Shown here: piece by piece, positions 1 through 44,870 of the stretch
How the letters are laid out: each line of letters begins with the position of its first letter
Position numbering within the stretch: the stretch's first letter is position 1
Source: a virus
Strand: one strand, 5' to 3'
Length of the DNA stretch: 44,870 bases
Virus genome (UHGV): UHGV-0384602
Notes under the pieces: model-generated
What the model was told of the DNA's origin: nothing
Seen by the model: only the letters and a program-made list of their open reading frames with translations
Databases searched by the model: none
Program-made: the position numbers and the translations under genes

Positions 1-557
1 CCACCGGCCCCACCACCACCAACAATTTCAACAATAATAAATTTTGTGCCTTTTGTCGGAGTGTATGTACCTGAGCTTTTAAACACCTGACACTGTATAA
101 GCCTCCCGGAGCCATCTCCCAAACCAAGGTATGCGAGAATGTCATCAATAGTATTTTTGCCGATAATATCACGGCCTACCTTAGTGAGGTCGGTCTGCGC
201 AGCCTTATCTGTGCCAGTGAAATACGGTAGCTTATTTGCACCTGTCGCCAGTCCGGCCAGAGCCGTCAACGTGGCATCAAGCGCCTGATAATCCTTACCG
301 AATGCAGAAGACATTTTGGTAATGAATCCATTCAGGTCGCCATCATCCAATACATCCAGTCCGCTTTTGTTTGCTGTGTACTGTGCAAGTGCTGCAGCAA
401 TAAAGCTGGCCTGCCGAATAACCTTATTGACTTGCGCACTGGAGGCTTTCCCTGCTGTAAATCCGGATAAAAGCGCGGGCAACGCTTCCCATTCCTCCTG
501 CGATATAACATTGGCATTTCGATCCGTTGCAAACGCTTTAAAGTCATTTTTCGCCAT
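1..557 (-). CDS. tail fibre protein, N-terminal part (partial; gene runs off window start)
   Basis: ATG at 557..555 overlaps the stop of the upstream gene (ATGA). Frame is open for 185 codons to position 1: MAKNDFKAFATDRNANV...LTALAGLATGANKLPYFTGTDKAAQTDLTKVGRDIIGKN...EIVGGGGAG. The LTALAGL..NKLPYF..VGRDI block resembles the conserved region of lambda Stf-type side tail fibres (from memory). Confidence 0.55.
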   Translation of the reverse strand, partial: MAKNDFKAFATDRNANVISQEEWEALPALLSGFTAGKASSAQVNKVIRQASFIAAALAQYTANKSGLDVLDDGDLNGFITKMSSAFGKDYQALDATLTALAGLATGANKLPYFTGTDKAAQTDLTKVGRDIIGKNTIDDILAYLGLGDGSGRLIQCQVFKSSGTYTPTKGTKFIIVEIVGGGGAG

Positions 558-1237
558 CAGAGTAATACTCCCCATGCTCCTACATCAAAACCACTGATGA
601 ATTCGTTATCCATATCAAAACCAAAAAATTTTGAGCCTTCCGATGGGGTTTCCACCGAAGGTGTTTCAATGCCACCCGCCCATACCCCGGCAGCTTTTAC
701 TGTGAGATACCCCTGTTTAATTGCCGCAATTAACTCACGCGATACATCTGAAATATCAGTATCAGGAAAGACCCAGACCGATATCGTCATGTCCTGGTTA
801 TCGACTATCTGCATTCGCAGTCCGGATCCTACTGTCGCCGCGTCAAGAATTGCTGGAAGCGAATCATTCCGTCCGTCCCAGTTATTAATCGCAATCTTCG
901 CTTTAAGGATGACACGATAAGTTTCATCGCTGAGGTACATGTATCCGGAATCAGGATCGTATGGCCCCTGCCATACACCCTGATCATATCCAAGCCCGTC
1001 GGTATCCCAGCTGAAATAGACACCTGAGATAGGCTGGCTGACAACACGGCTACGTCCGATCCACAATCCAAGAATGTCAAGTTGCACACCAACCGCAGAG
1101 TCAATATCAAATGCAGTAATCAGCCCTCTGGTGGCAGCCGCAACATCAATAAGCGGCCGGGTCATCAGATCAACATGTGCAAGAAATTTAGGTTTGGTGG
1201 CGTGGTAGTTCGTGATCAGTTCGGTGTATTTGCTCAT
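557..1237 (-). CDS. baseplate/tail protein (226 aa)
   Basis: 226-aa ORF immediately upstream of the fibre gene, translationally coupled to its neighbours within the baseplate cluster. Function assigned by position only. Confidence 0.4.
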   Translation of the reverse strand: MSKYTELITNYHATKPKFLAHVDLMTRPLIDVAAATRGLITAFDIDSAVGVQLDILGLWIGRSRVVSQPISGVYFSWDTDGLGYDQGVWQGPYDPDSGYMYLSDETYRVILKAKIAINNWDGRNDSLPAILDAATVGSGLRMQIVDNQDMTISVWVFPDTDISDVSRELIAAIKQGYLTVKAAGVWAGGIETPSVETPSEGSKFFGFDMDNEFISGFDVGAWGVLL

Positions 1238-2433
1238 GACTCCACCGTTATAACGATATTTTCCGGTGTACAGGACGCAGATTCGTTGTATCTGATATCA
1301 ATGTTTGATGACGACAAAGCCCCCGGGGATTTCCCAATCGTCAGTTCCTGAATATCGTAATAGCGTGCATTCCCGCCACTCACCACGCCAAGATTCGCCG
1401 GTGAGTAAATGCGACTTAAAAGGACCGAATCACCAATCATCAGACTATTGATATAGTCGGAAATAGCCTGCTGGATCTGCTGCCCTATCTGTGAGGTATA
1501 ACCCGTAAAAACTTTTAATTTAATCCGGGCATAAACAGGTACATCACTGGAACGCGAGAATTTGATTACATGGGGATTGCCGTATTTATCCGGAACCGTA
1601 ACGGATGTTGTACCGTGAGTGGCTGTCCCCTGGCCTTTATTCCCTCTAATAGCCTGAGCAATATCCGTCACATCACCGCCATCCACAATTACAGCAACAG
1701 AGTGTGGCGGTAACCCGTTACCGTCCTCCGAACCAGTATCGTTTTCATAGAGTTTGTGGCGGGTTACACCGGTAACATTAGAAACAGCACCATCCAGTGC
1801 TTCAAATGGGGTTATTGATGGCAACGCAACACTTTGCGACTGGCGGATACGTAACTCCGCATCAGTTTCTGCTGGAGTGCCTACAGTAGCTGCAGCAGGA
1901 TTGGTTACCGAAACCCAGCCACGGGTTGGCGTATTAATTTCAGTGATAGTTCCAGCCAGCGCCGCCACTGCACCACTGACGGAACATTTTGCGGTCACCA
2001 TCACTGTACCATCCACGCCGACCACCACTGAAGCAGGCAAACGCCATATCACATTATTACCATCTTTCACGCTGCCATTAATGATGGTTGTTCCGGCAGT
2101 TCCTGTAAGAAGCAAATCAACCGTAGAATTCGTCGCGCCTTTACGTGAAATACCATTTATTTTCACGTTACTGGTCAGCGCAGCCCCATAGCCGGTTGCC
2201 GGTGAAAAACAGTTGTAGACAGTTATCGCCATATTATTGGCATCATGAATCGCCAGCGCCATCAGAGCCACCATCTGGCCGTCTTTGCTGTCCGGTTCGA
2301 GGTAGGCATCACTGCCATAAATCTGCTGAAAATAGCTAATCAGGGTGCTGAGTATCGTCTGATAATCAGGCGCACTGATCCCCTCCGCGGTTACCTTTGC
2401 AGATAAACCGAGAGAATCAAGGTTCAGAGCCAT
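1234..2433 (-). CDS. baseplate J-like protein
   Basis: 399-aa ORF, overlapping start/stop with neighbours. Size and position (after the gp25-like gene, before the fibre) are typical of baseplate J/gp47-like proteins of Mu/P2-type myoviruses. Confidence 0.5.
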   Translation of the reverse strand: MALNLDSLGLSAKVTAEGISAPDYQTILSTLISYFQQIYGSDAYLEPDSKDGQMVALMALAIHDANNMAITVYNCFSPATGYGAALTSNVKINGISRKGATNSTVDLLLTGTAGTTIINGSVKDGNNVIWRLPASVVVGVDGTVMVTAKCSVSGAVAALAGTITEINTPTRGWVSVTNPAAATVGTPAETDAELRIRQSQSVALPSITPFEALDGAVSNVTGVTRHKLYENDTGSEDGNGLPPHSVAVIVDGGDVTDIAQAIRGNKGQGTATHGTTSVTVPDKYGNPHVIKFSRSSDVPVYARIKLKVFTGYTSQIGQQIQQAISDYINSLMIGDSVLLSRIYSPANLGVVSGGNARYYDIQELTIGKSPGALSSSNIDIRYNESASCTPENIVITVES

Positions 2434-2786
2434 TACGCCTCCGATGTAACAGTCGTTATTCCATAAAGAGTGTCGATTTCAGCGGAAAACATGACACGTC
2501 GGGTCGTGGTATCCACCGTCGTATTGAAAGAGAGGATTGATTTAACGCCCTGCGTTTCGAGGATGCGTTTTCTGATCGCCAGGTTGTAAGTTTCCGGTTT
2601 TTGCCTGCCCAGCACGGACTGGATCCACGGAGTCCCCTCGGTGGTGTCGAGAAACCATTGCCCATACCACAATTCGAATCGCGTTTTTACCGCCTGCGCC
2701 ACGGCCTCCGGTGAGTTAATCAGCCAGGTGTCATCACCGCTGCCAAAGGTGTAATCGCCATCGGCGTCTTCACGTCTGTATCGCAT
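2433..2786 (-). CDS. baseplate wedge protein (gp25/GPW-like)
   Basis: 117-aa ORF between the V-like and J-like genes with ATGA overlap. Size and synteny match GPW/gp25. Confidence 0.45.
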   Translation of the reverse strand: MRYRREDADGDYTFGSGDDTWLINSPEAVAQAVKTRFELWYGQWFLDTTEGTPWIQSVLGRQKPETYNLAIRKRILETQGVKSILSFNTTVDTTTRRVMFSAEIDTLYGITTVTSEA

Positions 2787-3538
2787 CAGTTTACTCCGTC
2801 GGTATTGCTTCCACCGCGCTGAACACCACCATGAGTGTGCGTATCATCGATTGGCTTGCCGTTAGCCTTCACGCTACCCAAAAACTCAACAGCACCAGTG
2901 ATTTTTGAAGCCACACCAGAAACAACAGACCCCACCATGCCACCCATCCAGGTTAACAGGCCATGAATGGTTACTTTCTCAGAAAAATCAGCCAGAGGAG
3001 CAACCACATCAAGACCACCCGGAGCGACAATTTTAATTTTCCTGGTGTCAGGATTAAGCTCAAAATAGGTGCTGCCGTCGTCACTACGCAACTGTGTGGC
3101 ACTGGTATTAATACCGCTAATCTTCCTCGCCTGCGACTGGGGACCGACAATACAAAACGCATCCGATAAATCATGCATTCTGTCATCGACCGGCTCCTGT
3201 ATCCCGCCACTCTGCCACCAGAAATCAATACAACGATCGGCAAAAACGACAAGACACTCATCCCCGGCTTTTACCGGAAAAGTCAACGTACAGCCTCCGC
3301 CGCGCGGGAATACCACTGGTACATCCACCAGCAATGGGTAATTTTGGGTAATGCGGTTGCCGTCATTATCCTTTTCAACCGAACGGATAGCAGGCTGCAC
3401 AACTGCCGTCACCGCATCAGGATCGAATGACTGAATAATGCCAGGCAAGGCGACACGGATCTGGTTCTTTGTTGTTTCCCGTTCAGATTTGAATGTTTCG
3501 GCAAGGTCGCCGCTGCGGGTCTGGTCAGATACTGCCAT
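2786..3538 (-). CDS. baseplate assembly/spike protein (gpV-like)
   Basis: 250-aa ORF with RBS GGAG upstream. Gly-rich C-terminus. Position matches the baseplate V/spike of Mu-like tails. Confidence 0.45.
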   Translation of the reverse strand: MAVSDQTRSGDLAETFKSERETTKNQIRVALPGIIQSFDPDAVTAVVQPAIRSVEKDNDGNRITQNYPLLVDVPVVFPRGGGCTLTFPVKAGDECLVVFADRCIDFWWQSGGIQEPVDDRMHDLSDAFCIVGPQSQARKISGINTSATQLRSDDGSTYFELNPDTRKIKIVAPGGLDVVAPLADFSEKVTIHGLLTWMGGMVGSVVSGVASKITGAVEFLGSVKANGKPIDDTHTHGGVQRGGSNTDGVN

Positions 3539-3553
3539 TTAGTAGGCTCCAGA

Positions 3554-3582
3554 AAGCAAAAAACCCGCCATCCGGCGGGTTT
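3554..3582 (-). terminator. rho-independent terminator downstream of the lipoprotein gene
   Basis: Minus-strand hairpin AACCCGCC-GGAT-GGCGGGTT followed by a T6 run, 20 nt after the stop of the 3604..4329 gene and about 16 nt before the RBS of the next baseplate gene. Confidence 0.5.
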
Positions 3583-3603
3583 TATGTGACTAATTTGATC
3601 TTT

Positions 3604-4329
3604 TCAGTTTATAAGCCCCATCTTACCGGCGCTTCGATAGTTAATTACATCGCCTGAAGAGCCGCAAGGCACAGCTACAGTCGACATTTTGACAAATCCT
3701 TTACCGCCCTGCTTTTGGCATAAAGTGGCATGCATTTTTGCTAAACGCGCAGCATGACCAAAATCAATTTTGGTTCCGTAAGTTGAATCTCGTAGAGCTG
3801 CTTTTTTTGCAATTCCAGTAATATTTTTGTCTTTAATTACAGATGCAAACAAACTCAAATCATTTCCAATTTGATTGAAGCAAGTACGATTAATATCAAC
3901 ATCGGCATACGCTGAAATGCGTTTGCAATCTGAGATCTGAGAAAGCACAGATGTGTTAACCAGTTGCAAATTTAATTTGTAGTCACCGACATAGGTATAA
4001 ACTTTGTTAGGGTCCGTGGTTCCCGGATAACGAGTTACGAATGGAATGCTGTTGTACGCATCTCGCAAAGATTCTGCACCCTTACTTTTAAGCTCGTTCC
4101 CAACACCAGCAACGATAACCTCTGGATGTGAAACTTCAAATTGAGACTTTTCTTCGCGCTGTATTTGAAGCCTGCTTTTCTGGCTCTCCTCAACTTGCTT
4201 ATCGTACGCTTGTTTTTCTTCATTTTTTTGGGATAGCCATTTTTCCTGCGCTTTAGCACCATTAGGATCCCAACTACATGAAGTTAAAAAAAGAGAAAAT
4301 ACGATTGTGGTTATCGCAAGCCTGCTCAC
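3604..4329 (-). CDS. predicted lipoprotein (241 aa), moron inside the baseplate operon
   Basis: GTG start 2 nt after the upstream stop. N-terminus MSRLAITTIVFSLFLTSC has signal-peptide character with lipobox LTSC and Ser at +2. Followed by a charged E/K/Q-rich segment and a C-terminal domain. Own terminator downstream. Locally AT-richer by eye. Confidence 0.55.
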   Translation of the reverse strand: MSRLAITTIVFSLFLTSCSWDPNGAKAQEKWLSQKNEEKQAYDKQVEESQKSRLQIQREEKSQFEVSHPEVIVAGVGNELKSKGAESLRDAYNSIPFVTRYPGTTDPNKVYTYVGDYKLNLQLVNTSVLSQISDCKRISAYADVDINRTCFNQIGNDLSLFASVIKDKNITGIAKKAALRDSTYGTKIDFGHAARLAKMHATLCQKQGGKGFVKMSTVAVPCGSSGDVINYRSAGKMGLIN

Positions 4330-4331
4330 TA

Positions 4332-5396
4332 TTATGCACCTCGATTCATCGCTGACTGGCTAGGAATATCACTAGCACCTCGAGCAAAGCACATCATATC
4401 CATGTACCACGCCTGGCCCCTTGTGTCGCCAGTGTACATAATCCCGCGCACAATATAAACGCCATCCGTTGCGATGCTGGCAGGCTGCGATGTGGTGCCG
4501 CTTAGCGTGATATTTCCATCCGTGTTCTGGTCGGTGATCTGACCACCAGCCATCGCAATATCGTTGTTCGACAACGCGGTACGATACACTGAAGCCTGAT
4601 CCAGCTGAATGAGTCCGTTAACCCGGATGTTCGGATTAATAAGCGCGCGGACGTTTACGCCGTTACCGATAGTCTGCTGCGGCATGCCAATAAGCCCGGT
4701 AGCGCTGTTGAGCACAATCGCTTCATGAACATATTCGTTATTCGCCACCATCTGGCGCTGACCATCCACGAATTGCCATGTTGCGCCACATTGCCCGGCT
4801 ACGTTATCCATTAGATGCCGCGTCATGCCAAAGAGTACCCGCCCCCGGGGGAATACAGTAGCAGGCATTTCAGGCGTCAGGCCTTCGGTCGCGCCTTTGG
4901 CTTCGAAGTCTTTCATCAGCGCACGGTTTACATCAGCGACCGTGTAACCGGCAGCCAGCGTCTGTGAGGTTATACTGGTGGCAAAAGCCAGATCAGTATC
5001 TGCTGCCTGAATCAGGACGTAGGAATCAACCGGACTGTCTTTTCCTGTAACCGAGTAGCGAATTTCACCGCTGAAAATCAGTCCGTAGTTGCGACCATCA
5101 CTCTGGCCCACGTCCGCCGCGTCAACTTCCCGCACTGTCCCGACGTCGCTTGCCGACACCTCCGGCGCGATACCGTCGTAACCCGCAATCAGACGCACTT
5201 TCGAAAACTCCTGCCCGGTAATTCGGTTCACAGTATCTGCCGAGAGGTTATAAATTTTGATAGTCCCTACCCGGGACGCGCTGCTGATGTTGAACCAGTC
5301 GATCGTAAAGGTGACTTTAAAATCACTTAGCTCAATTCCCTGACCGTTCCCGTCCACAAGCTGCAGCTCGAAATGTCTCATCCAGTTCTGTGACAT
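4332..5396 (-). CDS. baseplate hub/tail protein (354 aa)
   Basis: 354-aa ORF in the tail operon between the tape-measure-proximal genes and the baseplate genes. Assigned by size and synteny. Confidence 0.4.
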   Translation of the reverse strand: MSQNWMRHFELQLVDGNGQGIELSDFKVTFTIDWFNISSASRVGTIKIYNLSADTVNRITGQEFSKVRLIAGYDGIAPEVSASDVGTVREVDAADVGQSDGRNYGLIFSGEIRYSVTGKDSPVDSYVLIQAADTDLAFATSITSQTLAAGYTVADVNRALMKDFEAKGATEGLTPEMPATVFPRGRVLFGMTRHLMDNVAGQCGATWQFVDGQRQMVANNEYVHEAIVLNSATGLIGMPQQTIGNGVNVRALINPNIRVNGLIQLDQASVYRTALSNNDIAMAGGQITDQNTDGNITLSGTTSQPASIATDGVYIVRGIMYTGDTRGQAWYMDMMCFARGASDIPSQSAMNRGA

Positions 5397-5398
5397 GC

Positions 5399-5701
5399 TT
5401 ACTCCGTTGATACCAGTAAATGGCTGCGACCGCCCAGGTCAGTTTTTGTGGGGTAATCCTGTGTGTTGTCATCACAGACCACCACCAGCTTAAAACCAAG
5501 CCCCATACAGGCGTACTGCGCCAGCAGGTCAGCACCAGTGACGAGAGGAATACCGGAGATTACCGGCTCCCCTCTGTCGTTCTGCAGGTCCATAATCCAG
5601 TACAGATCGCGCCATATGATGCTAATCCGCCAGGTGACACCACCCAGGACGATGCTGAACTGCTGGTTGTCCGCTGTCAGCGGAATTTCCTGAATTGTCA
5701 T
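5399..5701 (-). CDS. tail protein (100 aa)
   Basis: ORF tightly packed in the tail operon (3-nt gap to the next gene). Confidence 0.35.
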   Translation of the reverse strand: MTIQEIPLTADNQQFSIVLGGVTWRISIIWRDLYWIMDLQNDRGEPVISGIPLVTGADLLAQYACMGLGFKLVVVCDDNTQDYPTKTDLGGRSHLLVSTE

Positions 5702-6288
5702 TAGCCGCCCCCCAGTAATGACGCCACGTTACCCGTGATGCTTTTCAGCAGTGAAGTATCTGGAGGTTTTGTGGTTTTGTTGCCGCTGTTCTGTACCGCC
5801 GACGTGCTGGCCCCTTCCTTCATGTTGGTTTTATCCGCGACGGTAATCTGCTGTGTCCGGGAGATAATGACCTCCCTCAGGGTGAGGACGGCGGACAGGA
5901 CGTTTTCGGTTGTCTTGTCCGTCGTCACTTCCAGCGCCCGGATCAACATGTTGCTGTACAGCCGTTTACCGGTTACCACATCGAAGGGGATACGGCTTTC
6001 CTGCAGATCCAGTAGCTCCTGATACGTCTGCTGAGGACTCAGGCCGAGCAGGCTGGTAGCCGTCAGGTTACTGGCAAAATCCAGCAATGCGCCGCCACCG
6101 GCGAAACCAACCTCCATCACCACTTCTGACGGTTTTTTATAGGCATGATCAGCGACAGCGGCCCCGACCTCTACCGGATGCTCTGTTATTTCAAGCATAT
6201 CTGTATGCTTCTCTGAAATAACAACACTGGGAACAATCATTCCTATTTTTCTGCTCTGCTGATGAAAAAGTGTAGAGAGAATATCCAC
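5701..6288 (-). CDS. tail protein (195 aa)
   Basis: ORF immediately after the tape measure gene with a 1-nt overlap. Position typical of a distal tail/baseplate initiator protein. Confidence 0.35.
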   Translation of the reverse strand: MDILSTLFHQQSRKIGMIVPSVVISEKHTDMLEITEHPVEVGAAVADHAYKKPSEVVMEVGFAGGGALLDFASNLTATSLLGLSPQQTYQELLDLQESRIPFDVVTGKRLYSNMLIRALEVTTDKTTENVLSAVLTLREVIISRTQQITVADKTNMKEGASTSAVQNSGNKTTKPPDTSLLKSITGNVASLLGGG

Positions 6289-8273
6289 TAACCCACCCTC
6301 ACCTGATTACTTCGCATGACCTGAGCATTTGCAGACTGTTGCCGACGTGCAACCTCATTACCGACAGCGTGCGGATCTCCGCCACCGTAAATGTGGTAGG
6401 TATTTTGCTGGTTAACCTCTGTCACTTTGCCACTAATTCCCGCCACGGCAGCCTTATTAATCAGCTCTCGAGAATAGATATTTCTTCCATTCTCATGCTG
6501 GATAATGCTGCTCATCAATGCTGACATGGTTTGCGGATCGCTCATATTCAGGGCAGCCCGGGGATCCACTCCCAGTCGTTGCGATACAGCCCTGATATAC
6601 GCGGTTGTGTTGTTATTATCAGACGCAGGTGCCCAGGTAGAGATAATTTTCTCCACACTGTTTATTCCCCGTCCGGCGTACAGCATTAACTGACGAGCAA
6701 GAGCCCGTAATCCATCAAAGGCAGTTTCAAATCTGGCAAATCGCCCGCCCGGGCGTTCAAGAGAAGCCCCTGCCTGACCAGCAAAATTAAGGTTTCCCGG
6801 ATTGTTATTCCGTTCTCCTCGTTTCGTAGCCTGTGCATATTGTTCCGGCTCAGCACCTGGAATATCTGACTGAATATTTGCGCCTTTTACGGTATGAGGA
6901 TTACGACCAAAATCGGTATCAATGCCAAGCCAGCGCAATGAATCTCCAATATTTTGTTTCGTGTAATCCCAGGATGACTTCGCACTGGCACCAATATTTT
7001 CGCGATCAGAGTACAAATACGCAGCATAAGCCATCCAGCCTTTTAACCACGGCGGGACCGGCAAACCTGATATTTTCCCGAAAGCCCCCAGAACCCTGGA
7101 TACCCAGACACCCGCGATGAATGTACCAAGGATTTCCAGTGCATTTTGCCAGCCGCCAACACCATCTTTTAGTTCCAGAAGGTGATCACGAAGCCAGGTG
7201 ATCGCATCCTTCGCTTTATCTATTGCCGGTTGCCATTTTTCCCAGTCGATAAGACTGTTACCGCCTTCTTTCCATGTTTTGTAGTCTTCCCACAAGAGAC
7301 CGAGAGCCACGATCAGACCGGTAATCAGCCCTATAGGTGACATCCAGAAAGTAGAGTTAAGTATCCGCATGGCGACAACCAGACCGCCGATAACCTCTAT
7401 CAGGGTTTTCGTTTCGGCATCCAGTTTTCCCCACCACTCGATGATATCTCCGACACCATCGACTATCCGAAATGCTACCCGCCCGACTATCTCACCCAGC
7501 CAGAGGATCCCCTTTATGACCTTTGTGATGGTGACTTCAATTTTGGGAAAATTTTCAATTATCTTTTTGCGCAGGTTATCAATCTGCCCCGCCAGTCCGT
7601 CCGCAAGATTCGATCCGATTTTGTCCCGCGCCATCCCGGCCATTTCACCGAGCGATTTCAGCGAGGTCATAAACCGGTTTGACGATAAGGCAGCCTGATC
7701 GGCATTAAATCCGATCGCTTTCACCATTTCTGAATACTGAGCGCTGAACTGCCCCACACCACGACGCATGGCCATCAGGGTATTTTCGTCAATGCCCAGC
7801 ATCTGCGCATACTGGTTAGCCCGGTAATACGGCATACCGCTGAGCTTCTGGCCTACACCTGTAAAAATAGCGGCCATGTCACGCATGTTGCCGCTGGCAT
7901 CCCGTGTCTGAACACCCAGGCGATTCAGAAATCCCTCCGCCCCGGGATTGTTACGAATAAACCGGGAGAGACTTTCCAGAGAAGATCGCGCAGCGTCCAC
8001 ACTGCCGCCAACCTGCGAAACCGCATAGCCAATAGACTGAATTCCCTGGACCGTCGCGCCGGTGCGCTGTGACGCCCAGTAAAGATTATCCAGGCCGGAG
8101 GCGATCTTAGCCGTGAAGGCCACCACGGACAGCGCAGCTCCTTCAACAGCCAGCCCCATTTTGATGACATTTGCAGTTGTACCGGCGAGGACAGAACCGA
8201 ACTTTTTCGCTCCTGCATCATCCACACTGAAGCCAAGCGAGACGAGGAAATCTTTAATAGTCTCGGCGTTCAT
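6288..8273 (-). CDS. tail tape measure protein
   Basis: 661-aa ORF directly downstream of the chaperone frameshift pair. Contains a long central hydrophobic segment. Size and position are diagnostic. Confidence 0.65.
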   Translation of the reverse strand: MNAETIKDFLVSLGFSVDDAGAKKFGSVLAGTTANVIKMGLAVEGAALSVVAFTAKIASGLDNLYWASQRTGATVQGIQSIGYAVSQVGGSVDAARSSLESLSRFIRNNPGAEGFLNRLGVQTRDASGNMRDMAAIFTGVGQKLSGMPYYRANQYAQMLGIDENTLMAMRRGVGQFSAQYSEMVKAIGFNADQAALSSNRFMTSLKSLGEMAGMARDKIGSNLADGLAGQIDNLRKKIIENFPKIEVTITKVIKGILWLGEIVGRVAFRIVDGVGDIIEWWGKLDAETKTLIEVIGGLVVAMRILNSTFWMSPIGLITGLIVALGLLWEDYKTWKEGGNSLIDWEKWQPAIDKAKDAITWLRDHLLELKDGVGGWQNALEILGTFIAGVWVSRVLGAFGKISGLPVPPWLKGWMAYAAYLYSDRENIGASAKSSWDYTKQNIGDSLRWLGIDTDFGRNPHTVKGANIQSDIPGAEPEQYAQATKRGERNNNPGNLNFAGQAGASLERPGGRFARFETAFDGLRALARQLMLYAGRGINSVEKIISTWAPASDNNNTTAYIRAVSQRLGVDPRAALNMSDPQTMSALMSSIIQHENGRNIYSRELINKAAVAGISGKVTEVNQQNTYHIYGGGDPHAVGNEVARRQQSANAQVMRSNQVRVG

Positions 8274-8508
8274 TATCCTCTCTCCATTTTTCTACCCGGA
8301 CATCGTTGTCCTCGCACATATCAAGGTAGTCATTAAGAAGCGCGATGCGACAGAGATCTACCGCACCACTGTTAAGATCTTTCTGGTCAATATGGAAGGC
8401 AAGCGCCGGACGAAGAATAAAATCTTCACCACCCGGCAGGCTATTGAAGGTTATTCCGCTGGCGGGATGGGCGTCTCTTTGGTAGGGAGTCCTTGCAAAA
8501 AATTTCCC
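8254..8508 (-). other. -1 frame extension of the tail chaperone (G-T-like frameshift product), slippery site at 8502-8508
   Basis: From GGGAAAT (minus strand, 8508..8502) the -1 frame stays open for about 80 codons to a TAA at 8254-8256, just inside the tape measure start. The 0 frame stops at 8451. Confidence 0.45.
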
Positions 8509-8903
8509 AGCGAATCGGCGACCACCCGCGCCACCAGCTGAAGCATGACCAGCAAATCAATATCATCAAACATCAGTTCGCCCTGGGTAAATACCGGCAC
8601 CCATCCGTCCATATGACGCCGCGATACCACCGCAAGACAGGGATGAATAATCGCATCGGTGTCATCTTCGGTCAGGGAAGACAGTTCCTCAGCGATACGC
8701 GGGAGCATGGTTTCAAACACCGGTTTTAACTGCTCGAATTTCACGGTGTCGATTTTGCCGTCAGCAGGCAAACGGGAGCGAATGCTCCCGAAATCTGACA
8801 TCATTCCTGCCAGCACCGGCAGAAGTTTGCGGGTCACTTTCAGCTGGTCAAAAACGCTGAGTTTTGCCGCGCGATATTTCACGCCTTTGATTTCGAATTC
8901 CAT
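8451..8903 (-). CDS. tail assembly chaperone (G-like)
   Basis: 150-aa ORF between the tube and tape measure genes. Slippery heptamer G_GGA_AAT lies 16 codons before its stop. Confidence 0.5.
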   Translation of the reverse strand: MEFEIKGVKYRAAKLSVFDQLKVTRKLLPVLAGMMSDFGSIRSRLPADGKIDTVKFEQLKPVFETMLPRIAEELSSLTEDDTDAIIHPCLAVVSRRHMDGWVPVFTQGELMFDDIDLLVMLQLVARVVADSLGNFLQGLPTKETPIPPAE

Positions 8904-8906
8904 GTA

Positions 8907-9347
8907 TTAAAACTCCCCGAGAACCTGGTCAATCTTGCCGCAGTCAAACACCCACGGCATCGTATTACCGGTTTTAGCGTTGGCATTATCCGGTTGTTTC
9001 TGGAACGCAACACTACGTGCCGTGATGATGTCGCCGCTGACCTTGTTGCGGATCACAATAACGTTATTCCCCCATGTGGCAGAAGACTGGCTCTGTGCGT
9101 TATACGCCAGCGACAATTTTTTATTTGTCGGTGATGTCTTCAGAAGGTTAACGGTAATCGTCCCGCTTTTATCTGCATGGAGGCTGTGCATCACTTCACC
9201 ATCAGCACCGATGGTCATGGTGTTTTTAGGACCGCCCATCGCAACCACAATCCCCTCTTCAGAACTTGCCGAACCGTACCCGAGGTCAATCGAACCGGTC
9301 GGCCCGGTCAGCGTCGCAGTGACATCCATAAAAGAATAGGTAGACAT
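8907..9347 (-). CDS. tail tube protein
   Basis: 146-aa ORF immediately downstream of the sheath gene and upstream of the chaperone pair. Canonical sheath-tube-chaperone-tape-measure order. Confidence 0.5.
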   Translation of the reverse strand: MSTYSFMDVTATLTGPTGSIDLGYGSASSEEGIVVAMGGPKNTMTIGADGEVMHSLHADKSGTITVNLLKTSPTNKKLSLAYNAQSQSSATWGNNVIVIRNKVSGDIITARSVAFQKQPDNANAKTGNTMPWVFDCGKIDQVLGEF

Positions 9348-9357
9348 TCACTTCCCC

Positions 9358-10503
9358 TTAGCGAACAACGTTAATCTGTACGTCAGCGTAATGAACCGCG
9401 CCTGCAAGTTTTATTGCAGCCTGAATCACCGGAGCCTTACGGGCTTCACGTTCTGATTGTGCCTGTTCATCCAGCGGCTGGGCGTATACGTAATAACCTT
9501 TGGGCAGTGTGTCACCTGATGACAACTGACCAAGGTCGCCCCCGTTCCATACGCCCGGAGCAATCAGTCCATTCTGAACGGCCTGATCCAGTGATTTTTC
9601 AACATTTGATAACAGTCGGGTAATACCAGCTTCAGTCTGGGGAACTTTCGTGGTGCTGGTATAAAGCAGGTTATAGAGGTTGGTCTGCACATAATTCTGT
9701 AACCAGTCCAGGCCGTGGCGTTCATCAAAGAAATCGCCGTTAGCCATCACTCCCTGCTGGAGGATAGCCGTATCATTCTGGTAGTACACGAATACATTGC
9801 AGTTTTTTGCATCAAGTGCCGATGCCTGGCTGACTGTCAGTGTTTCATACCCGACACCCGGCTCCTGCTTAAACTTGAGCGTAATCGCGGTATTACTGCC
9901 ATTGAAATTAACCGTGAATACCCGGCCAAATGCAGATAACGCAGCGTATTTATTACCCGATGAATACTGAATAAAACTGCGTGAATATCCGGCGGTTTTC
10001 AGTTTTGATGCCAAATCATCGCTGGATGCAGTCTGCAGGCATTTATCATCGCTTGTCGTAATCGCCAGAGTACGGCTTACAGAAGAGGATTCGATCGCCG
10101 CAGCCACTTTCAGCCAGTCTGCATCCGGAATATCTTCATCGTCTGCAATCCCCAGCCCATACCATGAAGTATAATCGAGCATGGCATTCACAGCCTGCTC
10201 CAGCGTCTCAGGCGTGGCCTGTTCGCTGTCACCCTTCGTTTTCACCCAACGACCAACAAAAACCTCCTGAGGTTTCGGTGATTGTGAGAAAAACACCTGC
10301 GCAGCCTTATATTCTGGTGATTCCACGCCAAAATCTTTTCCAATATCTTCCGCGGCAGAATAACGGCGAATGCGCTCACTTACCGGAATGATTGTGGACG
10401 GGCCGAGAATGAGTAATGCACCAAAATTTCGCCCTGATGCTGCACGCGGCGACATGATCACATCAACATTAACAACGTTTGATACAGGCAAGCCCTGTGC
10501 CAT
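9358..10503 (-). CDS. tail sheath protein
   Basis: 381-aa ORF preceding the tube gene. Size and synteny fit a sheath protein. Confidence 0.5.
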
Positions 10504-10506
10504 AGC

Positions 10507-11115
10507 TTAATCTCCGAAAAAGATGACTGGTGCTTCCACCAGCGATTTAATACCGTACTCGCGCACAACCTTCCGGCGCAGGCGCACCGTCATATCGTAG
10601 CGGCGGACCCATTGCTGATTAATAAGTTCAGGGAAGGGGGTCAGACCTGTGTAATCGCCAAGAGACAGCCCCAGCGCATTCAGTGCTGCATTGTTCTGCG
10701 GTACAGATATACCGTCACGAAACCGGGACGCATACACCATCCCCGCCGGACCATAAAACGAAGCCATACACTCAATCGTTTCATGCCGCCAGAGCTTAGA
10801 GCCATCATCGGTCTGTCTGGTGAATGCCGGACTGTCATCACCTGACCATCCGATAACCCCAAACGCACACCAGTTCGTTTCAGCCGGTAGCAGTGGCGGC
10901 TGCTCTTTCTGCCAGCGCGGGCGAACCATCCCGGCAGACAGACCGGAAACGTTACGCATCCACTGGCTTAACAGCCTGTCGAGCGCTTCGTCATAATCCG
11001 GATCGCCACTGGTTGGTATCAGCCATCCGCGCTCTGTACTGGTGTTATTGCTCAACCGGAATTCCCCCATCAAACGGCAGCAACTCACAATGCGCCTGAA
11101 CGAATCCGGCACCAT
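10507..11115 (-). CDS. virion structural protein (head-tail joining/tail completion region)
   Basis: 202-aa ORF in a compact run of small genes between the capsid and sheath genes. Confidence 0.3.
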   Translation of the reverse strand: MVPDSFRRIVSCCRLMGEFRLSNNTSTERGWLIPTSGDPDYDEALDRLLSQWMRNVSGLSAGMVRPRWQKEQPPLLPAETNWCAFGVIGWSGDDSPAFTRQTDDGSKLWRHETIECMASFYGPAGMVYASRFRDGISVPQNNAALNALGLSLGDYTGLTPFPELINQQWVRRYDMTVRLRRKVVREYGIKSLVEAPVIFFGD

Positions 11116-11434
11116 AAGCTGTATACGGGTCGACGAAGGTCACACGATAATCACGGCCCTGATACGTCACGATATCGGCATCACGGCCAGTCTGTCCCTG
11201 CGTCAGTCGCTCAGTCGTCACAATCAGAATTGCACCGCTGATTACCTGCCCTGCCTGCATACGGCGGTTTTCCAGAGAGCGATCAACAGTTACGACTCCG
11301 GCAAACTGCTTTTTAACTTCGCTGTCGCTGCCGATCCCGTCCTCATCCACCGTTTGCACTCGGCGTGTTACCCACAAATTGAAGTCGCAAAAATCGGGGT
11401 CAAAAAGCACATCTGTTACATCAAGAGTCGGCAT
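11045..11434 (-). CDS. virion structural protein (head-tail joining region)
   Basis: 129-aa ORF. True start is probably internal, since it overlaps the previous gene by 71 nt. Confidence 0.3.
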   Translation of the reverse strand: MPTLDVTDVLFDPDFCDFNLWVTRRVQTVDEDGIGSDSEVKKQFAGVVTVDRSLENRRMQAGQVISGAILIVTTERLTQGQTGRDADIVTYQGRDYRVTFVDPYTAYGAGFVQAHCELLPFDGGIPVEQ

Positions 11435-11975
11435 CTTTATCCCTCACTACATGGGTAATAGCTCTGCGATATTGCCCGGTGTCAATTAATGGTTTCGCCA
11501 GATCGGTTCCGGGAGATTCGCCAGCAGCACGCCGGGCAAGTTCCAGTGTTGCCCCCTTGCGCCCCCGACGAGCCCGGGCTTCAACAGTACTGTCAGCAAG
11601 CGGCGTAAAGCCGGTAATGGTCATGTAACGCCTGACACCATTAACGGCCAGCGTTCCGGCACGGTTGAGTGCGCCTTCTGCTCCCGCAGCATTACCATCC
11701 AGTGCAGCCTGCGCCGCGGCTTTGAGCTGCGGCACCGTCTGCTCTTCTGCCGATTTAACGCCGGGGGCCAGGTGAGGTCGTGGCGGGATGTTCTGCTCTG
11801 GTGAGCCGTATTCGTTGAGGTAACCGATGCCCGCATTACCAAACGGAACATCATCCCGCTCGCTGTCTTCCGAAGGGATGCCGACCAGCACATCTTTTTT
11901 GGTTAACGACCTGAGCGCATCCAGAATGGCCTTAGCGTTATCCACCCTCGTTGTTACACCGCTTTTGAAACTCAT
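11421..11975 (-). CDS. virion structural protein (head-tail joining region)
   Basis: 184-aa ORF with overlapping stop/start to its neighbours. Confidence 0.3.
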
Positions 11976-12379
11976 AGCTGGCGACCGCCTGCACCGAACA
12001 TCGTGATCAACTGATAAAATTCAGCGCCATATCGGGTGTTATTCCAGAAACCTGCATCAGGATTCAGCGTCGCGCTGGTGTCATAACTGACGCTTACCTT
12101 ATCCACGGACTTTGAGGACTGAACACCATTGGTTGAACCGCCCGAACCACCAGCCAGCATCGCCCGGCTGTCTGCCGCCCAGAGCGTCATGTAGTGCGCA
12201 ACGAACAACCCGGCAAAGTACGGAAACAACTTTTTGCCGGTGACGTTTTCGCTCAGCAGTTCATCGGCCAGATTCAGACGAAACTGGATTTGCGCTTCGG
12301 GATATTTGGCAGGGTCAGCAAACTGCGGGAAGTCGCGGCGAAAATCACTTACCGCTGGCAGACTTTGATTCTTTGGCAT
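11972..12379 (-). CDS. virion structural protein (head-tail joining region)
   Basis: 135-aa ORF with ATGA-type coupling. Confidence 0.3.
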
Positions 12380-12566
12380 TTTTTACCTCGTTACGCGCGT
12401 CTGTGGCTTTGCCAACGGATACTTCCGCGTGCGCACGAGTGAACCAGTGCGTGGCAACGTCTTCCTCCACAGCATGACGGCCTTTAACAAACTCGCGCCG
12501 TGAACCGTCGGGAAGCGTGAGCACAAACGGGGTATGTACGTGTATTACTGCATTATTTTTTGCCAT
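12345..12566 (-). CDS. small head-associated protein
   Basis: 73-aa ORF directly downstream of the major capsid gene. Confidence 0.25.
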
Positions 12567-12607
12567 CGGGTCATCCTTAATGGCCCCGCCAGGGGGCCAT
12601 GTGGCTG

Positions 12608-13549
12608 TTAAATGCCATCAACGTACGAAATGGTTTCTTTGTACACTGGCTCGACTGCACCCAGCTTGCCGTAGTAAGTGACGATCTGATACAGACCGCG
12701 ATACTGCACCGGCACGCTCTGAAGCGGAACCAGCGGGTAGCGGACGTATTTTTTATCGTTGGTGTACGCAACCATGCGATCCTTATTCCCCACACCACGG
12801 CCTTTCAGCCATTTAACCGCGCGGATATTCAGCGGAATACCGTTCTGGTGATAGCTGATGGTGTTGGTCTGAAGGTACGTCAACAGGGACTGGTTACCCG
12901 CAGATGAAACGATGATGCTGGACAACAGAGCAAACTGCTCAGGCGGGATCAGCAAATCACGCGGAACCACAGAGTAACCGGAAGCGGCCCACGCATCAGA
13001 CAGCACCTGGTTAATGCTTGCGCGGATTTCGTCCGGTGTTGAGGTTGCCCACGTTTTGGCAGCGTTGTTGACAGGCACACCGTCCAGGGTAACAAGACCT
13101 TTCAGGTTTAATGCGGAATCGCCAACATACACCTGTTCATCGTTATCCATCTGCCATTTCAGTTGCATCCCGTCATACTTCTGCGTATCGATCGGGCGTC
13201 CGACCTGCTGAGCAGCCTGCAATTCTATGACCGTCCAGCCAAGTTCCATCCCCCACAGGTTCAGCGGGTTACCGGATTTGCCGATATCCACGTTTACGCC
13301 AGCAATAGCGGTTGAGTCTTTGCCTACCCAGTTTTTGCCATTCGGATTTGCACCAGTACCCGCAGCGGCGAAGCTGGTATTCGTCCAGCTGGAAATGTCA
13401 TCTGCGATGGAGACATCTTCACGCAGTTGGATATCGCGGGTCCAGGTGTACCCCACCAGTGGCAGGTTCAGCGTCTGGTCGAGTCGCTCCAGCTCCCCGA
13501 TGAGAAAGGCACCAGAGCTGTCAACGGTTGCCTGATCAAAAGTAATCAT
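12608..13549 (-). CDS. major capsid protein
   Basis: 313-aa ORF following the scaffold/protease and decoration-like genes. Size and position typical of a major capsid protein. Confidence 0.55.
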   Translation of the reverse strand: MITFDQATVDSSGAFLIGELERLDQTLNLPLVGYTWTRDIQLREDVSIADDISSWTNTSFAAAGTGANPNGKNWVGKDSTAIAGVNVDIGKSGNPLNLWGMELGWTVIELQAAQQVGRPIDTQKYDGMQLKWQMDNDEQVYVGDSALNLKGLVTLDGVPVNNAAKTWATSTPDEIRASINQVLSDAWAASGYSVVPRDLLIPPEQFALLSSIIVSSAGNQSLLTYLQTNTISYHQNGIPLNIRAVKWLKGRGVGNKDRMVAYTNDKKYVRYPLVPLQSVPVQYRGLYQIVTYYGKLGAVEPVYKETISYVDGI

Positions 13550-13560
13550 TCGTCTGTTCC

Positions 13561-14067
13561 TTAAATCTTCCAGGAAATTTCTGCATTGCCGTCAGCATCA
13601 CCGGCACCTGTGAATTCAGCGTTGGTCAGCACCACGTTTTTGCCACTGACTGACGTGGCCATGAATCCACCCAGCGGCACTTTGATGGATTCATCAGTGG
13701 AGACGACAACGTATACCGGGTCGCCTTTTTTGATGGTGCTGGCATCAAAATCAGAACCGAGATTAACGGTCACGTAGCCACGCTTCATTGCGTCGCCCGG
13801 GAAGTTCTTGCCACTCCCCACCTGGCGAACCATGTCCGGCTGCGAAGTGGTCGGATAAGGGCGCACATAGATCCCCTTCACCTTGTCTGCGGTATCACCA
13901 TCTGCCAGCGGCACGAAAAAACCGTCATCATCGTATTTACCAGCCAGCCCATAGGCAGCAAAGGCGTTATCGGATTTAAGGACCACCGGTTCGACGGTTA
14001 AGTCCTGCGGGCGAGAGACAGCCCCGGCAATGCCAACAGGCATCCGGTACAGAAATACATTATTCAT
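13561..14067 (-). CDS. head structural/decoration-like protein
   Basis: 168-aa ORF between the protease/scaffold gene and the capsid gene. Confidence 0.4.
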   Translation of the reverse strand: MNNVFLYRMPVGIAGAVSRPQDLTVEPVVLKSDNAFAAYGLAGKYDDDGFFVPLADGDTADKVKGIYVRPYPTTSQPDMVRQVGSGKNFPGDAMKRGYVTVNLGSDFDASTIKKGDPVYVVVSTDESIKVPLGGFMATSVSGKNVVLTNAEFTGAGDADGNAEISWKI

Positions 14068-14070
14068 TTT

Positions 14071-15291
14071 TTACCCTTTACGGTTTGCCCAGAATTCAGC
14101 GTTTTGTTTGTTCAGGGAAGCGATACTGGTCATGCCCATATTTGGGCGCTGTGCATCGCCGGTGGTGGCGCGGGTGTTTCGCCCTTTGGCAATCTCAGAC
14201 ACGGCATTAAACGCCATGTCGACTGATTGTTTCGGCAATTTGCGGATATCCGCATCACCGACTATCTGGCGAACCAGCGTTTTGTCAGCAGAAGCCAGAA
14301 CCTCGCGTTTGAACGCGGTCGGTTTCATCTTACGGCTCAGATCGATACCCGGAACGATAACTTCGGCACGCCAGGCTGAGTCACCAGTAATCGTGGTTTC
14401 CTCTTCATCGTCCTCGCCGTCACCGGTCGGATTATCGTCAGGCTTATTATCGTTATCGCCCGTGGCATTTCCTTCCAGCTTAGCCAGCAGGGCTTTCAGT
14501 AATGTTTTGAGGTCATCATCACTGTCGCCGGTTGGACCTCCACCCATCTCTGGTGCTTTGTCCGGTAGTGGTTGCTGCGGGGACAGGTTGATATTGAGAT
14601 TAACGCCCTGCGGCAAATCCCCCTCATCTCCTGTAACCGATGCGGGAGCCGACTCCACCAGTTCGTTCATGGTGTCGGCATCTCCTGTCTTGATGGCCGC
14701 ACGCATGCGGTTCCACCAGTTTTTCTTTTGATTTGCCATTGTGTCTCTGTCTCCAATTGCACAACGATTTCCGGCTCTGCCTTTAGGGACAAGAGCCACA
14801 TGGTTTCCGGTAATATCGACCTGCTCAGCTTTACCTGGCTCGGTCTGCTCGTACTCCGCGTCATAGCCGCACGACACTTCGCGCAGGCCATCTTCGATAA
14901 GCTGAATGGCGTTTTCGTCTTTGACGATAAGGTCAGCCAGCATCAAATCAGACTGCTCACCCGTCCCGCGCCGGACATTCTGGAGGTGCCCGACAGCAAG
15001 CTCTTTCCAGTTCTCGGGATTTACCAGCCGCACATTCCCGTTTTCATCTTCAGGATGCAGAATCGTGATGCTCATCCCTTCGAATGAGGCAAGCGTGGCC
15101 GGATGGAATACCTGCTCAGGAGAACGCGTGACGACTATTTCACCGAACTTATCGGGTTTCAGTTTTGGCAGGTCATCAGCACCATAGAGCTGCTTACCTG
15201 TTCGTCCTATCGGCACGTCTCTGCACAGCAACGAGCCGTCAGCCAGCTGATAGCGGGTTTCCCCCAGCCGGGTATTGAAAAAATATTTCAT
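14071..15291 (-). CDS. head maturation protease/scaffold-like protein
   Basis: 406-aa ORF downstream of the portal and morphogenesis genes. Acidic low-complexity linker (GDSDDD..DDEEETT) and C-terminal coiled-coil-like region typical of scaffolds. Confidence 0.4.
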   Translation of the reverse strand: MKYFFNTRLGETRYQLADGSLLCRDVPIGRTGKQLYGADDLPKLKPDKFGEIVVTRSPEQVFHPATLASFEGMSITILHPEDENGNVRLVNPENWKELAVGHLQNVRRGTGEQSDLMLADLIVKDENAIQLIEDGLREVSCGYDAEYEQTEPGKAEQVDITGNHVALVPKGRAGNRCAIGDRDTMANQKKNWWNRMRAAIKTGDADTMNELVESAPASVTGDEGDLPQGVNLNINLSPQQPLPDKAPEMGGGPTGDSDDDLKTLLKALLAKLEGNATGDNDNKPDDNPTGDGEDDEEETTITGDSAWRAEVIVPGIDLSRKMKPTAFKREVLASADKTLVRQIVGDADIRKLPKQSVDMAFNAVSEIAKGRNTRATTGDAQRPNMGMTSIASLNKQNAEFWANRKG

Positions 15292-15305
15292 GTGTTACCT
15301 GCGAT

Positions 15306-16079
15306 TCAGGCGGGATAAGATTGGGAGGTGGGAAAAACGATTTCTTTATAACAACGACAATTCGGGAGCTCGCCAGCGTGACCGGTCATGCCGTCAAGCG
15401 TTGGAGGTTTGCCCCATTCGACAAATTTACCTTCCATTTCCCGATGAGAATGCCTGACGTCACCATCTTCGGCTGTACGCCAAATATAACCATTCGAACC
15501 AATTGACAGCGCACGCGCCTGATCCAGCGCGCCGGTTGCACGTCCAAGTTCAGTACGGGCAATCAGGTCAGCTCTGGACTTTGCTATATCACCCGATGCG
15601 GCTATTTCTTTAGCAAAATGTTCTGCTCTCCCACCGGTCACAACAGCTTCTATCGCCCGATTCTGGATGTCGTACACCCTGTCAGCCGCCTCGAGGGGGA
15701 GCGATTTGATGTACTTGACCTGTTCGGCGATGATGGATTGCATCACCTGGCCCACAGGAGCGCTTTCCACAAGATTGCGGAGCTCGCGACTGATGTTCTT
15801 GCTGTGTTGCCGCCAAACTTTCTCGTTCTGCCGGGTTAGGTCCGCAGTAAAGTTTTCCGCGACCTTTGTCGCCCAGGGGGTGATGATTTCACTGTAGCGT
15901 TCCAGCGCCTCAATAATTTCCGTGATACTGTCATTTGAACCATCGTAGCGACCATTTACGATGTCTCCGACCGCCCGCGCTATCCTGCGTAGGCTGGTTC
16001 GATAGCGGATTTCCGCCTGACGGTTCCTGCGGTTCGTCATCAGGTTCGCCGATGCCGGGCGGCGCTTCATCTTCGGCAT
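15306..16079 (-). CDS. head morphogenesis protein (Mu gpF/SPP1 gp7-like)
   Basis: 257-aa ORF right after the portal gene. The annotated start overlaps the portal by 149 nt, so the true start is probably an internal Met (e.g. 16040). Confidence 0.45.
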   Translation of the reverse strand: MPKMKRRPASANLMTNRRNRQAEIRYRTSLRRIARAVGDIVNGRYDGSNDSITEIIEALERYSEIITPWATKVAENFTADLTRQNEKVWRQHSKNISRELRNLVESAPVGQVMQSIIAEQVKYIKSLPLEAADRVYDIQNRAIEAVVTGGRAEHFAKEIAASGDIAKSRADLIARTELGRATGALDQARALSIGSNGYIWRTAEDGDVRHSHREMEGKFVEWGKPPTLDGMTGHAGELPNCRCYKEIVFPTSQSYPA

Positions 16080-17397
16080 TCTCGATGTCCTCGTCGGTAA
16101 TGGATGCCCCGATGCCGGTTACGTCAGAATTTTCGCGCAAATCAGTCATAGCGGCTTTCAGTGTCATCAGACCATCACCCAGCGCTGTACTGATTGCGTT
16201 GGTGGTATTTAACGCCACCGTTGAACGATCGACATCAGACATTTGCCAGAGCGGGTTAAACTCAAACGTGAAATCATCCGGGAGCGGCTTGCCAAGTTCC
16301 GAACGATGCATGATGTCCAGTATCCGCCGCACCGGAAGACGTAAACGTCTCTCCTGCAACGAACTGATGCGGTCGTAATAGTTGGCAAGGTCTGCATCAC
16401 CGGTAGAAAATCCTTTCGGGGACTGTCCAAACAGCCGCACCAGTGGGATACCAACAGCGCCACTAATCTGTTCTGCAAACTGTGAAAGGATGTCATCCAG
16501 ACCACTGAAGCTGTACTGATGAGTTTCAAACTTATCCCGCGAGTCCATGAGCGTCATGCCTTCATTGCTCTGGAACTGTCGAATCAGGTCTATATTCTTC
16601 AGCAACGCTTCATACGCAGGACCACCAAGTGCGATAAGCTCGCGTAGCTTCTCCACGCTGTAGGTACGCAAATGCGCTTTGTAGACCAGCTGCGCCGCGC
16701 CGACAGTAGCGCTGTCGAACGCGGTAAGACGATCCCAGATACGCTCTACAACCGACATTCCCCATTCGTTCTCGGTCATCTTCTGCTGAAATGGCAGCGT
16801 GACGCCATCAAAGCGAATCAGTCGACTGTGATGAATGCGCCAGGCAGGAATTCCCGTTGCTGTGGTCACCACATCGTAAAACTCAGGTTTACCCAGGTCC
16901 GGCCCCATATCTTTAATGCGGCGGGTCAGTACCGGGTCAATCATCCAGCGGTCGAGCGGGAGAATCCCCTTAAACTTGCCCTTACCGATGGTTTCGGGTC
17001 GCAGCGGGGTCATTGGTGCCTGCCCCTCAATCATGATGAAACCCACCGCGCCGCCGTAGAGGCGCGACCATTTCAGCACGTCATTCAGCGCATCCCAGAT
17101 TTGCAACTCATCCAGTTGTGATTCGAGAATGCCACGATCTTTTGCATCAATTTCCGAAGTGATGCGAATGCCTTTGCGGGTCATATCATCTGGGATAGCA
17201 TCGACCGCTTCGCCGATGATCCAGGACGAACGATAGGACCATTCCACCAGCATGCGGTTACGACTGGTGAAATTAGCCCGGTAGGTGGATGCTGAGTGCT
17301 GGTTAGGTGTCTGCATCCCTACGCGGGCAATAAAATTCTCATAACCATCAGCTGTGGCCTGCGCAGTTCGCCGCAGGGCTTGTTTGTTTCGTGCCAT
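15931..17397 (-). CDS. portal protein
   Basis: 488-aa ORF immediately downstream of the large terminase (stop/start overlap at 17397). Size and synteny fit a portal. Confidence 0.6.
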   Translation of the reverse strand: MARNKQALRRTAQATADGYENFIARVGMQTPNQHSASTYRANFTSRNRMLVEWSYRSSWIIGEAVDAIPDDMTRKGIRITSEIDAKDRGILESQLDELQIWDALNDVLKWSRLYGGAVGFIMIEGQAPMTPLRPETIGKGKFKGILPLDRWMIDPVLTRRIKDMGPDLGKPEFYDVVTTATGIPAWRIHHSRLIRFDGVTLPFQQKMTENEWGMSVVERIWDRLTAFDSATVGAAQLVYKAHLRTYSVEKLRELIALGGPAYEALLKNIDLIRQFQSNEGMTLMDSRDKFETHQYSFSGLDDILSQFAEQISGAVGIPLVRLFGQSPKGFSTGDADLANYYDRISSLQERRLRLPVRRILDIMHRSELGKPLPDDFTFEFNPLWQMSDVDRSTVALNTTNAISTALGDGLMTLKAAMTDLRENSDVTGIGASITDEDIENAEDEAPPGIGEPDDEPQEPSGGNPLSNQPTQDSAGGRRHRKWSLRWFK

Positions 17398-19019
17398 CAG
17401 GCCTGTCTCCCTAGCAGCTCCCAGATGTTCAGGGCTAAATTCATTGGGGCATAGTTGATCATCACCGAGTCGGCAAGATTTGGCGACCGGGTCCCATCAG
17501 GCTGTTTATCAATAACGATTTTTCCCACACCATTAATGGAATAGGTCGGCTGCGAAAGCTCGATGATGAGTTTATCTTTGAGTGCCATGCTACTGCTGAT
17601 TGAGATGATCTCGTCCGGGTTGTAAGCCATACCTTCAACCACGGCGCGCCAGGTATTCTGAAAAAGTTTACGTAACCGCCACCAGCTCTGGGCTTTGGCG
17701 TTCGCGAAGAAGTCCTTGTTCAGACGTGCGGCTTGCCCGTTGTCCCCGCGAACAGCTTCATCATCCGGATCGAATACCGCGCCACTACCTCGAAACGGTG
17801 TGGCGAGTATTGACGGTCGACGCGCAGCGTTACGCAGTTCGTTGATAGCGCGTGCATCGCCGCGAACGCCAGCGCCCAGCCCGTCCTCGTCAAAGCGAAA
17901 CTCTTCGAGGTTGTCCTGTTCGCAAAAGCCGAAAACCTTCTCGACGGACTGATAAATGTCGCTGCCCACACCGGACCATTCGCGCACATTTTCCAGGAGG
18001 AAGCCATGACGGGTGGAAAAGGCATTTTTGTCCCTGCCTTCGTCGGCGACATCCATCGCGCCAAGTCGTTTGCCTGTTGGCTGGATACCCAGTTTGATAT
18101 GCGCATCAACGGCAGCCTGTACCCATTCGGATGGAATCAGGACGCCTTCCGCTGATGCGCTGTAGTTCAGATCAAGTTCCTGTGCCACCACCACCGGATT
18201 ATCGATTTTCTCGCATTCCCTGCGATACCACTCTTCATCCTTGCGAGGATCATCCCGCCAGTGGAATGTGAATACCGGTATCTTCCCGCCATGACGCTTC
18301 TGAGCGAACGGGTTCGCCATGCCGTTAACTGAACTCAGGTCGATACGGCAACGCGTCGTTTGTGACAACGCCGCATCAATCAGCAAAGGACGCTGAAGGA
18401 ATGCAGCCTCATCAACCAGATAAAGCGTGGTACGGTCACCACGACCAATATTATCGCCAGCCTCGCCTTTGATAACGGCACCAGTTTCAGGAAACTCAAC
18501 ACGCATATATGGCGCGTGCTTCTTCTCGCTCCACGAACCGCGAAACTCTACAGGTAGCGTTTCCACGAACTTGCGCGCCTTCCAGAACAATGCTTTCGGG
18601 TCACCAGTGCTGTCGACGTATTCCTCTTTACGGGAGCCGAAACCGATAACCATTTCTTTGTTGAAGAGACAAAGCGAGCAGGCCAGTCCGATCGCGGTCC
18701 AACTGAGCCCCATTTCACGGGATTTTTCGGTAATACCATTCTCCCGATTGCCCCAGCGTTCCATAATCCAGTGGATCCACTCCTCCTGCTTAGGGAAGAG
18801 TAAAAACGGAATGGTCACCGGCAGGCCATAATCAATATTACGCGGGTCCGTTGTCATGCCCCAGTCGATGATGAACTGAGCCGGGTTGGTTCGGTAAAAC
18901 TGTTTTAGTGCTGGCAATATTTCAGGGTTCTGGCGAATGCGCTGTAAGCGTTCCATCCGCCATTCAAAAACCATCTGGTAATCAGGATTTTTAAAATCGA
19001 AGGGGAATGGTAACGGCAT
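17397..19019 (-). CDS. terL: terminase large subunit
   Basis: 540-aa ORF with an N-terminal ATPase-like region (LYLVDEAAF Walker B-like) and C-terminal nuclease-like region, directly after the small subunit. Confidence 0.75.
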
Positions 19020-19021
19020 AC

Positions 19022-19588
19022 TTAGCCCATCATTTTTCTATACGCCTCTGCAGCCTGCTCCGGCGTTAAGTTGGTAATTTCTGTTCTGACTGGTCCTCCA
19101 TCAGCGCCAGTCACTTCATTTTTGACGTTGTCTTTAAACGCCTGAACAGAAACATGACGCCCAAGCAACTCAAGGTTTTTAACCTTATCAGGCCATTTGA
19201 TTTTCTTCAGAAGTGCGGCGCTATCTGCGGATACCATCTCCATGACATCCATTCCTGATAGCGTTGTGCGCCATACCTTAGGCCAGTCTTTAATGGGTTT
19301 TAGATCACCGTTTTGCAGGAGAATGTCGAGCACATCCATCTGGTCGATTTCAATAAGGCGATTAAGTACATATTCTGCATTAATACCAACAAGATCATTG
19401 CGTTGCGCTTTCAGTTCAGCGATTCTGAATTGTATGTCAGGTTTTGACAGGTTTTCGGATGCGGTACGGTTAGCTGTCTTTGCGCTGTACCCCGCCCGAA
19501 TAGCCGCTTGCGTGGCGTTTAAATCGATGAGGTACTCGCGACAGAACATTTCTTGCTTGTCGGTGAGTGCCATTACTTTTCCTAACAC
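19022..19588 (-). CDS. terS: terminase small subunit
   Basis: 188-aa ORF. N-terminal [30 protein letters not shown] is the conserved signature of Terminase_2-type small subunits (from memory). Confidence 0.65.
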
Positions 19589-19974
19589 TGAGGTAATTTA
19601 TTCTTGGACAGTTACTACATAACTATCAATGCAATACAAATCATGCTTGCGAAGAGCAATGGTTTTTACTTGATCGCCTGGTCTAATCAAAACCGCACAG
19701 CAAGCTCGAAAGAAGAGCTTGCTCGTATTTTGGCGTCAGAATTTAGTATCACTAATCTCGAAGCTACCAACTACGTTGCCGATCTGAACTAACTTTTTTG
19801 CGGCCATCAAATCGGAACTGCTGTAGTTGATGGCCAATCATTCCTGCTAGCTAATTCGTTACTCTGTTGTTTATTCTGCAGGTTTTTCTGTCTACTCTGC
19901 AGGTATCTTCAACGACTCATTCCAAATGGTCAGGTGGTTATTGTGCGCTGAGATGCGCGTTGAAATTCAGATGT

Positions 19975-20008
19975 GAAAAGGCCCCGCTAAAAGCGAGGCC
20001 ATAAATCA
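19975..20008 (-). terminator. hairpin plus T-run downstream of the post-Rz gene
   Basis: Minus-strand GGCCTCGC-TTTTA-GCGGGGCC followed by TTTTC, about 10 nt after the stop of the 20018..20443 gene. Confidence 0.35.
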
Positions 20009-20017
20009 CTTGATATC

Positions 20018-20443
20018 TTACTGAGAACGCTGGAGTAATCCGCGCTGAGCGAGAACTAGAACAATGTCATAAGACCCTTGCCTGTCTTTATAGCAAGTTT
20101 TATCAACTAACTCAGCTTTGCTAATTCCGGGTAAATCAAGAATCAGATTCGCAACTTCAATTGCCCTTTGGTACAACTTACCGATCTTTTTCTCCCCATG
20201 ATGTGGTTTTACATTCTTCAGATAACCGCTATCCGCCAGAGCGAGAAACGTTGCCCTTGGGCATCCCTTCTTTCTTGCCGATTCGCTTTCTGTAACCTCA
20301 GCGACAGCAGCATCCCATGCATCACGCGGGGATATTGAATTATCAGCAACCAAATAATAAGCAATTAAAGCGGCGCGCGCGTATTGAGACATAATGCATC
20401 CATATACAAAAATCTTATGATAAGACTTTTCTAATATGAACAC
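20018..20443 (-). CDS. hypothetical protein (141 aa; alternative start Met18)
   Basis: ORF at the distal end of the lysis cassette, the position where lambdoid phages carry morons such as bor. No recognisable motif. Confidence 0.4.
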
Positions 20444-20874
20444 TGTGATCTCACATACTCTTGCAGGCCATTCAATTGGTTAGTTATGGTTTCGATGCGC
20501 TCTCTGAGAACGAAATAATCCCGTTGAGCGGTGTCAGTAAGTCTGGGGCTGGCGCCATCATCCACGCCGGAGGCGGCGGTGGTTTTATGCATGTCCGGAC
20601 AGACTGCTTTGACGCGCAGCCACTTACGACCAGCAGAAACATCAGCACGAATACTTTCGATAGTCGCGTTAGCATCAGCAAGCTCCTTTGTGTATCTGGC
20701 GTCGAGTTCTGCTACATCACGTTGACGCTTCTGCATGTCAGCGATGATGTACGTGGCTTTATCGCGCTGTTCTTTATAGGTAATGGCGTTATCACGGTAA
20801 TGATTAACAGCCCATGACAGACAGACGATGATGCAGATAACCAGAGCGGAGATAATCGCGGTTAACCTGCTCAT
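20431..20874 (-). CDS. Rz: i-spanin Rz
   Basis: Begins [21 protein letters not shown] (N-terminal transmembrane helix) followed by a coiled-coil-like periplasmic domain. Directly follows the endolysin and contains Rz1 in another frame. Confidence 0.7.
20484..20681 (-). CDS. Rz1: o-spanin Rz1 (embedded in Rz, +1 frame)
   Basis: 65-aa ORF fully inside Rz. Signal peptide with lipobox VVSGC and a proline-rich tract [16 protein letters not shown] typical of Rz1. Confidence 0.65.
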
Positions 20875-21368
20875 TGCTGCCCCCACAAACAGACTTCACG
20901 CTCAATCTCACGGCGAGTCATCAGCCCTTTCCATTGCTTACCGCCAGCGTATGTCCAGCGACGTAGCTGGTCACATGCGCCTTTGATATCGCCCTGGTTT
21001 ATTTTGCGAAGAAGCGTCGATGTTCTGAAATTGCCAGCACCCACGTTGTAGACGAACGAGTAAAGAGCGCCGCGCGTTGTTTCCGGTATATCGACTTTGA
21101 TGTACGGGTTAATTTGTCTGGCGACCGTGGCAAGGTCTTTATTCAGGAGGGCTTTGCATTCTGCTTCGGTATACGTTTTACCGGGAATGATGTCTTTTCC
21201 TGTATGCCCGTGACATACAGTCCATACGCCAACGATATCTTTGTATGGTATGTAGCTGACACCTTCCAGACCATCGTTACCACCTGGACCAGTGATTAAC
21301 ACTGATGCTATAGCAATAGCCCCGCCACCAATAGCAGCTGCAACAGCTTTTCGTAATGATGGAGGCAT
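20871..21368 (-). CDS. R: SAR endolysin (phage 21 R-type lysozyme)
   Basis: 165-aa protein. N-terminal Gly/Ala-rich signal-anchor-release segment ([18 protein letters not shown]) and lysozyme core; closely matches phage 21 R as remembered. Confidence 0.85.
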
Positions 21369-21564
21369 TATTCACCTCTCGCAGCCTTTCTTCTGTCTTC
21401 TCTGATTTTGAAGTACAGATTTGTCAGATAAGTCAAAAAGCCCAGAACTAGACTTCCCAGCACACCAATTGCAGCCCACTGCGTATTACCGTGAAGGAGA
21501 TCGGTGAGTAACATCGATGGAGATCGGTTCGTGTCACTTTCACAGAACCGTTTTTAAATTACCT

Positions 21565-22314
21565 TCACTGATCTCCTTCGGTCAACGGAGATTGTATTTT
21601 CCGCATTGATTCTCCTTTAAGTTCGATCTTGATACTGCCATGAACCAGTCGATCTAGGATGGCATCCGCATGTGTGGAGTCTCCGATCATTTTGTACCAG
21701 TTTTCCACCGGCAACTGGCTCACTACGATGATTGAGCCTCGTTGGTACATCAGATCCACTATTTCCAGCAGGTCGCTACGCTGTTCTGATGAGAGAGGTT
21801 CCAGCCCCCAGTCATCCAGAAGCAGCAGATCGCTATTATTCAGCCTGGTCAAAAGTTTGCTGTATCTTCCATCAGCATGCCCCTGATAGCACTGTTCCAT
21901 CAGCGCTTTAAGGCGATAATAGTAGACCTTGTATCCCTGTCGGCAGGCATTATGACCAAGTGCACATGCCAGGAACGTTTTACCGCTGCCGGTGGCCCCG
22001 GTCAGTAAAATATTTTGTTTCAGGGTTAACCAGTTTCCCTGACTGAGTGAACGGATGAGGGCCCTGTCCAGCCCTCTATTGTTACGATAATCCAGCTTTG
22101 ATAACTCAGCATTAAGTCTGAACCGTGCATGTTTGATCAGACGCTCTGCCTTCCTGTTTTCACGGCAGGTTAGTTCTTCTGCTGTCAGTAATGACAGGCG
22201 TTCTTCGAAGCCCAGCTCCTGGTATGTGCCCGGTTGAGCAAGTTGCTTTTTAAGCGCATCACGGAAGCCGGTGAGTTTAAGTGCGGTCAGTTGTTCGTAA
22301 AGATGATTCATCAT
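21565..22314 (-). CDS. istB: IS21-family helper ATPase IstB
   Basis: 249 aa with Walker A GATGSGKT and Walker B LLLLDDWG; typical IstB. Confidence 0.85.
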   Translation of the reverse strand: MMNHLYEQLTALKLTGFRDALKKQLAQPGTYQELGFEERLSLLTAEELTCRENRKAERLIKHARFRLNAELSKLDYRNNRGLDRALIRSLSQGNWLTLKQNILLTGATGSGKTFLACALGHNACRQGYKVYYYRLKALMEQCYQGHADGRYSKLLTRLNNSDLLLLDDWGLEPLSSEQRSDLLEIVDLMYQRGSIIVVSQLPVENWYKMIGDSTHADAILDRLVHGSIKIELKGESMRKIQSPLTEGDQ

Positions 22315-22325
22315 TGGATCCCGTA

Positions 22326-23867
22326 TCAGTGGTAATACTCACTGCCGCGTACGTTTTCGTGTTCCATCGTGGATAACAGATCTGGTTTTGGATCCTGAAC
22401 AGGTTGTTTATCCAGACCTTTTTCCAGGATCGATTTAATACCTGACAGACGCCATACCTTTGTTTTCAGAGCTCTTGCACATGCTGCATTAAGTCTGGCT
22501 TTACTGTATTTTTTATGAAGGTTCAGGAGTCCAAGGCAGAAGCGATAGCTTTGTTCCGGATGTGGACGAGAGTTCAGTATATGAAGCACATAACTATGAG
22601 TTTCACTGCCTATGTGCCCCGCCCATTCCAGAAGACGCTCTGGCGTCCAGGTGGCATGCTGTCGATGAGCTTCAGGCATGTGCTCGTTGCGGGTACTGTA
22701 GCCATAAGTACGCTTGCGCGGGTGCACAGCAACCTCCTGCCCCTGATTGAAGAGTCTTACCAGTTCTCCGGAGATCCATGCTTCCAGTTGCTGGCCTAAC
22801 AGCGAACATGGAACCGAGTAGTAATGTTTGTCGATTTCCACGTGGTAATCGGCATGAACTCTGACTTTCTTCACCAGGGTGTAACTGTAACTGGCTTCAG
22901 GAAGAGGCTTCAGTGCGGGTTTATCAAGCTGGATGAAGAGTTCTGCACGTGAATAACCCAACTTCTGCATTATTTTGTTATTCAGTCTTTCCAGCAACTC
23001 CCGAATGCGCTGATTAAGCGATGCAAGGCTGTAGAAGATCTCATGCCTGATTCGGGCCATGATCCAGCGTTCAACAACCTGAACGCCAACTTCAGCTTTG
23101 GCTTTATCTTTCGGTTTACGTGGCCGCGCAGGCAAAACTGCGACATTATAATGCTCAAGCATCTGCTGGTAGGTAGGGTTAACGTCAGGATCATACTTAC
23201 ATGCCCTGGATGTGGCGCTTTTCAGATTGTCCGGAACAACAAGTTCAGGAACGCCACCCAACCACTGGAAGCAGCGAACATGACTCATCACCCAGTCTTC
23301 AAGCTGCTGAGACCAGGTGGCCTCTGCCCATGTGTAACTTGATGCCCCGAGAACAGCTACGATGACCTGAGCAGTTCTTATTTCTCCGGTCTCAGGGTCG
23401 GTAACGCCAACGGTAGGTCCACAGTAATCAACGAAAAGTTTTTCGCCAGCTTTATGTACCTGACGCATTGATGGTGAAGTGGTTTTGAGCCATTCACGGT
23501 ACATCCGGCAGTAATGGTTATAGCTGTAAAAACCGCCTGGATTACGCTCACAGTATTCTTCCCAGAGTAGCTGCAGCGTCACGCATTTATTACGCAGTTC
23601 CCGGTGTACTGTAGCCCAGTCAGGCAGAGAGTGCTTCTTCATCTTAACCTGGGTCTGAAGGAACGCATGTTTTAGTTTTGTATCATCCCATCCTGTAGGT
23701 AAGGGCCACTGCTTTATGCCAAGTTGAGCCGCCCGATTAGCATATCTGGATACAACGGAAGGGGAGATTGCAAGACTACGACCAATTTGTCGATGGCTGA
23801 GTCCAACACCGTATTTAAGCCTAAGAATTTCTTTAAGTTTTCTCATAGAAATTGGAACTGTTGGCAT
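22326..23867 (-). CDS. istA: IS21-family transposase IstA
   Basis: 513 aa with N-terminal HTH and a DDE integrase-like core. Immediately upstream of istB, as in IS21-family elements. Confidence 0.85.
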   Translation of the reverse strand: MPTVPISMRKLKEILRLKYGVGLSHRQIGRSLAISPSVVSRYANRAAQLGIKQWPLPTGWDDTKLKHAFLQTQVKMKKHSLPDWATVHRELRNKCVTLQLLWEEYCERNPGGFYSYNHYCRMYREWLKTTSPSMRQVHKAGEKLFVDYCGPTVGVTDPETGEIRTAQVIVAVLGASSYTWAEATWSQQLEDWVMSHVRCFQWLGGVPELVVPDNLKSATSRACKYDPDVNPTYQQMLEHYNVAVLPARPRKPKDKAKAEVGVQVVERWIMARIRHEIFYSLASLNQRIRELLERLNNKIMQKLGYSRAELFIQLDKPALKPLPEASYSYTLVKKVRVHADYHVEIDKHYYSVPCSLLGQQLEAWISGELVRLFNQGQEVAVHPRKRTYGYSTRNEHMPEAHRQHATWTPERLLEWAGHIGSETHSYVLHILNSRPHPEQSYRFCLGLLNLHKKYSKARLNAACARALKTKVWRLSGIKSILEKGLDKQPVQDPKPDLLSTMEHENVRGSEYYH

Positions 23868-24288
23868 AGGTATCCTTTACCGGAATGGCAAAAGATACAG
23901 ATCAACACACCTGTGAAGTTCCAATAACATTGATGGAGATCACTGAATAACAAAATGAGTCAAAAGTGATCTCCATCGATGTTATTCAGCGATCTGTTCA
24001 AATGTTATTACCCGATCTCGATGGAAGTTATTGAGTGATCTCCTTTCATGAAAATACGCAGCCCACTGTGACGGACTGACCTGATCCAACCACTGTAAAA
24101 ACCAGTATCCCGCACTACCAGCGGATGTTCCGTAGGCAATGCCAGTAGAGATTTTGTCCATTGATTTCATAGCAACGCCTCCGCAAGTAACGGATTGCGT
24201 AGTTCTTATATTGGGAAGGGGAAAAAAGAAGGCCGCGGCATAACTATCACTGATGAGTTCAGGATAGCCAGTGGCTACGGCTCAGTTA

Positions 24289-24364
24289 TGGTGCTGGTTA
24301 ACGGACTTGAACCGCTACCCATTCGCTTACAAGGCGACTGCTCTACCATTGGAGCTAAACCAGC
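24289..24364 (-). tRNA. tRNA, anticodon UGU (Thr) by manual folding
   Basis: 76-nt cloverleaf on the minus strand: perfect 7-bp acceptor stem GCTGGTT/AACCAGC, D-stem GCTC/GAGC, anticodon loop CTTGTAA, T-arm AGCGG-TTCAAGT-CCGTT, discriminator A plus CCA. Not run through tRNAscan. Confidence 0.45.
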
Positions 24365-24369
24365 ATATT

Positions 24370-24444
24370 TGGCGGGACAGCGTGGACTCGAACCACGATA
24401 AGAAGGTTAACAGCCTTCCGTAATGACCTTTATACGACTGACCC
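24370..24444 (-). tRNA. tRNA-like, anticodon GUU (Asn), imperfect
   Basis: 75-nt cloverleaf: anticodon stem-loop GGAAGG-CTGTTAA-CCTTC, T-arm CGTGG-TTCGAGT-CCACG, 3' CCA. One T-T mismatch in the acceptor stem and a 3-bp D-stem. May be degenerate. Confidence 0.35.
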
Positions 24445-24535
24445 AAATAAAAAAAGCCACCGTTGCAACTTAAGAGTCACTAACGGCAGCTTATGCCAAT
24501 AGTGTTGCTCATTTGCTCAATGATGTCAACACGTT
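24445..24535 (-). promoter_or_regulatory. putative late promoter (PR-prime-like) and tR-prime-like hairpin
   Basis: TTGACA -35 hexamer (minus strand, 24529..24524) 7 nt after the Q stop, weak -10. Hairpin GCTGCCGTT..AACGGTGGC followed by T7 (about 24449-24488). Spacing is short, so weakly supported. Confidence 0.3.
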
Positions 24536-25024
24536 CTATGCTACATGTTTAATTTTCTCTACACGTTTCCGATTTTTAAACGCACTATCCAGAACCGGGT
24601 AAATCATAAACAACGAGGCATTAAGGATTTCGTCAACTTCCCGTCGACAGGTTGCGAGCGATGGTTTTTGAATGCGCCCGCCGCCACGGCATAACATCTT
24701 GCGAGGTCTTGCGACGCGATGATAGTAAGATGCAATGGCGTGCTTGGAAGAGCCATGAGCGTAGTAGCTGAGGAGGATTCCAAAGGCTTTCTTGTCAATG
24801 TACATGACGGAATCGACGACCTGAGAAATCAACATTCCATCATCATCATTACACATTGGCCTTGTCATAACTCTTCCCGGCTCTACGCTCTCCATGAACT
24901 TCGCTATTACGCTGCTCATGCGCTTTTCCAGACGACCTGAATAAACCCATGCGCCCCACAGTTCAAGCCAGCCATTCAGCCACTCATGCTGTTCTTTGGT
25001 GAGGTTTAGTTCTCTTATGCCCAC
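24536..25024 (-). CDS. Q: late-gene antiterminator Q-like protein
   Basis: 162-aa ORF in the canonical position between the nin region and the lysis genes. Cys-containing region [20 protein letters not shown]. Shorter than lambda Q, consistent with a Q21/Q82-type. Confidence 0.6.
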
Positions 25025-25571
25025 GCGCCTTCTCCCTGTACCTGAATCAATGTGAGATTTCCGCAGAACACTGCCCCAGTATCGATATACATCTGGTTGG
25101 CAAATTTGAGTGGTTTCACTGCTGGCGTATGACCAAAGATAAACGTGTCCGCGCCTTTAATTTCTTTAACGATCCCGTCTTGTGAGTTGCTGATTCGTTC
25201 GCGGTTCCAGATTACCTGCTGATGATCAACTGGCTTTCCAAATTCGTATTCGTCACAAGGATAATCGGCGTGGCAGATGACATATTTTTTACCTTTGCTC
25301 ACCAGTTCGATGATTAACGGAAGTTCTTCTGCTTTATGGGCAAGAGCTTTAGCCAGAATTTCTTTGTCGTAATCGAGATTAAAGAACCAGCCACCGCCAT
25401 TAAGCAGCCAGTGATTAACGTTTCCACGCTCTGATAAGCCATCAATCATCATTTGTTGTCGAATCCAATCGTATCCAGTTTGTTCATAAGGTTCGTGTAG
25501 CATCCGTGCAGATCGCCAACCACCCAAATATTTCGGTATTTGCTGCCATCAATTCTTTCGTAGATATTCAT
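25015..25571 (-). pseudogene. lambda-type Ser/Thr protein phosphatase (NinI-like), frameshifted by internal deletion
   Basis: ATG at 25571 gives [40 protein letters not shown] then TGA. The rest ([26 protein letters not shown]...GHTPAV...) continues in another frame. The segment that in lambda carries GDLVDRG and GNHE is absent; junction lies in a repeated ACAAA. Confidence 0.65.
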
Positions 25572-26179
25572 GCAGCCTCACTTCTGCTGTTTCGCAGTTT
25601 TTTAAGTTTCTGTTGATACTCCGCCTTGATGGCCCTGCACTCTTCGACAGTCCAGCGATGGCGGTTATGGTTTGATTCGATTTCGTCTACTGCTTCCTGC
25701 CCGATGCGGTTAATCAGTTCGACGCGATACGGAACGAGATTTCCGCTTTTGTGCTGGTTGCACACCACGCATTGCTTGTGAATATTGCGTTCATCAAATC
25801 GGAGTTGAGGCGCCGCAGCAGTTGTCCGGTAATGCCCGGCATCCCACTGAGCAGACGTGAGCGTTCCGCACGAGATACATGGTAAGTCGCGGTCTCTTTC
25901 TCTGATGAAGGCGTTTACGGCTTGTTGGGCTTGTTTAATCCAGTAACTGCGGGGCTTTAAGGCGAGTTTTCGAATCTTAAGTTTATCTTTCTGTTTCTGC
26001 TCCTCTCGTCGTCGTTTCTTCTCTGCTGCCTTTTCCGCTTTTTCGCGTTCTTTGCTTCGTCGTTCGAGTGCTATCTTGGTTCCACACTCTGGAGAGCACC
26101 ACCACTGATTGGCGAATGCAGGGTGAAACCATTCCCGACATTCATCGTTTTTACATCGTCTTCGCGCTGGTTTAGCCAT
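25568..26179 (-). CDS. ninG: NinG (Rap) recombination-associated protein
   Basis: 203 aa beginning [33 protein letters not shown]; matches lambda NinG (204 aa) as remembered. Confidence 0.85.
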
Positions 26180-26342
26180 CGTCTTCTTCCTCGTGCATCG
26201 AGCTATTCGGATCGCTCATCAGTTCTGCGCAGCAGTGCTCACACACGTGAACTTCCAGCACATGCAGCTTCTGACCGCAGTTAGCGCACGTTAAAGCTCG
26301 CTCGACACTTCCTTGTTCGTAACTTCGATTTTGGTCAATCAC
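26172..26342 (-). CDS. ninF: NinF
   Basis: 56-codon ORF (GTG start) ..[45 protein letters not shown]; matches lambda NinF (171 nt). Stop overlaps the ninG start (ATGGCTAA). Below the ORF-track size cutoff. Confidence 0.65.
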
Positions 26343-26521
26343 CTTGTTTTCCTCGCACGTTCTCTAAGCCACCGGATATCCCACAGGTGAGCCGTGTAGT
26401 TGAAGGTTTTTACGTCAGATTCTTTTGGGATTGGCTTGCGTTTATTTCTGGAGCGCTTCGTTGGAAGGTATTTGCAGTTTTCGCAGATGATGTCGGTGAT
26501 ACTTCGTCGCTGTCGTCTCAT
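26339..26521 (-). CDS. ninE: NinE
   Basis: 60 aa [60 protein letters not shown], same length as lambda NinE (183 nt). The ORF-track entry extends upstream to a non-native start. Confidence 0.75.
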
Positions 26522-27045
26522 GCTGCCCTCCTGACGCCCTGCCCGATCGCCATCAATGCCGCTTTGGATACGGTAGTAAACATCCGTCGAGGACTGATGA
26601 ACGGTCGCCAAATCAGCAGCATGGAACCTTTGCTGTTTCCCTTCTTCTCCAGCCCTGTCGATGGTTCGATAAAATTAATCCGTCCATCAGTGATGATGCG
26701 AACTTCGTCAATACTCTCCAGAGCCTTGCTGAACCATCCGACAGACATATCCTCTGGCACAAGCATCACTACCGTCTGTCGCTGTTGTATGCACTGCTCA
26801 GCGGCTTTTTCCACCCACGGCCTGATATTGCTGTACGGTGGGTTATTCCAGATTGCACCGTGGCTTATCCACTCAGAATTTAGCGCGTCGTCGGCCTCAG
26901 TTAACCAGTGAGCGCACAGAGCATTTTTGTCGCTCGCTGCCGAATCCAGCCAGAATCCAAACTCAATATCCAGTGCATCAAAAAGCCAAAGCGGCGTTTA
27001 CCAGCAGTCCTTGTCGTGTGCTGGCGTATTTGATTTGATAGTCAT
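26518..27045 (-). pseudogene. phage N6-adenine DNA methyltransferase (Dam-like) with in-frame TAA after codon 15
   Basis: ATG at 27045 gives MTIKSNTPAHDKDCW, then TAA (26998-27000), then the same frame continues TPLWLFDALDIEFGFWLDSAASDKNALCAHWLTEADDALNSEWISHGAIWNNPPYSNIRPW... to 26518. NPPY is the N6-adenine methyltransferase catalytic motif. No ATG between the stop and the motif. Confidence 0.55.
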
Positions 27046-27482
27046 GCAGCCCGATCTCCCCATCGCGCTTTCCATTCGAGAGCTAGTCGCGCTTCGTCTG
27101 ACCACTTAACGCCACGCTCTGTACCGAATGCCTGTATAAGCTCTAATAGCTCCGCAAATTCGCTTACACGCATCCTGCTGGTTGACTGGCCTATTACCAC
27201 AAAGCCATTCCCGGCAAGGTTAGGAACAACGTCCTGCTGCTTTAATGCTGCTGTAAAAACGCACTTCCAGCTTTCTGCATCCAGCCAGCGACCATGCCAT
27301 TCAACCTGACGAGAGACGTCACCAAGGCAAGCCCAAAGCTTTCGATTCTGGTCTAAGCTGCGGTTGCGTTCCTGAATAGTTACTACGATTGGTTTGGTTG
27401 GGTCTGGAAGGATTTGCTGTACTGCGTGAATAGCGTTCTGCTGATGTGCTGGAGATCGAATTTCAAAGGTTAGTTTTTTCAT
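27042..27482 (-). CDS. ninB: NinB recombination protein
   Basis: 146 aa MKKLTFEIRSPAHQQNAIHAVQQILPDPTKPIVVTIQERNRSLDQNRKLWACLGDV...; matches lambda NinB (441 nt) as remembered. Confidence 0.85.
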   Translation of the reverse strand: MKKLTFEIRSPAHQQNAIHAVQQILPDPTKPIVVTIQERNRSLDQNRKLWACLGDVSRQVEWHGRWLDAESWKCVFTAALKQQDVVPNLAGNGFVVIGQSTSRMRVSEFAELLELIQAFGTERGVKWSDEARLALEWKARWGDRAA

Positions 27483-27502
27483 GACTTCCCTCTCCCCCAA
27501 AT

Positions 27503-27531
27503 AAAAAGGCCTGCGATTACCAGCAGGCCTG
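27503..27531 (-). terminator. tR2-like rho-independent terminator between ren and ninB
   Basis: Minus-strand hairpin AGGCCTGC-TGGTAATC-GCAGGCCT followed by TTTTTATTT. Same position as lambda tR2. Confidence 0.4.
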
Positions 27532-27562
27532 TTATTAGCTCAGTGATGTAGATGGTCATCTT

Positions 27563-27835
27563 TTAACTCCATATACCGCCAATACCCGTTTCATCGCGGC
27601 ACTCCTTAAAAATTAGGTTCGTGCTCATCTTTCCTTCCCGTTCTTCCTTGGTAGCAAACCGGTAATACACCGTTCGCCAGACCTTACCTTCGATAACCAG
27701 AAGACCTGCCCGTGCCATTTTAGCCGCGGCCTGATTTATGCTGGTTACTGTTGCGCCTGTTAGCGCGGCAACGTCCGGCGCACAGAAGCTATTATGCGTC
27801 CCCAGGTAATGAATAATTGCCTCTTTGCCCGTCAT
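27563..27835 (-). CDS. ren: Ren
   Basis: 90 aa MTGKEAIIHYLGTHNSFCAPDVAALTGATVTSINQAAAKMARAGLLVIEGKVWRTVYYRFATKEEREGKMSTNL...; matches lambda Ren over most of its length, C-terminus differs. Confidence 0.8.
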   Translation of the reverse strand: MTGKEAIIHYLGTHNSFCAPDVAALTGATVTSINQAAAKMARAGLLVIEGKVWRTVYYRFATKEEREGKMSTNLIFKECRDETGIGGIWS

Positions 27836-28533
27836 ACACTTGCTCCTTTCAGTCCGAACTTAGCTTTGAGTTCTGCGATCTTCGCCAGAGCCTGTGCACG
27901 ATTTAGAGGTCTACCGCCCATAACAGGAAGTTGTTTTACTGGTTCAGGTATCGTCTCACCACGGTTAATTCGCGCTGTCATACAGGTCAGTTCATCGGCA
28001 GCCTTGCGCCGTAATTCCGCGTCAGTCAGCGCATTGGCCCGCATGTTCTGGTACAAGTTGGTAACCAACCAGTAATGCGCGTTCGATTTCCACGGATAAG
28101 ACTCTGCATCCGGATACAGGCCACGCTTCCGGCAATACTCGTAAACCATATCAACCAGCTCGCTGACGTTTGGCAGCCCGGCGTTAACGGATGCTTCTTC
28201 CCGGCACCAGGCGACAAACTGCCCGGGTGATGGCAGGAATGGTCGATTCTGCCGACGGGCTACGCGCATTCCTGCGTTAACCTGTTCCATTGTGGTGATC
28301 CCGTTTTCCCGGAAAGCCAGAACCCACTGGCGGCGGATTTCGTTCAGTTCATTCTGGTCACGGTTAGCCAGGCTCGCCGGGAAAGTTGCCAGTAACTGGC
28401 TGAACACACCGTTGATGATCTGCGCTACCTGCTGTACCTGCGGCTTTTCGTCGTACTGTTCCGGCATGTTGTTGGCGATCCGACGCATCTGCTCACGGTC
28501 AAAGTTAACCATCTGTGCGGCGATGTTTTTCAT
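27832..28533 (-). CDS. P: replication protein P (DnaB loader)
   Basis: 233 aa MKNIAAQMVNFDREQMRRIANNMPEQYDEKPQVQQVAQIINGVFSQLLATFPASLANRDQNE...; essentially lambda P (233 aa). Confidence 0.9.
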   Translation of the reverse strand: MKNIAAQMVNFDREQMRRIANNMPEQYDEKPQVQQVAQIINGVFSQLLATFPASLANRDQNELNEIRRQWVLAFRENGITTMEQVNAGMRVARRQNRPFLPSPGQFVAWCREEASVNAGLPNVSELVDMVYEYCRKRGLYPDAESYPWKSNAHYWLVTNLYQNMRANALTDAELRRKAADELTCMTARINRGETIPEPVKQLPVMGGRPLNRAQALAKIAELKAKFGLKGASV

Positions 28534-29429
28534 AAATCCACCCCGTAAATCCAGTCAGTGTTTGTCAGGTCGAGTTTTGGTTTGCTGGCTATCATGCCTG
28601 CCTGTTGCTTGTTACGGTTGATTTCGAGCTGGGTCCACTTGTCGCGGAGTTTGGCCGGACTCAGCACGTTACCGGACCAGAAGTTGTCCTGGCATGCCCA
28701 GCGGAACAGTACACACATATCGCGGTGGTTACGTCCGTCACGTTCACGCATCAGGCGGATATCGTTAGCCCACCCTGCAAAATTCGGTTTTCTGGCTGAT
28801 GGCGCGATGGTCTTCACCATGTCAAACATCCACTCTGCGGCGGTCAGGTCTTCTGCTGTCCCCCACTTGCTGCCGCTCTGAATTGCAGCATCCGGTTTCA
28901 CCACAGGAAGATCGTTTTCTGGCTGGTCAGAGGATTCGCCAGAATTCTCGGACGAATAATCTTTTCTTTTTTCTTTTGTAATAGTGTCTTTTGTGTCCCT
29001 CTGTTTTGAGGGATAGCAATCCCCCAATTTGAGGGATGTTTTATCCCTCGTTTTAGGGGATTTTCCCTCGTTTTGAGGGATACACCATTCTGAGATGTTT
29101 TTATTTGGTCCAAACATGCCGCCTTGCTGCTTGATAATATTCATTCTGACGAGTTCTAACTTGGCTTCATTGCACCGTTTGACAGGTAACTTTGTAATCT
29201 CGCTAAGTTGAGAATCGGTGATTCTGTCCATTGGTTTATTCCACCCATAGGTTTTACGCAGAATGGCAAGCAGCACTTTAAACTGTCGCTTGGTCAGATC
29301 TGCGCCTGAATAAGCCTCAAGCAGCATATTTGATAGTCTGGCGTAACCATCATCGAGATCTGCCACATTACGCTCCTGTCCGGCAAAGTTACCTCTGCCG
29401 AAGTTGAGTATTTTTGCTGTATTTGTCAT
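28530..29429 (-). CDS. O: replication initiator O
   Basis: 299 aa from MTNTAKILNFGRGNFAGQERNVADLDDGYARLSNMLLEAYSGADLTKRQFK...; essentially lambda O. The ORF-track entry starts at an upstream non-native Met. Confidence 0.9.
   Translation of the reverse strand: MTNTAKILNFGRGNFAGQERNVADLDDGYARLSNMLLEAYSGADLTKRQFKVLLAILRKTYGWNKPMDRITDSQLSEITKLPVKRCNEAKLELVRMNIIKQQGGMFGPNKNISEWCIPQNEGKSPKTRDKTSLKLGDCYPSKQRDTKDTITKEKRKDYSSENSGESSDQPENDLPVVKPDAAIQSGSKWGTAEDLTAAEWMFDMVKTIAPSARKPNFAGWANDIRLMRERDGRNHRDMCVLFRWACQDNFWSGNVLSPAKLRDKWTQLEINRNKQQAGMIASKPKLDLTNTDWIYGVDL
28990..29145. repeat. lambda-type replication origin inside O (four iterons plus AT-rich region)
   Basis: Four repeats of the form TCCCTC..TTTTGAGGGA (TGTCCCTCTGTTTTGAGGGA, AATCCCCCAATTTGAGGGA, TATCCCTCGTTTTAGGGGA, TTCCCTCGTTTTGAGGGA) followed by the AT-rich stretch GATGTTTTTATTTGGTCCAAACATG. 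Confidence 0.7.
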
Positions 29430-29463
29430 AATGACTCCTGTGGATTGATCCAGTCTTTCTACA

Positions 29464-29742
29464 TCAGGCCTCAAAACTGTTGCAGCAGTCTTGAGGCTTT
29501 TCTTTTGTCAGCACCATGGCTACTTTCTTTGCTAGCTTTGCTAATTCCTCGTCTTCAACACCCCACTCCAGCACAGCCAGAAGCATGGCCATCTTTGGGA
29601 TAAAGCTGTCTTTCCATCGCGAAATTTGCGATTCATTAATCCCTAATGCATCAGCAACCTTTCGCTGACCACGTACAGCAATTCGATTCAGGATGTTGCT
29701 TGTGATTGCATTCGCTTTCTTGCGAGTACTTGTAAGTTGCAT
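29464..29742 (-). CDS. cII: CII-like transcriptional activator (P22 c1-type)
   Basis: 92 aa from MQLTSTRKKANAITSNILNRIAVRGQRKVADALGINESQISRWKDSFIPKMAMLLAVLEWGV.. with HTH and the conserved SQISRWK..MLLAVLEWGV block. The ORF-track start is further upstream. Confidence 0.7.
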   Translation of the reverse strand: MQLTSTRKKANAITSNILNRIAVRGQRKVADALGINESQISRWKDSFIPKMAMLLAVLEWGVEDEELAKLAKKVAMVLTKEKPQDCCNSFEA

Positions 29743-29799
29743 ATGTAAGTATTTCCTTAACAAATAAGAAGTTATACGCACCAACTGATGCGCGTTGTA

Positions 29800-29844
29800 T
29801 TCCCGCATTTCGGCGGGAATAAGGACCATGACTGTTAAAGAGCA
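29800..29844 (-). promoter_or_regulatory. nutR-like site (boxA-like TGCTCTTTAACA plus boxB hairpin)
   Basis: Between cro and cII on the minus strand: boxA-like TGCTCTTTAACA, then 12 nt, then hairpin TTCCCGCCGAAATGCGGGAA, identical to the one at the nutL position. Confidence 0.45.
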
Positions 29845-29850
29845 ATTTGC

Positions 29851-30036
29851 TTATGCCGCTTTGCGATAAGCACTTTCTTGATACTTCAGGGCGCCAGCTG
29901 TAACGACTTCCAGTCGATAGGCGTCTTTCTCTGGGATGACTTCCTTCCACTGAGAAACTGCTGCATCGCTAATGCCTAACGCTTTAGCTACCGCACGCTG
30001 GGTTCCGAAGTGGTCGATAACATCTTTCTTGTACAT
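29851..30036 (-). CDS. cro: Cro repressor (P22-type)
   Basis: 61 aa MYKKDVIDHFGTQRAVAKALGISDAAVSQWKEVIPEKDAYRLEVVTAGALKYQESAYRKAA; near-identical to P22 Cro as remembered. Divergent from c2. Confidence 0.85.
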   Translation of the reverse strand: MYKKDVIDHFGTQRAVAKALGISDAAVSQWKEVIPEKDAYRLEVVTAGALKYQESAYRKAA

Positions 30037-30116
30037 AGACTCGCTCCGAAATTAAAGAACACTTAAATTATCTATCAAAGGAATCTTAAGTCAAGTTTAT
30101 TTAAGATGTCTTAACT
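30037..30116. promoter_or_regulatory. OR operator/PR-PRM region between cro and c2
   Basis: 80-bp divergent intergenic region containing partially palindromic half-sites of the P22 type (ATTTAAGATGTCTTAA, AATCTTAAG..). Confidence 0.5.
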
Positions 30117-30767
30117 ATGAATACACAACTGATGGGTGAGCGTATTCGCGCTCGCAGAAAAGAACTTAAGATTAGGCAGGCTGCCCTTGGCAAGATGGTT
30201 GGCGTGTCTAATGTTGCTATTTCCCAATGGGAGCGTTCTGAAACTGAGCCCAATGGCGAAAACCTATTGGCTTTAGCCAAGGCTTTACAGTGCTCCCCTG
30301 ATTACTTGTTGAAAGGAGAAGATAGTCTTTCAAACATTGCCTATCACAGCAGGCATGATCCAAGAGGTTCGTATCCTCTAATTAGTTGGGTAAGCGCAGG
30401 ATGTTGGATGGAAGCTGTAGAGCCATATCATAAGCGTGCAATAGATAACTGGTACGATACAACCGTAGATTGTTCAGAAGATTCGTTTTGGCTGGACGTA
30501 AAGGGTGATTCGATGACGGCTCCAGCCGGTCTTAGCATCCCGGAAGGGATGATAATACTAGTCGATCCTGAAGTAGAACCTCGTAATGGGAAGCTGGTAG
30601 TGGCAAAGCTCGAAGGAGAAAACGAGGCAACTTTCAAGAAGTTAGTTATTGATGCTGGCAGAAGGTTTCTAAAACCACTTAACCCACAATATCCGATGAT
30701 TGAGATCAACGGGAACTGCAAAATCATCGGTGTAGTTGTCGATGCAAAAATAGCAAACCTTCCATAA
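30117..30767 (+). CDS. c2: prophage repressor C2 (P22 c2-type, LexA-like S24 autopeptidase)
   Basis: 216 aa MNTQLMGERIRARRKELKIRQAALGKMVGVSNVAISQWERSETEPNGENLLALAKALQCSPDYLL... with N-terminal HTH and C-terminal S24 domain (GDSM..K); near-identical to P22 C2. Confidence 0.9.
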   Translation: MNTQLMGERIRARRKELKIRQAALGKMVGVSNVAISQWERSETEPNGENLLALAKALQCSPDYLLKGEDSLSNIAYHSRHDPRGSYPLISWVSAGCWMEAVEPYHKRAIDNWYDTTVDCSEDSFWLDVKGDSMTAPAGLSIPEGMIILVDPEVEPRNGKLVVAKLEGENEATFKKLVIDAGRRFLKPLNPQYPMIEINGNCKIIGVVVDAKIANLP

Positions 30768-30788
30768 GGGGCATTCGCCCCTTTTTTT
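30768..30788 (+). terminator. rho-independent terminator after c2
   Basis: GGGGC-ATTC-GCCCC hairpin followed by T7, starting immediately after the c2 stop. Confidence 0.5.
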
Positions 30789-30929
30789 CTTTCCTTTAAA
30801 AATCAAAGCAAAACTTAAACTTCGCAATAAAATTTAAGTTTTCTTCAAAAACACCCTTGACCAATAATTAAAGAAATCTTAAATTTAAGTCATCAGCAGG
30901 ACGCTGGTAGCCAAACGGAACAGATTGGC

Positions 30930-30972
30930 AGGCTCTTTAACATTGATGGGATTGTCCCGCCGAAATGCGGGA
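30930..30972 (+). promoter_or_regulatory. nutL-like site (boxA-like GGCTCTTTAACA plus boxB hairpin)
   Basis: Upstream of the N-like gene: boxA-like element, 13-nt spacer, then hairpin TCCCGCCGAAATGCGGGA identical to the nutR copy. A further long inverted repeat (GGTGACG..CGTCACC) sits in the N leader. Confidence 0.45.
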
Positions 30973-31079
30973 ACCAAAGAGTAGTTGGCTTTGGGGTGAC
31001 GTGAAGTGCAGCTGCACGACGGCAACCGGAAGATAAGCACCCGGCGCGTCACCGCCAAAGTCAATCATCGGAGGTCAAC

Positions 31080-31352
31080 ATGGCAGTAGTCATTACATAT
31101 CTGGCTGACGATAACGCCAGAAATCGCCGCAGAGCACGCAGACAGGCTCAACGTGAGCAGGCAATGCAAGAACAGCGACTGGCGCGAAAAATTGCGCTAA
31201 AGCTCTCTGGTTGCGTCAGAGCAGACAAAGCAGCATCACTCGGAAGCCTTCGCTGCAAGAAGGCAGATGAATGCAGTGGAAGTATTTGCCTGCCAAACGT
31301 AGCCATTTACGCGGCAGGCTACCGGAAATCAAAACAACTGACGGCGAGATGA
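31080..31352 (+). CDS. N: N-like transcription antiterminator (P22 gp24-type)
   Basis: 90 aa with an N-terminal arginine-rich motif (NARNRRRARRQAQREQ) and C-terminus ..AAGYRKSKQLTAR resembling P22 gp24. RBS GGAGG. First gene of the leftward operon. Confidence 0.6.
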   Translation: MAVVITYLADDNARNRRRARRQAQREQAMQEQRLARKIALKLSGCVRADKAASLGSLRCKKADECSGSICLPNVAIYAAGYRKSKQLTAR

Positions 31353-31368
31353 TAAATTCATTTGCTAA

Positions 31369-31923
31369 TTACTTGTTTTTGCCATGCTTATCCTGAGCGA
31401 TAAGTTCATCCATAAGGCTGTCTGCCTTCCCGGCAAACCTAATGTAGCACTCATGTCTATAGCTTTCAGGGATAACGAAACGGTCGGTATCAGGATATCC
31501 AACAGCAGGAGGCCTTCGAACGAGGAGTCCTTTTTTGAGCAATGAAATTGATTCATGAGCTCCCTTTTCCGTTTGTAGCTGGTTATTAGCGGCTACAGCG
31601 AATGCCAAATACGCTCTTTCTCCAAGAGTTAATGAATCAAACAAATCTTGCACATATTTTTCTTCTTTAGATTTGCGCTTCTGAGCAGCGGATACCTCAA
31701 TTCTTTCAGTCACAGCGTGATAAGCGGAATTAACAACGCCGTTAAGCACATAGCTAACGCAAAACAACAGGATGTAATACATCCAGTAATGAGGAAGGAT
31801 TTCTGGATTATGCAGGTTTATCCATTCTTTTACGCTTACCGGCATAACAATAATCAATATGATCAGGATGATTAGCATATGAATCAACTGTTTAAGTGTC
31901 ATTCCTTGCAGGAAAAAATGCAT
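31369..31923 (-). CDS. sieB: superinfection exclusion protein SieB
   Basis: Opposite-strand membrane protein (multiple hydrophobic helices), convergent with N, between N and orf28/ral exactly as lambda sieB. Length from Met10 is 184 aa, close to my recollection of lambda SieB; the ORF-track start is 9 codons upstream. Confidence 0.55.
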   Translation of the reverse strand: MHFFLQGMTLKQLIHMLIILIILIIVMPVSVKEWINLHNPEILPHYWMYYILLFCVSYVLNGVVNSAYHAVTERIEVSAAQKRKSKEEKYVQDLFDSLTLGERAYLAFAVAANNQLQTEKGAHESISLLKKGLLVRRPPAVGYPDTDRFVIPESYRHECYIRFAGKADSLMDELIAQDKHGKNK

Positions 31924-32093
31924 TAGTTCCTGCCACCATGAGTTGTTCATCGGCGTTTCTCTTTTGCTCTCTGTAGGGGTGAATAGAGTTTATCCGATTT
32001 CTCGCTGTAGGGGTACATGAGAACCACCGAGCCTGATGTGGTTAAAAGACAGGCACAATCTTTACTACCGCAATCCACTATTTAAGGTGATAT

Positions 32094-32180
32094 ATGGAAG
32101 AAGAATTTGAAGAGTTCGAAGAGCATCCTCAGGATGTGATGGAACAATACCAGGACTATCCGTATGACTACGACTATTGA
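32094..32180 (+). CDS. small acidic ORF (lambda orf28-like)
   Basis: 28 aa MEEEFEEFEEHPQDVMEQYQDYPYDYDY. Same length and position (overlapping the ral start) as lambda orf28. Below the ORF-track size cutoff. Confidence 0.45.
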   Translation: MEEEFEEFEEHPQDVMEQYQDYPYDYDY

Positions 32181-32364
32181 TACAAATCAATGGTGTGGAC
32201 AATTCAAACGATGCAATGGATGCAAGCTGCAATCGGAATGCATGGTTAAGCCTGAAGAAATGTTTCCTGTAATGGAAGATGGGAAATATGTCGATAAATG
32301 GGCAATACGAACGACGGCAATGATTGCCAGAGAACTTGACAAACAGAACAACAAGGCTGCCTGA
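32164..32364 (+). CDS. ral: restriction alleviation protein Ral
   Basis: 66 aa MTTTIDTNQWCGQFKRCNGCKLQSECMVKPEEMFPVMEDGKYVDKWAIRTTAMIARELDKQNNKAA; matches lambda Ral (201 nt). Confidence 0.85.
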   Translation: MTTTIDTNQWCGQFKRCNGCKLQSECMVKPEEMFPVMEDGKYVDKWAIRTTAMIARELDKQNNKAA

Positions 32365-32497
32365 TGGTAGCCTTTATCTTTGGCATAAACAACAGAATAA
32401 ACACTGCACTGTGTATTCATTCCAACGAGTGAATACACGGAGCAATGTCGCTCGTAACTAAACAGGAGCCGACTTGTTCTGATTATTGGAAATCTTC

Positions 32498-32527
32498 TTT
32501 GCCCTCTAATGTGAGGGCGATTTTTTA
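32498..32527 (+). terminator. rho-independent terminator upstream of ea10
   Basis: GCCCTC-TAATGT-GAGGGC hairpin followed by T6. Confidence 0.45.
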
Positions 32528-32546
32528 TCTGTGAGGATATGAACAG

Positions 32547-32915
32547 ATGTCAAACATCAAAAAATACATCATTGATTACGACTGGAAAGCATCAATAGAA
32601 ATTGAAATCGACCATGACGTAATGACAGAGGAAAAACTTCACCAGATTAATAATTTCTGGTCAGACTCTGAATACCGACTCAATAAACACGGCTCTGTAT
32701 TAAATGCTGTATTAACCATGCTGGCGCAACATGCTCTGCTTATAGCAATTTCAAGCGACTTAAATGCATATGGTGTTATGTGTGAGTTCGACTGTAATGA
32801 TGGAAATGGTCAGGAAGGATGGCCTCCAATGGATGGTAGCGAAGGAATAAGAATTACCGATATCGATACATCAGGAATATTTGATTCAGATGATATGACT
32901 ATCAAAGCCGCCTGA
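32547..32915 (+). CDS. ea10: Ea10-like early protein
   Basis: 122 aa MSNIKKYIIDYDWKASIEIEIDHDV...; same length (369 nt) and position as lambda ea10. Confidence 0.65.
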   Translation: MSNIKKYIIDYDWKASIEIEIDHDVMTEEKLHQINNFWSDSEYRLNKHGSVLNAVLTMLAQHALLIAISSDLNAYGVMCEFDCNDGNGQEGWPPMDGSEGIRITDIDTSGIFDSDDMTIKAA

Positions 32916-32987
32916 GCGCGGCGTTACCGCATACCAATAACGCTTCACTCGAGGCGTTTTTCGTTATGTATAAATAAGGAGCACACC

Positions 32988-33152
32988 ATGCAATATGCCA
33001 TTGCAGGGTGGCCTGTTGCTGGCTGCCCTTCCGAATCTTTACTTGAACGAATCACCCGTAAATTACGTGACGGATGGAAACGCCTTATCGACATACTTAA
33101 TCAGCCAGGAGTCCCAAAAAATGGATCAAACACTTATGGCTATCCAGACTAA
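32988..33152 (+). CDS. cIII: CIII (FtsH/HflB inhibitor)
   Basis: 54 aa [54 protein letters not shown]; matches lambda CIII. Confidence 0.85.
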   Translation: MQYAIAGWPVAGCPSESLLERITRKLRDGWKRLIDILNQPGVPKNGSNTYGYPD

Positions 33153-33285
33153 ATTCACTATCGCCACTTTTATTGGCGATGAAAAGATGTTTCGTGAGGC
33201 CGTCGACGCTTATAAAAAATGGATATTAATACTGAAACTGAGATCAAGCAAAAGCATTCACTACCCCCCTTCCCTGTTTTCCTAA
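33121..33285 (+). CDS. kil: Kil-like host-killing protein
   Basis: 54-aa [37 protein letters not shown]... overlapping the cIII end by 32 nt, as kil does in lambda. Confidence 0.55.
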
Positions 33286-33635
33286 TCAGCCCGGCATTTC
33301 GCGGGCGATATTTTCACAGCTATTTCAGGAGTTCAGCCATGAACGCTTATTACATTCAGGATCGTCTTGAGGCTCAGAGCTGGGCGCGTCACTACCAGCA
33401 GATCGCCCGTGAAGAGAAAGAGGCAGAACTGGCAGACGACATGGAAAAATGCCTGCACCAGCACCTGTTTGAATCGCTATGCATCGATCATTTGCAACGC
33501 CACGGGGCCAGCAAAAAAGCCATTACCCGTGCGTTTGATGACGATGTTGAGTTTCAGGAGCGCATGGCAGAACACATCCGGTACATGGTTGAAACCATTG
33601 CTCACCACCAGGTTGATATTGATTCAGAGGTATAA
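33219..33635 (+). CDS. gam: Gam (RecBCD inhibitor)
   Basis: 138 aa [61 protein letters not shown]...; matches lambda Gam (417 nt). Confidence 0.9.
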
Positions 33636-33640
33636 AACGG

Positions 33641-34426
33641 ATGAGTACAGCACTCGCAACGCTGGCAGGGAAGCTGGCTGAACGTGTCGGCATGGATTCT
33701 GTCGACCCACAGGAACTGATCACCACTCTTCGCCAGACGGCATTTAAAGGTGATGCCAGCGATGCGCAGTTCATCGCATTGTTGATCGTTGCCAACCAGT
33801 ACGGCCTTAATCCGTGGACGAAAGAAATTTACGCCTTTCCTGATAAGCAGAATGGCATCGTTCCGGTGGTGGGCGTTGATGGCTGGTCCCGCATCATCAA
33901 TGAAAACCAGCAGTTTGATGGCATGGACTTTGAGCAGGACAATGAATCCTGTACATGCCGGATTTACCGCAAGGACCGTAATCATCCGATCTGCGTTACC
34001 GAGTGGATGGATGAATGCCGCCGCGAACCATTCAAAACCCGCGAAGGCAGAGAAATTACGGGGCCGTGGCAGTCGCATCCCAAACGGATGTTACGGCATA
34101 AAGCCATGATTCAGTGTGCCCGTCTGGCCTTCGGATTTGCGGGTATCTATGACAAGGATGAAGCCGAGCGCATTGTCGAAAATACCGCATACACTGCAGA
34201 ACGTCAGCCGGAACGCGACATCACTCCGGTTAACGATGAAACCATGCAGGAGATTAACACTCTGCTGATTGCCCTGGACAAAACATGGGATGACGACTTA
34301 TTGCCGCTCTGTTCCCAGATATTTCGCCGCGACATTCGCGCATCGTCGGAACTGACACAGGCCGAAGCAGTTAAAGCTCTTGGATTCCTGAAACAGAAAG
34401 CCTCTGAACAGAAGGTGGCTGCATGA
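33641..34426 (+). CDS. bet: Bet (Red-beta single-strand annealing protein)
   Basis: 261 aa [59 protein letters not shown]...; matches lambda Bet (786 nt). Confidence 0.9.
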
Positions 34427-35103
34427 CACCGGACATTATCCTGCAGCGTACCGGGATCGACGTGAGAGCTGTCGAACAGGGGGATCATGCGTGGCACAAA
34501 TTACGGCTCGGCGTCATCACCGCTTCAGAAGTTCACAATGTGATAGCAAAACCCCGCTCCGGAAAGAAATGGCCTGACATGAAAATGTCCTACTTCCACA
34601 CCCTGCTTGCCGAGGTTTGCACCGGTGTGGCTCCGGAAGTTAACGCTAAGGCGCTGGCCTGGGGAAAACAGTACGAGAACGACGCCAGAACCCTCTTTGA
34701 GTTCACTTCCGGCGTGAATGTTACTGAATCCCCGATCATCTATCGCGACGAAAGTATGCGCACCGCCTGCTCTCCCGATGGTTTATGCAGTGACGGCAAT
34801 GGCCTTGAGCTGAAATGCCCGTTTACCTCCCGGGATTTCATGAAGTTCCGGCTCGGTGGTTTCGAGGCCATAAAGTCGGCTTACATGGCCCAGGTGCAGT
34901 ACAGCATGTGGGTGACGCGAAAAGATGCCTGGTACTTTGCCAACTATGACCCGCGTATGAAGCGTGAAGGCCTGCATTATGTCGTGGTTGAGCGGGATGA
35001 AAAGTACATGGCGAGTTTTGACGAGATGGTGCCGGAGTTCATCGAAAAAATGGACGAGGCACTGGCTGAAATTGGTTTTGTATTTGGGGAGCAATGGCGA
35101 TGA
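34423..35103 (+). CDS. exo: Exo (Red-alpha 5'-3' exonuclease)
   Basis: 226 aa [54 protein letters not shown]...; matches lambda Exo (681 nt). Confidence 0.9.
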
Positions 35104-35282
35104 AGCATCCTCACGATAATATCCGGGTAGGTGCGATCACTTTCGTCTACTCCGTTACAAAGCGAGGCTGGGTATTTCCCGGCCTTTCTGTTATCCAAAA
35201 TCCACTGAAAGCCCAGCGGCTGGCTGAGGAGATAAATAATAAACGAGGGGCTGTATGCACAAAGCATCTCCTGTTGAGTTAA
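35094..35282 (+). CDS. lambda orf60a-like protein
   Basis: 62-aa ORF directly after exo, as in lambda. Confidence 0.5.
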
Positions 35283-35446
35283 GAATGAGCATTGAGATGG
35301 CACATAGCCTTGCTCAAATTGGAGTCAGGTTTGTGCCAATACCAGCAGAAACAGACGAAGAATTTCATACGTTAGCCACATCCCTTTCACAAAAGCTGGA
35401 AATGATGGTGGCGAAAGCAGAAGCAGATGAGAGAGACCAGGTATGA
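35255..35446 (+). CDS. lambda orf63-like protein
   Basis: 63-aa ORF, syntenic with lambda orf63. Confidence 0.5.
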   Translation: MHKASPVELRMSIEMAHSLAQIGVRFVPIPAETDEEFHTLATSLSQKLEMMVAKAEADERDQV

Positions 35447-35738
35447 CAACCACGGAATGCATTTTTCTGGCAGCGGGCTTCGTATTCTGTGTGCTTATGC
35501 TTGCCGACATGGGACTTGTTCAATGACACCTCAGCAAGAAAACGCCCTTCGCAGTATTGCCCGTCAGGCTAATTCTGAAATCAAAAAAGCCAGACAGCAG
35601 TTTCCGGATAAAAACGTCGATGACATTTGCCGTAGCGTACTGAAGAAGCACCGCGAAACGGTAACGCTGATGGGATTCACACCGACTCACTTAAGTCTGG
35701 CAATCGGCATGTTAAACGGCGTCTTTAAGGAACGGTGA
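35427..35738 (+). CDS. lambda orf61-like protein (start uncertain)
   Basis: ORF in the lambda orf61 position. An internal Met (MTPQQENALRSIARQ..) may be the true start. A 27-codon hydrophobic mini-ORF (MTTTECIFLAAGFVFCVLMLADMGLVQ) lies at its 5' end in another frame. Confidence 0.4.
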   Translation: MRETRYDNHGMHFSGSGLRILCAYACRHGTCSMTPQQENALRSIARQANSEIKKARQQFPDKNVDDICRSVLKKHRETVTLMGFTPTHLSLAIGMLNGVFKER

Positions 35739-35836
35739 ACATGAAAAGCAAAATCATCAGGGAGCTACAGGCTCCTTTTTTATTATTCGTATTCACCCTC
35801 AAGCGTATTAACCAACAATTCAGGGATTAATGGAAG

Positions 35837-36058
35837 ATGGCAGACATCATTGATTCAGCATCAGAAATCGAAGAATTACAGCGCAATACAGCAATAAAAA
35901 TGCGTCGTCTGAACTACCAGACTGTATCTGCCACTCATTGTTGTGAGTGTGGCGATCCCATAGATGAGCGAAGACGCCTGGCCGTTCAGGGTTGTCGGAC
36001 TTGTGCAAGTTGCCAGGAAGTTCTGGAGCTTATCAGTAAACAGAGAGGTTCGAAGTGA
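35837..36058 (+). CDS. TraR/DksA-family C4 zinc-finger protein
   Basis: 73 aa with CxxC..(17)..CxxC (CCECGDPIDERRRLAVQGCRTCASC), characteristic of phage TraR-like proteins. Confidence 0.6.
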   Translation: MADIIDSASEIEELQRNTAIKMRRLNYQTVSATHCCECGDPIDERRRLAVQGCRTCASCQEVLELISKQRGSK

Positions 36059-36426
36059 GCGAAATTAACTCTCAGGCACTGCGTGAAGCGGCAGAGCAGG
36101 CAATGCATGACAACTGGGGATTTGACGCGGACCTTTTCCATGAGCTGGTAACACCATCGATTGTGCTGGCACTGCTGGATGAACGGGAAAGAAACCAGCA
36201 ATACGTCAAACGCCGCGACAAGGAGAACGAGGATATTGCACTAACGGTAGGGAGGCTGCGCGTTGAGCTGGAAGGCAAACACAGGCGCATTACTGAGCTG
36301 ACAATGTGGATTAAGCGACTGAGTTCCTCTCTCAAAAACGCAAAACCAGACAGCAAGTTGCCGGATGACGCAATGATCTGGCTAAATAATGAAGGGCTTA
36401 CCAGTATAGAGGATATTTTACGATGA
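36055..36426 (+). CDS. hypothetical early protein (123 aa)
   Basis: ORF translationally coupled to neighbours in the accessory part of the PL operon. Confidence 0.4.
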   Translation: MSEINSQALREAAEQAMHDNWGFDADLFHELVTPSIVLALLDERERNQQYVKRRDKENEDIALTVGRLRVELEGKHRRITELTMWIKRLSSSLKNAKPDSKLPDDAMIWLNNEGLTSIEDILR

Positions 36427-37112
36427 GCACTTTTACCATGGAATGGCTACAAAATACGATTACCAGTATTGAGTCAGCACGAGATGAAATGCCATTCGGA
36501 CTCGACAACGATCAAGCACACATGCTTACAGCATTTAAAATCGCTCTCGCCTCACTGGAACGCGAGCGGGTTCGCCACGAGCATGCCAAATGGTCTGACT
36601 CCACATTTGGCTGCGTTGGCCCCATTGGTCCACTGAAACACCTCTCAAAAGAGGCTCTGGAAGCCGCAGCCGAACCTGACGATCTCAGCGAGTGGGCTGA
36701 TATGCAGTTCCTGTTGTGGGATGCACAGCGCCGTGCCGGTATCAGTGATGCTGAAATTACCGCTGCTATGGAAAATAAATTGAAGATCAACATGGAGCGT
36801 CAGTGGCCTGAACCAAAAGATGGTGAGCCTCGTTTGCACATTAAAGAACCCGGCAACTCTCCGGTAACTCCGGATGGTTGGATAAGCTGTAGTGAGCTAA
36901 TGCCAGAAATGGGAGAGCGACAATGCTATGTGTTAGCAGCTGACTTTAAAAACAACTACCCACCAAGCATCCCCAACACTCAGGTCGGCGTATATGGCGA
37001 CTGGTTTAATGATGGCAATCCCACTTGGGATGACGGTGATGGCGAAGACCTGCATCTCAAAGAAGTAACCCACTGGATGCCGCTACCAGAACCGCCGCAG
37101 GAGGTGAAGTAA
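36423..37112 (+). CDS. hypothetical early protein (229 aa; DUF550/DUF551-like)
   Basis: ORF ending ..HWMPLPEPPQ, a C-terminal signature I recall from DUF551-type lambdoid early proteins. Confidence 0.45.
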   Translation: MSTFTMEWLQNTITSIESARDEMPFGLDNDQAHMLTAFKIALASLERERVRHEHAKWSDSTFGCVGPIGPLKHLSKEALEAAAEPDDLSEWADMQFLLWDAQRRAGISDAEITAAMENKLKINMERQWPEPKDGEPRLHIKEPGNSPVTPDGWISCSELMPEMGERQCYVLAADFKNNYPPSIPNTQVGVYGDWFNDGNPTWDDGDGEDLHLKEVTHWMPLPEPPQEVK

Positions 37113-37390
37113 TGGACTCCTTCGCGAAATATACGATTATTGACTGGATGGCCTTCCTTCAGGTTTTGCTCATCTGGTTTTATATGTCTTATAGGAGTGG
37201 ACAGTGGATTGTCAGTGTAGCCTGTAGCAAGGGATGGCGTTGGTGGAACCGAAAGAATAAAAAAGCACTGGTATTGGATTCGTTTTACGAAGCATTCAAT
37301 CTTAACAGTCTTCAGCCTGGTTCTGTCGTTGTAGTCACCACTCAAAGCGGCATGACCATTCAGATTCATAAACCAAAAGAGGAAAAATGA
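37112..37390 (+). CDS. hypothetical protein (92 aa)
   Basis: ORF coupled by ATGA overlap to the previous gene; hydrophobic N-terminus. Confidence 0.3.
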   Translation: MDSFAKYTIIDWMAFLQVLLIWFYMSYRSGQWIVSVACSKGWRWWNRKNKKALVLDSFYEAFNLNSLQPGSVVVVTTQSGMTIQIHKPKEEK

Positions 37391-37535
37391 TGTGGCCTAT
37401 ATGTGTTAATTGAGGACGGATGTGCCTATCTGGATGGTGCCGAAAGTGCGACAAATGCACGAAGCAAAGACAATAACAATCCTCGCACTCGCGGGGATTT
37501 CTTTTATCTGAACTCGCTACGGAGAGTTTTGTTTT

Positions 37536-37847
37536 ATGGAGATGATTATGGCCTGTTCAACATTCACCACTTTAACGTTACAGAAATACCAGCCAGACCC
37601 TGAAGATTTATGCTCACTGTGTGGCGGAAATCATGGTAAAGCCGCCATGATCGAATGTAAGGACAAAATCCACATATGCCTTAATTGCGTTGATGTCCTC
37701 GTTGATATCAAAAATGAAAGAGAAGATAAAAAGCGTAGCGAGGCTATTCGCGCCTTAGATTCATGGATGCGAGATGGGTATAGTGCTGCGCAAATTTATG
37801 ACTTAGCCATTTCAAAAGGCGAAATACCAGGAGTGCGCATCGAATAA
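37536..37847 (+). CDS. hypothetical Cys-rich protein (103 aa)
   Basis: ORF with CxxC..(17)..CxxC (CSLCGG..CLNC), upstream of xis. Confidence 0.35.
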   Translation: MEMIMACSTFTTLTLQKYQPDPEDLCSLCGGNHGKAAMIECKDKIHICLNCVDVLVDIKNEREDKKRSEAIRALDSWMRDGYSAAQIYDLAISKGEIPGVRIE

Positions 37848-37888
37848 GACGTAACCAATATTCGAATTGAAGAACTGAAAGAACACCA

Positions 37889-37912
37889 AGCCGCCTGATG
37901 GCGGTTTTTTCT
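37889..37912 (+). terminator. rho-independent terminator upstream of xis
   Basis: CCGCC-TGAT-GGCGG hairpin followed by T6. Confidence 0.4.
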
Positions 37913-37937
37913 TGCGTGTAATTGCGGAGACTTTGCG

Positions 37938-38156
37938 ATGTACTTGACACTTCAGGAGTGGAATGCACGCCAGCGACGCCCAAGAAGCCTTGAAACAGTT
38001 CGTCGATGGGTGCGCGAATGCAGGATATTCCCTCCTCCGGTTAAGGATGGAAGAGAATATCTGTTCCACGAATCAGCGGTAAAGGTTGACTTAAATCGAC
38101 CAGTAACAGGTAGCCTTTTGAAGAGGATCAGAAATGGGAAGAAGGCGAAGTCATGA
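37938..38156 (+). CDS. xis: excisionase Xis
   Basis: 72 aa MYLTLQEWNARQRRPRSLETVRRWVRECRIFPPPVKDGREYLFHESAVKVDLNRPVTG..; matches lambda Xis (219 nt). Confidence 0.9.
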   Translation: MYLTLQEWNARQRRPRSLETVRRWVRECRIFPPPVKDGREYLFHESAVKVDLNRPVTGSLLKRIRNGKKAKS

Positions 38157-39204
38157 GCGCCGGGATTTACCCCCTAACCTTTATATAAGAAACAATGGAT
38201 ATTACTGCTACAGGGACCCAAGGACGGGTAAAGAGTTTGGATTAGGCAGAGACAGGCGAATCGCAATCACTGAAGCCATACAGGCCAACATTGAGTTATT
38301 TTCAGGACACAAACACAAGCCTCTGACAGCGAGAATCAACAGTGATAATTCCGTTACGCTACATTCATGGCTTGATCGCTACGAAAAAATCCTGGCCAGC
38401 AGAGGAATCAAGCAGAAGACACTCATAAATTACATGAGCAAAATTAAAGCAATAAGGAGGGGGCTGCCTGATGCTCCACTTGAAGACATCACCACAAAAG
38501 AAATTGCGGCAATGCTCAATGGATACATAGACGAGGGCAAGGCGGCGTCAGCCAAGTTAATCAGATCAACACTGAGCGATGCATTCCGAGAGGCAATAGC
38601 TGAAGGCCATATAACAACAAACCCTGTCGCTGCCACTCGCGCAGCAAAATCAGAGGTAAGGAGATCAAGACTTACGGCTGACGAATACCTGAAAATTTAT
38701 CAAGCAGCAGAATCATCACCATGTTGGCTCAGACTTGCAATGGAACTGGCTGTTGTTACCGGGCAACGAGTTGGTGATTTATGCGAAATGAAGTGGTCTG
38801 ATATCGTAGATGGATATCTTTATGTCGAGCAAAGCAAAACAGGCGTAAAAATTGCCATCCCAACAACATTGCATGTTGATGCTCTCGGGATATCAATGAA
38901 GGAAACACTTGATAAATGCAAAGAGATTCTTGGCGGAGAAACCATAATTGCATCTACTCGTCGTGAACCGCTTTCATCCGGCACAGTATCAAGGTATTTT
39001 ATGCGCGCACGAAAAGCATCAGGTCTTTCCTTCGAAGGGGATCCGCCTACCTTTCACGAGTTGCGCAGTTTGTCTGCAAGACTCTATGAGAAGCAGATAA
39101 GCGATAAGTTTGCTCAACATCTTCTCGGGCATAAGTCGGACACCATGGCATCACAGTATCGTGATGACAGAGGCAGGGAGTGGGACAAAATTGAAATCAA
39201 ATAA
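38134..39204 (+). CDS. int: integrase Int (tyrosine recombinase)
   Basis: 356 aa MGRRRSHERRDLPPNLYIRNNGYYCYRDPRTGKEFGLGRDRRIAITEAIQ..; essentially lambda Int (1071 nt), overlapping xis as in lambda. Confidence 0.95.
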   Translation: MGRRRSHERRDLPPNLYIRNNGYYCYRDPRTGKEFGLGRDRRIAITEAIQANIELFSGHKHKPLTARINSDNSVTLHSWLDRYEKILASRGIKQKTLINYMSKIKAIRRGLPDAPLEDITTKEIAAMLNGYIDEGKAASAKLIRSTLSDAFREAIAEGHITTNPVAATRAAKSEVRRSRLTADEYLKIYQAAESSPCWLRLAMELAVVTGQRVGDLCEMKWSDIVDGYLYVEQSKTGVKIAIPTTLHVDALGISMKETLDKCKEILGGETIIASTRREPLSSGTVSRYFMRARKASGLSFEGDPPTFHELRSLSARLYEKQISDKFAQHLLGHKSDTMASQYRDDRGREWDKIEIK

Positions 39205-39450
39205 TGATTTTATTTTGACTGATAGTGACCTGTTCGTTGCAACAAATTGATAAGCAATGCTTTTTTATAATGCCAACTTAGTATAAAAAAGCTGAACGAG
39301 AAACGTAAAATGATATAAATATCAATATATTAAATTAGATTTTGCATAAAAAACAGACTACAAAATACTGTAAAACACAACATATGCAGTCACTATGAAT
39401 CAACTACTTAGATGATATTAGTGACCTGTAACAGAGCATTAGCGCAAGGT
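39205..39450. other. attP: complete lambda attP (P-prime arm, core, P arm)
   Basis: Reverse complement of the lambda core GCTTTTTTATACTAA at 39278-39292. P-prime arm sequence next to int (..GATAGTGACCTGTTCGTTGCAACAAATTGATAAGCAATGC). P arm on the far side (..GCATAAAAAACAGACTACAAAATACTGTAAAACACAACATATGCAGTCACTATGAATCAACTACTTAGATG..). Both arms are phage-type. Confidence 0.85.
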
Positions 39451-39480
39451 GATTTTTTGTCCTCTTGCGCTAATTTTTTG
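39435..39480 (+). terminator. sib/tI-like retroregulator hairpin beyond attP
   Basis: TTAGCGCAAGG-TGATTTTTTGTCCT-CTTGCGCTAA followed by TTTTTT; resembles the lambda sib/tI hairpin in sequence and position. Confidence 0.5.
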
Positions 39481-39940
39481 TCAACTCACTGGGTTAGTTG
39501 AATTTACAACCATGCTCAGTATCTCGATAAGCGCAGGGAGATGATGCAGTGGTGGGCGGACTGGCTTGATGAAAGTGTGCTGTAATCCTCATATCCAACC
39601 TAAGAGATATGCACAATTTTGTGAATAAGATATTGAGAATTAGCAAAAGTTTTATTTTGCGTATCATCAATTCAGAATACAAAGTCACATGCTAATGTTC
39701 TGCATTGGTATCTTTTGCTTATCCATGTCTACATTATCGCCAAAATAATAGGTTTTGTCTATCAATTATTTGAATTACTTCCATGAAATTATAACGCACT
39801 TGTAATTTTTGATTATTTTTACCTCTCAAGTGTTTTGTTTCTTCTATCTCTTTGTATTTTTAGCGAAAGTATGCCATATTGCATTCTAATATAACGTGGC
39901 GTTGTTTCTGTTTAATGATTTAAATAGTTCAACATAATAT

Positions 39941-41116
39941 TTGCTAACAAATTATATCCAAGCAAATCATATGATATTATCATTACAATATATTAGAGGA
40001 ATAGCATCATTACTTGTTGTTTTATTCCACTTCAGATTCTTGCTAAATGAGCACTACTCTCAGAAAGATTTGGGTGACCTATTATTTGGGAATGGGCTGT
40101 CTGGAGTTGATATATTCTTCATATTAAGTGGATTTATCATCGTATACTCAACAAGAAAGAAGGAAGTTAATGATACTTTCTCATTCTCAATTAGAAGAAT
40201 ATTTAGAATATACCCATTACTAATCACATGCTGTTGCATGTATTACATAATAAACACTCAATTTCTAACCTATGCTACAGTTGAAAACTTTAGAACCTTA
40301 CTTATTTCCATCATTCCATTAAATATAAACTGGAATGAAGGCGCTCCATTCTTTGCCTATAATCTTTTGTACCCGGCCTGGACGATAACATATGAAATTG
40401 GTTTCTATGTTTTTTTCGGGGTATCAATGTCTATTTCGCATAAATACAGAACAATTATCTGTTCTGTTTTTATAATCATGGTGGTCTCATTTACACAATA
40501 CTATGTAAATGGAAATATATCATTTTCAGGTGATGTTAGTGCAGGGTTATTTACAGATAACTGGTTATTAGGATATACAAATGTTATTACATCTCCAATG
40601 ATGTATGAATTCGTTATTGGGATGTTTCTTTCTGAAATATTTACAAACATCAACGAAAGCAAAAGTATTAAAAGGATACTTTCAAAGTATTCGCTTCAAA
40701 TACTATGGATTTCATGTGGTATATCCATAATATTATTCATTATCCAGCGACCTTATGGGCATGGATTGAATGGATTTGGGACTATGGCGATGATACTTAT
40801 TGCATCATCATTAGTATATGAATACTGCAATATAACACCCAAAATAAAAATATTTAATTTCCTTGGTGAAATATCATATTCTTTATATCTAATTCACGCC
40901 GTGATACTTGCTTTGTTCTTCTATTATAAGGCAGACCTTGCTGAAATTGGCATAACTGGTGGATTTTCTGTGTTTTTTTCCTTGGTTATTATCTCAATAA
41001 CTGCATCATATCCAATATATATTCTCATTGAAAAGCCAATGATAAATATAGGTAAACGTTTAATTGACAAGAGAAATAAGAGCATTAACAAAAAAGAAAC
41101 CGAAATAACAGCGTGA
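39941..41116 (+). CDS. family-3 membrane acyltransferase (Oac/OafA-like; candidate O-antigen acetyltransferase)
   Basis: 391-aa polytopic membrane protein. N-terminal motif IRGIASLLVVLFHF (conserved Arg..His of acyltransferase family 3). Very AT-rich codon usage. Start may be the Met at 39971. Confidence 0.65.
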   Translation: MLTNYIQANHMILSLQYIRGIASLLVVLFHFRFLLNEHYSQKDLGDLLFGNGLSGVDIFFILSGFIIVYSTRKKEVNDTFSFSIRRIFRIYPLLITCCCMYYIINTQFLTYATVENFRTLLISIIPLNINWNEGAPFFAYNLLYPAWTITYEIGFYVFFGVSMSISHKYRTIICSVFIIMVVSFTQYYVNGNISFSGDVSAGLFTDNWLLGYTNVITSPMMYEFVIGMFLSEIFTNINESKSIKRILSKYSLQILWISCGISIILFIIQRPYGHGLNGFGTMAMILIASSLVYEYCNITPKIKIFNFLGEISYSLYLIHAVILALFFYYKADLAEIGITGGFSVFFSLVIISITASYPIYILIEKPMINIGKRLIDKRNKSINKKETEITA

Positions 41117-41153
41117 TAATGACAAAGTTAGTGCCGGGATACCCCGGCACTAT

Positions 41154-42491
41154 TTAATCTATTTCGTAAGTGACAGTGATTATCACTTCTGCATTATTAC
41201 CCAAAACATTTTGATATATATTCATATTACCTGATAATGTAGTTGCTCCAGTAAGAGTTATATAACTACTATTTGCATCAACCCTTGGAAGTAAAGCGGT
41301 AACTGCTGTTGTTAAATTATTATAGTAGCCTGTACTTCCAACATATGCAGCTTTATTGCTTGATACATATGGTAACCCTCCAATTCTGAAACCATCTCCT
41401 GACCCAATTAAAGTTATACCAAGGTGACATGTTGCCGTTATGATATTGCCACTCCTGACATAATTTCCTTTCTGCTGATAATATGTGGCATTACCACCTA
41501 CAGTCGGAATCCAAACTCCAGTTTCTATATCACCACATGACCAGTCTTCTGCTGTTGTTAGTTTTCCAGTAACAATAAATTTACTTCCACCACCAGAATT
41601 ATAAGGAACAAAAATTGGATTTATTCTTGCATAAGTGTTACCGGTCTGCTCATTAAGATCATTTCTATCAATAAGAACTTGACCATTTTCGAAGTTTGAA
41701 ATCTGGCAGTCTGTTACACTCCAGTCTCTTAACTTCACATCAGCATCCATGACACCAATAAGCTTACCAGCATTACCAATTTTTTCTTTATGCATATTTA
41801 CATACACATTTCTTACCGTAACAGACTGAGGGAACAGATAATTAGCAGGATTAGTTTTATCACTTAAAACAGATATTACCCAAGGTCTGTATTGAGTACT
41901 TACTTCACAATAAAATCCATCAATAAGCGTTCCAGATGCCGCTGGCCCAAGTAGTATTCCACCTGTAGAGTGATGCGCACTACCTCCAATTACTCTCCCC
42001 TTAACGCAGTTAATATAGGCAAAATATCCTAAATCTTGATTGTCATAGGCTGACATAGCACAGTCTCTAACTGTTACTCGAGAATTTCCTCCGTCATAAG
42101 CTGAGCCATCAGTTTTCTTACCAACTATTGATATAAAGTTACCAATAGCAACTCGACTATAAAAAGTTTTTTTATAACACCCCTCAATTAAAATATCCCA
42201 GTTTTCAAACTGAGCATATATATCATAAATGCTGGCATTCCCATAATCTATGAAATCACAATATCTTATTTTCGGCGTATAAACGGCACTTTTTATCTTT
42301 ATACCACCTAATGCTCTCTCCCCACCTGTGAATCTAATGCCAGTAACGGTGTAATCGCCTTGATAGAAATTATCTGCGGTAGGATTATTTTCGTCAGAAT
42401 CATCACCCAATATAATAGCAAATTCACTCCCTGAATAATTAATTGTCGCCCCCTTATTTGAATATATAGTTACAGGTCTTATAAACTCCAA
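41154..42491 (-). CDS. beta-helix (tailspike/depolymerase-like) protein, possibly truncated or frameshifted at its 5' end
   Basis: 445-codon ORF with repetitive G/N/T-rich beta-strand-like segments. No in-frame ATG: the frame opens after a TGA and the first usable start is TTG. A nearby ATG at 42574 is in another frame, separated by an A7 tract (42522-42528). Confidence 0.4.
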   Translation of the reverse strand: MEFIRPVTIYSNKGATINYSGSEFAIILGDDSDENNPTADNFYQGDYTVTGIRFTGGERALGGIKIKSAVYTPKIRYCDFIDYGNASIYDIYAQFENWDILIEGCYKKTFYSRVAIGNFISIVGKKTDGSAYDGGNSRVTVRDCAMSAYDNQDLGYFAYINCVKGRVIGGSAHHSTGGILLGPAASGTLIDGFYCEVSTQYRPWVISVLSDKTNPANYLFPQSVTVRNVYVNMHKEKIGNAGKLIGVMDADVKLRDWSVTDCQISNFENGQVLIDRNDLNEQTGNTYARINPIFVPYNSGGGSKFIVTGKLTTAEDWSCGDIETGVWIPTVGGNATYYQQKGNYVRSGNIITATCHLGITLIGSGDGFRIGGLPYVSSNKAAYVGSTGYYNNLTTAVTALLPRVDANSSYITLTGATTLSGNMNIYQNVLGNNAEVIITVTYEID

Positions 42492-42883
42492 AGAATTACT
42501 TATTAGATACTCTCCATAAGGAAAAAAATCTCAACTGGTGGTGAGTACTTTGGTCTGGAGTTTACGTAATTCATAATATTGATTACACCAACATCATAGA
42601 TAATCGCCACCTTCTGGCGAGGAGCTCCTGATGCAATTAATCGCCAGGCCTACGCCCATTATTCATGGGTAAATTTTGGACGGAGCCCCCAATTCCATCC
42701 TCAATTCTCCCTCGCACTGAGGAGTAGTAAGTGCAATTATTTAAAAAATCGCAAACAGAATATTATCATTTATTCTTGCATTCTGTTAATTAAAACCACA
42801 CATAAAAACGTTGATACTTGATAAGTAAGTAGAGTATTATTAATGGTTTTAATAACGAACCTTTTAATCATGAGAAGCCTCAA

Positions 42884-43909
42884 ATGACTAGTACCAATAA
42901 CATAACAAGAAAAAAAATGGATGGAGTAACAATCTTAAGATTTATAGCTGCTTTTTATGTGTTTATTTTTCACATTAACATGAGAGTCCCCGTTAATTTT
43001 GGAGAGCTTATTAATAAAACCATTAGCAATGGCGTCATTGGCATGAGTATTTTCTTCATGCTTTCTGGTTTTGTTTTGACTTATAATTACTATGGTTCCT
43101 TGTCAAACAATTACTTCAGGAAGCGAATAGCAAGAATATTTCCAGCCTATTTATTTTGTGGGCTTTTAACCCTCCCATTTTTGTTATCCAGCGATGCAAG
43201 CTTTTTAAAAATGATTGCAAGCATATTCTTGTTTGTTACTGGAATGCAATCATGGATTTATCAGACCTTCGATTTTTGGAATTTTAGCGGTACCTGGTCA
43301 ATATCAGTGGAATTGTTTTTTTATGCCCTGTTTCCATTTTTGATAAAAAACATCAACAAAAACAATGTAATTTATGTTTTACTTTTTTCATATTTATCTT
43401 CAGCATTATTAATCCCATTATCTGATATAATTCAGGGACCTGTAGTTTGGTCCGTATATTACGCAACTCCAATATACAGGTTACCAGAATTTGTGGTGGG
43501 CGTCTGTATCGCAATACTTTTTTTAAATGGCTATCGTGTTAACCATTATACATGGCTATTAAGCATTTTATTATTTCTGTATGCTACCACCCAGCAAAAC
43601 AATAACTCCATGGGGGTGAACTATCTCACAATTCCTGCGATATCAATTATGTTATTGCACCTGGCAAAAATCAACATCAAAAACAACATTGCAAACAGAG
43701 CGATCATTTACTTTGGAGATATAAGTTATTCGTTTTATTTGATGCAATTACCTATATTATATTACCTGGATCATAATAAAAACTCATTTATTCTTAACTA
43801 TGGTTTTTTTAGCTGGCTTGTACTTTTTGTTATTAATACTGCAATGGCATCATTATCTTATCACTTTCTGGAGAAGAACGATAAAATCAGAAAAATAATT
43901 ACATCCTGA
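42884..43909 (+). CDS. family-3 membrane acyltransferase (second copy, divergent)
   Basis: 341-aa polytopic membrane protein with ILRFIAAFYVFIFHIN (Arg..His motif), RIARIFPAY and FGDISYSFYLMQ blocks typical of acyltransferase family 3. AT-rich. Confidence 0.65.
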   Translation: MTSTNNITRKKMDGVTILRFIAAFYVFIFHINMRVPVNFGELINKTISNGVIGMSIFFMLSGFVLTYNYYGSLSNNYFRKRIARIFPAYLFCGLLTLPFLLSSDASFLKMIASIFLFVTGMQSWIYQTFDFWNFSGTWSISVELFFYALFPFLIKNINKNNVIYVLLFSYLSSALLIPLSDIIQGPVVWSVYYATPIYRLPEFVVGVCIAILFLNGYRVNHYTWLLSILLFLYATTQQNNNSMGVNYLTIPAISIMLLHLAKINIKNNIANRAIIYFGDISYSFYLMQLPILYYLDHNKNSFILNYGFFSWLVLFVINTAMASLSYHFLEKNDKIRKIITS

Positions 43910-43910
43910 T

Positions 43911-43936
43911 TTATTAGGGGGGTACCCCCCTAATAA
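43911..43936. terminator. perfect 26-bp palindrome (bidirectional terminator candidate)
   Basis: TTATTAGGGGGGTACCCCCCTAATAA is its own reverse complement. It lies between the convergent acyltransferase (+) and tail fibre assembly (-) genes. Confidence 0.5.
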
Positions 43937-43950
43937 TACACCACATAATT

Positions 43951-44361
43951 TCAACGTATTATCTCTGGCCTTTCTGGCCAGGTTATTTCTGGAATTAAGG
44001 ACAAATCCACTGACATTAAATTATTAACATATTCCTTCCATAACAAAAGATTGTTCTTGTTATTTTCACTTATAATACCGAGTAACAAATCTGACTGCCA
44101 GTTCATAATTAAACCATTAGCACTATCCAGCAGACACTGTCTTTCATTCTCTGCCTCACGAAGTAATTCATCATGTGTTTTTGGCGGCTGCGTAGGTGAC
44201 GAAAGCTTTCCCTTATCATAGAACCAACCAATTCTTACATTATCGGATACAGGTATAACTAACGCATTAGTTGGTTGCCAGGCACTCTCACCATCCCATA
44301 CCGCAATATTGGTAACAACACCATTTTCTATAACGGCATAGTTCATCACGCATACTCCCAA
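43951..44361 (-). CDS. tfa: tail fibre assembly protein (Tfa-like chaperone)
   Basis: 136-aa ORF immediately downstream of the fibre C-terminal region, overlapping its stop. ..MNYAVIENGVVTNIAVWDG.. resembles lambdoid/Mu-type Tfa N-termini (from memory). Confidence 0.6.
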   Translation of the reverse strand: MGVCVMNYAVIENGVVTNIAVWDGESAWQPTNALVIPVSDNVRIGWFYDKGKLSSPTQPPKTHDELLREAENERQCLLDSANGLIMNWQSDLLLGIISENNKNNLLLWKEYVNNLMSVDLSLIPEITWPERPEIIR

Positions 44362-44870
44362 ATGATTGCAATACCAGCCATTCCGCTACCTCCGGCACGC
44401 TGCTGCGTCGCTCCACCGTAGACACAGGCACCACCGCCTCCACCACCATGGCCATTAGCATTAATACCTTCGCCTACAATGGCTTGTGACCCAGCCCCCG
44501 CACCAAGGATTGAATCGCCGCCAGGCCCCCCCATCGCCAGACTGCCGGAATACCGAACGCCTGGTGAGCTATAACCGCTTCCAGACCCGATAATATTTGC
44601 ACCTGTAAATCCCGGCTCAGTATATGCTCCATACGGACCAACAACCCCTGGAGCAGTTCCTTCAGCAAGAACATTCCCACCAAGGCCACCTTTGGCAATT
44701 ATGGTATTGCCGAAAGAGGTTGTTCCCCCGGGAGCACCAACCGACGCACTTGCACCAGTGCCACCATATCCGATTGTCACAGTAGTTACGGTTGGATTAT
44801 CCACGCGAGCTTTAACATACTCCCCGGACATCCCCCCGCCACCACAAGCAGCATTATTGGGATAACCGAC
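44346..44870 (-). CDS. tail fibre protein, glycine-rich C-terminal part (partial; gene runs off window end)
   Basis: Frame is open from the window end (VGYPNNAACGGGGMSGEYVKARVDNPTV..) to the stop at 44346. Extremely Gly-rich (GGTGASASVGAPGG.., NGHGGGGGGACVYGG), typical of fibre distal domains. Followed by tfa. Confidence 0.55.
   Translation of the reverse strand, partial: VGYPNNAACGGGGMSGEYVKARVDNPTVTTVTIGYGGTGASASVGAPGGTTSFGNTIIAKGGLGGNVLAEGTAPGVVGPYGAYTEPGFTGANIIGSGSGYSSPGVRYSGSLAMGGPGGDSILGAGAGSQAIVGEGINANGHGGGGGGACVYGGATQQRAGGSGMAGIAIIWEYA

What the first reader, a model, noticed from the sequence alone, without database searches (positions are those of the whole stretch)
3548..4335. Lipoprotein moron with its own terminator inside the baseplate operon
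A 241-aa ORF with a lipoprotein signal peptide (lipobox LTSC, Ser at +2 suggesting outer-membrane sorting) sits between baseplate genes and is followed by a hairpin plus T-run just before the next baseplate gene's RBS. A secreted host-envelope lipoprotein is not a virion component, so this looks like an inserted cargo gene. By analogy with Cor, Llp and Bor it may mediate receptor-blocking superinfection exclusion or another lysogenic-conversion function. I recognise no enzymatic motif.
Basis: partly seen in the sequence, partly recalled or inferred. Interest (0 to 1): 0.65.

Follow-up and report, generated by a model that had tools for sequence, protein, structure and literature searches.

The report
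Swappable phage lipoprotein gene beside baseplate hub
A prophage of E. coli carries, between two tail-baseplate genes, a real but uncharacterised gene for an outer-membrane lipoprotein. It is one of three interchangeable "exported protein" genes found at this spot in all relatives, and it probably alters the cell envelope (most likely to exclude other phages) rather than forming part of the virus particle.

Summary
A 241-aa ORF (3604-4329, minus strand) has a canonical lipobox (LTSC, Cys18). It lies between the baseplate hub and spike genes and is followed by a strong hairpin plus T-run 20 nt before the spike start.

The gene is real: dN/dS is 0.11-0.13 and it has about 36 relatives. Nearly every full-length relative has a lipobox Cys; one has a Sec-type signal instead. 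The gene is AT-rich and has no Pfam, PDB or viral fold match.

"Inserted cargo" is half right:
- An E. coli phage with a 97% identical structural module carries other genes in this slot, so the lipoprotein is not a virion part.
- It has no recognisable promoter of its own. Its start lies 2 nt after the hub stop.
- The terminator is a fixed feature of the slot in all relatives, not part of this cassette.
- In 75 of 75 related viral contigs, the gene right after the hub encodes an exported protein: a small beta protein (63), this lipoprotein (7), or a soluble distant relative of it (5).

The lipoprotein does not co-vary with the tail-fibre tip, which argues against a Cor/Llp-style receptor mask.

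The most likely function, inferred and not shown, is periplasm-side exclusion of incoming phages. Interest is moderate.

The parts
3604..4329 (-). 241-aa lipoprotein gene (GTG start, TGA stop); an uncharacterised family
   Evidence: ORF list. About 36 relatives among 1.84 billion representative proteins. dN/dS is 0.11-0.13. No hit in Pfam, NCBIfam or PADLOC. The AF2 model has pLDDT 86, with no PDB or BFVD fold match.
4276..4329 (-). Signal peptide with lipobox LTSC. Cys18 is the lipidated first residue of the mature protein, and Ser at +2 gives no Asp retention signal.
   Evidence: Fits the PS51257 pattern. Cys18 is invariant in the 15-sequence alignment. No full-length relative has Asp at +2.
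4337..4342 (-). Ribosome-binding site GAGGTG of the lipoprotein gene, inside the last codons of the hub gene. The hub stop at 4334..4332 is 2 nt before the GTG.
   Evidence: Read from the sequence. Relatives show the same tight junction, from a 7-nt gap to a 4-nt overlap.
3552..3583 (-). Intrinsic-terminator-like hairpin (10-bp stem, GGAT loop) plus T-run; the conserved 3' boundary of the variable slot
   Evidence: Scan; dG -16 kcal/mol. Present in 19 of 19 diverse and 73 of 75 close relatives regardless of cargo, with compensatory stem changes.
3584..4389 (-). The exchanged cassette. It runs from the last ~55 nt of the hub gene to just before the terminator.
   Evidence: blastn against phage 606R2 shows homology over 380-3585 and 4390-19210 only. 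Boundary alignments A3 and A4.
4332..5396 (-). Baseplate hub gene (354 aa), the upstream neighbour. Its last ~18 codons differ between slot variants.
   Evidence: Weak E217_GP41 match and NCBIfam orf58_phage_fam; alignment A3.
2786..3538 (-). Central spike gene (250 aa, gpV-like), the downstream neighbour. Its RBS GGAG is at 3550..3547.
   Evidence: PF18352 at E=8e-45 plus the Apex motif.
6288..8273 (-). Tape-measure protein (661 aa). Its C-terminal region (about residues 485-620) resembles an endolysin. It is a candidate periplasmic target, by inference only.
   Evidence: phmmer against PDB sequences: 7q47 'Endolysin' at E=1e-13 and 9vvp Gp29 at E=1e-20.

Best explanation
**What is shown**
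- The gene encodes a Sec/Lsp-exported lipoprotein. The mature protein starts at lipidated Cys18. With Ser at +2 it should be sorted to the inner leaflet of the outer membrane.
- The predicted architecture is a roughly 45-residue charged helix (22-67) followed by a 170-residue alpha/beta domain with four conserved cysteines.
- It is an accessory allele, not a virion part. It replaces other exported-protein genes at 'position 1' of a variable slot between the hub and spike genes, in a widespread family of lambdoid-regulated myovirus prophages of Enterobacterales.

**What is inferred**
- The gene abuts the hub gene, has no recognisable promoter, and the phage carries a Q antiterminator. It should therefore be made with the late tail proteins. 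Any lysogen expression would need a cryptic promoter inside the hub gene, and such transcripts would stop at the conserved terminator.

**Proposed mechanism (inferred, not shown)**
- From the outer membrane, the stalk holds the globular domain in the periplasm.
- There it interferes with infection by incoming phages at a step after fibre binding. The most plausible way is by binding a periplasm-exposed part of a penetrating tail tip: the spike, the hub, or the endolysin-like C-terminus of the tape measure. This would resemble T4 Spackle or the Ltp lipoprotein of phage TP-J34.
- The result would be protection of the infected or lysogenic cell and its progeny.
For: - **Export signal.** It is conserved across the family. 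Four cysteines in the mature domain are conserved: C135, C150 and C204 are invariant and C222 nearly so, which fits an oxidising compartment.
- **Purifying selection.** dN/dS is 0.11-0.13, about three times faster than the hub.
- **Fixed location.** The gene lies in the same hub-to-spike slot in all 30+ loci at 36-100% identity, including the 370-aa versions in Serratia.
- **Not needed for the virion.** Phage 606R2 has a 97% identical structural module without it.
- **Position 1 always encodes an exported protein.** The census of 75 IMG/VR relatives gives 63 small Sec-signal beta proteins, 7 lipoproteins and 5 soluble distant relatives of the lipoprotein domain. This points to a shared envelope-directed role.
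- **Allele swapping.** In locus L028 the flanks are 89-94% identical but the lipoprotein only 48%, as expected for a gene in an arms race.
- **Defence-like neighbours.** Cargo after position 1 includes a YafO toxin-antitoxin pair and weak PycTM and HEPN hits.
- **A possible target exists.** The tape measure carries an endolysin-like domain that must act in the periplasm.
- **Late read-through is plausible.** A Q antiterminator is present.
- **Precedents.** Lipoproteins encoded in the structural cluster of mEpimmI coliphages exclude superinfecting phages (PMC11893012). Ltp is the prototype of a family of lipoproteins involved in superinfection exclusion (PMC3952083); that the tape measure is its target comes from my own knowledge (Bebeacua et al. 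2013, Mol Microbiol), not from a paper read here.
Against: - There is no experimental or homology evidence for any function, and the fold has no known relative.
- No promoter was found, so expression in a lysogen is doubtful. Classical exclusion needs that expression. Late-only expression would limit exclusion to the end of infection.
- The lipoprotein allele does not co-vary with the tape measure, spike or hub of its own phage, so there is no sign of a cognate pair.
- The constant position could simply reflect recombination through conserved flanks rather than a functional link.
Confidence: 0.4

Rival explanations
1. It is a receptor-masking exclusion lipoprotein of the Llp/Cor type. It would bind the outer-membrane receptor used by this phage, blocking adsorption and protecting progeny from debris.
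For: - It is predicted to be an outer-membrane lipoprotein.
- mEpimmI phages have receptor-matched exclusion lipoproteins inside their structural gene cluster (PMC11893012).
- T5 Llp, known from the literature, works during lytic growth. Late co-expression is therefore compatible.
Against: - There is no linkage to the receptor-binding tail-fibre tip. Only 3 of 12 lipoprotein-positive genomes have the window's tip, and 11 of the 14 genomes with that tip lack the lipoprotein.
- There is no sequence or fold similarity to Bor, Cor or Llp.
- At 224 residues with a long stalk, the mature protein is far larger than Llp or Cor (sizes from memory).
Confidence: 0.15
2. It is a lytic-cycle helper made with the tail proteins. 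It would be an envelope factor that tunes lysis or egress, or prevents released particles from re-attaching or firing on the dying cell's envelope. It would not be a lysogen function.
For: - The gene is tightly joined to the hub gene in all relatives, with no promoter found.
- An exported protein at position 1 is universal in the family, even in minimal slots of 409-411 nt. That suggests a function of the phage itself rather than optional host cargo.
Against: - The phage already has a holin, endolysin and Rz/Rz1 spanins.
- Three unrelated or barely related proteins fill the position, which is unusual for a core mechanical role.
- The conserved terminator directly after the slot suggests terminator-sensitive (non-Q) transcription through it.
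Confidence: 0.2
3. It is a lysogenic-conversion factor that benefits the bacterium in its animal host, for example serum resistance or adhesion as with Bor or TraT. It would be unrelated to phage-phage conflict.
For: - It is an AT-rich accessory gene in prophages of human, bovine and pet E. coli isolates.
- The same prophage carries two O-antigen-type acyltransferase genes as cargo.
- Profile search gave a sub-threshold match of residues 3-56 to the complement-inhibiting lipoprotein ChiB (E=0.022). This is probably only signal-peptide similarity.
Against: - With Ser at +2 and no known surface-exposure signal, the domain should face the periplasm.
- The family is confined to one slot of one phage tail module across Escherichia, Citrobacter, Serratia, Rouxiella and Limnobaculum, including environmental genera. 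That does not fit a host-niche factor.
- No promoter was found.
Confidence: 0.1
4. It is a structural or assembly component of the baseplate, and its hydrophobic N-terminus is not used for export.
For: - The gene lies inside the baseplate gene block and is coupled to the hub gene.
- It stays in this position over long divergence.
Against: - A 97% identical structural module exists without it in named E. coli myophage records of the vB_EcoM-606R2/689R2 group, deposited as complete phage genomes.
- Only 3% of E. coli prophages with this hub have it.
- The lipobox Cys is conserved across the family.
- The four conserved cysteines fit the periplasm, not the cytoplasm.
Confidence: 0.04

Closest known systems
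Lpp exclusion lipoproteins of mEpimmI coliphages (PMC11893012)
   Same: Both are small phage-encoded lipoproteins with a canonical lipobox. Both are encoded inside the structural gene cluster of temperate E. coli phages, and both occur as several alternative sequence types among close relatives.
   Different: The mEpimmI proteins belong to siphoviruses with a J protein and are matched to the receptor (OmpA or LamB). Their exclusion activity has been shown by experiment. Here the phage is a myovirus, the protein is much larger, there is no linkage to the fibre tip, there is no sequence relationship, and the function is untested.
T5 Llp and the Cor proteins of phi80/N15/HK022 (FhuA-blocking lipoproteins; from the literature)
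   Same: All are outer-membrane lipoproteins encoded next to tail or receptor-binding genes. They protect the cell, and for Llp also the progeny, from phages of the same receptor class.
   Different: There is no Pfam, sequence or fold similarity. Llp and Cor are short and receptor-specific. This protein is 224 residues when mature, has a long helical stalk, and does not co-vary with the fibre.
Ltp of Streptococcus thermophilus phage TP-J34 (PMC3952083)
   Same: Both are prophage lipoproteins built as lipid anchor, spacer and globular domain. Ltp is a superinfection-exclusion lipoprotein; from my own knowledge (Bebeacua et al. 2013) it blocks DNA entry by targeting the incoming tape measure. 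This is the mechanism proposed here.
   Different: Ltp is from a Gram-positive host and is surface-exposed, with two HTH-like repeat domains. It is expressed from the lysogeny module. No fold similarity was detected.
T4 Spackle (periplasmic inhibitor of the gp5 tail lysozyme; from the literature)
   Same: Both are exported phage proteins acting in the periplasm. The tail tip of this phage also carries a lysin-like domain, at the tape-measure C-terminus. The small beta protein that usually fills this position is similar in size to Spackle.
   Different: There is no homology. Spackle is an early gene and is not next to gene 5. Binding to the tape-measure lysin here is pure inference.
Lambda-type morons (bor, lom; HK97 gp15)
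   Same: Both are AT-rich extra genes within a late operon that is read by Q-antiterminated polymerase. They are absent from close relatives and are followed by a terminator.
   Different: No own promoter was found here. The terminator is a fixed feature of the slot and not part of the cassette. The gene replaces another exported-protein gene rather than being added to the genome.

Membership tests
Bacterial lipoprotein (PROSITE PS51257 type) | A positively charged n-region, a hydrophobic h-region, and a lipobox [LVI][ASTVI][GAS]C with Cys at position 15-35 | tested here: met
   The N-terminus is MSRLAITTIVFSLFLTSC with Cys18 and Arg3, and it matches the pattern. Cys18 is invariant in the 15-sequence alignment, and 31 of 48 family entries pass the strict pattern.
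Bacterial lipoprotein (PROSITE PS51257 type) | Actual lipidation, Lsp cleavage and outer-membrane sorting | not testable with these tools
   Only the +2 rule can be read from the sequence. Position +2 is Ser, and no family member has Asp there. Globomycin or palmitate labelling with membrane fractionation is needed.
Moron (Juhala/Hendrix sense) | Present in one phage and absent at the same place in close relatives | tested here: met
   Phage 606R2 is 97% identical on both sides but has different genes in the slot. Only 12 of 352 E. coli prophages carry the lipoprotein.
Moron (Juhala/Hendrix sense) | Base composition different from the flanking genes | tested here: met
   GC is 0.41 for the gene against 0.51-0.53 for the flanks. 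The same gap appears in all 16 loci examined.
Moron (Juhala/Hendrix sense) | Own promoter upstream of the gene | tested here: not met
   The GTG lies 2 nt after the hub stop. No sigma-70-like site was found on the minus strand in 2500-5500. The best PWM hit, 101 nt upstream, scores 9.0 against a background 75th-90th percentile of 8.6-9.9, and it lies in conserved hub codons. A weak or non-sigma-70 promoter cannot be excluded.
Moron (Juhala/Hendrix sense) | Own terminator downstream | tested here: inconclusive
   A strong hairpin plus T-run follows the gene. The same element precedes the spike gene in relatives with any cargo or none, so it is not specific to this cassette.
Moron (Juhala/Hendrix sense) | Transcribed in the lysogen while the late genes are silent | not testable with these tools
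   No transcriptome data for a carrier strain were available.
Lambda Bor / Cor / T5 Llp families | Sequence or fold homology to the family | tested here: not met
   [not shown]
Spanins (Rz1-type o-spanin or T1 gp11-type u-spanin) | Location in the lysis cassette; a short proline-rich lipoprotein paired with Rz, or a lipoprotein with a C-terminal transmembrane helix | tested here: not met
   The gene lies in the baseplate block and has no C-terminal hydrophobic segment. The phage has its own Rz (20431..20886) with an embedded Rz1 (20484..20681, lipobox VSGC, PPPPP).
Known anti-phage defence systems (PADLOC) | Match to a defence-system protein model | tested here: not met
   No family at E<=0.01.
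Spackle/Ltp-like tail-tip-directed exclusion proteins (functional class) | Binds and blocks a periplasm-exposed tail-tip component of the incoming phage | not testable with these tools
   The only evidence is that a possible target exists: the tape-measure C-terminus resembles an endolysin. No complex prediction or binding assay was possible.

The most novel reading that the evidence does not exclude
The hub-spike junction of this widespread enterobacterial myo-prophage family, found in 352 of 5426 complete E. coli genomes and in more than 580 IMG/VR contigs, may hold a previously undescribed obligatory 'position-1' gene. That gene always encodes an exported envelope protein and comes in at least three interchangeable forms: a small beta periplasmic protein, this stalked outer-membrane lipoprotein, and a soluble version of its domain. 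Under this reading the proteins form a diversifying family of periplasmic anti-tail-tip factors. They would neutralise the lysin-bearing tape measure or the spike of incoming related phages, as a modular Spackle-like exclusion system hard-wired next to the hub gene. A defence-cargo bay and a fixed terminator follow directly downstream.
Probability: 0.2. Interest if true: 0.7.

Novelty: new member of a known kind. Interest (0 to 1): 0.4.

Why it matters
- If the lipoprotein and its two alternative occupants block phage entry from the periplasmic side, they would add a new fold and a new genomic address to the short list of post-adsorption exclusion proteins in Gram-negative bacteria.
- The address itself is useful. 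The slot runs from the hub gene through an exported protein and 0-3 cargo genes to a terminator and the spike gene, in prophages carried by about 6% of complete E. coli genomes. It could be mined for defence and toxin-antitoxin cargo, much as the P2/P4 hotspots are.
- The practical stake is modest but real. Such genes shape which therapeutic or temperate phages can infect clinical E. coli, Klebsiella and Salmonella lysogens.
- If the function turns out to be ordinary lysogenic conversion, this is simply one more uncharacterised moron.

Tried and rejected
1. **Homology to the usual position-1 protein.** Profile comparison of the lipoprotein with the small secreted protein (phrog_3443) gave probability 1%. 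A short LN.QL...CK resemblance seen by eye is chance.
2. **Enzyme or known-domain assignment.**
   - Pfam, NCBIfam and PADLOC gave nothing, and PHROGs gave only a weak N-terminal hit of unknown function.
   - The conserved His and Glu residues (H68, E70, H192, H200) are not kept in distant relatives, so a catalytic site is unlikely.
   - RefSeq's 'HMG-box domain-containing protein' label has no Pfam support here. It probably reflects the Lys/Glu-rich helix.
3. **Fold assignment.**
   - The AFDB libraries were not available.
4. **Spanin role.** Rejected, because Rz and Rz1 are present.
5. **Linkage to the tail-fibre tip.** Rejected.
6. **Own promoter.** Not found.
7. **Structured RNA in the intergenic region.** Rfam gave only sub-threshold terminator-like matches.
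8. **Context outside this slot.** None was found, even for the 370-aa versions. The first genome scan, with a nine-sequence alignment, failed because no stretch was conserved enough.
9. **Literature.** Searches on SEN34, ST64B/sseK3 and prophage hotspots found no description of this slot.
Full report
**1. The observation**

- The ORF is at 3604..4329 on the minus strand. It is 241 aa with a GTG start, and no alternative in-frame start is plausible.
- A GAGGTG ribosome-binding site lies 7 nt upstream, inside the last codons of the preceding gene. That gene's TAA stop ends 2 nt before the GTG.
- The N-terminus MSRLAITTIVFSLFLTSC|SWD fits the PROSITE lipoprotein pattern, with Cys at 18, Arg at 3 and Ser at +2.
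- A hairpin with a 10-bp stem begins 20 nt after the stop: AAAACCCGCC-GGAT-GGCGGGTTTT at 3583..3560. It is followed by TTGCTTTC, then GGAG (3550..3547) and the ATG of the next gene at 3538.
- The upstream gene (4332..5396) is a baseplate hub. It gives a weak E217_GP41 match and hits NCBIfam orf58_phage_fam.
- The downstream gene (2786..3538) is a gpV-type spike, with PF18352 at E=8e-45 and an Apex motif.
- A Dit-like protein, a Pam3-type plug, a sheath initiator, Baseplate_J and DUF2612 complete the block.
- GC drops to 0.37-0.43 across the ORF from 0.50-0.55 on either side.

**2. Is it a real gene and a real lipoprotein?**

- A search of 5.8 billion proteins found 15 clusters at 41-99% identity. 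A profile search of 1.84 billion representatives found 36. The family is real but rare.
- Cys18 is invariant in the 15-sequence alignment. Four more cysteines in the mature part are conserved: C135, C150 and C204 are invariant and C222 nearly so.
- Nearly all full-length relatives carry a lipobox, including the 360-378-aa versions that have an extra N-terminal domain. None has Asp at +2. One relative has a Sec-type signal instead.
- dN/dS against relatives at 78-86% identity is 0.11-0.13, compared with 0.03-0.07 for the hub in the same or similar loci.
- AlphaFold2 gives pLDDT 86. The signal peptide is disordered, residues 22-67 form one long Lys/Glu/Gln-rich helix, and residues 68-241 form an alpha/beta domain.
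- Pfam, NCBIfam and PADLOC give nothing, and PHROGs gives one weak N-terminal hit of unknown function.
- No record among 50,697 phage genomes encodes it.

**3. What the surroundings show**

*The phage*
- It is a temperate myovirus with lambda-like control. It has a CI-type repressor, NinG, a Q antiterminator, an endolysin, Rz with embedded Rz1, and a lambda-type integrase.

*The slot in close relatives*
- The closest sequenced phages are Escherichia phages vB_EcoM-606R2, 689R2 and 611R5. Yersinia YP3 and Salmonella SEN34 (Brunovirus) are more distant. All match both flanks but not the ORF.
- Against 606R2 the window is collinear and 97.3-97.5% identical over 380-3585 and 4390-19210. That stretch covers the whole structural module, and the only break is 3586-4389.
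- The left boundary of the exchanged piece lies in the last ~55 nt of the hub gene. The right boundary is the terminator.
- Among 5426 complete E. coli genomes, 352 have this hub and spike but only 12 have the lipoprotein.
- The others carry a 110-116-aa protein with a Sec signal peptide (phrog_3443) directly after the hub. It is followed by variable cargo: DUF4282, DUF2335, a YafO toxin with a partner gene, and membrane proteins with weak PycTM or HEPN similarity.

*Census of 75 complete IMG/VR relatives*

| First gene after the hub | Loci |
|---|---|
| Small secreted beta protein | 63 |
| This lipoprotein | 7 |
| 153-175-aa Sec-signal protein | 5 |

- The third type resembles Hafnia phage yong1 gp67. 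It is a distant relative of the lipoprotein's C-terminal domain, linked through intermediates at E=1e-7 and 5e-5 and by a direct profile comparison at E=1e-3.
- The small protein is not related to the lipoprotein. It is far more common, with more than 410 clusters across Enterobacterales, and it is also present in Klebsiella phage Mulock.
- Slots of 409-411 nt hold the small protein alone.
- The architecture is therefore: hub, one exported protein, zero to three cargo genes, terminator, spike.

**4. The lipoprotein never leaves this slot**

- In every locus recovered, from 100% down to 36% identity, the gene sits directly after the hub and before the spike. These loci came from E. coli, Citrobacter, Limnobaculum, Serratia, Rouxiella and metagenomes. 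Some carry 0.6-1.4 kb of extra cargo behind it.
- The junction with the hub is always tight, from a 7-nt gap to a 4-nt overlap.
- The gene is 8-24 GC points below its flanks in all 16 loci examined.
- In L028 the flanks are 89-94% identical to the window but the lipoprotein only 48%. Alleles are therefore exchanged between close phages.

**5. The terminator**

- A GC-rich hairpin plus T-run lies 16-24 nt before the spike start in 19 of 19 diverse relatives.
- The stem sequences differ in a compensatory way: CCCGCC/GGCGGG, CCCACC/GGTGGG, CCTCGCC/GGCGAGG, CCCGTC/GACGGG.
- It is also present in 73 of 75 close relatives, whatever the cargo.
- It is a conserved element of the phage family and not something imported with this gene.
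- With a Q antiterminator present, late transcription should read through it. Its conservation suggests that some terminator-sensitive transcription crosses the slot, most obviously from cargo promoters in the intergenic gaps of other variants.

**6. Expression**

- No sigma-70-type promoter was found on the minus strand between 2500 and 5500.
- A position-weight scan found a recurrent TTTATA-17-TA(C/T)ACT about 101-128 nt upstream in nine of the eleven loci scanned. It scores within the background range and lies in strongly conserved hub codons (DGVYIVRGIMYTGD). It cannot be taken as evidence.
- The default expectation is co-transcription, and probably translational coupling, with the hub during late growth. 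Expression in the lysogen is unproven.

**7. Function**

The following readings are rejected or disfavoured:
- **Virion part.** The virion module is 97% identical without the gene.
- **Spanin.** Rz and Rz1 are present.
- **Receptor mask matched to the fibre.** Only 3 of the 12 lipoprotein-positive genomes share the window's fibre tip, and 11 of the 14 genomes with that tip lack the lipoprotein.
- **Enzyme.** The conserved His and Glu residues are lost in distant relatives.

What remains is an envelope-located binding protein: lipid anchor, a helix that would span roughly 7 nm if fully extended, and a disulfide-stabilised domain.

- The tape measure of this phage ends in a domain that matches a solved endolysin (7q47, E=1e-13) and Gp29 of 9vvp (E=1e-20). 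The tail tip must therefore work in the periplasm.
- Known precedents are T4 Spackle, Ltp of TP-J34 (PMC3952083) and the exclusion lipoproteins of mEpimmI phages (PMC11893012).
- On that basis I rate periplasm-side exclusion of incoming phages as the most likely role, at about 0.4.
- A lytic-cycle helper is next (0.2), then receptor masking (0.15), then host-directed conversion (0.1).
- None of these is shown.

**8. Comparison and verdict**

- It works most like the phage exclusion lipoproteins, but it is not a member of any described family. It also fails the promoter criterion of a classical moron.
- It is a new, fold-orphan member of the broad class of phage accessory envelope proteins.
- The more interesting point is that an exported protein at this address is universal in the phage family. 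That point goes beyond the original finding.
- Interest is moderate.

Noticed in passing
window 21515-23981 (IstB 21565..22314, IstA 22326..23867, minus strand): An IS21-family element (IstA with rve and Mu-transposase C domains, IstB ATPase) is inserted into the holin gene. The N-terminal holin fragment is at 23982..24170 and the C-terminal fragment at 21368..21514. The insertion lies between the Q antiterminator gene and the rest of the late operon. This copy of the prophage is probably defective for lysis and perhaps for late transcription.
   Followed up: partly
window 6288-8273 (tape measure), about residues 485-620: The C-terminal part of the tape measure matches a solved 'Endolysin' (7q47, E=1e-13) and Gp29 of 9vvp (E=1e-20). 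Pfam sees only a weak PhageMin_Tail hit. This is a virion-borne peptidoglycan hydrolase domain on the tape measure.
   Followed up: partly
[not shown]
   Followed up: partly
L011, L012, L013, L014, L015, L009 (between the position-1 gene and the spike): The bay behind the position-1 gene holds very diverse cargo: a YafO toxin with an upstream partner, DUF4282 and DUF2335 membrane proteins, proteins with weak PycTM, HEPN or EAD5 similarity, and a TPR-like protein in Yersinia phage YP3. It looks like an undescribed defence and toxin-antitoxin hotspot.
   Followed up: partly
window 39941-41116 (+), 41154-42491 (-), 42884-43909 (+): Two Acyl_transf_3 genes flank a 445-aa protein with no Pfam match. 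They lie between the integrase and the tail-fibre assembly gene. They are probably O-antigen or surface-polysaccharide acylation cargo, which would be lysogenic conversion or receptor modification.
   Followed up: no
window 1-556 and 44346-44870: The window appears circularly permuted. The tail-fibre gene runs off the start and continues at the end of the window. In E. coli PRO_A-1407-6W-A_ESBL the same genes are contiguous, next to ybhB. In that genome the fibre gene is annotated in two pieces, one of them marked as incomplete.
   Followed up: partly
window 24289-24444 (minus strand): tRNA-Thr(TGT) and tRNA-Asn(GTT) genes sit between the Q gene and the disrupted holin.
   Followed up: no
window 3604-4329, as annotated in RefSeq genomes (e.g. 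NZ_CM136170.1, WP_029399670.1): NCBI's pipeline names this protein 'HMG-box domain-containing protein' in some genomes and 'hypothetical protein' in others. It also names the sheath-initiator homologue 'thioredoxin domain-containing protein'. Both names look spurious.
   Followed up: partly
L045:4902-5312 (Hafnia phage yong1 gp67): The annotated gp67 starts at MAAPGK and lacks a signal peptide. E. coli homologues in the same slot (L056, L068) have a Sec signal peptide just upstream of the same motif, so the yong1 start is probably mis-called or the gene is truncated.
   Followed up: no

What the first reader, a model, noticed from the sequence alone, without database searches (positions are those of the whole stretch)
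39500..43950. AT-rich accessory island with two family-3 acyltransferases flanking a beta-helix ORF: candidate serotype-conversion module
The lambda-like sequence ends at the sib hairpin; what follows is markedly AT-rich, unlike the rest of the genome. It encodes two divergent polytopic membrane proteins with the Arg..His acyltransferase-3 signature (39941-41116 and 42884-43909), convergent on a 445-codon beta-helix ORF (41154-42491). In P22- and Sf6-type phages the tailspike, O-antigen modification genes, attP and int sit in this same order, so this looks like a transplanted receptor-modification cassette. Two different O-acyltransferases in one phage is unusual.
Basis: partly seen in the sequence, partly recalled or inferred. 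Interest (0 to 1): 0.7.

Follow-up and report, generated by a model that had tools for sequence, protein, structure and literature searches.

The report
Two-part O-antigen acetylase island with tailspike fossil
The AT-rich end of this temperate E. coli phage carries two intact membrane sugar-acetylating genes, found only in serogroup O7 strains and probably used to alter the host's surface O-antigen. The "beta-helix gene" between them is a dead fragment of another phage's tailspike, dragged in when one of the two genes was captured.

Summary
Positions 39.5-43.95 kb have 33.5% GC against 49% for the rest of the window. The three ORFs lie at the stated coordinates. Both flanking proteins are full-length acyltransferase-3 (PF01757) hits that keep the R-X10-H and RXXR motifs.

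The island is two modules joined by illegitimate recombination.

- Module A (39500-42597) is one 3.1-kb block, 98.7% identical to the int-acyltransferase-tailspike end of a P22/Sf6-like prophage at argW in an O7 E. coli. It holds the last 27 codons of that integrase, AT1, and a 5'-truncated, frameshifted tailspike. ORF445 is residues 205-649 of a 649-aa tailspike and lacks the head-binding domain.
- Module B (42584 to the window end and beyond) is AT2, tfa and the tail-fibre tip. It moves as a unit among at least four prophage contexts.

AT2 diverges from ORF445 rather than converging on it. AT2 is under purifying selection (dN/dS about 0.1).

Both acyltransferases occur essentially only in genomes with the O7 O-antigen flippase: 56 of 64 listed carriers, against 0.97 expected by chance. 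The same island sits in the defective lambda-B prophage of E. coli B, REL606 and BL21.

It is most likely an O7 O-antigen acetylation and superinfection-exclusion cassette. This is a new member of a known kind, and its function has not been tested.

The parts
39278..39292 (-). Lambda-type attP common core (GCTTTTTTATACTAA on the - strand). Prophage copies of the island join bacterial DNA here.
   Evidence: Sequence read. Identity to the prophage right ends in REL606 and PRO_A-1407 starts at 39274. Lambda int and xis lie just upstream.
39431..39481 (+). sib/tI hairpin. This is the end of the lambda-like sequence.
   Evidence: Inverted repeat I2. Lambda match at 97.8% identity ends at 39483.
39500..42597 (.). 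Module A: a contiguous 3.1-kb fragment of a P22/Sf6-like podovirus (int 3' end, AT1, 3' part of the tailspike).
   Evidence: Single blastn block, 98.7% identity, 39 mismatches and 2 gaps, to L011 5871-8970. L011 is an argW prophage of the O7 strain 2018-05-5CC.
39502..39585 (+). Remnant of a P4/IntS-type integrase gene (last 27 codons plus stop).
   Evidence: tblastn gives 100% identity to residues 359-385 of the 385-aa integrase of L003. DNA is 98.3% identical to L003 and lies inside the L011 block. PGAP annotates a pseudogene here.
39971..41116 (+). AT1: AT3-only membrane O-acyltransferase, 381 aa from ATG 39971 (an upstream in-frame TTG at 39941 gives 391 aa).
   Evidence: PF01757 E 1e-30 covering profile positions 2-325 of 326. 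phrog_3333 O-acetyltransferase E 2.7e-72. R9-X10-H20, FFILSG, R76-X-X-R79 and WTITYE are kept, and these columns are invariant or nearly so in 51 homologues. Against L011: 5 synonymous and 3 non-synonymous changes.
41129..41152 (.). G+C-rich hairpin (10-bp stem) between the converging AT1 and tailspike remnant. Likely a bidirectional terminator.
   Evidence: Terminator-like site reported on both strands. Nine such sites were found in the region against 2.1 expected.
41154..42597 (-). Tailspike gene remnant. ORF445 (41154-42491) equals residues 205-649 of a 649-aa tailspike. A further ~35 codons (42492-42597) are out of frame because of a 1-nt deletion at 42521.
   Evidence: 99.1% aa identity to residues 205-649 of the L011 tailspike. 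tblastn of P0002 shows the frame switch. The deletion is located. The full-length relative P0002 has PF09008 Head_binding plus PF12708. AlphaFold model and Foldseek tailspike hits. TTG start with no Shine-Dalgarno sequence.
42587..42597 (.). Recombination joint between modules A and B: 11-nt microhomology (CCAACATCATA on the + strand).
   Evidence: Three-way comparison of the window, L011 and L009/L008. Homology to L011 ends at 42597 and homology to L008/L009/L012 starts at 42584-42585.
42598..42688 (-). Remnant of a helix-turn-helix gene that precedes AT2 wherever module B occurs.
   Evidence: PGAP pseudogene 'helix-turn-helix domain-containing protein, internal stop, missing N-terminus' in IAI39, 8178 and T309.Ta3 at the matching position. 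REL606 has a pseudogene call at the same place.
42884..43909 (+). AT2: AT3-only membrane O-acyltransferase, 341 aa.
   Evidence: PF01757 E 4.3e-27. phrog_3333 E 1.3e-40. R19-X10-H30, FFMLSG, R81-X-X-R84 and WSISVE; R19, H30, R81 and E143 are invariant in 51 homologues. AlphaFold pLDDT 95.2 with about ten long helices. dN/dS 0.10 against T309.Ta3 (23 synonymous, 9 non-synonymous).
43911..43936 (.). Perfect 26-nt palindrome (TTATTAGGGGGGT/ACCCCCCTAATAA) between the stops of AT2 and tfa. Likely a bidirectional terminator.
   Evidence: Self-match on the opposite strand in blastn. Inverted repeat I1.
43951..44361 (-). Tail-fibre assembly protein (tfa), part of module B.
   Evidence: PF02413 Caudo_TAP E 2.8e-23. 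PHROG tail-fibre assembly families. Co-travels with AT2.
44346..44870 (-). 3' part of the tail-fibre gene (glycine-rich C-terminal region). It continues at window 1-~314 because the window is a circular permutation.
   Evidence: phrog_863 and phrog_6202 tail-fibre hits. PGAP annotates a 282-aa glycine-rich protein in L002. Window position 1 follows 44870 after a 10-nt gap in L002, and homology to IAI39 continues to window 138.

Best explanation
The island is a lysogenic-conversion region built from two receptor-modification modules. Both face the phage attachment site of a lambda-int, Brunovirus-like temperate myovirus of E. coli O7.

Module B (AT2, tfa and the tail-fibre tip) sits in the slot where relatives such as SEN34 carry their own acetyltransferase. 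It moves as a unit between prophages with different tails.

Module A was captured from a P22/Sf6-like podovirus resident at argW in O7 strains. An illegitimate crossover through an 11-nt microhomology brought in AT1, the last 27 codons of the donor integrase, and a promoter-less, head-binding-domain-less, frameshifted tailspike fragment. ORF445 is that fossil, not a working gene.

Inferred mechanism. In the lysogen each acyltransferase is a roughly 10-helix inner-membrane AT3-only enzyme. It takes the acyl group of cytoplasmic acetyl-CoA through its pore (Arg-X10-His on TMH1, RXXR on TMH3) and places it on a hydroxyl of the O7 O-antigen on the periplasmic side. This changes the epitope and the receptor seen by O-antigen-binding phages. 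AT2 would act against fibres like the phage's own. AT1 would act against the donor podovirus's tailspike. In O-antigen-less E. coli B the enzymes would have no such substrate.

Shown: anatomy, origins, joints, family membership, conserved catalytic motifs, purifying selection on AT2, restriction to O7 genomes.
Inferred: expression in the lysogen, acetyl donor, O7 as acceptor, phage exclusion.
For: - Composition and ORFs.
- AT3 membership: PF01757 hits over the full profile; PHROG O-acetyltransferase; motifs present and invariant in family alignments, the motifs being those named as defining in PMC9833829; AT2 model with pLDDT 95.2 and about ten helices.
- Module A origin: one 3100-bp block 98.7% identical to L011, where IntS, AT1 and a 649-aa tailspike lie next to tRNA-Arg. 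The same architecture with a different acyltransferase occurs in L003.
- ORF445 equals residues 205-649 of that tailspike, with an upstream frameshift and a tailspike fold.
- Module B: 97-99.7% identical from 42584 through tfa into the fibre tip in prophages at ssrA (IAI39), near pphA (8178) and at tRNA-Pro (T309.Ta3). SEN34 has an O-acetyltransferase in the same slot.
- The joint is an 11-nt microhomology.
- Selection: AT2 dN/dS 0.10; AT1 0.16 from few changes.
- O7 link: AT2 in 66 and AT1 in 51 of 5426 genomes; O7 wzx in 95. Of 64 listed AT2 carriers, 56 are among the 82 listed O7 genomes. Expected 55.2 if all carriers are O7 and 0.97 if independent. Of 40 listed AT1 carriers, 39 are O7.
- Hairpins after both genes fit self-contained moron units.
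Against: - No experiment: no LPS chemistry, no expression data.
- I found no report of O-acetylated O7 antigen.
- Promoter-like sites are no more frequent than in shuffled sequence (26 found against 28.2 expected). Neither gene has a clear Shine-Dalgarno sequence.
- The O7 association could reflect only the host range of the phage and shared ancestry. About half the carriers are E. coli B laboratory derivatives.
- Neither enzyme is close to a characterised O-antigen acetylase. The best phage relatives are 38% (AT1) and 28-32% (AT2) identical and annotated only generically. There were no NCBIfam hits.
- AT3 proteins also acylate other glycans.
- The AT1 selection test rests on 8 substitutions.
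Confidence: 0.6

Rival explanations
1. The two acyltransferases are active but act on another envelope glycan, such as LPS core, enterobacterial common antigen, colanic acid, a capsule or periplasmic glucans, rather than the O7 O-antigen. The O7 link would then be a by-product of phage host range.
For: AT3 proteins have many acceptor types (reviewed in PMC9558356, listed). Homologues carry only generic names such as 'OafA/YrhL' and 'ExoZ'. No published O7 acetylation was found. The island is kept almost unchanged (6 SNPs) in E. coli B, which makes no O-antigen.
Against: Both genes sit exactly where serotype-converting phages keep O-antigen modifiers. One is beside an O-antigen-type tailspike and the other beside a fibre tip. 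AT2 is restricted to O7 across four prophage contexts and several host sources. This is hard to explain for a glycan common to all E. coli. Retention in E. coli B is too recent to show selection.
Confidence: 0.2
2. The island is inert cargo. The genes are silent or inactive leftovers of recombination between prophages and give the lysogen nothing.
For: One of the three ORFs is demonstrably a dead fragment. The island also holds integrase and HTH gene remnants. No convincing promoter or ribosome-binding site was found. It persists in a defective prophage of a rough laboratory strain.
Against: Both acyltransferase ORFs are full length with every family-invariant residue intact. AT2 shows 23 synonymous against 9 non-synonymous changes (dN/dS 0.10) between prophages of different type. 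Module B has been moved intact at least four times. Each gene is followed by its own hairpin.
Confidence: 0.12
3. ORF445 is a working protein. A truncated, virion-independent tailspike would be made from the internal TTG (or read through from upstream). It would act as a soluble O-antigen glycanase, chain-length modifier or decoy alongside the two acetylases, making a three-gene cassette.
For: The 445-codon frame is open. It retains most of the beta-helix and the C-terminal domain and models confidently. Differences from the intact orthologue are mostly synonymous (19 against 5). An identical protein is recorded 200 times.
Against: The start is a TTG that encodes Leu205 inside the intact gene, with no Shine-Dalgarno sequence. 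The gene's own 5' 612 nt, promoter and head-binding domain are missing, and the 35 codons upstream are frameshifted. The synonymous excess is expected from divergence while both copies were still in podoviruses. At 1.3% divergence there has been no time for decay. ORF445 itself has no Pfam or PHROG hit.
Confidence: 0.05

Closest known systems
Shigella phage Sf6 Oac and the related Sf101 OacB (serotype-converting AT3-only O-antigen acetyltransferases)
   Same: Phage-borne, AT3-only (no SGNH domain) and about 330-390 aa. They carry the R-X10-H and RXXR motifs. The gene lies between the integrase/att end and a converging tailspike. Module A reproduces exactly this int, acetylase, tailspike order, and its donor is an Sf6-like prophage at argW whose tailspike N-terminus matches Sf6 gene 14 (E 3.5e-73).
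   Different: Only family-level similarity. No Shigella phage appeared among tblastn hits at E <= 1e-5. The host serogroup is E. coli O7, not S. flexneri. Here the cassette has been moved into a myovirus and its tailspike partner is broken. Activity is untested.
Salmonella phage SEN34 (Brunovirus) O-acetyltransferase SEN34_29
   Same: Same virion type as the window (80.7% DNA identity over the structural genes). Same slot: tail fibre, tfa, converging O-acetyltransferase, then integrase.
   Different: Not orthologous. Only 29-31% identity over short stretches to AT1 or AT2. SEN34 has one acetyltransferase and a different integrase.
Defective lambda-B prophage of E. coli B (REL606, BL21)
   Same: Carries this very island with 6 SNPs over 5.6 kb, at att-lambda next to ybhB/bioA. 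A 12.1-kb lambda-B prophage is described in PMC4395058.
   Different: The E. coli B copy is a deletion remnant lacking most phage genes, in a strain without O-antigen (IS1 in wbbD, PMC8594841). The window is a complete 44.9-kb phage genome, one SNP from the prophage of the O7 isolate PRO_A-1407-6W-A.
P22 gtrABC / F2 GtrC (OafB) and OafA of Salmonella
   Same: Prophage-associated O-antigen modification next to att, int and tailspike. OafA and OafB share the AT3 domain and its motifs.
   Different: No GtrA or GtrB. No fused SGNH domain (Pfam shows PF01757 only). There are no GATC sites at all upstream of either gene, so the Dam/OxyR phase switch of gtr operons is not present.
P22-family tailspikes (Sf6 gp14, HK620, P22 gp9)
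   Same: ORF445's parent protein has the head-binding domain, a beta-helix and a C-terminal domain. ORF445 models as a parallel beta-helix and matches these structures.
   Different: The receptor-binding part has no sequence match in the PDB. The nearest phage relative is the St11Ph5 tailspike at 56% identity. ORF445 lacks the first 204 residues.

Membership tests
Acyltransferase-3 (AT3, PF01757) membrane acyltransferases | Profile match above the curated threshold over the whole domain | tested here: met
   AT1 scores 107.4 bits and AT2 95.5 bits against a cutoff of 31. They cover profile positions 2-325 and 3-315 of 326.
Acyltransferase-3 (AT3, PF01757) membrane acyltransferases | Conserved R-X10-H motif in TMH1 (defining per PMC9833829) | tested here: met
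   AT1 has R9...H20 (numbering from ATG 39971). AT2 has R19...H30. The His is invariant in both 51-sequence alignments. The Arg is invariant in the AT2 alignment and nearly invariant in the AT1 alignment.
Acyltransferase-3 (AT3, PF01757) membrane acyltransferases | RXXR motif at the cytoplasmic end of TMH3 (PMC9833829) | tested here: met
   AT1 has R76-I-F-R79 and AT2 has R81-I-A-R84. Both AT1 arginines and AT2 R81 are invariant; AT2 R84 is nearly invariant.
Acyltransferase-3 (AT3, PF01757) membrane acyltransferases | Polytopic fold of about 10 TM helices related to the TmAT superfamily | tested here: inconclusive
   The AT2 model has pLDDT 95.2 and pTM 0.92, is all-helical and has about ten long helices. 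No PDB match reached E <= 0.001. The best TM-scores are to HGSNAT (0.43) and GWT1 (0.34), which PMC12423673 groups with AT3. AT1 was not modelled.
Acyltransferase-3 (AT3, PF01757) membrane acyltransferases | Acyl transfer from acyl-CoA to an extracytoplasmic glycan | not testable with these tools
   Needs biochemistry or LPS chemistry.
Phage serotype-converting O-antigen acetyltransferase (Oac type) | Encoded on a temperate phage next to att/int and the receptor-binding protein gene | tested here: met
   AT1 lies between the integrase remnant/attP and the tailspike remnant. AT2 lies next to tfa and the tail fibre.
Phage serotype-converting O-antigen acetyltransferase (Oac type) | AT3-only architecture (no SGNH domain) | tested here: met
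   PF01757 is the only Pfam hit. Lengths are 381 and 341 aa. By contrast, the 666-aa AT3+SGNH protein occupies the same slot in L003.
Phage serotype-converting O-antigen acetyltransferase (Oac type) | Close sequence relationship to a characterised Oac, OacB or OacC | tested here: not met
   tblastn against 50,697 phage records gave no Shigella phage hit at E <= 1e-5. The best identities were 38% (AT1) and 28-32% (AT2). Only family-level PHROG matches were found.
Phage serotype-converting O-antigen acetyltransferase (Oac type) | Lysogeny adds O-acetyl groups to the O-antigen and changes serotype or phage sensitivity | not testable with these tools
   Only circumstantial evidence: restriction to O7 genomes.
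P22-like tailspike protein | N-terminal head-binding domain (PF09008) | tested here: not met
   Absent from ORF445 (no Pfam hit). Present in the full-length relatives P0002 and the L011 tailspike. ORF445 starts at residue 205.
P22-like tailspike protein | Right-handed parallel beta-helix receptor-binding domain | tested here: met
   AlphaFold pLDDT 87.3, all-beta. Foldseek top hits are Det7, HK620, Sf6, CBA120 and P22 tailspikes, with E down to 6e-10.
P22-like tailspike protein | Intact gene with its own translation start | tested here: not met
   The gene is 5'-truncated at 42597, has a 1-nt deletion at 42521, and the ORF's TTG is an internal Leu codon without a Shine-Dalgarno sequence.
Gtr-type glucosylation cassette / AT3-SGNH (OafA, OafB) | GtrA/GtrB partners or a fused SGNH domain; Dam-dependent GATC switch upstream | tested here: not met
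   No such ORFs or domains. No GATC sites in the 385 and 392 bp upstream regions.

The most novel reading that the evidence does not exclude
A resident prophage has stolen a rival phage's receptor-masking gene. By capturing AT1 from an O7-specific podovirus, with the rival's broken tailspike as the scar, the myovirus gives its lysogen two non-redundant O7 O-antigen acetylations. One blocks fibres like its own and the other blocks the podovirus's tailspike. These would define unrecognised O7 subtypes, present in about two-thirds of sequenced O7 genomes.
Probability: 0.3. Interest if true: 0.55.

Novelty: new member of a known kind. Interest (0 to 1): 0.38.

Why it matters
If the two enzymes do acetylate the O7 antigen, most O7 E. 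coli would display a phage-modified O-antigen that standard O7 typing and the published O7 structure do not capture. This group includes extraintestinal pathogens such as IAI39 and CE10 (O7:K1). That bears on vaccine and antibody targets and on the choice of therapeutic phages.

The locus is also an unusually clean, datable record of how receptor-modification genes hop between unrelated phage types. The donor, the recipient and both joints are all identified.

It also explains three long-standing "hypothetical" or generic genes in the lambda-B prophage of the workhorse strains BL21 and REL606. Otherwise it is an ordinary example of a well-known class of phage morons.

Tried and rejected
- NCBIfam gave no hit for AT1, AT2, ORF445 or the full-length tailspike.
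- A PDB sequence search gave nothing for either acyltransferase. It matched only the N-terminal 184 residues of the full-length tailspike.
- Foldseek of the AT2 model against the PDB gave no significant hit, with only weak TM-scores to HGSNAT and GWT1.
- The promoter scan was uninformative in this AT-rich DNA (26 sites against 28.2 expected).
- A gtr-like Dam/OxyR phase switch is rejected because there are no upstream GATC sites. No tandem repeats suggest slipped-strand switching, apart from an A8 run in AT2's first codons.
- Rfam finds nothing in the island.
- Recent duplication as the source of the two acyltransferases is rejected. They share 31% identity over only 83 residues.
- Orthology of AT2 or AT1 with the SEN34 acetyltransferase is rejected.
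- The Kapi1 lead (an O-antigen-modifying argW podovirus, PMC8787464) did not connect. Kapi1 was not among the phage hits of ORF445, AT1 or AT2.
- Literature searches for the RefSeq protein accessions and for O7 O-acetylation found nothing relevant.
- dN/dS on ORF445 cannot distinguish a fossil from a working gene at 1.3% divergence.

Full report
**1. Observation.**
GC falls from 0.49 (positions 1-39290) to 0.335 across 39502-43950 (AT1 0.311, AT2 0.320, tailspike remnant 0.357).

Upstream lie lambda-type xis and int (PF09003 plus PF00589), the attP core at 39278-39292 and the sib/tI hairpin at 39431-39481. Identity to phage lambda (97.8%) stops at 39483.

Both flanking proteins match PF01757 Acyl_transf_3 end to end (E 1e-30 and 4.3e-27). 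Both also match PHROG 3333, "O-acetyltransferase" (E 2.7e-72 and 1.3e-40).

One detail is wrong. AT1 converges on ORF445, but AT2 diverges from it and converges on the tail-fibre assembly gene at 43951-44361.

**2. What the window is.**
The structural half is 98% identical to Escherichia phages of the vB_EcoM-611R5 type and 81% identical to Salmonella phage SEN34 (Brunovirus), a lambdoid myovirus.

The window is a circular permutation of a prophage found at att-lambda, next to ybhB/bioA. It differs by a single SNP across the island (39274-44870) from the prophage of the O7 isolate PRO_A-1407-6W-A. The window end and start are 10 nt apart in that prophage.

The island itself differs by 6 SNPs from the right end of the defective lambda-B prophage of E. 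coli B, REL606 and BL21 (PMC4395058). No record in the phage collection holds the island.

**3. ORF445 is a tailspike fossil.**
ORF445 has no Pfam or PHROG hit of its own. Its nearest full-length relative, P0002 (648 aa, 82% identity), carries PF09008 Head_binding and PF12708. It sits in a P22-like prophage in the order tailspike, converging AT3-SGNH acyltransferase, P4-type integrase, host DNA.

tblastn shows that P0002 residues 193-648 align to window 42527-41160. Residues 170-194 align in another frame, and nothing aligns further upstream.

The decisive locus is L011, from strain 2018-05-5CC, which carries O7 wzx. Beside tRNA-Arg it has IntS, an AT1 orthologue and a 649-aa "phage head-binding domain-containing protein". 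Window 39500-42597 is one uninterrupted block 98.7% identical to it, over 3100 bp with 39 mismatches and 2 single-base gaps.

ORF445 is residues 205-649 of that tailspike (99.1% aa identity). Its TTG "start" is Leu205 of the intact protein and has no Shine-Dalgarno sequence. A 1-nt deletion in a T-run at 42521 frameshifts the 35 codons that remain upstream.

The fold claim holds. The AlphaFold model has pLDDT 87.3 and is all-beta. All 31 Foldseek PDB hits with E <= 0.001 are phage tailspike, tail-fibre or depolymerase structures, including Det7 gp208 (E 6e-10), HK620, CBA120 TSP2 and P22; Sf6 follows just above that cut-off.

Without the head-binding domain, a promoter or a start codon, this cannot be a virion protein of a baseplate-bearing myovirus. 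The excess of synonymous changes against L011 (19 to 5) reflects divergence while both copies were functional. It says nothing about present function.

**4. Two modules and their joints.**
Module A runs from 39500 to 42597. It starts inside the donor integrase gene: 39502-39582 is 100% identical at protein level to the last 27 residues of the L003 integrase. It ends inside the tailspike gene.

Module B starts at 42584. It is 97-99.7% identical from there through AT2, tfa and the C-terminal ~220 codons of the tail fibre (to window 138). The matching prophages sit at three other sites:
- ssrA in IAI39 (O7:K1), with a Mu/P2-like baseplate;
- tRNA-Pro next to yejM in T309.Ta3, with the same tail type;
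- near pphA in the mouse isolate 8178, with the same Brunovirus-like tail as the window.

In all three, AT2 is the last gene before the attachment site, with no AT1 and no tailspike.

The A/B joint is an 11-nt microhomology at 42587-42597. It is shared by the tailspike gene and a helix-turn-helix pseudogene that precedes AT2 everywhere.

SEN34 carries an unrelated O-acetyltransferase in the same slot. L003 holds a different acyltransferase (AT3+SGNH, 666 aa) between the same conserved integrase and tailspike flanks. Both slots are therefore cassette positions.

AT1 and AT2 share only 31% identity over 83 residues. The "unusual" pair is thus two acquisitions, not a duplication.

**5. Are the acyltransferases functional?**
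Both keep the R-X10-H (TMH1) and RXXR (TMH3) motifs that PMC9833829 names as defining and essential. They also keep the FFxxSG and W(S/T)xxxE motifs. In 51-sequence alignments of each protein's homologues these residues are invariant or nearly so.

The AT2 model has pLDDT 95.2 with about ten long helices. No significant PDB match exists for it to hit, and the best TM-scores are to HGSNAT and GWT1.

AT2 shows 23 synonymous against 9 non-synonymous differences between the window and T309.Ta3 (dN/dS 0.10). AT1 shows 5 against 3 relative to L011.

Each gene is followed by a strong hairpin, at 41129-41152 and 43911-43936.

Their homologues are AT3-only proteins spread through the Enterobacterales and Pseudomonas. 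None is characterised.

**6. Link to serogroup O7.**
Among 5426 complete E. coli genomes, AT2 occurs in 66 and AT1 in 51 (50 carry the whole island). The O7 flippase gene wzx, taken from REL606, occurs in 95.

Combining the listed rows, 56 of 64 visible AT2 carriers are among the 82 visible O7 genomes. The expectation is 55.2 if every carrier is O7 and 0.97 under independence (hypergeometric P about 5e-104). Of 40 visible AT1 carriers, 39 are O7.

Carriers include E. coli B (historically O7, now rough through IS1 in wbbD; PMC8594841), O7:K1 ExPEC strains, and poultry, pig, horse, mouse, seawater and human isolates.

Caveats: about half the carriers are laboratory derivatives of E. coli B, the test is not corrected for phylogeny, and host range alone could produce the pattern. 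Even so, AT2 reaches O7 hosts in four different prophage contexts.

**7. Mechanism (inferred).**
Established AT3 biology is that acetyl-CoA is presented through a transmembrane pore and the acyl group is passed to a periplasm-facing sugar (PMC9833829, PMC7448272). On that basis the likeliest reading is that each enzyme O-acetylates the O7 repeat unit in the lysogen. This would alter the epitope and the receptor used by O-antigen-binding phages.

Each gene sits beside a receptor-binding gene: AT2 beside its own fibre tip, AT1 beside the donor's tailspike. This fits the usual logic of self-exclusion. It suggests that the captured AT1 adds protection against the podovirus.

Nothing here shows expression, the acceptor or exclusion. 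I found no report of acetylated O7 antigen.

**8. Rivals.**
- Another glycan is the acceptor (0.2).
- The island is inert cargo (0.12).
- ORF445 is a working free glycanase or decoy (0.05).

Evidence for and against each is given in the structured fields.

**9. Novelty and score.**
Phage-borne AT3 O-antigen acetylases next to att, int and receptor-binding genes are textbook (Sf6 Oac). This is a new, uncharacterised member, or rather two members.

What is new here:
- resolving the island into two modules with donor, recipient and joints identified;
- recognising the beta-helix ORF as a tailspike fossil;
- the near-exclusive O7 association;
- recognising that BL21 and REL606 carry the same cassette.

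Interest is moderate to low, at 0.38.

Noticed in passing
window 39502-39585: The last 27 codons of a P4/IntS-type integrase lie stranded immediately after the lambda sib hairpin. They are 100% identical at protein level to the integrase of Sf6-like argW prophages.
   Followed up: yes
window 42598-42688 (PGAP pseudogene calls reach 42503/42545): A remnant of a helix-turn-helix gene (internal stop, N-terminus missing) precedes AT2 in every prophage that carries module B. I did not examine what it once regulated.
   Followed up: partly
window 42910-42917: An A8 run lies within the first 11 codons of AT2, directly before a second in-frame ATG (42917). PGAP starts the gene at 42884 in some genomes and at 42917 in REL606, although the DNA is identical there. 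The true start, and any slippage, are unknown.
   Followed up: partly
window 44870 / window 1: The window is a circular permutation cut inside the tail-fibre gene. In the matching prophage (L002), window end and window start are separated by 10 nt that the window lacks.
   Followed up: partly
L003 12008-14008: In a related Sf6-like prophage a 666-aa AT3+SGNH acyltransferase fills the same slot, between a 98%-identical integrase 3' end and an 81%-identical tailspike. This is a clean cassette swap between conserved flanks.
   Followed up: partly
E. coli genomes NC_012971.2, NC_012892.2, NZ_CP010585.1 and other (DE3) derivatives: BL21(DE3)-type strains have O7 wzx but gave no AT2 hit, unlike BL21 and REL606. 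Making the DE3 lysogen apparently removed or replaced the island-bearing end of the lambda-B prophage.
   Followed up: no
NZ_CP151934.1 (strain 8178), NZ_CM133351.1, NZ_CM133354.1, NZ_CM132924.1: These mouse-derived O7 isolates carry module B at two places in one chromosome.
   Followed up: no
Salmonella phages SI8, Si3, SF6 (KFo-2019), SI5, SF10 (e.g. MK972696.1 12366-13893): These phages have a lambda-like attP/sib segment (about 86% identity to window 39360-39575). It is followed about 160 bp later by an AT3 gene 28.6% identical to AT1. The same moron slot is filled independently.
   Followed up: no
Escherichia phage St11Ph5 (NC_070873.1 61692-63017): The only sequenced phages with a tailspike receptor domain related to ORF445 (56% identity) are St11Ph5 and the near-identical vB_EcoP_ShWW44, 72-kb phages. 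St11Ph5 was isolated on E. coli 4s.
   Followed up: no
window 24292-24444 (-) and 32975-33033 (+): There are two adjacent tRNA genes and a lambda cIII thermoregulator element (88.5 bits) elsewhere in the phage genome.
   Followed up: no
window 39502-43950: GATC is strongly depleted in the island: 3 sites (0.67 per kb) against 3.19 per kb for the whole window. Low GC alone would not fully account for this.
   Followed up: no

What the first reader, a model, noticed from the sequence alone, without database searches (positions are those of the whole stretch)
41154..42574. Beta-helix ORF lacks an ATG start; an A7 homopolymer separates it from the only nearby ATG
The 445-codon frame opens right after a TGA and has no ATG; its first possible start is TTG at 42491. 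An ATG at 42574 (MNYVNSRPKYSPPVE..) is in a different frame and would fuse to the long ORF only with a 1-nt change inside the A7 tract at 42522-42528. It is either a 5'-truncated tailspike remnant, a homopolymer sequencing error, or a slippage-prone tract. No head-binding N-terminal domain is present.
Basis: seen in the sequence. Interest (0 to 1): 0.5.

Follow-up and report, generated by a model that had tools for sequence, protein, structure and literature searches.

The report
Decayed tailspike gene fragment in prophage
The ORF is the last three quarters of a P22-type phage tailspike gene that arrived with a neighbouring O-acetyltransferase gene and then lost one T from a T8 run, so it is an ordinary dead gene remnant.

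Summary
The 445-codon minus-strand ORF (41154-42491) starts at a TTG. The upstream ATG (42574) is in another frame. A 7-base homopolymer (42522-42528) separates them.

The 3.1 kb from 42597 to 39500 is 98.7% identical to part of a P22-like prophage in E. coli 2018-05-5CC. That part covers codons 169-649 of an intact 649-aa tailspike, a convergent O-acetyltransferase gene and the last 84 nt of intS.

The left junction lies in a 13-nt microhomology (ATGATGTTGGTGT) with the 3' remnant of a DNA invertase gene. The head-binding domain and the first conserved rung of the beta-helix are therefore gone.

The ATG-frame peptide (NYVNSRPKYSPPVEIFF) is itself tailspike sequence. The intact donor-type gene has T8, and so do two Brazilian isolates that carry the same truncated copy. 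The window, REL606/BL21 and about 46 other complete genomes have T7. The frameshift is therefore a real 1-nt deletion acquired after truncation, not a sequencing error and not a programmed signal. No stimulatory RNA structure and no usable ribosome-binding site were found.

Verdict: a doubly disabled tailspike pseudogene that hitch-hiked with an acetyltransferase gene. It is ordinary and of low interest.

The parts
41154..42597 (-). 3' fragment of a P22-type tailspike gene. It covers codons 169-649 plus the stop of the intact gene and is interrupted by the 1-nt deletion.
   Evidence: 98.2% nt identity to the 3' 1445 nt of the intact 1950-nt 'phage head-binding domain-containing protein' CDS in L008. 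82% aa identity to the 648-aa tailspike P0002.
41154..42491 (-). The 445-codon TTG-initiated ORF of the finding. It is the longest open part of the fragment and is annotated 'hypothetical protein' by PGAP.
   Evidence: No Pfam, PHROG or PADLOC family matches. No Shine-Dalgarno sequence at a usable distance (read).
42522..42528 (-). T7 homopolymer (A7 on the + strand), the site of a 1-nt deletion relative to the ancestral T8.
   Evidence: T8 in the intact gene (L008) and in two truncated copies (L009, L012). T7 in the window, L001, L002, L003 and L010.
42503..42574 (-). Short ATG-initiated frame MNYVNSRPKYSPPVEIFF|LMESI*. Its first 18 codons are tailspike codons 177-194, and the ATG is an internal Met codon of the tailspike.
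   Evidence: It is collinear with DYVNTRPKYSPPVSVYFPDGNYLIS in P0002 and identical to L008 residues 177-194.
42585..42597 (-). Recombination junction: the 13-nt microhomology ATGATGTTGGTGT shared by the invertase gene and the tailspike gene. It encodes DVGV in the same frame in both.
   Evidence: Three-way alignment of the window, L008 and the L004 invertase.
42585..42695 (-). 3' remnant of a serine DNA invertase gene (HTH_7 region), with two stop codons and one indel.
   Evidence: 87.5% nt identity to nt 431-542 of the vB_EcoM-689R6 invertase region. HTH_7 is matched after repair of the stops. PGAP marks a pseudogene here.
39500..42597 (.). 3.1-kb block imported from a P22-like podovirus: tailspike fragment, acetyltransferase gene and intS tail. 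It has 33.6% G+C against 47.6% for the whole window.
   Evidence: A single blastn alignment at 98.7% identity to L008 6001-9100. G+C values.
39941..41116 (+). Intact Acyl_transf_3 O-acetyltransferase gene, convergent with the tailspike fragment. It is the only intact gene of the block.
   Evidence: Pfam PF01757 at 1e-30. PHROG O-acetyltransferase at 2.7e-72. Same position and length as in L008.
41129..41152 (.). G+C-rich hairpin between the convergent genes, resembling a two-way terminator.
   Evidence: 10-bp stem, 7 G-C pairs, found on both strands.
39502..39585 (+). Last 84 nt of a P22-like intS gene. This marks the right end of the imported block.
   Evidence: The block ends at L008 9100, inside intS (CDS 9015-10172). 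PGAP annotates an 84-nt pseudogene here, 'missing N-terminus'.

Best explanation
The ORF is a non-functional remnant of a P22-type tailspike gene. An ancestor of this temperate myovirus integrates at the lambda att site and originally carried an invertible tail-fibre segment with a DNA invertase. It acquired a 3.1-kb piece of a P22-like podovirus by illegitimate recombination. The left crossover used a 13-nt microhomology between the invertase HTH-coding region and tailspike codon 169. The right crossover lies 84 nt from the end of intS. The only complete gene in the piece is an O-acetyltransferase, the likely selected cargo; that part is inferred. The tailspike piece lacks the head-binding domain, the linker and the first conserved strand of the beta-helix domain (DFGxxGDG). 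It therefore cannot attach to any virion and probably cannot cap its helix. The long ORF is still open because the event is recent, not because the ORF is maintained by selection.
For: - Homology: P0002 is a 648-aa tailspike with PF09008 and PF12708, 82% identical over 100% of the query. It sits in a canonical P22-like late operon followed by a convergent acyltransferase and an integrase.
- Near-identical donor type: window 42597..39500 is 98.7% identical to L008, a P22-like prophage at tRNA-Arg/yfdC with an intact 649-aa tailspike, a 1146-nt acyltransferase gene and intS.
- Junction at nucleotide resolution: the invertase and tailspike sequences overlap in ATGATGTTGGTGT.
- The ATG-frame peptide is collinear with the tailspike.
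- Tract length: T8 in the intact L008 gene and in the truncated L009 and L012 copies, where PGAP calls a 485-aa ORF. T7 in the window, L001-L003 and L010. 48 of 52 complete-genome hits have the query's length and 2 are +1 nt.
- The T8 truncated allele also keeps the ancestral GGA at codon 386, as in L008 and the outgroup. T8 is therefore ancestral.
- Among truncated alleles there are only 2 synonymous and 2-3 non-synonymous changes plus the frameshift.
- The residues lost include the nearly invariant G161, A162 and G164 of the family alignment. In the AF2 model the break falls between strand 165-168 and helix 170-181.
- No Pfam, PHROG or PADLOC family matches the ORF.
- Close relatives of the phage, with a 98% identical structural module, carry stf-tfa-tfa'-stf'-invertase at this position.
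Against: The 445-codon frame has no internal stop, and PGAP annotates it as a protein. The 90%-identity cluster of that protein has 200 member sequences. A sigma-70-like match (10 of 12) lies upstream at 42789-42762 on the same strand, so transcription is possible. There are too few substitutions to show relaxed selection statistically. No expression data were examined.
Confidence: 0.9

Rival explanations
1. The truncated protein is made, either from TTG 42491 or an internal start, or from the GTG or ATG in T8 strains. It would act in the lysogen as a soluble O-antigen-binding or O-antigen-cleaving protein alongside the two acetyltransferases. The T7/T8 tract would be an on/off switch.
For: The frame is intact over 445 codons. 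A T7/T8 length polymorphism exists among strains. The ORF is embedded between two O-acetyltransferase genes. A promoter-like match lies upstream. From general knowledge, P22 tailspike lacking only its head-binding domain still folds.
Against: The truncation removes more than the head-binding domain. It cuts into the conserved start of the beta-helix domain. No Shine-Dalgarno sequence lies at a usable distance from TTG 42491, ATG 42574 or GTG 42610. The protein has no signal peptide and so would have no route to the O-antigen. T7 and T8 follow lineage (2 versus 48 genomes), with a linked SNP, rather than switching freely. There is no sign of purifying selection.
Confidence: 0.05
2. The T7 tract is a programmed -1 ribosomal frameshift or transcriptional slippage site. 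It would join the ATG-initiated 18 codons to the long frame.
For: In the ATG frame the tract reads A UUU UUU C, which contains the canonical slippery heptamer U_UUU_UUC. A -1 shift yields exactly the T8 product.
Against: The 91 nt from the tract onward fold no better than shuffled sequence (z = +1.13; 176 of 200 shuffles fold at least as well). No SD-like stimulator lies upstream. The intact gene and the ancestral truncated allele are simply in frame with T8. More distant homologues have no homopolymer at this position (GTGTACTTTCC in L005). The arrangement is therefore derived, not conserved. The ATG is an internal tailspike codon without a ribosome-binding site.
Confidence: 0.03
3. The A7 tract is a homopolymer sequencing or assembly error in this window, and the true sequence is A8.
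For: Homopolymers are common error sites. Two assemblies do show 8.
Against: T7 is present in 48 complete genomes from many laboratories and platforms, including REL606 and many BL21 derivatives. It was read directly in five sequences. The two T8 genomes also differ at a linked ancestral SNP.
Confidence: 0.02

Closest known systems
P22-like prophage tailspike with convergent O-acetyltransferase and integrase (E. coli 2018-05-5CC prophage at tRNA-Arg/yfdC; the Sf6 tailspike-oac-int arrangement from general knowledge)
   Same: The same tailspike receptor-binding domain (98% nt identity), the same convergent Acyl_transf_3 gene, the same intergenic hairpin and the same intS 3' end, all in the same order.
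   Different: The window copy lacks tailspike codons 1-168 and almost all of intS. It carries a 1-nt deletion. It also sits in a myovirus with lambda-type Int and att, not in a P22-like podovirus.
Solved tailspikes of Sf6, P22, HK620 and Det7 (right-handed parallel beta-helix O-antigen depolymerases)
   Same: The AF2 model of the intact homologue P0002 finds these as its best PDB matches (Foldseek E 5e-13 to 1e-6). The head-binding domain is shared with Sf6 and P22 (PF09008).
   Different: The receptor-binding domain has no detectable sequence relative in the PDB. TM-scores are only 0.3-0.45. Substrate and catalytic residues are unknown.
Invertible tail-fibre segments with a serine invertase (Mu G/Gin, P1 C/Cin, e14 P/Pin)
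   Same: An invertase HTH remnant lies just downstream of the tail fibre and tfa genes. Relatives with a 98% identical structural module have stf-tfa-tfa'-stf'-invertase at this position.
   Different: In the window the alternative cassette is replaced by an acetyltransferase gene. The invertase is reduced to about 110 nt with two stop codons, so no inversion system remains. The start-less ORF is not an alternative tail-fibre cassette, because it lies on the same strand as the tail fibre and is tailspike sequence.
Lambda b region (non-essential DNA between the tail-fibre genes and attP)
   Same: The same map position: tail fibre, tfa, accessory or junk DNA, attP core GCTTTTTTATACTAA, then int transcribed towards attP.
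   Different: The content is unrelated to lambda b-region genes.

Membership tests
P22-type tailspike protein | N-terminal head-binding (particle-attachment) domain, PF09008 | tested here: not met
   Pfam finds nothing in the 445-aa ORF. The intact L008 homologue has PF09008 at residues 4-114. The window's homology starts at codon 169.
P22-type tailspike protein | Homologous right-handed beta-helix receptor-binding domain | tested here: met
   82% aa identity to P0002 and 98% nt identity to the L008 tailspike. The AF2 model is beta-helical with pLDDT above 90 from about residue 150. The best Foldseek matches are Sf6, Det7, P22 and HK620 tailspikes.
P22-type tailspike protein | Complete beta-helix domain, including its conserved N-terminal DFGxxGDGxxDD strand and capping helix | tested here: not met
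   The nearly invariant G161, A162 and G164 lie upstream of the break. The break is at residue 169. The TTG ORF starts at about residue 205 and so also lacks helix 170-181 and strands 190-201.
P22-type tailspike protein | Uninterrupted reading frame with a start codon and ribosome-binding site | tested here: not met
   A 1-nt deletion (T8 to T7) splits the fragment. No SD sequence lies at a usable spacing before TTG 42491, ATG 42574 or GTG 42610.
Programmed -1 ribosomal frameshift site | Slippery heptamer X_XXY_YYZ in the upstream frame | tested here: met
   U_UUU_UUC in the ATG frame.
Programmed -1 ribosomal frameshift site | Stimulatory downstream RNA structure or upstream SD-like element | tested here: not met
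   Fold of 42530-42440: -11.2 kcal/mol against a shuffle mean of -14.3, z = +1.13. No SD-like motif lies upstream.
Programmed -1 ribosomal frameshift site | The two-frame arrangement is conserved among homologues | tested here: not met
   The intact gene and the ancestral truncated allele are in one frame (T8). P0002-type genes have no homopolymer at this position.
Phase-variable (contingency) homopolymer locus | Tract length varies within a strain or population and switches expression of a functional gene | not testable with these tools
   Only between-strain T7 (48 genomes) versus T8 (2 genomes) is seen, and it follows a linked SNP. Read-level data are not available.
Serine DNA invertase (Gin/Pin/Cin/Hin) | N-terminal resolvase catalytic domain plus C-terminal HTH_7, both intact | tested here: not met
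   Only about 110 nt of the HTH-coding 3' end remain, with two stop codons and one indel. HTH_7 is matched at 7e-06 only after the stops are repaired.

The most novel reading that the evidence does not exclude
The headless tailspike fragment is still expressed in lysogens, at full length in T8 strains and through rare slippage or the TTG start in T7 strains. It would serve as an O-antigen-binding or O-antigen-trimming accessory to the two flanking O-acetyltransferases, with the T-run acting as a heritable on/off switch. That would make it a domesticated tailspike used for lysogenic conversion or superinfection exclusion rather than for infection.
Probability: 0.04. Interest if true: 0.45.

Novelty: new member of a known kind. 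Interest (0 to 1): 0.12.

Why it matters
The main value is for annotation. WP_000394418.1 and its relatives are labelled 'hypothetical protein' in REL606, BL21 and about 50 other complete E. coli genomes. They should be marked as a tailspike pseudogene fragment. The locus is also a clean, nucleotide-resolved example of how a phage picks up a conversion gene. A 13-nt microhomology crossover imported an O-acetyltransferase gene from a P22-like podovirus into a lambda-att myovirus. The import carried fragments of both neighbouring genes and destroyed a tail-fibre invertase. A homopolymer deletion followed as the next step of decay. None of this is surprising to a phage genomicist.

Tried and rejected
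- **Invertible tail-fibre cassette.** I asked whether the start-less ORF could be the variable C-terminal cassette of an invertible tail-fibre gene, prompted by the invertase match. Rejected: the ORF is on the same strand as the tail fibre, it is tailspike sequence, and the invertase is only a dead 3' stub.
- **PDB sequence search** of the ORF found no hit at E <= 0.01.
- **Family searches** of the ORF against Pfam, PHROGs and PADLOC found nothing.
- **Selection test** by polarised substitutions. There are too few post-truncation changes to decide: 2 synonymous, 2-3 non-synonymous and 1 frameshift. Most window-versus-L008 differences (18 synonymous, 3 non-synonymous) fall on the intact L008 branch.
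- **Literature.** Studier et al. 2009 (PubMed 19765592) and Casjens & Grose 2016 (PMC4969182) are not held. One search failed on syntax. The papers that were found say nothing about this locus.
- **Suspected second frameshift in the tail-fibre gene across the window ends.** This was an artefact of joining the window ends, which lack 10 nt that are present in the chromosomal copies.

Full report
**1. What the sequence shows**

- On the minus strand an ORF runs from TTG 42491 to the stop at 41154, 445 codons.
- Its frame opens directly after TGA 42533-42531. The first in-frame ATG is codon 146, at 42056.
- Upstream, ATG 42574 opens a different frame, MNYVNSRPKYSPPVEIFFLMESI*.
- A run of seven T (A7 on the + strand) lies at 42522-42528, between the two frames.
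- Adding one T (T8) or removing two (T5) fuses the frames. T6 and T9 do not.

The one correction is that only A8, not A6, would fuse the frames.

**2. Where the window comes from**

- The region is 99.8-100% identical to a prophage that sits next to ybhB-bioA, the lambda attachment site, in 50 of 5426 complete E. coli genomes. These include REL606 and the BL21 family.
- The window itself is the excised (attP) form. The lambda core GCTTTTTTATACTAA lies at 39278-39292, between a lambda-type integrase (PF09003 and PF00589; 38134-39204) and the acetyltransferase gene.
- The structural module is 98% identical to induced temperate myoviruses such as vB_EcoM-611R5.
- On the minus strand the order is: tail fibre, tail-fibre assembly gene, acetyltransferase (opposite strand), the ORF, acetyltransferase (opposite strand), attP, int. 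The ORF therefore lies in the equivalent of lambda's b region.

**3. What the ORF is**

- A protein search returned 41 relatives. The best full-length one is P0002, 648 aa, named 'phage tailspike protein'. It has PF09008 Head_binding plus PF12708, and it is 82% identical over the whole query.
- P0002 sits at the end of a canonical P22-like late operon (coat, gp4, gp10, gp26, gp7, gp20, gp16, mnt/arc). A convergent acyltransferase and an integrase follow it.
- Other relatives carry the same receptor-binding domain behind different N-terminal adaptor domains (PF18668, PF03906, PF27114, PF25692). This is usual for modular tailspikes.
- All of them retain the motif ...DFGAxGDGxxDDTxAL...VNSRPKYSxPVxVxFPxGxYL....
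- An AlphaFold model of P0002 is a beta-helix with pLDDT above 90 from about residue 150 onward. Its best PDB matches are the Sf6, Det7, P22 and HK620 tailspikes.
- By sequence there is no PDB relative. The truncated ORF alone matches no Pfam, PHROG or PADLOC family.

**4. The donor and the junctions**

- One complete genome, E. coli 2018-05-5CC (locus L008), has a P22-like prophage at tRNA-Arg/yfdC. Its intact 649-aa tailspike, 1146-nt acetyltransferase gene and intS match window 42597..39500 in a single 3.1-kb alignment at 98.7% identity.
- The block begins at tailspike codon 169 and ends 84 nt before the end of intS. PGAP annotates that 84-nt stub as a pseudogene.
- The block has 33.6% G+C, against 47.6% for the whole window.
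- Immediately upstream of the block, 42695-42585 is 87.5% identical to the 3' end of a phage DNA invertase gene. This remnant has two stop codons (CAA to TAA, CAG to TAG) and one indel. HTH_7 is detectable only after repair.
- A three-way alignment shows that the invertase and tailspike sequences overlap in exactly 13 shared bases, ATGATGTTGGTGT (42597-42585). These bases encode DVGV in the same frame in both genes. This is the signature of a microhomology-mediated illegitimate crossover.
- Close relatives of the phage carry stf-tfa-tfa'-stf'-invertase at this position. The invertase stub is therefore what remains of an ancestral invertible tail-fibre system.

**5. The homopolymer**

- The ATG-frame peptide is not an independent leader. 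NYVNSRPKYSPPVEIFF is tailspike residues 178-194, and the ATG is internal Met177.
- The intact L008 gene has T8 at this site. Two Brazilian isolates (L009, L012) carry the same truncated copy in the same prophage and also have T8. PGAP calls a 485-aa ORF there, starting at the GTG equivalent to window 42610.
- The window, REL606, NRZ14408, AST205 and PRO_A-1407 have T7. In all, 48 complete genomes match the query length exactly and 2 are one base longer.
- The T8 truncated allele also retains the ancestral GGA at codon 386, as in L008 and the outgroup. All T7 alleles have GGG.

The order of events was therefore truncation first, then T8 to T7. A sequencing error is excluded by the number of independent assemblies.

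**6. Is anything still functional?**

- The fragment lacks the head-binding domain, the linker and the nearly invariant G161, A162 and G164.
- The break falls between strand 165-168 and the capping helix 170-181 of the model. The TTG ORF starts at about residue 205 and so also lacks the first two rungs.
- None of the three candidate starts has a Shine-Dalgarno sequence at a usable distance.
- In the ATG frame the tract forms a formal slippery heptamer, U_UUU_UUC. The downstream 91 nt fold worse than shuffled sequence (z = +1.13), and the two-frame layout is derived, not conserved.
- Among truncated alleles I found only 2 synonymous and 2-3 non-synonymous changes plus the frameshift. That is compatible with neutrality but too few for a test. 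The long open frame is explained by youth.
- The one intact gene in the imported block is the O-acetyltransferase (PF01757; PHROG O-acetyltransferase, 2.7e-72). It is the plausible selected cargo. This last step is inference.

**7. Comparison with what is known, and verdict**

- The tailspike, convergent O-acetyltransferase and integrase arrangement is the standard end of P22-like prophages. It is shown here in L005 and L008, and it is known for Sf6 oac from general knowledge.
- Gene fragments left by illegitimate recombination, and homopolymer frameshifts in such fragments, are routine in prophage accessory regions.
- The fragment fails the membership tests for a functional tailspike: no attachment domain, an incomplete beta-helix and a broken frame. 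It is a remnant of that family, not a member in working order.
- I found no paper that describes this particular remnant.
- Interest is low. The main practical outcome is a better annotation for a 'hypothetical protein' present in BL21 and REL606.

Noticed in passing
window 42585-42720 (- strand): Dead 3' stub of a serine DNA invertase gene (HTH_7 region) with two C-to-T stop codons and one indel. It is the remnant of an invertible tail-fibre system that close relatives (vB_EcoM-611R5) still have as stf-tfa-tfa'-stf'-invertase.
   Followed up: yes
window 39502-39585 (+ strand): An 84-nt tail of a P22-like intS gene marks the right end of the imported block. It lies about 210 nt from the lambda-type att core, so the phage carries a fragment of a second, unrelated integrase next to its own.
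   Followed up: yes
window 39278-39292: Exact lambda att core GCTTTTTTATACTAA between int (38134-39204) and the acetyltransferase gene. The window is therefore the excised attP form of a prophage that uses the lambda attB next to ybhB/bioA.
   Followed up: partly
window 1 / 44870 (ends): Both window ends lie inside the tail-fibre gene. Joining 44870 to 1 lacks 10 nt (GTGGTTGTCA) that the chromosomal copies have, so a naive circular join creates a false frameshift. With the 10 nt the tail fibre is one continuous ORF of about 363 aa. PGAP splits it oddly into a 'pseudogene' and a 'glycine-rich domain protein' in the same frame.
   Followed up: yes
window 42884-43909 (+) and 39941-41116 (+): Two different Acyl_transf_3 O-acetyltransferase genes flank the fragment. 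Both lie in low-G+C DNA (about 33% against 47.6% for the window). The first occupies the place where relatives have the alternative tail-fibre cassette. Its origin was not traced.
   Followed up: partly
window 42229-42230 (codon 292 of the tailspike frame): An adjacent double substitution TC to AT (Ser to Ile) is shared by the window and strain NRZ14408 but absent from REL606, the T8 alleles and the intact gene. This is a tandem-base change inside the dead fragment.
   Followed up: no
L001 (REL606, NC_012967.1 792546-795000): In E. coli B the same prophage is defective upstream of the tail-fibre end. The baseplate J and DUF2612 genes of the window are replaced by a large hypothetical protein and a truncated 'anti-CBASS protein Acb1 family' pseudogene.
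   Followed up: no
window 21480-24061: This stretch is 100% identical to Escherichia phages PhiR12_1 and PhiR12_2, where it is annotated as hypothetical proteins. It is a mosaic segment shared with otherwise different phages.
   Followed up: no
window 41129-41152: A perfect 10-bp G+C-rich hairpin lies between the convergent tailspike fragment and the acetyltransferase gene. It is conserved in the P22-like donor and looks like a bidirectional terminator.
   Followed up: partly
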